Shown here piece by piece: positions 1 to 64,000 of a DNA stretch of 64,000 nt (position 1 is the first letter of the stretch; every line of letters begins with the position of its first letter). The stretch is from Chiloscyllium plagiosum. Taxonomy: Eukaryota. The notes beneath the pieces were generated by a model that worked only from the letters and a program-made list of their open reading frames with translations, ran no database searches and was not told where the DNA came from. Both the position numbers and the translations under genes were made by a program. Location of the stretch: NCBI RefSeq assembly GCF_004010195.1, contig NC_057719.1:43649685-43713684 (forward strand), written 5' to 3'.

Positions 1-867
1 ACATCCAAGATTTACAACTGGATATTTACATTACATTTAATCATGGTTATGTACTCTTAAGTATGAATACTGTGGATGCTGGAAACAAAGAAAAAATGCA
101 TCTGCAATGAAAAAGGTTAATATTTCCAAGTCTTTATCAACCTGAGACATTACTCTGGCACAGATGTTCAAGTCTCTAGATCATCTCTAGAGACCAAATG
201 TACACCCTAAGATGTGTTTTAAGACCATGCATAAATCCCAATGTGCTGACATCTGTGGGAATTGCCTGGAAAGTCTGCTCCCTAGGGTCCTCTGCAAAAA
301 TCTTCAAGTTGTCCTAACAGTTCCAAGGTATTAACTTGGGTGATCACCGAGAAAATGTTAAGACAAATTAAAACCTGGTTTAAAATTCTCAATAACTACG
401 GAACTGACCTCCTTAGATCGCTCACATTGATCCCTAAAATGACCATGCTAAGCAGACTACTCATACCGTTGTGCCATCTCACCCACTACCCTAGTCACAT
501 ACCTTGCCCATCTGTCTATTCATACAATAATTCACTTAGTTGCTCACAACTAATATTCACTCCAGGCCTTAACATTTGCCATAATGCAACTAGCACAGGT
601 AAAAAGGAATCATCTGGTCTTATGCTCATGCTACAGTGCTCTGATAGAGTTCTTCAAGGGACAATATGCTCAGCATTTCTGTAGAAGTCAGGCTGTGAAG
701 ACCTGGCAAGAAATGTGCAGTGACTCTGTGCAGAAAAGTTCAGAGTAGCAGCAATCAAGAAACATTGCTGCTCTAGGATCTAGGTCTCTGTTTCTCTCCA
801 AAGAGCAGTTCAGTATTAATATAACAAAAATTAGATACGTAACAGGTAACTTAAACCAAGCACTGAC

Positions 868-971
868 CTTTATCAACATGAACTTTTGCATTGGCTCATA
901 CCACTGAAGTAAGACAATACCAGACTGCAGCGCCCCACAGAGGTATTTATGTCCAGTATATGGATTTCGCA
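868..971 (-). CDS. MAP4K5: MAP4K5 exon (104 nt, phase 1-0): [35 protein letters not shown]
   Basis: Acceptor actgcag, donor gtcagt; contained in ORF 688..984. Confidence 0.96.
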
Positions 972-3900
972 CTGCAGTTATCAAACAGAGATCAACAGTA
1001 ACATATTAATAAGCTTTCAAAAACAAATTTATAAATGATATGAACTTGCTTTCAAATGCACTCATTAAATTTCATTTTCTTGTACCAGCCATGCAATATT
1101 CCTATATGCGGCAGTCTAATCTACTGGGCTTTTCAAGAGAAAGATATGTAGAAGTGTAGATTTGCATTACTTTTATGCTTCAAATTCCCAATTTTAGCTG
1201 CTTTGCTTTTTGGGGGGGTGGGGGGGGGGGGCATGTGAATATCAAATGAAAAAGGAAGAGCAGCAATTTTAAATGATTATTTTTGCACACTTCCCAGCAA
1301 CCAGATCATAGCAGTATTGACTAAAACATATGATATACGATCATATGAACAATAATAGAGTCGCAGTCATATCCTTATGAAAACATTTTAAATACAACTT
1401 TGTATATTTAACAACTATGTTCCAAGCAAATGGTGAAAAAGAACAGAATTTTAAAAATTGAGAATTTTACACACCAATGCAGCATTTGTGGCAGCCTTTT
1501 GTTTCTGGAATTTTTGTTGTTAAAGCAAACCTCCTGGAAACAATATACAAGGTAAATTTCAGTTACCTTTCACATTCATTTTCTAATGACATTTGTGGGT
1601 TATGGCTCATGCTACAAATCAATATCGTGAATATGTCATGAGTTCAATGACGTGTCTAGTTCTCTGATTATGCCATCCATCAACTATTTTAACTGCTTTG
1701 CCTCATCTTCCAACTAAATATTTGCAGCCATTTTAATCTTCCCTCTTTTTTCAAAAGATGCTGTTCATTGGTATAATCTTCATCAAACTTAAGATCTTAA
1801 TCCAAAGATCTGATAAAGGATCTGCTCTCCTGAAATAGTAAAATTTTGCAAGGATGCTGTCTTAAGTGCTTCATTTTGCATATATTCTCAGACATTAGTT
1901 TGGACATCACGTATCAGTGCCGGTATTCATATATGCTCTACCTGGAGTTACTTAGAAGAGAACTGCACCAAAAAAAAATATGGAATGAGGAAATGGAATA
2001 ATGAAAACATATTTTACACTGCTTCACACAAATAGTACAAATGTATTTGCTTACCTGGGTATTATCTTGTCAGGGAAACGATGTGTTTGAATATGGGATG
2101 CCAGGCCTGGTTTTCTGGCCTGTTCAAATAAGGCAACCAGATTGTGTGAATAAAGCTGAAAGGTTTTACCTGCAAATGTAAAGAAATATTAAGTCAGAAA
2201 ATGGACAACTGAAACCTATTCACAACACACTGTTTTGAACATGGACAACGATTTGCTGATAGGATGCAGTTAGTTTGGCCTATCATTATTCTCAACTACA
2301 TCCCAACATAAGGCATTACCCAAAATAAGCTTCAATTTTGGATTTTCCAAAATCATATCTGATGTATGACAAGAACGTGTCCCTTCCAAAACTTATCACA
2401 GCTAGATGATCCAAATTCTTTGCATTCATTCTCATATGCATTTTGGCTGGTGCTCTAAATTGAGCCTATTACTTCAATTTTTCTGCCTGCCATTCCAATT
2501 CAATTCTTTTATTCGTTTGCACTTCCTTTCCTTGAAACCCTCACCAGGTACTCCACAAAATTGAAATTACATGTCCCCAAAATGCAATTTTCCATTTGTC
2601 CAATTATTCTCTTTGTAACATGTTCCACATTCTTACCACTGTCTGGATAAAGAGGTTTCTCTTAAATATCAGAGATCTCTATCAGATTATTCTCGGAAAG
2701 AGAAGACACAAGATCAAAGAGTTAGCTTGTTCAACTATTTCCAGATAAGCACAACTCCAGTTCTGGCATCATTTCAAGTGCCTTTAGGGCAGAGGAATAT
2801 AGTAGTCGGAATAGGCTTTTAACCCCTTAAGCCTGATCTGCTATTTCTAAGTCTTGGCTGATTACTTACCTTGTTAGCAGCTCCTGTTGGGATCTGAAAG
2901 GAAGGGTAGGACAGAGAAATTAAAGTATTGGGAGGAGGACAGGGCAGGAGGGGAAAGTGGGGTTGGCGGGGGAGGGGGGGGGGAGGAAGGAGAGAGAGGT
3001 GGGGAGAATAGTGCAGAGAGGAAGGTGGAAGTAATAGGCTTAGTTTAGAGCACCAGCCAAAATACAAATAGAACTGGACACATGCAATTTGGATTGTGGG
3101 GCCATGGTAACACCTAATACAGGATGTTTTCATTACATCACTTTCCCATACTTTCCTCATATCTCTACACAATTTTAACACAGGATGGAGATCAGTACTG
3201 TGCACAATATGTTAGCATAGTCTGACCAAGGTCCTATATAAATTTAACACAAACTTCTCAGCTTTCCAATTCTATCATTCCAGAAGTGAGTACCAATGCT
3301 TACTTTTATGAAAAAAAGAAAATGGCAGAATTAATCAGTGTTACTACTTTTAGTGATTGGTATATCTGAACTTCTGGATCACATTTGTTCCCCTATTCAA
3401 TGTAAACAATTATTCATACACTATGTTACCTTATTCTTCATTCCAAAAAAAAAAAACTACCTCATATTTATACATATATACATCTATTCTGCAAATGTAC
3501 AATATACAGGCTGGTGCTGATGGCATTTATCTTCATTATTAACAATACCACTCTCACCTCCAAATTCCTCAGCATCCAAACTGAGCTTGGAACTCTATAT
3601 GCTCTCTATCATAAAGCTTGTTTATTTCTACCTTTAACATTGCATGCACCATCTCTCTATCAGCACATTTGTCCTGAAATCTTTGGTTATGTCTTACTTG
3701 CTTTTAGACTCAGTTATTTCAATCTTCTCCATCTCCAGTCTCTCATTCAAAAATCTGCTTGTTGCATTACATTCCAAATTACTTTGGCTCACCAAGCACC
3801 CACTTATCCGGTGATCTGCACTAATACCCAATTTCACATGTTGCCAATTTAAATTCTTTCACATTTCCAACCTCACCCAATACAACTCTTCCTACCACCC

Positions 3901-6900
3901 CTTCACAGCATTAGCACCCACAGCCACAGCAATCAGTCTTAGGGCTCTGAAATTTCCTTGTTAAACTCCACTGCATCTCAATTTTTCTTTCCTTTCTGAA
4001 AGTCACCCTGAAACTTTCCTATCTTTCCAATATCTCCTTCACCTCACCACCAAATGTTATCAGATGATGTGCATTAGAAACAAAACCAAAATGCAATTTA
4101 TGATTTAGAATTGTCTTTTTTGATTTCAGATACCAACATTAAAATTAGTTGGTATTTAGTAGCCTTTTATGCAGAAACTAATCTAATTAGAAACTCAATA
4201 AACATGAGAAAATAATAATTTGAAAATTCTAAAACTTAAGCTTTTTGAAAACCGATGTATGTTATGAAAAAAATATATTACATTTAACAGATTTGTTTTT
4301 AGGTAAAAAATAACAACACTGTTAGCTGGGTTCTTCCATAATGAAAATCACTGTTTTCGAGCCCAGAGATATTTTGCTTCAATTGGAATTACTTATGCAT
4401 GATATATTGTGTGGAACAATTGCATATTAAGACAAATCATAACTTTACATCTGTGGAGACTCTGATGCAAAAGAATAAGTACAGATGGTTCAGAATAGCT
4501 TGATCATACTCCGTGCAAAATAAATGAAATAACTTATAATCAATATGGAGCATACCTTTAAGTGACAATTCTAAAAATAACAGTGAAGCAAGAAACCAAA
4601 AGAGTATTGCTTACTCTTAGCTCCTGTGTTATACTGAATAAATCTAAGTTGTCAGCAGTGTTTAACTACAGTAAAAAGTAAATAAGGTAATCAATTGAAA
4701 AAAAACTTAAGGATAACTAAAGAGTCTGTACTGTTACTGCCCGAAACTCTGATCGGACACTATCTTTAATATTCTGTAGTGTTCACTAGTCACTCAAAAA
4801 TCATCAGCTCCTTGAGAAAGTAGTGAAGTAAACAGCTAGAATAATTAAGCTTAACAAGATTTTTGTGGCAATGCTATTAAATGGGGCTTGGCTTCTAGTG
4901 GAGGACAAGCTTGGATAACTTAGCTGACATTTTTAAGACTGTGAAGATCATCAACAATTTGATCCAAGTAAATTGTTCACTATGTCAAGGAGTTGACATT
5001 TATCAAAGAAAACTTTAGTCATAGACTAGGTTAAGAGAAATGGGCACAGCACTGGGCATTAATGTGTTTGAGAAACTATCAGACACTTCCAAAAGGACCA
5101 AGAAAGTGCAGATGGATTTGATCTGCAAGAAAAGTATTATCCATATTTAAGGAAAAACTAGCATTGAGGGTAACATTTCTGACCATAATGACCTAAGGAG
5201 GTGCAATCTCACCATGAGCTTTTGGCTAAATTCAGTTTAAAACATTCTGGAGTATGAAGCTGACATCATTAATGGTAATATAAAACTATTAAAAACTCAA
5301 CTGGCTCACTAATGCTCTTTTTGGAATCTGATCTTATTATGTAATCTGGTTTATATGCAATTTAAGATCCACACTAGTATGGTTGACTTGTGACTGCTCT
5401 CCGAAAGAGCCTTGTTATTATCAAATCATAATAAAAAGTAATTATGCCAGCCAAGATGTGGGTTTTATTCACAAAAAAAAAAGCACACAGCCAGTTAATT
5501 AAACAGCTGCCTGGCATCAGCCACTGTTCTAGACTCCTCCATCACCATTCCCACACCTATAGGACAAGACACAAAGTGGTACACAAAATCCTCAACATTG
5601 GCACAGGGGTCATATAGGCCATTTGTGACACCCGCCCACTCACAAATTATTACTGCTACGGCAAATTCAAAGGAACCATGAGGATACCAAAAGCATACAT
5701 AAGTTTAATTACTGATCGGTTTAGCAGCACTAAGCTGGCCAAGTTCTAAACCAAAGCAAGACCAGGTTTTATTATTTGCTAATGGGATCCAAACAAATGA
5801 ACTGTTTTGTCAAGCTTCTTGTATTGGAGTTGTACTCATATAAGCAAGTGAAATGTTCCACCTCACTCCTGACTTCCATAAACAATAGTGCTGTGAAAGC
5901 AGGTGAGCTGTTCACTGCAAAATATGCAATAACTTATGGGCGATGCAGACTGGGCTAGCATTTATCATCCATCCCTAGTTTTCCTCAAGTAGGAAGTGGT
6001 GAGCTGCCTTCTTGAATCACTCCCATCTGTTTGTAGGCACACCCACATTGCAGTCAGGGAAGGAGTTCCAGGGTCTTGACCCAATGGCAAAGAATGATTT
6101 CAAAGTCACGTAGCTGAGTGGCTTGGAGGAGAATTTGCAAGAGGTAATGTTCCCATGTATTGCTGCTTTTGCCCTTCCTATATTTAGCATGATTGTGGTT
6201 TTGAAGACAAATCTACACAGCCACAGGACATTGCTGCAAGGATTTCCCAAGGCACTAGGAAAAACACAATCATTTCTAGCTCTTTCAAATGACTTTTAAC
6301 CTCAATGCAAGATTAGAAATGGGGATATTTTCTGAATGTTCAGTTAAATTCACAACTTTTCAGGTAATGAAGCAGTCTATGACCCCTGTAGTCAACCCTG
6401 AAAAAAGACCTGAGTTGCCAAGCGCAGGTAACACTGCACCCACATAGGCCAGGCAAAATCCATCTCTAATAATAAGACAGCAGAAAAACCTCTCCATAAC
6501 AAGGTATGGCATTATCATTATTAAATTCCCCCAGCATCAATATCCTTTGGGGATGGAGGCAAATGTTGGGCAAGGAGAAGGGTTTGGAAGTTACTACTGG
6601 ACTAAGCTGTCGAAATAAATATTGCATCTATGAAAGCAGCTCAAGGGCTGCCTTTGCTGCAGTAAACCACAGCTCTTACCATCATCTACAAGGAGCAAGT
6701 CAGGACTGAGATGGAATATTTCATTTGCCTGGATGAATGAAACTCCAACAATGCAAGAAGTTCAACAAAGCAGCTGATCTGTTTGGATTAAACACACAGA
6801 GGGTGGTGTGTATATGGAATGAGTTGCCAAAGAGAGTTGTGGAGGCTGGTATAATTACAACATTTAAAAAGGTTTAGAGGGATATGTGCTAGGTGCTGGC

Positions 6901-9900
6901 AAATGGGACTAGATTAATTTAAGATATCTGGTCGGCATGGATGAGTTGAACCGAAGGGTCTGTTTCTGTGCTGTATATCTCTATGACTCTATGTTCTCCA
7001 ACACCAGCATTTGTGGCTACAGAGTGTTTCATGTATAAGATGCACTTCAGTAGCTTGCCAAAGCTCTGTAACAACATCAACTAAACTTGTTAGCCATAAT
7101 ACTTAAGACAGGGAAGGGCAATGAATTTGTGGGACCATCACTATTGTGAAGATCCCCTCCAATGCTCATGCTATTCTGACATGGAAATATATTATTCCTT
7201 TATTGTTGTTGAATCAGAAACCTGAAACTCCATATCTACTCCAATGTTATGGAGTACCTTCACTACACTGCTTAGTTATTCAAGGTGAAAGTTCACTCCA
7301 GGATAAAAAGGCCAAGTGAAAAATGTTGGCATTATGAACAAACCCAATACCTCAAACAAATAAAAAAAAATATTCAAACAAACTGCAAACCAAACATAGA
7401 ATCCCTACAGTGTGGAAACAGGCTATTTGGCCCAACAATTCCACACCAACTGTGAAGAGCATCCCACGAGATTGATCTCACCACTGCATAGTAAGGAAAC
7501 CTTGAAGATAATCTTATTAATACTAGAAAACTGGCATGTGCAAAGGAAATGATAATTAAAGAACTGTATCTGCAATTCACAAGTTAAATCTTTTAGAATG
7601 AAACTATTAGCTGCTAAAAATTTTCAGATAGGAGGAATAGGGCTAATATCCATTAGAATAAAGTTCAGCAATATAATAGGCATGTAATAACTAAACACAC
7701 TGACGGTAGCTTAACTTAAATCAAGCCATTTCAGGATGTAAATTTTAAAGAGTTTAAGAGGCACTAACTCTGGAAAAAGACATTGTGTTAAGCTTTTCAC
7801 AACAAAAATAGATGGTTATAAAATCCTGCAGGCAATTAACATACATAAATGGTAGAGAACTGTAATGGCATTTTTAACCCAGCCTTGTAGAAGGAATCAA
7901 ATTTTACTGAAACCTAATCCAGGGGAGTGAAAGATATAAACAAAGCCAAAAGGAATTCAGTGAGGTTGTTGATTTACCTGGGTGGGAGGATATGAGCATA
8001 TCCTCTAAGAAATTATTTTTGAGATCTAGGTTTGGTACTTTGCAAAAATGGATCTCCTTTGGGAAGAGCACAAAGTCATAAACTTGCACTTCAACATTCT
8101 ACTTAGATGTCTAAGACCATAAGGTCTAGGAGGAGAAACAGGTCAGTCATTCAGCTCATTAAATACACTCCAAATTCTTCCTCAGGCTTCCTCTGCCAAT
8201 CTGACAACCCTAATCCACAGGAAGATTAAAGCCACCCATAAAAGTGTTAGAACCTCTGGTCAAAACAAACATACTATATAAACCAAGGGTGAAAATATTT
8301 AAATTGTGCTTACCTTCTGCTCGCAGTGACCAGGTCAATTTGGACATGAAACGAAGTGATTATGGGAAAAGGAGAACACAAGAGGGTTGATTAATTTTTC
8401 AGGAATTTAAAAAGCATCTATTATGAACAGTAAAGAATAGGAGAGGACAGTTCAATGGTTATTTCAGTTTAAAATCTAATTTCAGTGCAAATGACAAAGC
8501 ACATTTTAATTGATCGTAAAGACAATATAAACTGTTCATTTTCTAAAATTATCAAGTTAAAACTTTCATCATCCTATACTATTTAATATGAGGGGTGACC
8601 TTATAAACTTATAAAATCATGAGGGGCATGGATAGGATAAATACACAAAAGTCTTTTCGTGGGGTGGGGGAGCCCAGAACTAGAGGGTATAGTTTTAGGG
8701 TGACAGGGGAAAGATATAAAAGGGACCTAAAGGGCAACTTTCTCACAGAGCGTGGTACGTGTATGGAATGAGCTGTCAGAGGAAGTGGTGGACGTTTTTA
8801 AAAGGCGTCTGGATTGGTATTTGAATAGGAAGGGTTTAGAGGGAAACAGGCCAAGTACTGGCAAATGCGACCAGATTAGTTGGAATGTCTGGTTGGCATG
8901 GACAAGTTGAACCAAATGATCTGTTTCTACGCTGTACATTTCTATGACTCTATGACAAACATCTACAAAAGACAAAATTCAAAAGGATATTTCACATTAG
9001 AATACCATAGTATATACATTAAAGCATATTTATATGATGCACCTGAAAAAAAACTGTCAAATATTGATTGGAACCATATTATAATTTATTCTAATTCATC
9101 CAAACTATAGTTGCCCATGGTTCTACATCAATAATGTACTTATTTATGAGTCTTATTCAAGGACTGATAATTAGGCAGTCTTCAAAAGTCAAGCTTATTA
9201 GTATTCTCAATTGGTAACTAATTAAGATGATGTAGGTTTGATCCATGGAATATGTGGAATTAACTAACATCACCTGCTAAAGCAGTAGAAAGAATACATG
9301 GACTTCAGAGTTGACTTTAAGAGCAGCAGTGGTTTGCTTTTGAAAACAGGTGGAAGAAACAATAGTTCTGACTTCTGTCCAGTGACTCAGGGCAGAAAAT
9401 GAAGTTTTGACATGAATGATTCACATTAGGAGTCCAGGATTTGTTGCAAAATTATCAATAATTTATTTTCAATAACGATCCTTATTCTTTGTGTTTAAAC
9501 AGTGTACTTCATCTCGGGAGTACGGTTCAAAGGGAGAAATAGACTTTCAACATCTGAATTAAATGACCACCCTTGATGAATTTTGATTCTATACAAGCTT
9601 AAACATGCACACTTTCCAAAAGACATCAATGGATAGCCATCAGCTCAGTTATTTTCCCCTCAATTACTCCAGGGAGTAAACATTTATTGCTGCCATGAAC
9701 TAGCTATAAAGAATGTAAGTGTTAGTTGTTATACCAAGCGTATTAGCACTCACTACTCTTCTGCCAGAGAGCAATTTAGAATCCCTAGTTACCCAGAAGG
9801 CAGACAAGAGTTGCACTGAGTTATATATAGTTACATGTAGGTTAGTCCAGGATGGAATGGCAGTTACGTTCCCTAAAAGAACACTAATGAACTGGATGGA

Positions 9901-12900
9901 TTTTTCTGACCATTGATAGAAGTTTCATGTTTACTGTTAGACTCTTAATTTCATACTTTTTTTACTAAATTCAAATTCCATTATGGTGGGATTCGAAACC
10001 AGGTCTCCAGAACATTATCTGGTTTCTGGATTAATAATCTAGTAATATTACTAGTTAGCCATCACTTCTCCACAGTAACCACACTACTGAGTAATTTAGA
10101 TTACTTCAACATATAAAATTCCCCCCGGTACTTGAGAACTGCAAACAGTCCATAAGGAGCTACTTTACAGCCACCAACGAAAAAACAATTGGGCTGAAAC
10201 TAGAACACAAAAGAAATTACAGGAATAAGGCCAGAAGTAAGTCAGACCTCCCTGAAGGCATCCAAAGATTTATGCATACTAAATCTATAGATTCAAATAT
10301 GAATTTTCCAAATGTATTTTTTTTTTAGAACTAGCTAGATGCTTTACACTGCTGGATTTCTTTAATACTAAAACAGTCTGTTTCCTTTCATTAGGTTATC
10401 CCTCTATTTGGTTTCTTGAATGCCCAGTTCATCCTCATCTTAGAGTAACGATTGTACTTTGTTCAGTACTGTCATACCTTATTTACATTTCTATTTCACA
10501 AATTACTGCATATGGTTCTCGAGTGTATCTAAACTTTCTCTTTTGCAAAATTCACTCCTGCTGTTTTTCACTTCTAATGTCAGAGCAACATCAGCTATAT
10601 TGTAATTTTAAAATTCTATTATATTGCAACATAGAAAGATTCAAACTCAAAATTCATCGCAGCAATTAAAATCAATTTTCAATTTGTCCATGTTCCCATG
10701 AAAACTAGAATATGGCTATTACACCTATTGACCTGCAATAAAATGAAGTAAATTTACAAAAGCAAAGTTCAACATATTAAGACTTGACTAAATGGATACA
10801 TACCTGATAAAGACATTAGAATATTATTGATAATGTACAGCCAGGTACATCGCCTAGGAAAAAGCTGGGAAAATATATTTGATTTAAACATCCATTAGAA
10901 ATATTAAAAAGTTAAGTGAAAGTCATTCAAATAAATTTGAAGAAAAGATTTGCACAGTTGTTACTCCACTTGTCAAAACAGAATCCTAGAATTCAGTGTT
11001 ATACTTCTGACAATGCTGTAATTCCAAGAAAGATATAATCTCTGTTCAAAATGCTTACTTGTTCCATTGAAGCTTCATGCAGCTCATTCAGATTTAACGT
11101 ATAAATACCGTCTTCAGTTCCAAAGATTAAATATTGGTCTAATTTAAAAGAAAAACAAAGCCAAAGTTAATATTTCATTAGAAGAAATACTGCATAACTT
11201 TTTTTGTAAATAGTTTCAGTTAAAAGCAATTTTTGTTTAAGTAGCATTACCCTTTGTGTCAGGGTGTATCCAAGATGTAGCACAACTGATCTTCAAAGGA
11301 CATCCATCAAATACTTTTGTAAAGCAGGCACCCATCTATAGGAAAGTTTTAACATTCAAAAATTTAGTTGTTAGTTTTGGAAAACAACCGAACACTTTCC
11401 AAGAAAACATTTGAGAATCAACTTGTCCCTATTTGAAAAATAACCTATGGGACAGAAGTGTTGTTCAGCATTTAAGGTGGGTTCTAGATTGAGAGTACTT
11501 AAAATATTAGTTGCTGTAAAAGAAAATATAGACACATTATACCGCTTCAACTCAATAAAATAGGTGATAGCTATTCTCTGGTTCAATTCTTTGGGGCAAT
11601 GCATTGACCAGTCAATCTGCCTCGTTTAAAATTGTGGTAGTTAACAGTTATCATTAACTGGTGCACTCTCCATGGGCTGCTGCAGAAATCACTTAATGAA
11701 GCACAATTGTTCACCTTGGAAATTCTGTGGTCATGGATTTTGTGGGTCCTTGCGTGGTTGATAAGCCTGATCGTCAAGCTACATCTCAGACCACACTAGT
11801 CAGATGTTTCCAGGGGGTGGAATTGATCCTTGGCTTCAAGATTGCTGGCACTCCTTTCTCCAGTTTAATTTTCTGTATTTGGTCTTGCTGACTGATGTTC
11901 TCAAAGATTTGCCTATCTTCATACAGGAGGTTCCTCCAAGTCAGTTTCTTTAGAATGAGTGTCTCCCATGCGTTGACATCCACGTTACATTTCTTGAGAT
12001 AAGCCTTGAGGGTGTTTTTGGAAACTTTTTTTTTTGTCTTTCTTTCATTTAAATGCCTTCCTTGAGCTGGGCAAAAATGATTTGCTTTGGCAGTCAGAAC
12101 TCAGACACCCAAAGCATATGGCTAGCCCAGCAAAGTTGATTCTGGATGATCGAGGCCTCTACACTGGTTCTATTGGCTTTCAAGGATTATATTAGTATGT
12201 CTGTCCTCCCAACTGATGTGGAGGGCCCATCTCATACTGCATTGATGATACTTTAATGGTACTGAGGTGGTGTGAGAAGACATTTTATCTTCATGGCAAT
12301 GCGCCCATCAACCACAGTCCATTTGCCAAATGATCAGCACTATTTTCTCACATGTTGTTTTCCCTACCGCTTTGGCATTTTTGTGAACTGTCCTGCCGAG
12401 TGCAAATGAAAGCTTCAACAAAATTTATCTTTCTTCAGCAATACTCAAGTTCTGTACTAGCAAATAACTATAGTTATTAGTGATGGTCATTTGTATCATC
12501 TGGCACAAATTCAAACTCAGAATTTAAATTCAAGTAACTGCTATCATCAAGGATGGTAATGTTAAAGAGTGGGAGCAAAGAAAAACAAGATGTACTAGAC
12601 CTTAGAAAAAAAATTGCATCCTTGTCTTGCCATTGTTATGGGTGAACTCAAACAGGTATTATTACTGCTTGTTGTCAGGTACCTCTTTTCATGTGGGATG
12701 ACAAAGATGTTTATATAGAGTTCAGGTGGTTCCTATTCAGCCTACAGTTATAAAGATTTTTTGTTCATTTGTGAAAAGTTGTCATTGTGTGAGATAGTGG
12801 AAGGTGCATGTATTCACTTGAATCCTCCTTCCAGACAGAAGTGGAGACAACTGGAAGAAATTAAATGGTGAAGTATGGTAGCACACAGTCAATTCATTGT

Positions 12901-15900
12901 AGTTCCTAGCTTGAAATCCAGCTAAACCAATGAGTGCAAGGGTCCTTTTCTTACAAAATGAGTTTGCACAATTACAACTCAAACTGTAGTGTCCTTGGAC
13001 CACAGCAAAAGTAACACTTTTTTTTAGTATTAAGGGGTAAACCGAGTCAAAGAGGTTATATGAATGCACAGGAAAAGAAAAATGAACATTAATAAAAGTT
13101 AGGGCCTATCTTTGATGAAAACACTTTACTTTGCAGAATGTTTGTTAGATATTGCAATACCCAATGAAGTACTTGACTATTGTTACATACAGGAGAAAGT
13201 GAGGGCTGCAGATGCTGGAGATCAGAGCTGAAAATGTGTTGCTGCTTTTCCTGCTGCGCTTTTCCAGCAACACATTTTCAGCTATTGTTACATACATACA
13301 AATAAAGAGGGGTTTTACATCAACATACATTATCACATAGAATATCGGCAATATTATTATTCATCAATTTATATAACTAGCTTAATAACTCCAATAAAGT
13401 ATTAATTTATCCTCAAGTTGTCACACTTCAGAGTATTAAGAGAATTACACATTAAGAAATTGACTTACATGGACCTTTGGAGTCGGAGGAAGGCCATTGA
13501 TTGTTGGCTTCTAAAAAAATGTCAATTTTGAACATCATTAAGAAGTTAAATTCAGTCATTTCAGTAAAGTATATAATTTAGTAGCATCATGACAAACATT
13601 GCACACAATAATCACTTGGCTCCAACACCTGTTATCCATAAAAGCTGCCATTTAATGTATGAAAAGTTAAATAGAGATTCAAAGTCATCTAACCCCCAGT
13701 TTGTCAGGCGAGGGAAAATACAACAACAAAAGGTAATATGTACACTCTGGTGCCCATTTCAATCTGATCCAGAGTAAAATTAATTTAATACAACTTTATA
13801 TGTAAGATATAGAAATCTTATCTACATGATACTATGTTTCAACTAGCTTGAAATTCATAACGACTTTTTTTAGAAAAAGAAAACATCCATAAACAAAAAA
13901 TCATCTGTGGAACCTAAGATACATTTCTAATGTGAATTTTCAGTAAGAAAGGCTCTTGCAAAAATGCTGGGAAGACCCAAACCTGAAGCCTTGGTACTGA
14001 AACTAACCTCTATGCTATTTAGGGTAATAGGCAATTTTGCGGTAGAACAGAGGAGTACCTAAAATTGTACAGCCTTGTCTCCTGGAGGCAGTTTCCTCAC
14101 TTATTAGATTTGGCAAGTTAGCTGCCTCAAACCTGAGTGTACACATAAAACCTTGAATATGCAAGTCTGCATCTCACTGATACAGTCCTAGGATATCTCT
14201 TGGGGAGGTCAGGTGCCCTTAAGGAAAGTTAAATGTCAGCAAGACTGCACATAAAAGTACATAAACTCATTGGAATGTCACGCAAGTCATCATGAAATTT
14301 AGCTCTGTTGAGCTTTAAGGTTAAAATAAAACAGAGTTTGTAAAAATACATTGATATAAGCCTGCAAGCTATTAGAGAACTCGTATTGCATGATTGATCA
14401 AAGTGTGGTATTTGTTAAATGAATAGCTTGATTAACAATTTCAGGTGGTTACAGAATAGAAATGTTGCTTTCACAAGGGAAGGAATGATGTACTGAAGTG
14501 AATGTATGCAATTTAAGAGATTAGTTCAAGGGATTTTGATGTGCTGGATACTTTTTTTTTGTAAGTCATTAAGAGTTTCCTTAAAAACAAAAATAAGCAC
14601 AACTTTATTTTATGCCAGAATAGCTCCCGAGATCGTCCATTGGTAAACAGCAGGTAAGTTGGTGTGGAATGGGTAAGGGGAAAGGGGTAGTATAGGTTGG
14701 CATGGATGGAATATAAAAGTGAGAGAGGGGACTGCAGGGCTGTTTTCAGCTTTAAATCATTTGAAACAAAAATAACCAAACAGTGCCAGTGCAAAGGCAG
14801 CTCTTCTGCACAACCCACCCCAGTAACTTACACGCTCCACACCCATTCCAGGGCCACTCAGTTTGACTGCATGTCACCTTTTCCATGATGAGGAGGTGTC
14901 AGTGTTGGACTGGTTGGACAAAGTTAAAAATCATAACACCGGATTATAGTCCAACAGGTTTATTTGGATAGCAACGCTCTGAAAGCTAGTACTTCCAAAT
15001 AAACCTGCTGGACTATAACCTGGTGTTGAGAGATTTCTAACTTTTCCAAGGTTAGATTTGCAGAATGAGGAACATCCCAGCTCTGAGACCCTATCTGAGG
15101 AGCAAAATTCCAGGTCCAAATCTTAGTAACAATTCAAGAAATACAATCAAATGATTTGAAAATTACAAATGACATACGGGAAATTCTCTCTTTTCTTTTC
15201 TTCGAGGTAGTGCTGGAGGATGCTCAGAAGTTTCACTAGGTAAGCTTGAAAGGCCCCCAACAACACCTGAAAATATGCAAAACAACCATTCTAAAGACAA
15301 ATGAAAAGTAAATTTATGCATAACCAGCTCCACACATGAAAGCAAAATGCTGCCACTACATAACACTCCTTCATCACCTACATAAGCAATTCTTGTATAG
15401 TCATTAATATCTCTACACAATCATGACAATAGAAAATTAACAACAGCTTAGAAATGTTAAACCATATGCATGTATTAGCAAAAACGATCTCTTTGTTAAG
15501 GCGTTTTAATCAAAATTCATTTTTCTGGTGAGACAGGCAAAGTGGTGTGTCTAAAAATTAGAAAATTTATATTTTAAAGTGATACCACTTCTAAATATAT
15601 TCAAAAGAAATTCAGTGATGCAGAGAATGTAAGTGTTTAAAATAAGAAACTGCTTTAGTCTATTTTAAAGTGGGTTATTTGTGACAGATGACAATTCCAG
15701 TAAATTAAAAACCATTGCTACACAGAAAATTGCAAACTTCTGAAAATATTATCTGTGCTAACTTGAAGGTGCCCAAAAGGCAACCAATGGCAAGTCCTGA
15801 AAATTCAGACGTTAAAGCATGAAAAACTTAGTCTCCTCAGCATCTTTTCCAATTCTTATTCAGTGATTTTCTAGTGTTAATGCTATGGGCTTGAAGGTTG

Positions 15901-18900
15901 GGGGGAGAAAAAGTTTTTTGTTTAAGCATTGTTGGATAATGTGTGAACAGATCGTTAGCTGGTATCTGCAATGTAACCAACTGCCTGTAATTAAAGAATC
16001 AAAAATTAATTTAAATTTCATTTGTATCCCGCAAAACTCCGGGACGAGTTCTGAATTTGACAGGACTTAACTTCATTTCTTATGAGACAAAATATTTTTT
16101 CCTGGGAAAAAAAGCCATGAACTGTCCCCCCATCTGACAACTGGCCAGACTCACCTTCACTTTGAACAACTTTTAACACCTCTCACTTTCTTCAAATGAA
16201 AGGTGTGGCTATGGATACCTGCATTGACCCCAGTTATGCGTGTCTCTTTGTGGGGTATGTGGGACATTCCTTGTTCCAGTCCTACATGGGCCCCCACCCA
16301 GAACTTTTTCTCTGGTACACGGATGACATCCAGGACTGGAAAAGCTTATCCATTTTGCTTCCAATTTCTACTCTTCTCTCACCTCCACTTGGTCAATCTG
16401 AGTCCTCCTTTCTGAGGACAGGCTGGCCACCAACATCCACTACAAACCAACCAGTTTCCACAGTTATCTTGATGATACATCTTCACATCTTGCTTACTGT
16501 AAAGACTCTGTTCCATTCTCCTAGTTTCTCAGTCGCTGTTGCATTTCTTCTGATGATGCCAGCTTCTACAAAAGGGGAGTCCAAAGTGTCCAGCTTCTTC
16601 CTCAACCAAGGATTCCCCATCACTGTGGTTGATAGGCCCCTCAGCTGTGTCCTGAACCATCTCCCCACACTTCAGCTCTCACTGCCCTCTCCTCTCCCAC
16701 AACAATAGAGGCTCTCCGGTCCTCATTTACCATCCCACAAGCATCCACATCCAAAAGGATCATTGGCCATCATTTCCACCACCTCCAGCAGGATGCCACC
16801 ACCAAACACACATTCCTCTCCTCTCTAGTCAGCCTTCCGAAGGGACCATTCTCTCTGGGACACCTTGGTCCACTCCCAACACCTTCCACATTCCCAGAGC
16901 ACCTTCCCACGCATTCACAGAAGGTGCAACACCTGCCCGTTTACACATTCCTCCCTCCTCACCATCCAATGATCTGGACACACTGTCCAGGTGAAGCACT
17001 GATTTATCTGCACATCATTCAGTTTAGTCTACCATATTTGCTACTCTACACTGGGAAGACGAAACACAGACTGTGAGACCACTGAGCTTCCCAGTGCCTG
17101 CAATTTCAAAAACCACCATGATCCCTGGTCAATATTTCTGTCTCAGGCTTGCCTTGGTGCTCCAGTGAAGCTCACCACAACCTGCAAGAACAGCATCTCA
17201 TTTTCCATCTCATTGGGGATACTGCAGCCTTCAGGACTCAATATAGAGTCCAATAAACGTTAGGGCCTGAGCACTTCTCCTATGTCCATTTACCTTCTCA
17301 TTTTCTGCCCAAATGTTTGTCTCTAGCTTTCTGGGCCCCATCTCTACCCATTGTTACTCCTACCCCCACCCCATTTTCAGCATATATACCAATCTTTTCC
17401 TAGCTATCAGTTCTCTATCTGTTCTGAAAAAGGGTCACTAGACCAAAACTGTTAACTCTGCTTTCTCTTCACTGATGCTGCCAGACCTGTTGAGTTTTTT
17501 CCAGCAGTGTCTAATGTGTTTCTATTTCCAGCATCCACAGTTCTTCAGTTTTTTAAAAATTAATTTTTGATTAGTCAATGTTAAGTATGACTTCTCAATA
17601 TGATGCATCGTTTTCTGTTAAGTGTAACTGGTCAACCTTAGAGGTATTGGCTGAGAGTAATCTATAAAAATGCTTTTCAAAAGGGATGATTCTTTTGCTC
17701 ACTCCTATACAAATGCCAACATTTATATTTTCATTGTAAAATACTTAACACTATATTCGAGACAAACATTTTCATGGGGGGGCGGGAGAGAGAAGAAGGG
17801 TGGTGGTGCCTCATTTAGATTATGCGAGGTGGATGGGTTGACCAAGGACATGACCCACCATTACAGTCTTGCATTCCAAAGAAGTTGTATTATTGGACAA
17901 TCTCACCACAGCATGGGAAATTTGATGTCACAATGATTGAAAAGTAAATTTTGGAACTTAAATCTGTCAGACCTGTTGTTATGAGATATTATAATTCAAA
18001 ACTAATTTTGATATTCCTACTGTGTGCACTTCAATAAATTAGATAGTTTTCATAGCTATTCTAATGCAGAAGTGTTAGTTTATTCTTAACTTCAAGGCAT
18101 CTAAGTTGTACTAGTTATTCCTACAAAGAGCAATGTGCATGTGCAAATATTTCCTCTTTGACATATCAAGTAGAAATCAATCATGCTGGGGTCTGTTGGA
18201 TAAGAGAGTTATTAGGTCCTAGCTATTGCAAAATCCTTAACAGACTTTCAATTTTATTAGAGATTGACATTTGAATGGGAGAGACATCAATAGTCTAATT
18301 ACAATGCACTGTTCCCTGTATTTACTTTATTTAACGTATTCACAGGCCTACATATTTGTGGTTTACCCTCACATTGCTTCTTCAGGGATATGTTGCATAT
18401 CAATATAGGAAAACTAGCATCGCAAGATTTGCCACATAGCAATAGATTCTTAAGTCCACACAGGGGACACATCCTAAGAATCTGCTTATCCAAATGATAT
18501 ATAGATTCAATGCCACCAAAATACCATCAGCAAGAACAGCATAATCAGGTAAGTTAAGTTCCATGTCTGGAACAGGGAACAACAAGAAATATTTAACCTA
18601 GTCTGTACAGCTTTGGTGATGAAGGATAGAGAGATACATTATGTTAACAGTACAGTGAGCCACTACTCAATATTTAATTTCATTACCTAAGTCATTAGCT
18701 CGGATATCAAGTAATCCAGGGCTACTAATGCTACTGGGAAGGGATGTTTCAAGAATCTCCGATTGATACAGTGATGTTGGAGTACTCTGTCTTCTTGGCA
18801 CAGATGATGGCCCATTTTCTGTGCAAGGTTGCCTCTTGACTGTTTGTGATCTCTCTTCATCTGGAAGATCAGAAGCACTCTGTACCCGTGGCTGAAACAG

Positions 18901-21900
18901 GAGAAACTGGTTTCAATAATATGAATTAGGAACCTTTAAGTTCATTTTCTTACTCCAATGTATTTCCAACAGGAATAAGGCAATTTTGACAACAGTTGAT
19001 CAAGAATGTTAAGAAAAGTAATTTAATTTGAATTAACAGGCAGAGCTTTCAATTTCTGCATGGGCATAAAACTGGCATATCAAATGGGATACAAATTGAA
19101 AATCAGTGAAAAAGGAAACTTGATGCAGTATATAATAGGCAGCCAATTCCATTCTGTCTGTTTTATGCTCGAAAAGTTGACAGTTCTGCCCAAATCTTTT
19201 CAACAAGCTTGAAGATTATTGAAAAATAAACCCTTGGAACTACAACTACAGGCAATTAAACCTAATCAAGTCTCTATAATGTTTGTACGTGTGAATGGCG
19301 AAGGTTAAACTTTAAGATATCTTTAAAACCAATTGTCTTTAATTGCTTAATTAGGTAGAGGGAGGTATAAATTGCTAACAGTTATTGCACTGTAACAAAG
19401 ACAGTGAAATCTTAAAGGAATCATTCAAATTTAAAACACATTAAATGTCTTTCTAACAAAGAAAAAGCTGGTATGCCTTTACTCTGCATTCCTGATCTCT
19501 TTAATTTCACCACTGTGCTTTCAATAGTCCTCTCAACTTAACATTCCTTTTTGATTTAACTTACTTATCCTGTATGGTCCTAAATGAACAGGGACATTTT
19601 TAATGTAAGAGTGCCTCACCCTTTTCCTTTGTAGGAAAATGTCTGCTCTATATCCCACCTTCTCCTGAACTAGCTCCCCCAACTCTGACATTTAATTTCT
19701 AGCATCTGTTTTCATCCACGTCTAAAAATCACACCTCAACTTAAAACTCATCTTCCATTAGACTCTCAAGAGTTGCTGTGACAGAGAGCTCCTTTCATTT
19801 TAGGATGATGAATACTCTGGGTTGAGGTGCAGAGGGTGACAAGAGAGAAAAGAAAAGAAATGCACATCTGCCAAAAGTAGTTTCCTGTTTTGTGAAGCCA
19901 AGAAAAACTTGCATTTGCACTTCTCACAGTTCATTGTAATATTTCAAAGACTGCATAATTATCTAACTCAAATAAGAATCCTGGTTTCAATCCACTACAT
20001 ATGGCTCGTGAGCTAACAATGAAGTTTTAGGGGTTCATGCAGAAACCATACAATCAAATTTCTACAATGATTCAGAAACTTTTTCATTCTGATGATTTGT
20101 GCATAACTAGTAATTCATCATAAGTTTTGCTGCAGGTGATATACTTCAGTAACAGTGAAGGCCCTTAAGCTAAATGTATCATTTAACCTATTTAATTGCA
20201 AGCCTAACAGCCCGATATTTTATTTTAACTCCAACCATGTAAAGTTGGTATAGTGTAGTATTTTGACCAATTTAAGTTAAAAAGACACAATTTAACAATG
20301 AAATTTGATTTTTAAAATTCCCCTAGTAGGGATTACATACATCAGTTCTGTTTTTTTGGGGAGGGAGAAAAAGAGAGACAATTGCATAAGTACTCACCTT
20401 TGGTGGAAGGGGAGGTGGAACTACTCTTTTAAGTGTTGACCTTATAGAAAAATACAAATAGTTAAACAAAGTTCAAAAGGGATGCAATGTAGATATAACA
20501 TGAAGATAGAAATATGTTAAGATTTCACACATTAGAAATACAAAACCAGCAAAAGCTCAGTTCCCCAATCTTCAGGCAAATTCATTTCAGAGATAACATC
20601 TAATAGAAATACGAACATTTATACTTCTCTTTCTCCTAAAGCTGTAAGTCAAAGACAAAATTAGTCCCACTTTTATTTATTTGTTTGAGGATGACAGGCA
20701 AGGCTTTTATCCATCCTTAAACAACTTTCAGAGGAAGTGGCAAAATAGCTCCTTGACTCCACGAGACTATATATTATGGCCACGTGGCTTTTAACATCTG
20801 AGTTTCAAGCTTTTTTTCCCCTCAGTGACAGTGAAAGCACAGCAAGATATTTTCAAGCAATGACGTATGATTTACAGGGAACATGCAGGTGGTGGCGTTC
20901 CCATGTGCCTGCCGTCAGTGTTCTTTTGGATGGGAGAGTAACAGGTTTAGAAGGTTTTGAAGGTTTCACAGAAAGTGAGAACTGCAGATGCTGGAGATCA
21001 GAGTCAAGATTAGAGTGGTGCTGGAAAAGCAGGTCAGCCAGCATCGGAGGAGCAGGAAAATCGACGTTTTGGGCAAAATCCTTTCATCAGGAAACTCCTG
21101 ATCCTGCTCCTCCGATGCTGCCTGGCCTGCTGTGCTTTTCCAGCACCACTCTAATGGTGACTCTGGTTCTCTTCATGGTTTAGTCTGTATACTTACACAA
21201 AAGCATCTGAAATTATTTTCTACAATTCTTCATTGCCCATTCTACAGAAGGTAAGCTGACATCAATAATAGCTTAACTAAATTGAGCTTCAGTAAATTGC
21301 TGAAACAAGCTGATTTAAGATTTTCTACGATGCTCATAGGCTGGTTATGAAAAAAGATTTAGTCTTATTTAATATCTGTAAAATTAATGCAAATCCTACC
21401 ATGAAGCCTTCAAATTTGCCATCCCACAAATAGATCATTCGAATTGGTTCATTGCATTTGCAACTGAAAACATTTTATGATTCTATAGAAATATTAACAT
21501 TGTAATTCATTATAATTTATTCAAATTTAACAATCTACAAGGGCACTTACGGTTCGTTTTCAAAGTCTTCATCCAGGTGTGCTATGTGTCCCCTAAAAAG
21601 TGATTTATAGCATTCCACATTATAGTGACGGAGGTTAACAGAAAACTTTATATTGATGGAAGCATGCTTTATATTGATGGAAGCATGCATACCATCACAA
21701 TATTAACATATATTAAATAAAAACAATTTAAATATTTTGAAAAATGGACTCAAATATGGTGTATAATGAAAACTAAGACAGATGTATAATATTTCAATTT
21801 AAATTGCTTGGGAAGATTTTAACGGGTGAACACAGGGAATATGGTTCTCAGATGAAGTCACACAATCCTTCTTACACCTCAGAAGTACAAGTTGCAATTC

Positions 21901-24900
21901 AAGATAAGATTTGTTAGGTAATGAGTGACAATCTATAATTATACCCTAATCCATATCTGTACAGAACCTGCTCATCTGGAAATTAGAAAAGTCCACACAT
22001 TATAATAATTATTTCTTTTCCCACTTCTATGTATTTTTTTTGAGAAATGTTGGTAAAAGGCTATTTCTAAAACTTGATAATATTTTCTCACCATCGTCCA
22101 ATCTTATACTAACGTATTTATCATTGCCCTTTCCCAGAAGTACGTAACTGACTGAGGATCTACCCAACTGAGATCTCAAAAACATTTGAGATCACATGGA
22201 TGTAGGTTTGCTCGCTGAACTAGAAGGTTCGTTTTCAGATGTTTCATCACCATACTGGGTAACATCTTCAGTGAGCCTCCAGTTGAAGCACTAGTGGTGT
22301 AGCCTGCTTTCTATTTATGTGTTTGGATTTTCTTTGGGAAACCCAAACACGTAAATAGAAAACAGGCTATACCACCAGTGCTTCATCCGGAGGCTCACTG
22401 ATTATGTTACCTAACATGGTGACGAAACATCTGAAAAGAATCCTTCCTGTTCCACAAGCAAACCTACATCCAGACACTCGACCTGAGCTACAAATCTTCA
22501 CAAAACTCGCTAATTTGAGATCATAATTTTGTATCTACCACTTGGTATGATTTACATTGTCTTTTTCATTATTTTTAGTGGCACTTAGCTTTTTATTAAT
22601 AAATTCCTTGTTCAATATGGGGAGAGAAGGAAACTGTGATATGACCACTATGCACTAGATTTGTCAGCACCTTATAATGTATGTAATTATATCTCACATA
22701 CATACTTGAAAAAAATAATTTGATACAAATCACATCTACCATGAGGATGGTTCTAGATAAGAGTTTTGGGTAGCCCACTTGGAAGGAGAATAGAAACAAT
22801 TGAAATCTCAACATTGTCAAATTGGGATAAACTTTTATTTAGGACAGTAAAACATACATTTGACCCATCTCAGAACCACCATTGCATCTACCACAAAACA
22901 CATGTAGTACAGCAGATGGAGACATGGTAGCTACTGATTAAGCTGTTGAGTTACCGTTGTTCCAATCTTCCTCAACACATTTAAGAAGGCTCCTTTGGAA
23001 TCATAACAAAAAGAGGGAAAGAGTTTGTAGAGTAGGATGCACAAGATGTGCTTCATGCCTGAGAAGTGTAAGAAACAGATTGCCATAAGTGGAACTTACA
23101 GCATACTACAGCTGCTGGTAAATTAAAAATAAGTGGCAGTAAAAAGGTAACCTTACCAATTAGCATCTTCCACCTTTAAAGCATATAAAACTTAAGGTTA
23201 CAGCATCATACACATTAGAAACATTTTGCACACACAATCCAATATTTTGAAATAACCAATTACAGAAATTTGTTACGATAGCAACATGTCTCAATTATAC
23301 AGCCAGAAAATAACAGGCATTAGTGAAAGGGTGTGTTGACTCGTGGGCCTGAAAATTTCTGTAAGGATTTCTTAGAGTAATTAAGTTCTGTGGTTACAGT
23401 TCAAGTTCATAGAAATTAATCAAAACCAACTAGGAGTGCACAAAACAAGCTAGACAGAATGCACAAGGGAATGAAAGTAGCAGATAAAGTATGACGAAGA
23501 ATCAGAATAAAGATTCTGCAAATCAAAGAAAAAGCAGGTGTTCTATAAATTGTGCTAAACATCTAAGAATGAAGTTAAGACACTTATGATGGTAAACTCA
23601 GAGCTCAAGTTATCTTCTCATAGGTAAGCAATGCCTGCTAGACAATGCAGTCAAAATAATGACGTAGAAGTCCTGCTTAAACTGTATAGTGGTCTGATCA
23701 TACCACATATTGAATATCACAGCTAGTTCTGTTATCTAACAAAACAGTGACAACCTTGAACCACTCCCCTGCATCATACCCTCCTGTTACTATAGTACCC
23801 CAATAATTCATTTCTGCACTGACACAGGTGTCACCTTTTGAATGAGGACGACATGTCAGGAGCAGCACCAGGCATAAATGAGTTGTCAACCTGATGAAAT
23901 TAAAAAGTGACAACATACATATCAAGCAGCATTAACAGACATAATTAAGCAATCACACATTCAATGGATCAGATGTAAGCTACACAGTCCAGCCCTATCC
24001 AGTTGTGAACAAAGGTGGATGATTATATAATTAGAAAGAAGTACCACAAATATAGTCTCATCTTGAACAATGGGGAAAGCCCAGGACATCAAAAGACCCC
24101 AAAAGACAAGGCTGAAGCACTTGCATCCACTTCAGCCAGAAGTGCAAACCTCAATACGGAGGTTCGCAGTATTGTAAATACCAACCTCCAACCAATTCAA
24201 TTAAGTCCACATAATATAACAATCAATGAAAAGCACTGAGCACTGCAAAGAACTGAAGACTTGCGCTCCAGAATTAGCCACACCCCTTGGCGAAGCTGTT
24301 CCAGTACAGTAACTACACTGGCATCCATCTGGAAAGTTGATCAGATATGTCCCCTCACAAAACACAGGACAAATTCCACCCAGGCAATTATCTCCCAGGT
24401 TTAATTCTCAATCATCAGTAAAATTATAGAAGCTGTGATCAACAGCGCTATCAACATGCTCAACAATAATCAGCTGTAACTTCAGAACTCAGCAGGAAAA
24501 GTGACAGTGACTAAAGGAGCCCAAGCAAACCAAGTTGGGAGATAATTCTACCTGTTAGCCTTATGTCGCACAAATCAAGATAGTGGTGATTGTCAATCAC
24601 CTCAGCCACAGGATATCACTGCAAAAGTTCCTTAGGGGAATGCCCTAAACCTAACTATCTTTATCTGGTTCATCAACAATCTTCGCTCCATCATTAGGTC
24701 AGAAGTGAGCATTTTCACCAAAGACTAGCCAATCTTCAGCATCATTTACGCCTCCTCAGATACTGAAACGGTCAGTGTCCAAATGTAACAAGACCGACAC
24801 AACATTCAGGCTTGAGCAGATATGTGACAAGTAACACTTAAGCTACAAGTGCCAGACAATGACAACCACCAATGAGAAAGAATTGCCCCTTGACATTTAA

Positions 24901-27900
24901 CGGCATTACCACTGAATCTCACTATCAACTGGAAAATTACCATCGAACAGATTATTTGAAGATTGACCCATTCCATTTTCACACAGTATCAATAAACTTA
25001 CCATAGTCCTGGAGAATCATAGGCTGTTCTCAGAGGTGGGTTTAACTTGAGGGTCACTAAACCTCAGGTGAGGGACAAGGTTGAGTGAAGGACCTTCATG
25101 GTGACCTCAGCTGGTATAGGAATTGAACCTTTGCGGTTACATTACTGTGCATTACAAACTAAACAAACTAATCTCACAATATTAATGTATTGCATGCAGA
25201 CTAAGGTAGATTTGACAAATGTCTTTATCATGGTCAATCCATTAAGGAGATATTTAGAGGAAAGCAGTCAATACCTCAAAATTAGCACATCTGCAAGGCT
25301 TATTTTTGCATAAAACTTTGCTGTAGAACGTAGCTTGTGTAAATTATGAATTCCCAATTTTCTGGAATTGATATTTAGCTCATGTGAAGGAAAACTATAT
25401 TAAGCTCTGCAAAGACAGAAAGGAAATCTCTCATCCGGAGTGAGACACAGCCTGAACGATTATATCCTTTGGGAATATGAAGGCAAATTGGGAAATTGAT
25501 GTAGAAAAGGAAAGGGTTTTTTTTGCTTGCTTTCTTTTGGCTAATAGCTTGTAAGGTTTTTTTTAAACAAAATAGGCTAATGGCCCAGCACAAAACAGTA
25601 ACATCACAGGCAAAGTGCAAATTCACTAGTTGGAGATGGCTACTAATTTGACCATTTGAAGTTATTTTCGGACCAAAGGTAAATGAGGGAAATATTTATA
25701 GGCTACAAGCTAAGTATGATATTTTCAAAAAATTAAATGAGAAACTAAGTAATTAAAATAGATATGCCAGGCCAGGTGATGTGTTCTAAAAGCAAGACAT
25801 GGGAGCTGTTGGACCCCATTGTACTTTATGGTGACCACATCTGTAACAAGTATTGGCTGCTTGAGGAACTCTGGCTCAAAGCAGATGAGCTGAGCTGGAG
25901 TCTGAGCTTCGAACACTGGGACACATCAGGGATGGGGAGAGTTACCTGAATGCTGCATTTCAGGAGGTAGTCACACCCCTAAGATCAACTACCTTAAAAT
26001 TAGGTCAGTGATCAGGGACAGGATGATGTGACAAGGAGGATCCCGGAGGTAATGCTGAAAAAGCTTCAGTCTTGAGTTTATCTAACAGAATTGAGATTCT
26101 TGCTCCGTGTGTGGATGTGTGTGGACTACAGGGAGGATGCACAAACTAATCATAGCACTGAGGTACATAAAGCTATTCAGGAAATGGAAAAGAGAAATGC
26201 AGTTGTAATCAGGGATAGCACAGTCAGCGAATAGACACTGTTCTGTTGCCAGGATTGACAACAGAAGGCTGTGTTGCCTGCCTGGTGCCCAGGATCAGGA
26301 TATCTCATCTGGGGTGAAGTGGAACTTTGAGTGGGAGGGAAGATCCAATTGCCATGGTCCGCATAGATAAACGTATAAAGAAAAAGAGGTTCTACTGAGG
26401 AAATAGGAGTAGCTCAGAATTAAATTAAAAAACAGTAACCAAAAGGTAATAATCCCTGGATTACTACATGTGCTACGAACAAATTGGCACAAGGTTAAAG
26501 AGGTAAACACATGGCCCAACTGATTCAAACTCAAGGGATATTGACATCAGTACTGGGGGAGGGTGGTATTCTTATGGATTGGGCTTCACGTGAATCATGC
26601 TAGGACAAGAGTCTTTGCGCATTGCATAACTAGAGCTGCAGAAAGGGCTTTGAAGTAAATAGTTGGGGGGTGGGATAGACACATGAAAATAATGGAGCTA
26701 AGGTGGGTGGGTGGGTGGGTGTGTGTGTCTGCATGTGCGTGTGTGTCTGTGCGTGTGTGTCGCGCCAGGGAGGGGAGGAGATCAGCAGCCAAAACAAGTA
26801 ATACGACAGAAAGAGTCATGAATCTAACTTCAGGCACAGCACATATGGGGATGGTCAATGCAGCACTGAAGATGTAGTACTTAAATGCATGCAATTTATG
26901 ACACAAGGCAAATGAGCCGATTGAAATTTGAAGGTACAATGTTATGGGTTTTGCAGACACCTGGATGCAAGGAGATCAGGACTTGGAACTAAATATCCAA
27001 GCATACACATCCTATCACAAGGACAGTCAGATGGGAAGAGAGAGCAGGATTGCTATGTTAGTAAGAAATGAAATGAAATTAATAGCAATAAGCAATATAG
27101 GCGGCACGGTGGCACAGTGGTTTGCACTGCTGCCTCACAGCGCCTGAGATCCGGGTTCAATTCCCGCCTCAGGCGACTGACTGTGTGGAGTTTGCACGTT
27201 CTCCCCGTGTCTGCGTGGGTTTCCTCCGGGTGCTCCGGTTTCCTCCCACAGTCCAAAAGATGTGCAGGGTCAGGTGAATTGGCCATGCTAAATTGCCCGT
27301 AGTGTTAGGTAAGGGGTAAATGTAGGGGTATGGGTGGGTTTCGCTTCGGCGGGTCGGTGTGGACTTGTTGGGCCGAAGGGCCTGTTTCCACACTGTAATG
27401 TAATCTAATCCAAAAAAAAGTGATATAGAGTCACAAGGTTCAGAATCTGAGAGAGTGGAGCTAAAAAAAAACACGAAGGAAAAAAAGACCCTGATGGGAA
27501 TTGTGTACAGGTCTCCTAGCAGTTGTCAGGATGGGAGTAAGAAAATAAATCCGTATATAGAAAATACATGCAAGAAAGGCACTATTACAATAATCATGGG
27601 AGGACGTCAATATGCAGGTGGACATAGAAAATCAGGTTGGTAGCAGATCTCAAGACAAGAAATTTGTGGAAAATTACGGTCTTTTTGAAGCAGTTTGTAG
27701 TACAGCCTATTCTGGATTCAGTGACATGTAATGTGGCAGATTTAATTAGGGAGCTGAAGGTAAAGGAACCCTAGGAGGCAGTGACCATAGCATGATAGAA
27801 TTCACCCTGCAGTGTGCAAGGAACTTTTCCAAAGGAATAAAAAAAGCTTTGATATCTTTCTCATGTGGCAATACTTTTACATATTTGTATACATCCCTAT

Positions 27901-30900
27901 CTGTACAGGTTTTTCCTGCACCATTACATCAAACAGGGGGCCAGCTAACTGAACCTCAGCTCCTTCATCTTTCACTTTCTTGCTGTAACTTATGGCAGTA
28001 CGATCTTGTTACCACATAGTCTGGAAAAATTCCAGGGTATTTTTCTTTTAGCTTCTCAGTTCCTTTTGTTTTCCTTTGGCTTTCCCACCACAAGGGGCGT
28101 CACTCCCACCTCAGATTCTGTTAGGTCACTGCCAAAAACAAACTGTATTCCTGGAACTGACACTCTGTCAATCACTTCCACTGTAACTTCCCCAGTCTTG
28201 ATTTGGCTCTCTAACCTGATTTTACACAGGGGAATGCTAAATCTCTGTCCATTTATTCCACAAATTATCATCCTCTCATCTAACAGAGTGCAAATACTTT
28301 CATTTCTTACTATTTAGACTGACCAGATCCCGTATCTCTTAAAATTAAAACTTCTTTCCCTTCTCTTCCTGTTCTTCTTGAGTAAACTTTATACTCAGAG
28401 GGGAAGTCTTTACAGAGATCGGGCACTAACTTGATACCCAGCCCCTGCCGAGGCTGTGCATTCTCCAGCAGAAACTGGGCAGAGTTGATTGGAAGGGGCA
28501 CCTAGCAGAGAAGACAGTGGAGCAGCAATGGAAGGAGTTTCCAGGATAATTTGAAACAACAGAAATTCATACATAATAGAACGATCTGGATACATTTTCA
28601 TGTATACCACACTGAGCAGATTTGAATTTACGAAGTTCAGTTCCCTCATCCTGACTGTTCTGGAATGTGAATGCTTCATTACCCTTACAAGCTAGGAAAA
28701 CGGGAGAGCGTGAGAGCGAGCGGACAGATGCTGGTGGAAAGATTAACTCTTTGTGGCCTCATTTGAGTGAACATTGGCTTGACATGGATTGAATGTTTGT
28801 GTGTTGTTCCCTGGAGCTCGAGATCGGTGAATGTTATGAATTTAATTTGAATTCTGGGAATCTAAGATGATTTTAAAAGAAAAAGCTATTTTGTAGGACA
28901 ATGATCCTGGACATGTTAGTTGAGCAGGGTTACCTCATGACCTTTCCCACATAATTTAGACTAGTCCCTCGTTATGATGTACTGTTAAAAGGGAAGATTA
29001 TCTAGCCAAAGCAATTGGCCATTTGGGCCTAGCTTGATCAAGGTTTGCACGTAGCTTAATTAGTCAAGCGTACTCAGACCGGTCAATGAGTTTCTCTTCC
29101 TCTGCAAACATTTGCCATTTTATTGCTGCTTATCTGATTAAGGACATGTGGCATTTTTGTAATTTTAATACCAATTTCTGTATAAAGACAGCTTGTTGGC
29201 TGCAATAAGGGGAGTAGCCGGAGAGAGCTTTTAGGGTAAGAGCTGGCGCTGCTTCCCAACTAATGGTTTTAGAACCGTAGTTCATGCCTGGCTTATAGGT
29301 ATCTACGTTATAGTGTAACATTGATGCTATTGGTAAATAAAAGGTAATAATTTAAACTAAACTGTCTGTAAGAGTTTTATATTCCAGACTACCACAGATT
29401 ACAATCTCTGGGACAAACCAAGACAGGCTTACAGGTCAAGTCTATCAGGGATTCCCTGAATTGTCTTGAATAGATACTTTAACAAAATCAATTAGAATTT
29501 TGACAAAGGCCTTTGACAAAGTGCTGCACAGGAAGCGGCATGCAGCAAAATAAGATGAGCTCATGGCATTGGAGGCAAGATATTGGCATGGGTAGAGATT
29601 TAGTTGATTGGCAAGGATAAAGGGGACTTTTTCAAGATGGCAGTTCGTGACCAGTGGAGTTCTATTGGGGTCAGCGTTGGGACCACAATTATTCATGTTA
29701 CACAGTTAACTATCTGGACAAAGGAACTGAGGGCATTGTTGCTAAGTTTGCTGATGACACAAAGATAACTGAAGGGACAGGTAATGTTGAGAATACAGGG
29801 AGGCTGCACAAGACATGCTAGGCAAGTGGGCAAAGAAATTGCAGATGAAATACAACATGGGAAAGTGTGAGATTATGCACTTTGGTTGGAAGAATAGTGG
29901 CACAGACTATTTTCTAAGTGGAGAAGCACAAAAGAAACTGGAGTTCTATTTCAGGATTCTCTTAGGATTAACATGCAGGTTTAGTTGGCGGTTAGGAAGG
30001 CAAATGCAATGTTAGCATTATTTCAAGACAGCTAGAATACAACAGCAGAAATGCACTGCTGAGGCTGTATGAGGCTCTGCTCAGGCTGCATTTGGAATAT
30101 TGTGAGCAGGTTTGGGCTCCGTATCGAAGGAAGGTAGTGCTGGTGTTGAACAGGTCAAGAGGAGATTTACAAGAATCATCTTAGGATGAAGAGCTTGACA
30201 TAAGGTGCAGTTCAGGACTTACAGAATACTGAGTGGCCTGAATAGAGTGGGCGTGAAGATGTTTCCACAAGGAGGAGAGACTAGGACTTGAGGGCACAGC
30301 CTCGGAGTGAAGGGACGACCATTCAGAATGGAGATAAGGAATTTCTTCAGCCATAGGGTGGTTAATCTGTGGAATTCATTATCACGAGGGCTGTGGAGGC
30401 CAAATCATTGAGTGTACTTAAGACAGAGATAGATATGTTCTTGATTAGTAAGGGGATGAAGGGTTACAGCGGGTACTCAATAGAATGGGTTGAGAAACAT
30501 ATCAGCCATGATCGATTGACAGAACAGACTCGATGAGCTGAGTGGCATTATGAAAGTTGCCACAAATTGTTCAACTGTGTAAAATATAACTTCAAGATGA
30601 CATTCAAATCTTTTGTGAACTGATTCACCTTTTAATCTAAATTAGGTGCATCAACTCTCATGCTATCCTTCTGCTTCTAAATAATTGTATTGTAATAAGC
30701 CTTATCAATTTTAACTTCAATATAATGACTATTTAATTAGTATTGTCTGACAAAATGAATATGAAAGCACTTGAGCATTGAACACATGTCAGGTGTCTTA
30801 CATAGTACGTAAGGAATAATCGTTAGACCTATGGCATGCTATCCCAGTCATGGAATACTGAAGTTGCAAGTCTTGATTTGTCAAAAATGAGGTCTGATTA

Positions 30901-33900
30901 CAGAAACAAAAAATGCTCCACTGTGAAGACAACTTTAAAAACGATTGTGTAATAAATCAACACAACTTTAACCGTAACCTTTCATTAACACTGCTGAATG
31001 GCATCCTTGTACACGGTTGGCCTAGCTGATAACAACTTCACGCTGACAGTAAAAAGCCAGTAATAGTGTGCAAATTATTTTCCAGCTTTTCTCATGAATT
31101 TTATCATAAAAATTAACATTTTCTTGTTTCAATGTGCATTTTTAGACTTCGCCACACTAAACATTTGTACACAACGATCAACTAATGAGCCACAGCTCTC
31201 TCAAGGAATATTATTCATCCTCCCAGAATAAGGATATTTGAAGTGTCATTTACTTACTTGTTTCCTCCATCTGCAAATGAGGTCCAGGATGAGCCAAATA
31301 CTGTTTCTTTGGTTACCTCCTGTGCAACACATTTAACAGAAATTTCTTAACAGGTTTGTACAGCATTGCAATCTGAAAAACACACTTGTAAAATAAATGT
31401 TGACAGGGATTGATCAAGTCTTGCACATTCCTGTTATCAACATTAGATAATCAAAATTACAGTTGAAAATAAACAATTTATCTGATATATAGGGACAGAG
31501 GATAACCATGATAATCTAAGGATTAAGATTCAATAGGACCTTCTTAAACAATAAAGTACTCAATATTTGGTTTTCCAAGCCTAAACATTAAATTAAACAA
31601 ACAATTTAAGCAATTTTCTCAAGCTGCTTTTCATGTTATTCATCAACTGTTCTATGGAAACTTGAGTAATAAATTCACTACTCGCTATGGCTGAATTGTT
31701 ACTTTTTTATCCAAACAAACTACAATAAATTTCAATTTGGGTATTCCTAAAACAGATCACATCTATAGTTTAATACACTCATGTTAAAAATCCCAAATGA
31801 CCAAACTCTGAAGGAAAGTAAATAAAACCAGTCAATAGTTGACAATTATTCATGCTGAAGGTTTTCTTTTCAAGGAAGCACCACATATGGCCTCAAAGAT
31901 CATTAAAAAATTTTATGGTCTTCTATAAAAACATCTCTGAACAGGTGGACTAGAAAATACCTGTAAACTAGGAGCAAGATTAGGCCAGTAACACAAGCTG
32001 CTCTACCACACAGTAAGAGCCTAGCAGATCCAATTTGGCCTCAAATGCAATTCTTTCCACCCACAGTAACGTTAGAATCTTGACGAAGAGATTCAATCTA
32101 CCTTGACCTTAAAAATATTCAAAGACTGCCTTCATTGACTCCTCCCAAAGAAAGTTGGAAGGACTCATGATCCTGTGGGGAATGGAATATATGTGGTAGA
32201 CCACTTAGAATAGAGAGGAGGAAAAAATTCTTCACCCAGAGAGTGAACAACCTGTGGAATTTGCTATCACAAAAAGCAGCTGAAGCCAAAACATTGTATG
32301 ATTTCAAGGAGTTGGATATGGCACTTGGCGCAAAATGGATCAAAGATTATAGGGAAAAGGTAGGGACAGGTGCTACAACATGGCAGTTAACCCTTCTGTT
32401 AATTAAACCAAGCACTCAGAAAAGCTTGCCTCACCTCGTAATCTGTTAAAGTGTGAGTGACAGAGAACTCCCAAGTTCCACTATTTAAAAAAAATCAATT
32501 TATTCGTTAACTCTAAAAGTGAACATTAAACAACAACTATTCATAACTCTAAGCCCACCTTTCTTTTAACTGCTTATTACCTGCCTCCAACTCTATTACA
32601 ACATGCTGTTCCAATAAGACACTTACTAAAATTACATCAAGGCAGTACAGTGGCTCCGTGGTTAGCACTGCTGCTTCACAGCGCCTGGGGCCCAGGTTCG
32701 ATTCCAGCCTTGAGCGACTGTTTGTGTTGAGTGTGCACATTCTCCCCATGTCTGCATGGGTTTCCTCCGGGTGTTCCGGTTTCCTCCCAGTCTAAAAATG
32801 TGCAGGTTAGGTGAATTGGCCATGTTAAATTGCCCATAGTGTCCAGAGATGTTTAGGTTAGTTGCATTAGTCAGGGGTAAATATAGGATAATAAAGAATG
32901 GGTCTGGGTGGGTTACTCTTCAGAGGGTTGGTGTGGACTTGTTGGACCAAAGGGCCTGTTTCCACACTGTAGGGATTCTAAGTTTCTAACTTAATTTCAA
33001 AACCACATAGCGACTGTTGTCTTTGGTGTCTGTCTTTCTTCTTATGGCTGAAGATCCCCCTGGGTGATCGTCTTTCTTTTTTACTGCAAAAATGTTTAAC
33101 ATGAAAAGGTACCTTTGATAGAGAGTGTTTCTCTCAATGGCAGTTGCTCTGCCTCCAATTTTCAAAAAAACCTGCATATTTATATCCCCAACATCAGATC
33201 GTCTCATTGGTTGGCAAAATAATAAATTCAAACTCAATTGGGGTTTAGTATCTTGGGGCAAAATTTAAACTGATTTGATAACAATTTGAATTTAACCAAA
33301 CAGCAGCCAACCTCAGGGTATCCATTTCACAGCCAAATGCTATATATTTTCAATTTTCCAGTACACTCAGATAGCCATCTAGTCATCACAGGTGCTTGCA
33401 ATCTCTCAGTTCAGAACACCATTCACTCTCTCAAAGGTATAGTACACACCTTCAACTTCATAACACAGACTATAGAGTTGGATGATAAGCCATGATTATA
33501 ATGAATAAAGTGGACTCAAAGGGCCGAATGGCCAAAACATGCTCTTATTTTGTAGGTTTCATCTGTATCTGTGAAAGGCCCCTTATTTTACAACTGTGTC
33601 CCCAAGTTTGAGTCTCTCCCATAACAGGAAATAGCCTTTCAGCATACACCCTGTAAAGTTCTCTCAGGCTTTTGTATGACTCAATGAGATCACCTCATAT
33701 GCTTAAATCCCAATTGATAGAGACCCAACCTCACACTCATGGCAGTTACGTCAGTCACGTGAAACCTTCCTGAACTGCTTCTTATGCATTTGAATTTTAA
33801 AATAAGGAGACCAAAACTGTACAGCACTCCAATGTGGCCTTATCAATGCCTTTACAACTACCAAAACATCCTTAATTATACATTATTTCCTCCTTGCAAT

Positions 33901-36900
33901 AAATGACAACATTCCAATTATTTTCTTGATCATTGCTGAATCAGCATATTAACTTTTTGTGATTCATGTACTTGGGAGTTTTAATTTTTTTTCTATTTAA
34001 ATAAAATGCTGCTCTTACATTGTCCCTGCCAAAGTTGGCTTGTTTACTTTTTCCTCCTTCCTTCATCTGTCATTTTTCAAATTTCTGCTCACTTTCACAA
34101 TCCACTGACATTCATTGCAAATCCCTTGTGTTCCCTTCCCATTTTGTGTCATCAGTAAATTTAGTAATCATACATTTGATTTCTTCATCCAAGTCATTAA
34201 CTTAAATTAGTTAATAGTTGACCGTCTCACACTGACCCTGGTAGTGCCTGACTTGGTACAGCTTGACAACCCGAAAATTGACTCATTTCTGAATATCATT
34301 TCATGTTAATATCTAATTCTCCATCCAGCCTGTTGTATTAGTTGCTACACCATGCTTTTCATTTGCAAAGTAATCTTTGGAGTGGCACCTTGTCTGGAAG
34401 TCCAACTACAGCATATCCACAGATTTTCCTTTACCCACATTGCTGGTTATTTCCTCAAAAAATCTCCACTGATTTTCCTTTCACAAAGTCATGCTGGCTC
34501 TGTACAACGGCATTTGTTATATCCTCTAAGAGGTTCCCGTATTGTCATAAAATACATGTCAAATTAACTGTAGTTTTCCTCTTTGTTATGATCCCCTACC
34601 ACTTTTTTTGAATAGAGCAGTCACCTTTGTTACTTTGTAGTCTGATGAAGTCTTTCCATAATCTAGGAGATTTTGGAAATCTAAAACCGTTTCATCACCC
34701 ATTTTTTTCAAGACCTTAGGATGAAGTCAATCAGGACCTGGGGATTATAGCTTTAGTTCAATACCACTAAAACGTTCAAGGTGATCCACACTGTAAGATG
34801 GAGTCACTCTACACTTGTTGAGAAATGTTAGTGAGTGAACAAGAATCTATACTCCTCCATCCATTGACTTTAACTTGGGCTTTAAACTCCAATCGGATAT
34901 TCTTGCCACTGCTTGGAGTCGTGCTACCATAATATTTTCCAACTGCAGAATTTATAATGCAATGGTGAAACTGTGATTTACTAAGCATAAGGCAGGGGAG
35001 GGGGGTAGAAAGAAATCCTGCATACGTGCATCTACCAAACACAAAATAACTATTTCGAGAACAAAGACTGGGGAAAAAATAAATTGCATGATCTACAGAT
35101 AATCTGTGTGTTAGATAATGAGGTTCTCTGCTGTTAAAGGAGAAGATTTGAGTGCAACTGTCTACAAAACAAGCATTTGAGATTTAGCCCCGATTCAAAG
35201 AATCATGACCCAACACTGGACAACCTCCATATCATGTCCACTGTTTTTCCAGGAGCTTCAAAACTTAGCAGTTTGAACAACTTTGTGGAACAAAAGGGAA
35301 TTCCCTACATATAGTTTGCTAAAATAATTAATATCCTGTTGAATGGAATGTGCTTCAAGACATCACATATATTGTTACAAATTAATGGGCAGTTCACAAG
35401 TTTGTAGTATGTTTCGTACCCCTAGAACATAGAACATAGAACAATACAGCACAGAACAGGCCCTTCGGCCCACGACATTGTGCCGAACATGTGTCCTAGC
35501 TTAAGCACCCATCAATGTACCTATCCAATTGCCGCTTAAAGGTCACCAAAGATTCTGACTCTACCACTCCCACAGGCAGCGCATTCCATGTCCCCACCAC
35601 TCTCTGGGTAAAGAACCCACCCCTGACATCTCCCCTATACCTTCCACCCTTCACCGTAAATTTATGTCCCCTTGTAACACTCGGTTGTGCCCGGGGAAAA
35701 AGTTTCTGACTGTCTACTCTACCTATTCCTCTGATCTCACGACTCTTGAATTCAATCCCTCTGCTAATGAACTCTAATACACCATAAGCCTTCTTACAAG
35801 CTCTATCCACCCGAGTGGCAACTTTCAAAGTTCTATGAACATAGACCCCAAGACCCCTATCACATCTAAATTCAGTGGGAAAGCTAGCCTTGGCTGATGT
35901 GTGCAATGTGCATCAGATTTCAACTTATGGCATATTGCAGAATGGAAACTTTACCCATTTAACAAAGCATGGCAACTTCTGCATGATAATTTACAAGCTA
36001 ATGTTTCTACAATTATGGCAAAATAAGAGAGAAGAATTTGGCTAGTACTACCATGGCCAGTCAGAAATCTACAAGAATTTTATGAAAGGTTTATGATTTT
36101 AATGGACTGATTAATGCTTTTGAATCAGCTTCCCATGTTCAAAATAAAAAAAAGTTGCTATTTTATTTATTTTGACTAAATTAATACTTTTGCTAAAATA
36201 GCTGGTTCAGCCAATGAACTAAACCTGGTGGCCAAAGGGCTATGAAGGCTTAATTTTTAAAGGTTAGGAATGAGGTCCCAGAGAAACAGTGTAATCCTTT
36301 TGGATCATCTGTAAGGGCATATTCTGATTGCATAACACAAGCTTACATTTAGACAAGAATCAAACTAAATTTGCCACAACTTAGTGGAAGTCCTGGCACT
36401 GCAGGTTTTATGGATGAGGATAAAGCAGTAAATGTTTCCCATCTGAAATTCAGAGAACCTGATTCTTACGTAAGATCTTGATCCAATGGATGCATGCCCA
36501 TGGGTCAACTGTCAAAATTTTAGATTGGATAGATGAATGGCTTATAAAGGTAAAGATGTGTTATGCACAAGACCACAGACCTTCACAGAACTATCTCCAG
36601 TAAATCGATATGTTCCCTAAATAAGGGACCAAAATGTTCATAGTTCTCCAGAACTGGTCTCACCAGTACTTTGTATAGTTGCAGTAAGACTTACCTACTG
36701 TAAAACTCCAGTCCTCTTGAAATAAGAGCCATCATTGTATTGGTCATCCTGATTACCTGTTGTACCTGCGTGCTAGCTTTGTGTTTTGTGCATAAGTACT
36801 CCCAAGTTCCTTTATGTTGCAGTTTGCTGTAGTTTCTCTCCATTTAAATAATATCCTGTTCTTTGATCTCCATTCCAAAGTGAACAACTTCACATTTTCC

Positions 36901-39900
36901 AAAGAGAACAATGTTTTTAAATTTTTACAATGCTGGGGATTTCTTTTTTTTTTAAATGTAGGATTCCTTTCCACAACTTGTGCAAAATCGCAAGCAATGT
37001 TTAATGTTCCTACACCAATTTAGCAATTATTTTCAAAGAGATTAAATTAATTGTCTTTTTAAGTAGTTAAAGGATGAAGTTCACACTTACCATTTCACAG
37101 TGAGCCTCAGTTTCTTTTCTTAATGGAGGTTCAAACTGAATTTTGTCAACTGCAAAATAATTACTAAAATTAGCTCCAAGGATAATAACAACGAAGACAA
37201 CTAAAGTCAGAAGCTGCAACATGTGTGGGAGAGTGAGAATGAACACCAACTAGCCACAAAAAGACATGACCCACTCTCACTGGTATCCTTACATACAGAT
37301 GAGGAAGAACACCACTTCAACTGAGACAACACATCCACCCTAGGACAAGCCAAACTAACATGCATGAGAAGTCCTAGAAGCACGGCATTCCAATCGGAAC
37401 TCTATCAACATACACATAGACTTGGACCCTATTTACCATTCTCTAAGAAAAAGAACAGGAAACGATGCCACCAACCCAAGGAAACCTAAACACATGAATA
37501 CAAAATGGGTCATGAACACGAGTACTTCACCAGAGGCTCATTGATGATGTTACCTAGTATGGTGATGAAATATCTGAAAACAAACCTTCCAGCTCACTGA
37601 GCAAACTTACACCCTTAGTTATTTCGATCAGGTTTCTGCCTTGTCAAAGAACTGAAAAAGCACTTCTCAAACTCATCAATGACATCCAATGCAAGTATGA
37701 GCATGACAAACTATATTTCTGCATCCTTCATTATCCACAGAGAAGCTTTGATGTGATTAACAATAGCTCCTTCCTCCAGGCTTCTCTGTTGTCATCTAGC
37801 TAGAGGGACTGCACTTGCATTGTCCTGCTATTCTCACCTGTTCTGCAATTACCAGATTTTCAGTGACTAAAAATTCTCTTTCATCTCCCAAAACATTACT
37901 TTGCTATTTTTCTGCCCTTATTTCTCATTGTAATGCACTTGGTCACATGACCCAGGAACATATCAAGTTCATATGTCGGGTGGTAACACCCAGCCTAGTG
38001 GCAACACATCTCTTTCAAATTCTCTAACATCTGATTTGATACACTGCTTGTCAGACAGCTGGTAGTGGGTAACTCAGAATTTCTTAAAGACAAAATCTTC
38101 AGTCCTCACATAAGCTCCATTTCTTAGTCAGTGACCCCACTCTTCTCCAAGGCAACTGAGTTTAAAAGAGGCCAGTTGCAATGTTGGTGCCCTGCCTGAT
38201 CCCAAGAGACCAAAATCTAAGATTGTACAGTGTGTTTAAATGGGAAAAAAAAGATGTCACCACTTGTTAGAAAATAGGTTTGGACACTTATTAAACACTA
38301 AAAAGTTTTAATTTTCACTGGTTCAGTGTATAATTCTGAGATTTAGATTCCCAGTGTGTCAGGCAAATGCAGACTTTTCACCCCAAAAACCCAAGTTCCT
38401 GTGGTTAACAAGTTAATCAGAGCTGTTACTGTTTTATTCTGGAGAAGCTTGAACTGCAATTATCAAAACAAAGAACTTTTCACAAAGTAGGGATAATATT
38501 CTAATTTGATGTACTATACAAATCTGGATAAGTTAAACTGTTTGAAGTAGTATTTATCTACATTAAGCATCAATTACTTTGCTATTGATGTATGGATTTT
38601 AGTAAGGCATTTGATAAGGTTCCCCATGGTAGGCTTATGCGGAAAGTCAGGAGGCATGGGATAGAGGGAAATTTGGCCAATTGGATAGAAAACTGGCTAA
38701 CCGGTCGAAGGCAGAGAGTGGTGGTAGATGGCAAATATTCAGCCTGGAGCCCAGTTACAAGTGGAGTTCCGCAGCAATCAGTTCTAGGTCCTCTGCTGTT
38801 TGTAATTTTTATTAATGACTTAGATGAGGGAGTCGAAGGGTGGGTCAGTAAATTTGCAGATGATACGAAGATAGGTGGAGTTGTGGACAGTGAGGAGGGC
38901 TGTTGTCGGCTGCAGAGGGACTTAGATATGATGCAGAGCTGGGCTGAGGAGTGGCAGATGACTAGTTCAACCCTGCCATGTGTGAGGTTGTCCATTTTGG
39001 AAAGACAAAAAAGAATGCGGAATACAGGGTTAAAGAGGGTGCAGAGAAGATTTACCAGGATGTTGCCTGGAATGGAGAGGGAGTCGTACGAGGATAGGTT
39101 GAGAGTTCTCGGCCTTTTCTCGTTGGAACGGCGAAGGATGAGGGGTGACTTGATAGGGGTTTATAAGATGATCAGAGGAATAGATAGAGTAGACAGTCAG
39201 AGACTTTTTCCCCGGGTACAACAGAGTGTTACAAGGGGACATAAATTTAAGGTGAAGGGTGGAAGGTATAGGGGAGATGTCAGGGGTGGGTTCTTTACCC
39301 AGAGAGTGGTGGGGGCATGGAATGCGCTGCCCGTGGGAGTGGTAGAGTCGGAATCATTGGCGACCTTTAAGCGGCATTTGGATAGGTACATGGATGGGTA
39401 CTTAATCTAGGTTAGAAGTTCGGCACAACATCGTGGGCCGAAGGGCCTGTTCTGTGTTGTATTGTTCTATGTTCTATGTTCTAATTAGCTATTACAATTC
39501 CTAAATGATAAATGGAACACAAAACATCACAAAATTATAAATATGCTAGATTCTGCTACATCCATCATACCAAACATCAGAAGCCTCTTCAAGCGCAGCT
39601 ACAAAAATGCACATTGACTTAACTTTCAGACGACACTTTGTAGCAGAATCTTCCATCAATAATTAACATTATCCATATAGGCAACATCCACTCGCCTACC
39701 CTCAAACAACTCAATGAAATTTGAGACAAAACATCCCCAACACAAAGCCACACTGACTATCCCTAATAAATCCATTCTTTTCCAAATGTGAGTGAATCCT
39801 GTCCCTAAAGAATCTTCTCCAATAATTTCCATAATACTGATCGAAGGCTCACCAGCCTATAATTTCCTTAGACTATTCCTGTTGCTCTACTGAAACAAAG

Positions 39901-42900
39901 GAACAACACTGGCCATTCTTCAGTCTTCAATCTTGACAGATCTTTGTATTCTTTATAGCCACAGACAAGGCTCCAGAAATCTGCTTCCTAGCCTCCCTCA
40001 GTATCCTGGAATAGATCCTCTCAAAAGTTAACAAAAATAGAAAATAGAAAATAGAAATTTAAGACTGAGCCAGGAAATTATCTAGTATGACATTAAGATT
40101 GCCTAATAAGTAGTTTCAGGCATTTATGAATTACATTTCAGATTGCCATCAGCACAAAATGAACAACACTCCTTCCCAAGAGTATTTAAGTTACTTTGTG
40201 AAAAGAAATGTTGCTGTGAGCCCATTTAAAGTAATTTTTCCCTCAAAGCTAGAATAAATGAACAAGTTACCAAAACCTTGTGTGAAGGAACAGGATAGTA
40301 AAGCAAAATAAGTAAAGCTTACTAACAATACCAATCAGCAACTAATTTTAGCTACAATCTAACAACTCCCCATTCAATTCCCAGGTTTTTAACATTTGAG
40401 CTGTGGTCAAATTAACAATTTTCCAAAGACCGAGTTACCGTTCTTTAAAACTGAAACCACTGCAAAATGTACAATGTCAAGAGGTTTTAATTATTCAGTT
40501 AAGTTTCCAACAAAAAAAAACCTTATATCAAGATTGTTTATCGATACTGAAAGATACAGCATGTACTTGTGATGCCACTGTTTAAAAAGGAAGGTAGACA
40601 AAAGATGGGGAATTATAGACCAGTTACCTTAACCTCTGTAGTGGGGGAAGATACTTGGAGTCTATTACCAAGGAAGAAATAGCAAGGCATCTTGATAGAA
40701 GTTGTCCCACTAGGCAGATGCAGCTTGAATTATGAAGGGCAGGCCATTCTTAACAAATAGTTTGGAATTCTATGAAAACATTACGAGCAAGGTGGGCAAT
40801 GGGCACCCAGTGGATGTGGTGTGCCTAGGTTTCCAAAAGGCCTTCGACAAAGTGCTGCATAAGGAGCTGCTACGTAAGATAAAGATGCATGACATTAGAA
40901 GTATTAGCATGGATAGAGGATTGGTTGACTAAGGAAGCAAAGAGTGGGGATAAAAGAGTGCTATTCTGGTTGACAATCAGTAACTAGCGGTGTGCCGCAG
41001 GGATCAGTGTTGGGACCGCAATTATTCACAATTTATATAGATGATTTGGAGTTGAGGACCACACGTAGTGTGTCAAAGTTTGCAGATGACACTCAGATGA
41101 GCTGCAGAGCAAAGTATACAGAGGGCTGTGACACTTTGCAGAGGAACACAGATACTTTAAGTGAGTGGGCAAAAGTCTGGCAGATGGAATACCATGTTGA
41201 TGAATGTGAAGTCATCCACTTTCGTAGGAGTAACAGTAAAAAGGATTATTGCTTGAATGGTAATAAGCTGCAGCATGCTTCTATGCAGAGGGACTAGGGT
41301 GTTCTTGCGCATGAATCACAGAGGGTTGGTCTGCAGATACTACAAGTAATTAGGAAAGCAAATGGAACTTTGTCCTTCATTGCTAAAGGGATTGAGTTTA
41401 AAAGCAGGGAGGTTATGGTGCAGCTGTACAGGGTCCCGGTGAGGCCACACCTGGAATACTGTATGTAGTTTGGGTTGCCTTACTTGAGAAAGGATGTACT
41501 GGACCTATAGGGGGTGCAGAGGAGGTTCACTAGGTTGATTCCAGGATTGAAGGGATCGGCTTAGGAGGACTGACTGAGTAGACTGGGATTACATTCATTG
41601 GAATTTAGAAGAATGAGGGGGCATCTTATAGAAACACAAAATTATGAATAGAGAGATGATTCCACTGATGAGTGAAACTCGGACAAGAGGGCATAGCCTC
41701 AAAATTATACAGCAGATTTAGGACTGAATTGAGAAGGAACTTCTTCACCCAGAGTGTTGTATATCTATGAATGCCCTGCCCAGTGAAGTAGTTGACACTA
41801 CTTCAGTAAAATGTTTTTAAAGCGAAGATAGATTTTTTTGGAACAATAAAGGAATTAAGGGTTACAGTGAGTGTGTCAGTAAGTGGAGCTTAGTCCACGA
41901 AAAGATCAGCCATGATCTTATTGAATGGTGGAGCAGGATCAAAGGGCCAGATGGCCTACTCCTGCTCCTAGTTCTTACGTTTTGTACTGTATCAATAATA
42001 AGGCAAGGAATTGGCAAATGAAATCAAACACTCACAGTTAAGCTCGGACTGTGTCTTTTCTGCTCTCACGTTCTTGCAACTGGAGCGAATGGTATGAGGA
42101 ACAGCGGAGAGTGACTGCAAAAGAAGGAAAGAGGGAATTACAATACAAAAATGTTAGCTCTTCGGTACATGGAACTTCTTGGGAGAGTCAAACAAGCATG
42201 ATGCCAACAATGAGCCTTTAGCTTGCCACACTTGTTTGGCAAAATCATCTTTCAGGGGTTAATGATGAGTACATCCATTAATACACCCTTCCCATTTGGT
42301 ACCACAGAAAACAGATTGAATGATTTGTAATTACAGGTCTTGAATTCTTAATTTAACGAACAGTATACATAGCTTGTTAACCTATTAATTGGCGAATGAT
42401 CAGTGAAACTGACATTTCAGATTTGGGCAGAACATTGGCCAATCTCATTTTAGCTTTAGCCAGCTGCATTATTTGAATCTGGTTTGTTACCATACTGTCG
42501 TGTACACATTACAAAATGCTGGATTCCTTGGATTTGTCTTTGGGTTCAGTATCCTTCGTTTATTTTTTAAGGTCAATCTTTTTTAGTTAATTTAATTGAT
42601 CTTCAATTTGCAGTATTATTCAAGTGGTGCTTTGAAAACAAGTAAACAAAATTGTTCTCTTCATGTTATTTCATACCTCAAGGTCATCATCATCTGCCTC
42701 GCTGAAATGGTGATTGTCAGGATTATTGACTTTGTCCAACAACTCTAATGCCAACGATTTGGATAAGATTGGTTGTGTTAGAAATGAATGCTAAAGAAGC
42801 AAAAATAAACAAATATGAATTCTCAAAAGAAAGTACTGAGTGAAGTTTACTGCTCATGCATTTTATAATCAAATGCCATGGACCTTAGGATCAATTACAG

Positions 42901-45900
42901 GAGCCAATCACTTCTTGAAACACTGCTAAATTACTGCAAAAGAAAAATACTCATTACAAGTTTCAGACTTAAATACCTTAACTACAGAAGTGCTGGTTAT
43001 TCTTGCAAGTATTTTGATTGCCTTCAGTTCAGAACCATGATTGAATGATCCAATATTTAATTGTACAGTAGTTTAACTCAACAACTTGCATTTACTGACT
43101 TTAACATAATAAAACATTAAATATAAAACTCTGCTTCCGCCATACTCAAGATTAGATTAGATTACATTACATTACATTACAGTGTGGAAACAGGCCCTTC
43201 GGCCCAACAAGTCCACACCGACCCGCCGAAGCGAAACCCACCCATACCCCTACATTTACCCCTTACCTAACACTACGGGCAATTTAGTATGGCCAATTCA
43301 CCTGACCCTGCACATCTTTGGACTGTGGGAGGAAACCGGAGCACCCGGAGGAAACCCACGCAGACACGGGGAGAACGTGCAAACTCCACACAGTCAGTCG
43401 CCTGAGGCGGGAATTGAACCCGGGTCTCTGGCGCTGTGAGGCAGCAGTGCTAACCACTGTGCCACCGTGCCACCCAGATTCAAGCAGCACATTCCAGATT
43501 CTAATCATTTAATGTGCATATACAACTAACGTTAAAAATCACACAACATCACAAATATAACAGACATTCTGCACCTCTGGAAATATTCACATAAAATATC
43601 TGATTCATACTCTCTACAAATACTTTCATATCCTTCCTGTAAGTGTGGTACCTAAACTTTGATAGTTCAGACCTGGCCAGCATTTTACAAAGTTACACCA
43701 CAAAATCCTGCTTCCGTACTTTACTGCTTTATTTATAAACTCGGGAAACCTATGACTTCTTAACAACTTTCAATACCTGCCACATCACTTTCAATCATTT
43801 ATAGCCTCAAGTCTTTCTACTCATGCACCACTTTCAAACTGTACTCTTTTTGTCTCTTCTTGCTTCTATACAAGTCAAAGATCACACAACACCGGGTCAT
43901 AATCCAACAGGTTTATTTGAAACCGCTAGCTTTCAGAGACGTGCTCCTTCCTTAGGCAGCTAGTAAGAAAGAATACATCGGACACAGAATTTTACAGTAA
44001 AATATCAAAAGGGTCAGACAACTTATGTGAATGTATTCAACAAACCAAGATGGCTGTTATGTCTTGAATCCGTTAGACTTCAGATGTAGGTTTCAATTGA
44101 ACAACATGTAAATCACTGCCCCAAGATAACATCAGGTTTTATCAGAATAAAGGTGACATCTTAGGTCATACAATGCATTTTAGGTGTGAGGCCATATGTT
44201 CGTATTTCATCCTGGAAGCAGATTGGTTTTCTTTAAAAAATAGGAATTTATAAAATGCCATACCAACTGACTATTTAGATTGTGCACTTTTTGAACAAAG
44301 TAGAATGTACCTGCAAATTCAAATCTGCAATTTCACCCAAGAATTTATATGTGTACGTGTATGCATTTGGGAGGGGTGGGGGAGGGAGAAGAGGAAGAGC
44401 GTGTGTTTGCATGTGAGAGAGAGAAAAAGAGAGAGAGAGAAAGAGAGAGAGAGAGAAAAAGAGAGCGAGCGAGAGAGAAAAAGAGAGCGAGAGAGAGAGA
44501 AAAGAGCGAGAGAGAGAGAAAAGAGCGAGAGAGAGAGAAAAGAGCGAGAGAGAGAGAAAAGAGCGAGAGAGAGAGAAAAGAGCGAGAGAGAGAGAAAAGA
44601 GCGCAAAAAGAGAAAGAAAAGAGAAGAGAGAATGGGGGGGGGGGGGGAAAGAGAGAGAGCGCGAGAGACGGCAAAAGAAAGGAGAGCGAGAGAGAGTGAC
44701 AGAGCGTGAGCGAGTCTGTGAAAGTGTTTTTGTGTGAGAGTGCGTGTATGTGCCCATGTGTATGAATGTGTGACAGTGTAGAGTGTAGTGGGCTAAATAG
44801 AAAGAAACACAGCTTGTCTATGCCTTAAGTATCATTATTCTTCTCACACAGTTCACAACATTCCCAAATTAGGTGTAATCGGCAAATTTTGAAATTATTC
44901 CCTAAAAGTGCAAGATATTTGACACTGAATGACGTCACAGATTAGAGTACTGAACCAAGGAAACTTCAAACACACTTTAGACAATTATGCACTACTGCTA
45001 TTTGCATTATCCAGACAATTTCACATCCAATTTGCTGCTGTCTCTCTCTTATCCCATAGGCTTCAACTTTGCTGACAAGCCAGTCATGTGGCAGTTCAAA
45101 TGCTGTTCAGCAGTTAATCAACCTTGTTAGTTCAACAAAAACCCAATCTAGTTAAACACAAATTGTTCTCAACAAGTCCGTACTGGTTTTCCGTAGCTTA
45201 GACATTTATACGAATTGAATATCACGTGTACAGAGGCACAGTGAAAAGCTTTGTCTTGCAAGCAATACAGGCAGATCACAGAGTTAAGTAGCATAGATAA
45301 GTAAATAATAGGTAAACAGCAGCAAAATCGAAAACACAGGTACAGACAAATGTTCAGAGTTTGAGAGTCCATTCAGTATTCTAACAACAAACTGTTACAA
45401 AACTGGCTGGTGCACATGTTCAGGCTTCTGTACCTTCTCTCCGATAGGAAAGGTTGTAGAAAAACATTGCCAGGGTGGGAAGGATCTTTGAGAATGCTGG
45501 CGGCCCTTCCTTGACAGCGGGCCTGGTACATGGATTTTATAGATGGAAGGTTGGCCTTCGTGATTGTCCAGGCTGAGTTCACCACTCTCTGTAACCGCCT
45601 CCAATCTTAAACGTTACAGTTGCCATACCAGGTAGTGATACATCCAGACAGAATGGTCTCGATGGCACACCTATAAAGGTTGGCAAGGGTATTTGCTGTC
45701 ATGCCAAATTTCCTCAGCTGCCTGAGGAAGAAGAGGCCTTGTTGGGCCTTTGTAACCAGTACATCCACATGAAGAGTCCAAGAAAGCTTGTTGTGGATGA
45801 CCACTCCAAGGAGTTGGACACTCTCCACTCGCTCCACCTCTGTGCTGTTTAAATGTGTGGGCGGCATGAGTAACATCCCGCCAAAGTCAATAATGAGTTC

Positions 45901-48900
45901 CTTGGTTTTGCATTGAGAGAAAGGTTGTTCTCAGTGCTACATTTTTCCAGGTCTTCCATCTCCTGTCTGTAATTCGTTTTGTTGTCAACTGAGATTTGAC
46001 CGACTATGGTGGTGTCATCAGTGAACTTGTAAATGGCATTAGTCTGGTATTTGGCAAAGAAGTCATGGGTATACAGTGAGTACAGAAAAGGGCTGAATAT
46101 GCACCCCTCGGGGGCTCCATGTTGAGTGTCAGTGAAGGTGAAATACTGTCCCCAATCTTCACTGATTGCGGCCTGTGGGTCAGGAAACTGAGGATCCAGT
46201 TAGAGAATGGGGCTTGGTTCAAGTTCACTAAGTTTAGTAATCAGTCTTGAAGGAGTAATAGTGTTGAAGGCTGAACTGTAGTCAATGAGTAGGATTCTTA
46301 TGCAGCTGTTCTTGGTGTCAAGATGTTCTAAGGAGAAGCGAAGGGCAAGTGATATGGTATCTGACGTGGATCTGTTGATCAGATAGGAAAATTGGAATGG
46401 GTCAAGAAGAGTGGGGAGGCTGGAGTTGATGAATGCCATGACCAGCACTTTCAAAGCACTTCATGACCACCAAAGTTAGGGCCACTGGGTAGTAATCATT
46501 GAGACATGCTACATGAGCCTTCTTAGGCATAGCGATGATGTTGGCTCTTTTGAAACATTCAGGAACAATGGCCTGCTGCAGAGAGAGGTTGAAGATGACA
46601 GAGAAGACCTCCGCCAGTTGATCTGCGCATGCTCTGAGTGCATGGCTTGGTACTCTGTCTGGTCCCATCGCTTTCCTTGGATTCACATGAAGGAAAACTG
46701 AACTGACCTCTGATGCAGTGACTATTGGGATAGGTTCGCCAGGACTTGTCAGAATAGGCGCTACCTCTTTGCTGAAATTCTGCTCAAAGTGAGCATGTGT
46801 TACAGCTCTTGATTTTTGTTTATTTTTATTATATTCTTTTATCAATTTTGGTTTGGAGCTGTGAACTGGAAGTCAAGGATGACATTTGGATTCTGGGTAA
46901 CAACTTGCATTAAAAAAAGAAACCAAATAACCTTTGCTTATTCGGGAGGCCAAGCCTGGAACTCAATTGTAGGTTACTTTCTGATCAAAAGGTTCTGTAG
47001 ATGTTTCACTGGGGAAGAGCATTATGCTTGAATAGATAGCAAATGTTGGCCATTAATAAGGTCAGTACCCAGGAATTGGTTCGAACAAGTCTGGAAAAGA
47101 CCTTGTGCTTAAGCAAACGGCAGATATTGAAAGGTAACTCAAACCTAGTAGAGGAAGACAGTCAGTCTGTCAGGGAATGGTTAGAGTTTGGATTGGGCTT
47201 TAGACTATGTTTTCTCTGAAGGAGGTATCTAGCTGTTGATATGACAGCATGAAAATTTGAAAGCTTCCTGTCTAACTTCTAATAAGCAGATCTTGGAAGT
47301 TCAATGAACTGAAAACTAAATTATGAATGAACTAAATTATGAAGGTCACCATGATTAATTTCTTCAGAAAATCAACTAAGAAATCATTATCTGCACTTGT
47401 GGACCAATGCACTGCAAAAATCACAACTAATCTACCCAATTATTTTCTTCTATTTATCCCGTTTGTTTGTCTGGGTCTTTTGTGTGTATAAGGCTGAAAA
47501 CAAAGGTTTGGGTTAAATTACTTTTTTTTTGTCTGCTAATGTTATCATGCTGCTATTAAATGGTTAAGTTTTTTGCTTAAAACACAAAATAGCTTCTGAG
47601 GGTCTTAGAGGGTTTGAAGGTTGATTTGATTTGGATATCTATTTAAGGTGGAACGCAACTAACAGCTGTTGTGTATGCCCAGATAATCATTCCTAAAATC
47701 TTTCCTACCAAAAGGTTAAGCTGACTGGCATATAGTTAAGGAGTTAATTCTTGCTCCCTTCTTGGAAGGAAAGTGTAAAATTTATAATTCTCCATTCCTG
47801 TCACCATTGCTATATTTCCAGCTGCTCATCCACTTTCAACTCTAGGTTTGTCACTACTGAATGCTACCTACCCTTTACTCTCATGCATCTTATCCTCCTT
47901 AGGATTTCATACCTTGTTTAATCCTTTTAAAATTCTCCACTAACTCCAATGTTTTGGCTTTTGTTTTTTAAAGTTGCAGTGTTATTGAAATGAAGAGGCT
48001 CTGAGTTTAAGTCCTCCAGGAATTAAAGTGCGCAATCCAGGGTAACAATGTCACATGCATTAACTGTTGCTGGCAAGAGGCATTAAATAGATCACAACTG
48101 TTTAATTAGGTAGAAGTACAAGTCCCAAGTCACTCCTACAGAAGAGCAGATTGTTCAAATGTCATTGCTACAGAGGAAATGCAAGCCATTTTATACTTTT
48201 CTATAAATCATTGTAATTAATTTTTGTGGGATGTTTATTGAGTTCTTGGTGGATGAAGGATTCAAAGCAGAAATGCTTGAGTTCTACTTTCAATTATTTG
48301 GATGGATTGTTTGTGTTAAGAATTGTGTTAAGGATCTGCTGCTTGAATGTGATTATTACAAATCATAACCACATTCACGATCACAATTGACAGTTAATGT
48401 GAACATTGGTAAACAGATAAGATCACATGATGCCCCATTTTCCTACAAACGAACACTGAATACTGCTACAATAGTGATTCACAGACTTATATATTCACAT
48501 TTAGAAGATAAGTATGTTGACCAATTTAACATCAAATCAAGAGAACACTGCCTCACCTTCGACTTCCCTGATTGTATCTTTCACTCTAGTCTAAGCCTAG
48601 TATTTCAATCCCTTTACTCCCTAACTTCCTAATCCATCTAATCGTCACCTCCTCATACTCAAAGCAAGAGAAAGGGAGGATCCTTGGTCAATTGGCAGAA
48701 AGGATGAGAATACAGCTATGAAGGTCATGTTTTGCTGTAACCCATACTCCAAATGCTGTCCATAGATTTGCTTATTTTCCCCAATTTGTCAATGACCTCA
48801 CTTGATCACAAACAGCCTTAATTAAAGCAAAAACAAAACAAACAACATTCCGATGATGGTTCACTGGACCTGAACCATTAATTTTGCTTTCTCTCCACAA

Positions 48901-51900
48901 ATGCTGCCAGACCTGCTGAGATTTTCCAATAATTTGTTTCTGTTTCAGGTTTCCAGCATATGCAGTTCTTGCCTTTATTTCAGTCTTAACTAAATACATT
49001 CACAGATAATCAATGTGAAGTACATAAGATCAATAAAGTGGCATATTCCATAAGGTCAGAAAGAGGAATAAACAGCTCAGTCAAGCCTACTAAAATAAAG
49101 CACTACTGATAATCTGGAAGAACATTCTATCCTGACAACCAGTCATCCAAACTCTGAAGGAGAAATTGGTAGATGTCATTTCATTGTAGGTGGATAAATA
49201 TGGCATTGTTTAAAATATGCAGCTAAGCCATGTACAAAGGCATATTTCCATTGGTCTGGAAATATAGATTCTTATTGCAATCAATGTTAACTCTCGTCCT
49301 AAAGCTAAAATTTACTTACAGTCAGCAGCTTTTCCGCTGTTGGTCTCTTCTTTGGATTTTTTGTCAATGCTACTTTGAGAAAACTATGGAATGTTGTGCT
49401 CCTAAAAAGAGTGAACTTGGATATTACAGCTGTTTGTGAAAAACAAATCCAGCCATTTTCAATAATAATTTCAACAGTAGCGACAATTGTTGCCTTGTGA
49501 TACTCTTCAATTGCAACTGGGTTTTAATTGTTACTTCCACAGCTAAATAGGATTAAAATGCTTGACATACACATTTGCAATTCTATCATCTTTACTATGT
49601 GATAAGTTATCAAAATAAAATTCCTCAAATCAATTCACACCACAAGCACTGTGTTGAGTTTTGGGCAGCAAATTAATTAGCCATTGGAAATAATTTCACA
49701 AAGAGTCATTAGTCTGATTCCAAGTCTTAAAAGGTCTAATTACGGCCAAAGTCTGAAAAGGCTTGGACTTTAAAGTCACAAACAGAGAAAGCTTAGGACT
49801 GATGTTTGAGGTCAATAATTCTCAACTTGGGCTGTACCAATCATTTCTGGTACTGCACATTGTATCTCTGACAATTTCCACTTGTCTCAAAGGCATATGC
49901 ATAAGCAATTGGGACACAATTTGCAAATGGACAAGTCCTGTTGTGGGGTCAATGACCCCAACAGCTATCCTTTTATTGATTTGGCCTTATGTATTTTCAC
50001 ATTAATCACTCAAGTTCATTGCAGATGATAGTTTGACAGGTTTGCTCAAATGAATTCAGCACTACTTTTTCTACAGCACTCAAAAAGGTGTTGAAGCCAT
50101 TTAGTAACCCTATTATTATCTTAATCAATGACAACAATGAATACAAAAGTATCAAGCTTGCATGTTCATTCACAATGGCATGGGCAAGGTATCTCCATCT
50201 CTTAAAGAATTGTTGCTCAGTACCAGCAATAAGTTTCACAGAAGTAAATAAAGAAAGATAGTAATATTTGCTGAATTAATTTTTAAAAACAGAAAAATAT
50301 CTCATGCTGTGAAGTTAAAAAACACACAATACCAGCTTATAGTTCACCAGGTTTATTTGGAACCACGAGCTTTTGAGCCACTGCCTCTTCATCAGGTGGT
50401 TGTGGAACATGACAAATGACACAGAATTTATAGCAAAAGGGTTACAGTGTCATGGAGTTGTAATGATATGTTAAACAACTTTAGTTAAAAATCACACAAC
50501 ACCAAGTTATAGTTCTTAAACAAATTTAGATTAAGTCTTTTATCTTTTAGAATGGATATGGTGGTTTGGGTTCTTTAATATGTAAATCCCAGAATTATAT
50601 TAATTAGCCATTGGAAACAACTTCACAGAGTCATTAGTCTGATTCCCAGTCTTAAAAAGGTCTAAATATGATCAAAGTCTGAAAAAGCTTGGACTTAAGT
50701 CACAAAAGGAGAAAGCTTATCTAATAATAGGTGTCATCCCAGCTCTGACAATGTATTAAATGTGTGAAGGTAATATCTGTACCAATGTTGAGTTAATTCT
50801 ATCTCTAAAGTGGGGCACACAGAATCTCACATGGATTCATGCAGTTTTTGAGCAAAACAAAATGTAATTCTGCAAATACGAATTCACCCCATAAACATAT
50901 ATGCGTGCGTGTGCAGGAGAGACAGAGTAAGTGTGTGGGTGTGAGTGCATGTGAAAGATTGTGTATAAGCTTGGTCAAGTATGTGTAGGAGTGTGATGAG
51001 ATATAAGCCTGCAAGAGGGTGTGTGCATGGGGGGTGCATGTGTGTCTATGAAAGAGGGTCTGCGCGAGTGTATATAGGAGTGTGTGCATGTGAGCGCAAG
51101 AGTGTGCACAACCCTGTCACAGTATTTGCTGCAAGACATGTCAGAGTGTCGACATGGATACCACCATTACACCAAATATGCAACAGGTATCTGATGTGAC
51201 TCGTCCAACGTTGTCTATCTCACATGCTGCAGGCAGGGATGCCCTGAGGCTTAGTACATTGGCAAGACTGAACAGACGTTAAGACAACGGATGAATGGAC
51301 AGCGTGCAACGATCACCAGACAAGACTGTTCCCTCCCAAAAAGAGAACACTTCAGTGGTCCGGGACATTCGGCCTCGCACCTCCGGGTGACCATCCTCCA
51401 AGGCAGATTTCGGGACTTGCAACAACGCATACTGGCTGAGCAGAGGCTGATAGCCAAGTTGGATACCCATGGGGAAGGTCTCAACTGGGACCTTGGGTTC
51501 ATGTCACACTACAGGTGACCCCACTGCACTATACTCTCATACATAAGCTCTCTCTCATACACACACACGTGCACTCCCCCATGCACCCTCTTACAGGCTT
51601 ATACACCATCACACTCACACACATACTTGACCAAGCTTACACATACATACATATAGACCCACTGTGTCTCCTGCATGCACTGACATAAAAGTTTGAGGTG
51701 AACTTGTATTTGCAGAATGACATGATTTTGCTCAAAATCTGCAAAAATCCATGTAAAATTCTGTAAGCCCAACTTTAGAAATAGAATTGACTCAACATTG
51801 GTACAGACTTTACCTTCACACATTTAATGCATTGTCTGTGCTGAGGTGGCACCTATTAGTGAGCTGGCACCACTTTGAGAATATAATTCTGGGATTCACA

Positions 51901-54900
51901 TATTAAAGAACCTAAACCACCATATCCCATTCTAAAAGATAAAAGACTTAATATAAATTTGTTTAAGAACTATAACCTGGTGTTGTGTGATTTTTAAACT
52001 AAAGTTGTTTAACATATCATTACAACTCCATGACACTGTAACCCTTTTGCTATAAATTCTGTGTCATATGGTCATGCTCCGCACCACCTGATGAAGAGTC
52101 AGCACCTCGAAAGATAGCGCTTCCAAATAAACCTGGTGGACTATAATCTGGTATTGAGGCTTTTAACTTTGTCCACTTCAGCCCAACACCAGCACTTCTA
52201 AATCATGCTGCAAACCAAGAGTCTCCAAAATATGTCTAACATGGGAGGGGAATCCCAGAAGTATGGAGGTTAAAAGCTCCTGTTTTAAGCGATGAACAAA
52301 ATTTTAAAAAGTCAAATTGTAAGTATTGGACAAAGCAACTAGTCCAAATGAGTAAAAATAACATTTCGATTCAATCTTGAAGCTCCTCGCCATTCTGAAA
52401 TGATCATTAATTATTATGGACTAAAAGATAAAGTGTAGGCCAAAGCCCTGGAAATCATTTATTAATCAATTGGATATTGCAATGGAGCAATTGTAGCAGA
52501 ATGTTGACCATTTAGAACTAGGATGGGCCAAACCAGCCACCTCCTTCATTTGTACTCCTCTTTGGTGAGTTAAATCTGAATTCACTTCAATTGACTCCTC
52601 AGTATCGATTTTCAAACATAAGCTTCCATAGAAGCTGTATATACTCACCATTTTATTTTGTCTTTTAACTTGGGTGGTTGAAATCCACTTTTGCTCATTA
52701 AGAATAACGCCCTAGAGGTAGAAACATGAATCAAAATGTATTTAAAAAAAAACAATTTGCAAAGTTTATAATTCAATATTCCAAAAACTTGTATTTGTTA
52801 CATAGAAGGTAAGATAAACAGGCCATTAAACCATCTGTGATATGCCAGCATTTATAAGCAACTTAACTGCCATTTCAATTACCTCTTTCCAATATGATCT
52901 TGCATGCCTCTATTCCTTTAGCTCTCATGAACACATTTAGCCTTTTTTCCTCAAGTGCAATAATTCTACTTGCTTGTGTGTGCAACAAATTTCAAATTCG
53001 CACTGTGTACAAAGATATTCTAAATTCCATGTTTGTTCAGCTTGTAGCTATTCATACCTCTTTTACTGTCATGTTCCATAAGTGGAAACAGTTTCTCAAG
53101 ATGCACTCAACTTATTCTCAACCACCCCACAGACCACTTCAGTCTATTTCTCAGACAAAACATTGCCAACCTATTCAATCTTTCCAGGTAGTTGTGTCCT
53201 CCAAGTTCTGGTAAAACCCTTATAATTTTACTCCCAACATTTTCTCCAGTAGTATATAATATCCTCTTGTGATGTGGAGACCACATCAGCATATAGTGCT
53301 CATGTTGTGGTTTAGACAATAGGGTCTCAGTTTAACATTTTAAATGAAAGATAGCACCTCTAAAACACAGCCCAGTACTCTGGTCAATCACTGTAACATT
53401 TTCAACTTTGAACCATTTACATTTCAGATCTATTTGCTTATTTTCATGAATTTGCTTTATATCTTTCAGAGGCTAAGCGGCATCAAACAGCCATCTTATG
53501 CTTTGCTATATTGAATGTTACTTGTTATTTACTTCAGCATACATTTGGTTAGTAAGACCTGCAACTTTGGCATTATCTAAAACTTGGACCAGTTGTTGCA
53601 TGTAAATCATGCGTATAATGAGCAATAATGGTCTGGTAGCAGGAGCCGCTGGTGGACACCATTTCCAACTTGCCAACATAAAAAACATTCTCTCAACTCT
53701 TAAACGGTATGCTTTTCTTTCTTGACCTATCTCTTAATCCATTGTGTTATCTGGCCCTGGACATCAGCTGCAAAATCAAACTATTATCAAGCCTTTCACT
53801 CTTGATTCTCATCCAAGAATTAAAAGAAATGCATATGAGTTTGGATACAACCATCCTACTGGGGATGCAACCAATGTAATTTAATACACTATTAACTGTA
53901 CAAATTTTGACAATGAAAGATTGACAATTTTAAAAAAAACACTTGAGCTAGGCTAGTTGAAAGCAGCCAGTGGATCTAAATTTTCAGCTTTCAGCCATGG
54001 TTTCCTTTGCTCAACATCTTCAAAGCAGTTGGTAAAGCTCTAGGAGAGTAAAATTTAAAAAAAACTTTGTTTATAAAAGAAGCTTGGGACAGCCAAAGTA
54101 CTCTCATGAAATGCTGTTGAGGTGTAGAGAAGCTTAGTTGCCAATTTGCAACCTTGAACCCATTAACCAAGTAATGAGATAACTAACCAGATAATGCTAT
54201 TATCTGATATTGATCAAGCTAAAAAGAATTCCCTCACTCTCTCAATATAATCATTTCATAGGTCATAAAAAAAACAAAAAACAAGCCAATTTTTCCAACC
54301 AATCCATGTGAGCATTTACATCATGGAATCTCTTATGCTCATTTGAGATGACAACAGGGTCTCAGTTTAACATTTTAATGAAAAACAGCACCTCCAAAGT
54401 GCAGTACGCCCTCATTTGTTTGTGACTATATACAGCAAAACTCTGACAACATCCAGGTTGACTTGATAAATGGCATCTGATATTTGCATCACATAAAATA
54501 CCAGGCAACGACTAGTTCCAACATGAGAGAATCTAATTATTGTTCCTTGACATTACCATCAAGGAATCCCTCACTATCAACATCCTTGGGGCTACCAGTG
54601 ACCAGAAAATGAACTGGACCAATCATATACTGTGCCTACATGACCAAACTAGATGCTGGGAATTTTGCAACTAGTAATTTATCTCCAAAACACAAGGCAG
54701 GAGTATGTTTGAATATTCTCCAACGTCAAGCAGCTCAGCACTATCTTGGACAAAGCAGCCAACTTGATTAGTACCCCATCTAACACCCTCAACATTTACT
54801 TCCTCCACTGTCTATGCACCAAAGCAACAATGTGTACCATCAATAAGATGCAGTGCATAAATTCACCAAGGGATCTTTGGTAGGACCAACAAAATCTGTG

Positions 54901-57900
54901 ACTTCAATTACCTTAACGGACAAAGGCAGCAGCTGCATGAGAACACCATCACATGCACTTTCCCTGCAAACCACTCACCACCCTAATTTTGAACTATAAT
55001 CACTATTCCTTCACTGTCACTGGGTCAAAACCCTGAAACATCCTTCCTAACAGCACTACAAGTGTAGTGACCCTCATGGTTTTCACTGACTCAAGGCAAT
55101 AGCTTGAGGGCAACTAGGGATGGAAAATAAACGGACCAGCCAGCAATGCCAGAATCGATCGATCGAATGAACGAAAAAAAAAAGGACAGCACTAATCTAG
55201 ACTATTAGCAATTAGTCTTTGGGATAAGTGTATGAACACATGACTCACTAGCCCAGAGGAAAGTTGCTACCACTAGATTAAGGCATATATCTGCACTTTG
55301 GATAAAGAAATTAATTGAATAAACAACAAGCAAGTCAAACAACAACAGATTATCTCCCCATAGTACACAAAGTTAGCATTTTCATATGCTGCACAATAAT
55401 CACTAAGTTTGAAAATGATAGAAATTGAGATAGTAACTTACTGAGATATTGATTAGTTTAACACTTTGGAAGTCAGTACCACAACTATTACAATTTAAAC
55501 ACCATACTCAGCAGCCACATTACGCAAGGATCAATAGCTTGTTTTAATCACGGATTTAGCTGCAATTCAACTTTGCTGATCACTAAGCAACTTCGAAGAA
55601 AGGAATCCTATTCACTAGACATGAGTCAGGCAGGAGCATAAGTGCTGCCCTGCAGGTGTGCTGTATTTTGCAGACGTGTCAAATTCAAAGGATTATTAAA
55701 CTGATGCTCTGCCATCTCTCTCTGCCATATGTAAAAGACCCCAGAGAATATTTGAAGAGCATTAGAGGAATTTGCCTGGTGTCATGATCAAAATTTATCC
55801 TTTGGCCAAAAACTAAGATTTACAAAAATCAAATGCTGAAAACACTCAGCAGGTCTAGCAAAATCTGTGGAGAAGGAAGTAACAGTTCATAGAACATAGA
55901 ACATTACAGTGCAGTACAGGCCCTTCGGCCCTCGATGTTGCGCTGACCTGTCATACCAATCTGAAGCCCATCTAACCTACACTATTCCATGTACGTCCAT
56001 ATGCTTGTCTAATTACGACTTAAATGTACTTAAAGTTGGCAAATCTACTACTGTTGCAGGCAAAGCATTCCATACCCTTACTACTCTGAGGAAAGAAACT
56101 ACCTCTGACATTTGTCCTATATCTATCACCCCTCAATTTAAAGCATTGTCCCTTCGTGCTCGACGTCACCATACTTGGAAAAAGGCTCTCCCTGTCCACC
56201 CTATCTAACCCTCTGATTATCTTATATGTCTTTATTAAGTCACCTCTCAACCTTCTTCTCTCTAACGAAAACAGCCTCAAGTCCCTCAGCCTTTCCTCGT
56301 AAGACCTTCCCTCCATACCAGGCAACATCCTAATGAATGTCCTCTGCACCCTTTCCAAAGCATCCACATCCTTCTTATAATGCAGTGACCAGAACTGTAC
56401 ACAATACTCCAAGTGCGGCCGCACCAAAGTTTTGTACAGCTGTAGCATAACCTCATGGTTCCAGAACTCGATCCCTCTATTAATAAAAGCTAAAACACTG
56501 TATGCCTTCTTAACAACCCTGTCAACCTGGGTGGCAACTTTCAAGGATCTGTGTACCTGAACACGGAGATCTCTCCGCTCATCTACACTACACCGTGGGC
56601 GGCACGGTGGCACAGTGGTTAGCACTGCTGCCTCACAGCGCCAGAGACCCGGGTTCAATTCCCCGACTGACTGTGTGAAGTTTGCACGTTCTCCCCGTGT
56701 CTGCGTGGGTTTCCTCCCGGTGCTCCGGTTTCCTCCCACAGTCCAAAGATGTGCAGGTCAGGTGAAATGGCCATGCTAAATTGCCCGTAGCGTTAGGTAA
56801 GGGGTAAGTGTAGGGGTATGGGTGGGTTACGCTTCGGCGGGTCGGTGTGGACTTGTTGGGCCGAAGGGCCTGTTTCCACACTGTAATGTAATGTAATCTA
56901 ATCTAATCTAAAACAGAGTGAAAGGCAGGACTGATTACATCACATTTAGCATAAAATATCTCAAGACATTTCACAGGAACATTACCACACAAAGTAATAC
57001 AATGAGCCACAGAAGTAGATATTTGGACAGATGACCAAAAGCTTGATTGGAGATAAGTTTCAAAGAGTTGTATTAAAAGGAAGAAAATGGGGGAGGAAGG
57101 TAAAGTGACACAGGGAGGGGAATTCCTGATCTCTGGGTCTTGACACATGTATGATTACAGTCAAGCAATTAAAATGAAGATGAACAATCAAAAAGGTCCT
57201 CAAATATCTTACAAAGTTTTGTGGATTAAACTACATACTGAAGCAGTTAGTCTGTCTTCCAAATACTGTTTATTTATATCTTAGTTCAGTGGAGACACTA
57301 GTTCGCTCTTTTTCCTTTCTGTAGGCAACCTCCACTTACTCAAGAGGAATCAGACTGAAATGCAAGCTGTATAGACAATCAGCTCCTCCATGGTCTTTTG
57401 AGCATAACTTTAAAAGTACTTATTTTACAACGCTGTCACTGAAGATTAAAAAGGAGGATTAATGCCATAAAAGAATCAGAAAATAAGGATGAGAATTTTA
57501 CATTCAAGGCATTTCTAAATGAGGAGCCATTATAAGTGAGTAAAAACATTGTGGGGGTGGGGATGAAGGGAGGAGGGGTAAGGGAAATAGTAGTTACCTG
57601 CAAACAAGGACAATAGAGTTTTGGCTGAGTGTTTACAGAGAGAATTTGGGGTGTATTGGAATATTAGTGTCAGACAAATAAATGACAAATGGATTGATGA
57701 TGCAAAGCAAAGTGTATGGTAAGCAAAAAATTGATTTGATGTCATTTGATTTATTATTGTCGCATGCAATGAGATACAGTATTGTTGGTTCTTGGAAGCT
57801 GATGACGACAATAGCTGAATGATTATGCAATCTGTTCCCTACAGCAGTAGTCAACATCTGAAAATATTGAACTCAGTAATGTTGCTGTGAAGTCTAGTCC

Positions 57901-60116
57901 AAAGATAAGGCACTGCTCCTGAAATCTCTACTGAGCTTCACTGGAACAGAGGGTGAAGCAGAGAGTAGGGCAGTCAACTGGAAAAGCAATCAAAAGTGGG
58001 CTACATAAAGGTGCTCAGTGAACACAATGAGCTTGGTCTTTCCAACATAAAAAGAGACTACGATGAATCTAGAATGCCAAATCCAACAAACAGTAATCTC
58101 AACGTGGTCAATATCCTAATCAATAAAAAGAATGGCAAAGGGCTCTTACTATTACAGCACTTTGAAAAAAAAGTACTGTGAGAAGGAGATTAGGATATGG
58201 AGTCATAGAGATGCACAGCACGGAAACAGACCCTTCGGTCCAATTCGTTCATGCTGTCCAGATATCCTAACCTAATCTAGTCCCATTTGTCAACACTTGG
58301 TCAGTAACCCTCTAAAACCGTTCTTATTCATTTACCCATCCAAATGCCCTTTACATGTTGTAATTATAGAAGCCTACACCACTTCCTCTAGCAGCTCATT
58401 CCATACACGCACCTCGGAGTGAAAAAGTTGCCCCTCAGGTCCCTTTTAAATTTTTCCTTTCTCACCCTCACCCTATGTCCTCTAGTTCTGGACTCTTCCG
58501 CCCCAGGGAAAAGACCTTGTCTATTTACCCTATCCATGTCCCTCATGATTTTCTAAACATCCATAAGGTCACCTCTCAGTCTCCAATGCTCCAGGGAAAA
58601 CAGACCCAGCCTATTCAGCCTCTCCCTACAGCTCAAATCCTCCAACCCTGGCAACCACATTGTAAACCTTTTCTGAACCCTTCCAAGTTTCACAACATCC
58701 TTCCATTAGGAGGGAGACCAGAATTGCACACAATATTCCAAAAGTAGCCTAACCAATGTCCTATACAGCCACAATATTACCTGGCAACTCTTATACTCAA
58801 TGCTCTGACCAATACCAGATGCCTTCTTCACTATCCTGTCTCCCTGTGACTCCACTTTCAAGGAACCATGAATCTGCATCCCAAGGTCTCTTTGTTCAGC
58901 AACACTCCCCAAGACCTTACCATTAAGTCCTGCTCTAATTTACCTTTCCAAAATGCAGCACCTCACATTTATCTAAAGTAAACTCCATCTGCCACTCATC
59001 GCCCTATCTGATCAAAATTCCATTGTACTCGGAGTTCAGTTTCTTCACTGTCACTACACCTCCAATTTTAGTGCCATCTGCAAACCTACAAACTATACCT
59101 CCTATGTTCACAACCAAATCATTTATATAAATGACGAAAAGTAGTGGATCTAGCGCTGAGCCTTGTGACACTCCACTGGTAACAGGCCTCCAGTTTGAAA
59201 GGCAACCCTCCACCACCACCCTCTGTCTTCTACCTTTGAGCCAGTTCTGTATCCAAATGGCTAGTTCTCCCTGTATTCCATGAAATCTAACCTTACTAAT
59301 CAATCTACAATGGGGAACCTTGCCTAATGTCTTACTGAATTCCATATAGATCACATCTACCGCTCTGCCCTCATCAATCCTCTTTGTTACTTCTTCAAAA
59401 AATTCAATCAAGTTCGAGAGACATGATTTCACATGCACAAAGCCATGCTGACTATCCCTAATCAGTCCTTGCCTTGCCAAATACATGTAAATCCTGTCCC
59501 TCAGGATTCCTTCCAACAACTTGCCCATCACAAAGGTCAGGCTCACTGGTCTATAGTTCCCTGGCTTTTTCTTACCACTTTTCTTAAATAGTAGCACCTT
59601 GCTCTGATCACTATTCTTCAGTTCCAAGATGTCTGAAGGAATGGTGGTAGCATCTTGCTGTTGATGGCAGAAATAGCAGAGAATAATCTTTTAAATATGG
59701 AAGCTAATGATATAGAAGTTAAGAACAACTGAACCAAATAATGGTCTCAAGAGAGGTGCAATGCGCGGCAGAGCGGAGTGATACTGCCACGCTTTTGCGC
59801 AAAAGAACCTAAATACTTATCCTGGCTTTGTGCATGTATTATAGAAATAAAAAAAATCCCCTTCAGAATAGTTTTGTTATGTTTGTTCAAAGGCCAGAGT
59901 TAAAATCTGAAAAGTTAAAGAGAACATGAAGAGCTCAACAGACATGTCATTTACACAGAATTACCAATGTGAAAACCAGAATACCTCATAGGGTGCAAAT
60001 CAAACATTGGAGGTTGCAATTCTGCCAATTCAATTGCTGTAATTCCAACAGCCCAGATGTCACAAAGTTGGTTATATCCACCATTCTTCTCCACTGCAGC
60101 AACTTCTGGTGCCATC
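868..60116 (-). CDS. MAP4K5: MAP4K5 (mitogen-activated protein kinase kinase kinase kinase 5), partial multi-exon gene: kinase C-lobe, Pro-rich linker, N-terminal part of CNH domain
   Basis: 18 GT-AG exons splice in one frame with compatible phases. Translation includes [58 protein letters not shown] and [35 protein letters not shown], matching recalled MAP4K5 better than MAP4K3. Confidence 0.95.
1475..1533 (-). CDS. MAP4K5: MAP4K5 exon (59 nt, phase 2-1): [19 protein letters not shown]
   Basis: Acceptor tttccag, donor gtgtgt. Confidence 0.95.
2055..2169 (-). CDS. MAP4K5: MAP4K5 exon (115 nt, phase 1-2): [39 protein letters not shown]
   Basis: Acceptor tttgcag, donor gtaagc. Confidence 0.96.
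5955..6200 (-). mobile_element. Old non-LTR (CR1/L2-like) 3' fragment
   Basis: Similar to the complement of 54900-55150 and to 20690-20960; boundaries approximate. Confidence 0.5.
6790..6992 (+). mobile_element. CR1/HER1-type LINE 3' end
   Basis: cagagggtggtgtgtatatggaatgag ... ccgaagggtctgtttc ... (tctatgac) tail. Confidence 0.8.
8314..8316 (-). CDS. MAP4K5: Candidate 3-nt microexon (AAG, phase 1-1) inserting Glu: LMSLS-E-GKTF
   Basis: Minus strand reads ...gtcactgcgagcag|AAG|gtaagc, with an upstream pyrimidine tract and a TGC near the acceptor. Confidence 0.75.
8590..8955 (+). mobile_element. CR1/HER1-type LINE 3' end
   Basis: Degenerate RGDL..YKIMRG.DR...TRG ORF2 end plus tctatgactctatgac tail. 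Confidence 0.8.
10804..10864 (-). CDS. MAP4K5: MAP4K5 exon (61 nt, phase 0-1): [20 protein letters not shown]
   Basis: Acceptor ttcccag, donor gtatgt. Confidence 0.96.
11059..11138 (-). CDS. MAP4K5: MAP4K5 exon (80 nt, phase 1-0): [27 protein letters not shown]
   Basis: Acceptor aattag, donor gtaagc. Confidence 0.96.
11251..11335 (-). CDS. MAP4K5: MAP4K5 exon (85 nt, phase 0-1): [28 protein letters not shown] (start of CNH domain)
   Basis: Acceptor cctatag, donor gtaatg. Confidence 0.96.
11670..12270 (-). mobile_element. RTE-clade LINE 3' fragment
   Basis: Degenerate QL.WA.H...LPKQI.FAQL...TLKAYLK.C.VD...WETL..WR C-terminal ORF; ORF 11786..11983. Confidence 0.6.
13192..13281. mobile_element. 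Penelope-terminus mini-insertion with internal inverted repeat and 15-bp TSD
   Basis: Direct repeat CTATTGTTACATACA at 13177-13191 and 13282-13296; inverted repeat agctgaaaatgtgttgctg / cagcaacacattttcagct. Confidence 0.75.
13469..13510 (-). CDS. MAP4K5: MAP4K5 exon (42 nt, phase 0-0): [14 protein letters not shown]
   Basis: Acceptor tttttag, donor gtaagt; conserved NGLPPTPKV. Confidence 0.95.
14886..15040. mobile_element. Penelope-terminus hairpin mini-insertion with 8-bp TSD
   Basis: Arms 14920-14968 and 14994-15044; CTTTTCCA at 14878-14885 and 15041-15048; same terminus as the element at 50310-52202. Confidence 0.75.
15178..15266 (-). CDS. MAP4K5: MAP4K5 exon (89 nt, phase 1-0): [29 protein letters not shown]
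   Basis: Acceptor ttttcag, donor gtatgt. Confidence 0.92.
16115..17550 (+). mobile_element. Penelope-like element, degenerate RT + GIY-YIG + 3' terminal repeat
   Basis: ORF 16196: KGVAMDT...[10 protein letters not shown]...FLWYTDDI (PLE RT motifs); downstream LVY.I..LYTGKT; 3' ctga..agggtcactagacc..aac..gttaac terminus. Confidence 0.8.
18687..18891 (-). CDS. MAP4K5: MAP4K5 exon (205 nt, phase 0-1): [68 protein letters not shown]
   Basis: Acceptor gtttcag, donor gtaatg; 68 open codons; PDEE..T.K and RRQS motifs as in MAP4K5. Confidence 0.9.
20398..20440 (-). CDS. MAP4K5: MAP4K5 exon (43 nt, phase 2-0): [14 protein letters not shown] (SH3-binding Pro-rich motif)
   Basis: Acceptor ttctataag, donor gtgagt. 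Confidence 0.93.
20971..21165. mobile_element. Penelope-terminus hairpin remnant
   Basis: Inverted arms 21009-21057 and 21102-21155; minus-strand CTGATGAAAGGATTTTGCCCAAAACGTC is a decayed hammerhead-like core. Confidence 0.7.
21551..21592 (-). CDS. MAP4K5: MAP4K5 linker exon (42 nt, phase 2-2): [14 protein letters not shown]
   Basis: Acceptor tttttag, donor gtaagt; resembles MAP4K3 GHVAHLEDDE; symmetric, so skippable. Confidence 0.85.
21646..21687. repeat. Perfect 21-bp tandem duplication CTTTATATTGATGGAAGCATG x2
   Basis: Directly visible. Confidence 0.9.
22195..22512. mobile_element. Penelope-terminus long hairpin insertion with 11-bp TSD
   Basis: About 135-bp inverted arms spanning 22197-22472; ATTTGAGATCA at 22184-22194 and 22513-22523; same family as 37225-37612. 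Confidence 0.8.
22955..22992 (-). CDS. MAP4K5: Candidate linker exon (38 nt as assembled; 39 nt needed for frame): SLLKCVEE...
   Basis: Acceptor ccctctttttgttatgattccaaag, donor gtaact; resembles MAP4K3 SLLKSVEEELHQR with one base missing. Confidence 0.65.
23980..24950 (+). mobile_element. Old degenerate CR1/L2-like LINE RT fragment
   Basis: Remnant motifs [35 protein letters not shown].; boundaries approximate. Confidence 0.55.
27100..27411 (+). mobile_element. HE1/V-SINE family tRNA-derived SINE
   Basis: A box tggcacagtgg, B box ggttcaattcc, V-domain gtttgcacgttctccccgtgtctgcgtgggtttcctcc, LINE-like tail gggccgaagggcctgtttcc. Confidence 0.9.
27813..28480 (-). mobile_element. Gypsy/Ty3 LTR retrotransposon protease-region fragment
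   Basis: ORFs 28310..28501 ([10 protein letters not shown], aspartic protease DTG) and 28056..28271 (IPL..I.LES....GEV.V.V...[12 protein letters not shown]). Confidence 0.7.
30802..30893 (-). CDS. MAP4K5: Candidate alternative linker exon B (92 nt, phase 0-2): [30 protein letters not shown]
   Basis: Acceptor ttttttgtttctgtaatcag, donor gtaaga; open in phase 0; DLQLQY resembles MAP4K3 DLQLEY. Confidence 0.65.
31258..31319 (-). CDS. MAP4K5: MAP4K5 linker exon A (62 nt, phase 0-2): [20 protein letters not shown]
   Basis: Acceptor tgcacag, donor gtaagt; W-x-x-F-x-D-G resembles the recalled mammalian MAP4K5 WNPFVDGANT. Confidence 0.88.
32371..33465. mobile_element. Solo-LTR-like element (TG...CA) containing a SINE
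   Basis: Termini TGCTAC...ATAACA; flanks CAGG / CAGA (4-bp TSD with one mismatch); splits a CR1 tail. Confidence 0.6.
32641..32980 (+). mobile_element. HE1/V-SINE, older diverged copy
   Basis: Same head, V-domain and tail as 27100-27411 but with many substitutions. Confidence 0.85.
33560..34760 (-). mobile_element. Old CR1 LINE RT fragment
   Basis: Complement of CR1 RT landmarks (tcatccaagtcatt, aaagtcatgctggctc, caggacctggggat); heavily decayed. Confidence 0.6.
35423..35860 (-). mobile_element. Young CR1/HER1 LINE 3' fragment with internal deletion
   Basis: ORF 35496..35906; (TTCTATG)n tail; near-identical to 60470-61108. Confidence 0.9.
37091..37149 (-). CDS. MAP4K5: MAP4K5 exon (59 nt, phase 1-0): [20 protein letters not shown]
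   Basis: Acceptor tttgcag, donor gtaagt; conserved [10 protein letters not shown] motif. Confidence 0.95.
37225..37612 (+). mobile_element. Penelope-like element 3' fragment
   Basis: Degenerate ..EAWHS..NSIN.HIDLD.IY end and a terminus matching the arms of 22195-22512. Confidence 0.7.
38590..39483 (+). mobile_element. Young CR1/HER1 LINE RT + 3' end with internal deletion
   Basis: ORF 38592..39410 [11 protein letters not shown]...GVPQ.SVLGP...KFADDTK; (TTCTATG)n tail. Confidence 0.92.
40575..41985 (+). mobile_element. CR1 LINE RT-3' fragment
   Basis: NYRPV.LT; ORFs 40732 and 40992 ([20 protein letters not shown]); 3' cagccatgatc...ggcctactcctgctcct. Confidence 0.88.
42036..42114 (-). CDS. 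MAP4K5: MAP4K5 exon (79 nt, phase 0-1): [26 protein letters not shown]
   Basis: Acceptor tttgcag, donor gtgagt. Confidence 0.93.
42677..42790 (-). CDS. MAP4K5: MAP4K5 exon (114 nt, phase 0-0): [38 protein letters not shown]
   Basis: Acceptor tctttag, donor gtatga; open frame. Confidence 0.94.
43151..43476 (-). mobile_element. HE1/V-SINE, young copy
   Basis: Reverse complement nearly identical to 27100-27411; (GTAAT/CTAAT)n tail. Confidence 0.9.
43864..44790 (-). mobile_element. Penelope-like 3' region containing an expanded GA microsatellite
   Basis: Terminus atcacacaacaccgg...caacaggtttatttg shared with 50310-52202. Confidence 0.7.
44413..44720. repeat. Polypurine (GA)n tract with a 19-nt higher-order unit AGAGAGAGAGAAAAGAGCG (about 6 copies)
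   Basis: Directly visible; source of the spurious RE/SL-rich ORFs. Confidence 0.9.
45210..46796 (-). mobile_element. Rex1/Babar-clade LINE, RT and 3' region, frameshifted
   Basis: ORFs 46402, 46200, 46004, 45607: [74 protein letters not shown]. Confidence 0.85.
48848..48980 (+). mobile_element. Penelope 3' terminal fragment
   Basis: Matches the terminus of 16115-17550 (atgctgccagacctgctgag). Confidence 0.6.
49320..49401 (-). CDS. MAP4K5: MAP4K5 exon (82 nt, phase 2-0): [27 protein letters not shown]
   Basis: Acceptor tttttag, donor gtaagt; kinase subdomain XI. Confidence 0.95.
50310..52202 (+). mobile_element. Penelope-like element: GIY-YIG fragment flanked by long inverted terminal repeats, 8-bp TSD
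   Basis: ORF 51291 after YIGKT; arm 50312-~51050 is the reverse complement of ~51540-52170; TCATGCTG at 50302-50309 and 52203-52210. Confidence 0.85.
52649..52711 (-). CDS. MAP4K5: MAP4K5 exon (63 nt, phase 2-2): [21 protein letters not shown]
   Basis: Acceptor cctctag, donor gtgagt; in frame with neighbours. Confidence 0.95.
54440..55150 (+). mobile_element. Old CR1/L2-like LINE 3' fragment, inserted in a Deu-SINE-like remnant
   Basis: Degenerate ORF2 end; flanks gtttaacat..gaaaaacagcacctc (54363) and 55185-55290 look like a split SINE. Confidence 0.5.
55888..56590 (-). mobile_element. CR1/HER1 LINE 3' fragment
   Basis: ORF 56020: [18 protein letters not shown]...[17 protein letters not shown] tail. 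Confidence 0.9.
56598..56911 (+). mobile_element. HE1/V-SINE, young copy
   Basis: A/B boxes, V-domain, (GTAAT/CTAAT)n tail. Confidence 0.9.
58200..59595 (-). mobile_element. CR1 LINE RT-3' fragment
   Basis: ORF 59004..59627 [10 protein letters not shown]...SQHGF...FADGTK; ORF 58706; ctatgact tail. Confidence 0.9.
59985..60116 (-). CDS. MAP4K5: MAP4K5 exon (132 nt, phase 2-2): [45 protein letters not shown]
   Basis: Acceptor tttgtag, donor gtattc; APE motif and subdomain IX. Confidence 0.96.
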
Positions 60117-60469
60117 CTACAAATGACAAAGATAGCCCTCAGATGCAGAAAAAGATTTCAGCAATGTTAAAAATATTCTGTTTGAGAGCCAGTTACCACA
60201 TCATTTTTCTATCGTATATATATTTCTAGAAATATGCATAGTAGGATAGTAAATGAAAACTCGAATCATAACCAGTGAATTGTGGGTCACAAAATGTATT
60301 ACATAGGCATTCAAAAATGCAACACTAAAAATAATTGATACATTTTTGATCAGCTTACAAATGCAATTTGAACCTTGATAATGATTCCTAGTCCATCCAA
60401 CTTGTACTAAAGCTTTTTTCTTCCAAAGTTTGAAGCATTCAATAACTACAATATTGATAGCCTCATTTG

Positions 60470-61108
60470 CATAGAACATAGAACATTACAGCACAGAACA
60501 GGCCCTTCAGCCCACGATGTTGTGCCGAACATTTGTCCTAGTTTAAGCACCCATCCATGTACCTATCCAATTGCCGCTTAAAGGTCGCCAATGATTCTGA
60601 CTCTACCACTCCCACAGGCAGCGCATTCCATGCCCCCACCACTCTCTGGGTAAAGAACCCACCCCTGACATCTCCCCTATACCTTCCACCCTTCACCTTA
60701 AATTTATGTCCCCTTGTAACACTCTGTTGTACCCGGGGAAAAAGTTTCTGACTGTCTACTCTATCTATTCCTCTGATCATCTTATAAACCTCTATCAAGT
60801 CACCCCTCATCCTTCGCCGTTCCAACGAGAAAAGGCCTAGCACTCTCAACCTATCCTCGTACGACCTATTCTCCATTCCAGGCAACATCCTGGTAAATCT
60901 TCTCTGCACCCTCTCCAAAGCTTCCACCTCTTTCCTAAAGTGAGGTGACCAGAACTGCACACAGTACTCCAAATGTGGCCTAACCAAAGTCCTGTACAGT
61001 TGCAACATCACTTCACGACTCTTGAATTCAATCCCTCTGCTAATGAACGCTAATACACCATAGGCCTTCTTACAAGCTCTATCCACCTGAGTGACAACTT
61101 TCAAAGAT
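60470..61108 (-). mobile_element. Young CR1/HER1 LINE 3' fragment
   Basis: Uninterrupted ORF 60538..61104; TTCTATG tail. Confidence 0.92.
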
Positions 61109-61717
61109 CAAAGATCAAACAGATTTGCATGATTAAGTTTTTTTTTTAAAACATGATAGTTAAAACTCTAACTTCTTAACTGGCTCTTTTGCAGCAGTAA
61201 TCAGGCTTCAAAAAGGAAGAATTAGGTCATGCCTACTATTAAAAATGCAAAGATTTTAAGGGACCACAACTGACAACACTTGGTCAGCACTCCATGTCAG
61301 TCATTGCTGTCTCAGAACTTGCAAACTAAGAATCTCATCATGAAATGCCAGAGGGTCATGGCCATGGTTTGCAAAGCACACGTAACAGATTTGTAAAAGC
61401 AAAATAATGCTCGACCAATCTAATGGAATTTTTGATGAAGTAACCGAGAAGGGTGTTGAAGGGAATGAGAGAGATGTTATGCAGATTTTAAGAAAGCTTT
61501 GACAAGGATGTATACAAAAGGAATGACCTACAAAATAAGGATTATGGAACAGGAGAATTAGTGCTCAACTGGATAAAAATTGGCTTATGGACAGAAGGCA
61601 ACAAATCACAATAGATGGTTATTTTGCAGACTGCAGGGCAGAAACTGTGGTATTCCCCAACAGTGAGTGCGAAGACCACAGTTTATTTTTGCAACATAAT
61701 TGACTTGATATTGGAAT

Positions 61718-63865
61718 AGAACAAAACAGCGCAGAACAGGCCCTTCGGCCCTTGATGGTGCGCCAACCTGTGAACTAATCTAAGCTCGTCCCCCTACACT
61801 ATCCCATCATCATCCATATGCTTATCCAAAGATTGTTTAAATCTCCGTGGCGGATTTAACTACATTGGCAGGCAGGCTATTCCACTCCCTTACCACTCTG
61901 AATAAAGAACCTGCCTTTGACATCTGTCTTAAATCTATCACCCCTCAATTTGTAGTTATGCCCCCTCGTACAAGCTGACATCATCATCCTTGGAAAAAGA
62001 CTTTCACTGTCTACTCTATCTAATTCTCTGATTGTCTTGTATGCCTATATCAAATCCCCTCTAAGCTTTCTTCTTTCCAATGAGAACAGGTTCAAGTCTC
62101 TCAGCCTTTCCTCATAAGAGTTTCCTTCCACACCAGGCAACATCCTGGTAAATCTCCTCTGCACCTTTTCCAATGTTCCACATCCTTCCTGCAATGGGGC
62201 GACCAGAACTGTGCATAATATTCCAAATGAGGCCGCACTAGCATTTTATATAGTTGCAGCATGATATTGCGACTCCGGAACTTAATCCCTCTACGAATAA
62301 AACCTAACACACCGTATGCCTTCTTAACAGCACTGTCATCCTGGGTGGCAACTTTCAGGGGTCTATGTACATGGACTCCAAGATTACTCTGCACATCCAC
62401 ACTACCAAGAATCTTTCCATTGACCCAGTACTCTGCCTTCCTATTATTCTTCCCAAAGTGAATGACCTCACAGTTAGCTGCATTGAACTCCATTTGCCAC
62501 CTCACAGCCCAATTCTGCAGTTTATCCAAGTCCCCCTGCAACCTGTAACATTCTTCCACACTATCCACTACTCCACCGAATTTAGTGTCATCTGCAAACT
62601 TACTAACCCATCCACCTATGCTTGCTCTAAGTCTTTTATAAAAGTGTCCAAACACAGATCCTTGTGGCACACCACTAGTAACCGGACTCCAAACTGAATA
62701 TTTTCCATCAGTCACCATTCACTGCCTTCTTTCATAAAGCCAGTTTCTAATCCAAACTGCTAAATCATCCTCAATCCCGTGCCTCCGCATTTTCTCCAAC
62801 AGCCTACCATATGGAACCTTATCAAAGGCTTTACTGAAGTCCATGTGTACTACGTCAACTGCCCTACCCTCATCTACATGCTTGGTCACCTTCTCAGAAA
62901 ACTCAATGAGTTTTGAGAGACACGACTTGCGCTTGACAAAACCATGTTGACTATCTGAAATCAAATTGTTGCTTGCTAGATTATAAATCCTACCCCTTAT
63001 AATCCTTTCCAAAGCTTTTCTTACAACAGACGTAAGACTCACTGGTCAATAATTACCTGGGTCATTTTGTACTGCCCTTCTTGAACAAGGGCACAACATT
63101 TGCAATCCTCCAGACCTCTGATACTAAACCTGTAGACAATGACAACTCAAAGATCAAATCCAAAGGTTCCAACACCTCTTCCCTAGCTTCCCAGAGAATC
63201 CTCGGATAAATCCCATCCGGCCCAGGCGACTTGTCTAATTTCACTCCTAGAATTGATAACACCTCTTCCTTACTAACCTCAGTCCTTTCTAGTTTAATAT
63301 CTCATATCTCATTCAATGTCCTCTACAATATTCTCCTTTTCCTGAGTGAAAACCAATGAGAAATATTCATTTAGCACCTCTCTGATCTCCACAGAGTCCG
63401 CACACAACTTCCTATATCTGTCTTTGAATTGCCCTAGGCATCATTTTATTCCTCACATACCCTTCAGAAAGCTTTCAGTTGTCCTTTATTCTACCTCCTA
63501 AAGACTGCCCATGTCCTCTCTTTGCTCTTCTTAACTCTCTCCTTAAATCCTTCCTAGCTAATCTGTAACTCTCCATGGTTCAGATGAGACGATGTTGTCT
63601 CATCAACACATAAAGCCTCCTTCTTCTGCTTAACAAAAGATGCAATTTCTGTAGCAAACCACGGTTCCCTTACCTTATCACTTACCCCCCCCCCCACCAC
63701 CACTGCCTGACAGGGACATACCTATCAAGGATATGCAATATCTGTTCCTTAAACCCGCTCCACATTTCGATCGTCCTTATCCCCTGCATTTTGCAACCCC
63801 ATTCTATGCATCCTAAGGCTTACCTAATCGCATTATAACTGCCCTTGTCCCATCGATAACTCTTA
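61718..63865 (-). mobile_element. CR1 LINE, about 2.1 kb of ORF2, frameshifted
   Basis: ORFs 63062 (KSPGPDGIYPRIL), 62719 ([10 protein letters not shown]), 62101 (GVPQGSV, KFADDTK). Confidence 0.9.
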
Positions 63866-64000
63866 CAGAACAAAATTTCAAAATTTATAAATTATTCCAA
63901 AATTGAATGAATGGCAAACAGGAATAGACAGGCTAGTTTACCCATGGAGGAGCTGGAAGCAGAAATAAGATTTTTAAAATTTGAATGGGCAATTGAAGGA

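Follow-up and report, generated by a model that had tools for sequence, protein, structure and literature searches.

The window, a 64,000-nucleotide stretch of Chiloscyllium plagiosum DNA, carries on its minus strand a 3-nt exon, AAG (8314..8316), within the gene for MAP4K5 (KHS1), a kinase of the Hippo and JNK pathways. This exon probably represents, in the shark, an already known 3-nt cassette exon that MAP4K5 carries throughout the jawed vertebrates and that would be recognized mainly through core splice signals and not through SRRM3/4. The microexon as such is already published, in a paper on the human gene and in a zebrafish table, and RefSeq shark models carry the glutamate that it adds. 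The gains made here are modest and consist of an account of the human "GAA" insertion as AAG, the shark and fish genomic copies of the exon, its restriction to MAP4K5, and the placement of the Glu two residues before a Lys equivalent to K558 of HPK1.

Host gene, host intron and splice signals

The MAP4K5 gene body extends over positions 868..60115 of the window on the minus strand, with exons for residues 184-689 of P0143, a RefSeq protein from Chiloscyllium named MAP4K5, which matches the window exons exactly over these residues, split codons and the Glu aside. With the downstream exon as query 561 proteins were retrieved, and the gene-named ones among the best 120 are MAP4K5. The host intron (2170..10803; 8,634 nt, phase 1) is flanked by an upstream exon of 61 nt (10804..10864, ending in TCAG, phase 1) and a downstream exon of 115 nt (2055..2169, starting with GTAAAA and preceded by a TTGCAG acceptor), homologues of human exons 23 and 24 in the numbering of PMC8632122, and the microexon divides it into stretches of 2,487 and 6,144 nt. 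Residue 596 of P0143, a Glu, is covered by neither flanking exon and falls at their junction (10804/2169). Preceded by the G with which the upstream exon ends in phase 1, the microexon yields GAA, which corresponds to Glu596 of P0143 and to Glu569 of the primate protein P0072; the AAG is thereby split over two codons, one Glu is added, and the frame is kept (S-E-G).

Other features of the locus deserve mention. Two small alternative exons of the MAP4K5 linker lie on the minus strand at 21594-21550 and ~22994-22956, encoding 14 aa and 13 aa and represented by separate RefSeq isoforms (P0143/P0009 and P0150/P0149). Exons 11335-11252 and 1532-1475 (minus strand) have weaker donors; the latter was missed in a filtered tblastn search, yet it is present in transcript contigs. 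The host intron, which the sequence-only reading had called otherwise featureless, contains fragments of high-copy repeats at ~6800-7500 and 8590-8940, one of which starts ~270 nt upstream of the microexon.

On the minus strand the site reads gcag/AAG/gtaagc. The donor, GTAAGC (8308..8313), fits the textbook consensus at 7 of 9 positions by simple counting, much like the donors of neighbouring exons. The acceptor region (8317..8338) holds a branch-like TTGAC at -22, TGG at -16, TGC at -9 and a CAG acceptor, and a displaced pyrimidine tract (8364..8386; -70 to -48) lies within an AG-free zone that runs from -102 to -6. The AAG at 8316-8314 in its phase-1 intron of 8.6 kb, the near-consensus donor, the displaced tract, the AG-poor zone and the TGC had all been described correctly from the letters of the window.

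There are 30 NAG/NNN/GT sites in the host intron, 16 of them with YAG, and the one at 8316-8314 is both the sole AAG exon and the sole YAG/NNN/GTRAG among them. Under a first-order Markov model (500 simulations) 0.52 occurrences of YAG-NNN-GTRAG are expected per intron, compared with 0.006 of YAG-AAG-GTRAG; splice signals alone are thus not rare, and what goes beyond chance is the match to the residue that the protein requires. That a YAG-NNN-GTRAG motif arises about 0.5 times by chance in an intron of this size lends something to the view that the AAG is a chance motif and that the Glu has another source, such as an edited RNA, a processed copy, a tandem splice site, or an exon of GAA or of 1 nt located elsewhere. 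It is also in keeping with that view that Kurkowiak et al. (2021; PMC8632122) sought a GAA exon for human Glu569, state its location as unmapped, and leave a 1-nt exon as an option. However, the TTGCAG acceptor is not a NAGNAG, and a 3-nt shift to GCAG would yield Ala and not Glu, which excludes the tandem acceptor that had been named at the outset as a competing origin. The lone AG/GAA/GT of the intron follows a poor acceptor (AAG) and in phase 1 could not encode Glu, no unsplit copy of these MAP4K5 exons was found in the genome, and the AAG exon recurs in the equivalent intron of a fish. A source other than the AAG exon is accordingly very improbable. A 6-nt exon starting from the GAG at -5 was considered separately and rejected, as the A-E-G linker that it would give is present in 0 of 238 proteins.

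Inclusion in shark-like transcripts

Four of 21 listed sequencing runs were compared with positions 800-11400 of the window. Three of them (X1, X2 and X3) provide contigs from three shark-like organisms in three studies; these are presumed to derive from RNA, and their exons are joined across GT-AG introns. Inclusion of the microexon predicts a joint from 2171 to 10804, because the last two bases of the intron are identical to the AG of AAG and take up its alignment, and a single A is left over. Such a joint, with zero overlap, is found in contigs of X1, X2 and X3. In X2 exactly one T (plus strand) lies in the joint and completes AAG on the minus strand, and inclusion in X1 and X3 is deduced from the geometry of the joint, the inserted letter being displayed in X2 alone. 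In X3 a single contig of 4,218 nt spans the neighbouring joints at equal depth (42.6). The skip joint, from 2169 to 10804, is absent from the joints listed for X1-X3, with the proviso that contigs drop rare forms. The microexon junction is missing from the joints listed for a raw-read single-cell run (X11), which has a lone read at one of the neighbouring joints. Inclusion is the form found in the shark-like transcript contigs examined.

These joints, and the E-G proteins described below, bear out the proposal that S-E-G with one extra Glu is formed in the CNH propeller of MAP4K5. The accompanying claim that the exon is invisible to gene finders fails, in that RefSeq proteins matching the window exons carry the Glu.

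Conservation and origin

Among 238 MAP4K5-type proteins the linker at this junction is G in 140, E-G in 62, A-G in 3 and E-S-E-K-G in 3, with one read-through and 29 proteins that lack one of the two exons. The E-G form is present in chimaera, sharks, skates, coelacanth, teleosts, frogs, marsupials and placentals. Isoforms with and without the Glu are both annotated in sharks, coelacanth, teleosts and mammals, and in whale shark, white shark, catshark and coelacanth there are RefSeq isoform pairs in which this Glu is the sole difference. Of 28 records derived from assemblies alone (Logan or JGI) 16 cross the junction, and all 16 of this non-random sample have E-G. Two minor linker forms are worth noting. 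The A-G of UniRef models P0069, P0160 and P0201 probably reflects a CAG acceptor stretched by 3 nt to fit a Glu-containing protein, and the S-E-S-E-K-G linker of salmonid RefSeq isoforms P0206, P0212 and P0214, three residues longer than the E form, possibly stems from a further microexon or from a lengthened one at the site.

At the level of DNA, a fish genomic contig (L034; metagenome, with a teleost-type exon; one of 80 loci) has cag/AAG/gtaatc in the equivalent intron, 252 nt before the next exon, where 0.005 AAG exons would be expected by chance. A CTAAC at -17 and a pyrimidine tract like that of the shark precede it, and the 100 nt before the acceptor contain no TGC. The likeness of the shark and fish upstream tracts is borderline (reached in 12 of 5000 block shuffles, yet also in 7 of 147 pyrimidine-rich control windows), and that of the downstream introns is not significant (497 of 2000 shuffles).

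Evidence from mammals at this level is indirect and comes from ORFs. Four mammal-type ORFs have an intron-like start and continue through L-E-G to the following exon, a sequence that calls for TAG/AAG. In three of the four a Trp stands five codons ahead of the Glu, as it does in the window when read in frame, which implies TGG at -16. TGC is impossible in the last 16 nt of one of them, P0235 (0 of 72 codon sets), and possible in the other three. These ORFs may represent partly spliced RNA in which the microexon has been joined to the downstream exon first, and such an order, downstream exon before upstream exon, would often apply to the microexon. Taken together, the E-G proteins from chimaera to mammals, the fish AAG exon and the mammal-type ORFs uphold the conservation from sharks to mammals that had been surmised from the shark sequence.

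As to its origin, no AAG candidate was found in three paralogue introns of this genome, invertebrate homologues lack the Glu and mostly read S-G-K, an intron being found at the equivalent place in several of them, and the shorter turn is present in 67 of 80 family representatives that cover the site. These observations suggest an origin of the exon in the MAP4K5 line; it appears to have arisen after the MAP4K1/2/3/5 duplications and, as judged from the jawed vertebrates and invertebrates sampled, before the split of sharks and bony fish. Three similar sites differ from the exon in one way or another. A CAG/TCT/GTAAGG site in the intron of the C9 paralogue was rejected, since it would create a stop and its frequency is that of chance. 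The equivalent intron of an invertebrate-type homologue (L059) has TAG/AAG/GTATTC at position 957 of 2761; its donor is weak, a pyrimidine tract is missing, and the site is probably a chance occurrence. Another invertebrate-type locus (L018, 915-960) reads S-G-S-K, the same turn made one residue longer by a different 3-nt addition.

Published forms and tissue distribution

Kurkowiak et al. (2021; PMC8632122) describe human MAP4K5 isoforms 569del and V569E, the latter with Glu569 added by a three-base exon, and note both isoforms also in chimpanzee, mouse and zebrafish transcripts. Since the host intron is in phase 1, the human exon would be AAG, which explains the unplaced "GAA"; the prediction is TAG/AAG/GT in intron 23. 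Should this hold, the annotated Val569 and Ala forms would be alignment artefacts in which the acceptor is stretched by 3 nt, with a TAG acceptor in the case of Val569.

For zebrafish, Lopez-Blanch et al. (2025; PMC12626424) record in their supplement a 3-nt map4k5 microexon, DreEX0044744 (chr13:36591469-36591471), which on the grounds of gene, length and intron size is a putative orthologue. Its PSI is 81 in neural tissue, 55 in muscle, 45 in testis, 43 in exocrine pancreas, 35 in immune samples, 17 in endocrine pancreas and 0 in liver; it is classed as MIC_Neural with a neural dPSI of +62, and its inclusion is ~5% in pre-gastrulation stages and has reached 82% at the 10-somite stage. The supplement lists it without a human orthologue event, which is contradicted by the protein and shark evidence, from which the exon is dated to the jawed-vertebrate ancestor. 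Elsewhere, MAP4K5 was not found in the supplements of PMC7821500, PMC10639058, PMC12868881 and PMC12626420 (12 of 13 files for the last), and its sole entry in that of PMC7935315 (12 of 19 files) is a 4-nt alternative donor event; an entry for the human exon may exist in the tables of Irimia 2014, in VastDB or in the supplementary data of Bonnal et al.

The sequence-only reading had taken the exon for a canonical neural microexon that is off outside neurons and switched on by SRRM3/SRRM4 via the UGC at -9. The shark copy has the size and frame of that class (3-27 nt, frame-preserving), together with the UGC, a strong donor, a long AG-free zone and a displaced pyrimidine tract, and the neural class and embryonic rise of the zebrafish exon point the same way. 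Loss of srrm3/4 also acts on DreEX0044744 with the predicted sign. The effect, however, is -13.3 PSI as the lowest of three comparisons, which is near the authors' cut-off of a 15-PSI drop yet falls short of it and leaves the exon in the non-regulated class, whereas 191 of 243 zebrafish neural microexons pass (PMC12626424). Inclusion in muscle, testis and exocrine pancreas likewise speaks against an SRRM3/4 switch, as does the low value in endocrine pancreas, a tissue in which targets of SRRM3 would be expected. According to PMC8632122 the Glu form predominates in human muscle, adipose tissue, fibroblasts and A549 cells, with a skip:include ratio of ~0.32 in untreated cells that increases to 4.06 with SF3B1 inhibitors. 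The UGC, finally, is missing from the last 100 nt in L034 and precluded in P0235, though possible in the three other mammal-type ORFs. Bonnal et al. (bioRxiv 10.1101/2024.09.17.613571) report UGC in 74-79% of true targets and describe an SRRM4 response as possible without it; UGC is therefore neither universal nor strictly required, and a role of SRRM3/4 is compatible with its absence in the fish contig. The data on srrm3/4 loss in zebrafish and the human non-neural inclusion nevertheless make SRRM3/4 a minor input at most, and regulation of the canonical kind is unlikely.

Recognition mainly through core signals is the preferred explanation. The strong donor, the branch point, the long AG-free zone and the displaced pyrimidine tract would suffice for the greater part of it, and Bonnal et al. 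observe that donor strength tracks microexon inclusion. The tissue pattern would then be specific to lineages, with a neural and muscle bias in zebrafish and broad inclusion in human cells.

A further reading accepts the exon as real but sees no functional switch in sharks and mammals; here the Glu is an ordinary part of MAP4K5, skipping is tolerated splicing noise, and the exon is kept since the fold, having adapted to the residue, would suffer from its loss. It agrees with the uniform E-G of the assembly-derived records (a non-random sample) and the predominance of the Glu form in human cells, with the ability of all paralogues to function without the Glu, and with the report in PMC8632122 that the human isoforms are expressed equally and differ marginally in growth, the growth figures themselves reading inconsistently. 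Against it stand the strong regulation of the zebrafish exon by tissue and stage (PSI 0 to 81), the annotation of both isoforms from sharks to mammals, and the quantitative differences in pull-down partners between the human isoforms, which PMC8632122 describes as marginal. This reading is given less than even weight.

Position of the glutamate in the CNH domain

In a model of the CNH domain in its E form (P0098; pLDDT 88) the Glu ends a strand (109-115) and stands ahead of the G-K-T turn and of the strand that precedes the blade-2 insertion. The model matches the fold of the HPK1 CNH structure 8EEC (TM 0.90 of target, 44% identity), in which K558 (chain position 80 with an offset of 478, checked by I567 and K574) aligns with the Lys two residues past the Glu. 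Chitre et al. (2024; PMC11066036) picked HPK1 K558 by HDX protection as a contact of the kinase domain; binding loss is reported there for a loop deletion with or without K558E, and the passages on these mutants give no separate effect of K558. A full-length AlphaFold2 model built from a 27-sequence alignment reached a pLDDT of 30, and the predicted complex of kinase and CNH domains scored 0.00, which is no evidence either way.

It is tentatively suggested that the added Glu extends the beta2-beta3 turn in blade 2 of the CNH domain, beside the conserved Lys, and modestly shifts CNH binding, including that of MAP4K5's own kinase domain. As a structural lead that can be tested, an acidic residue next to the K558-equivalent Lys could tune the kinase-domain contact. 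A broader proposal would be an ancient, MAP4K5-specific and largely SRRM3/4-independent exon that was rewired by lineage, as a stage and tissue switch in zebrafish and as a default-on exon in sharks and mammals, that is spliced downstream-first, and whose Glu beside the Lys sets kinase-CNH self-regulation; in this full form the proposal is speculative and unlikely to hold in every part.

Comparison with known systems

A parallel is the 3-nt AAG exon of NCAM1, which also adds one residue, in an unrelated gene. The human Glu569 exon shares gene, intron and residue with the shark exon and likewise occurs with both isoforms; the sections of Kurkowiak et al. (2021) drawn on here do not contain the phase-1 AAG reading, the shark copy or the anatomy of the splice signals. 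The zebrafish exon DreEX0044744 resembles the shark and fish exons in its length of 3 nt, in its gene and in a downstream intron of 259 nt, compared with 252 nt in L034, and it is neural-enriched, whereas inclusion in human cells looks broad. The citron-homology domain of HPK1/MAP4K1 (8EEC) has the same seven-bladed fold, and its S-G-K turn aligns with that of MAP4K5; the HPK1 turn, however, is without the Glu, and the kinase-CNH contact known from HPK1 would apply to MAP4K5 by analogy. With the neural microexons governed by SRRM3/4 (eMIC) the shark copy has in common the length range and preserved frame, the strong donor, the AG-free zone and a UGC between branch point and AG, and it departs from them in that the UGC is missing from the fish copy, the zebrafish srrm3/4 effect stays under the cut-off and human non-neural inclusion is high. 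The MAP4K5 exon may serve as a minimal model for inclusion of a 3-nt exon outside the SRRM3/4 programme.
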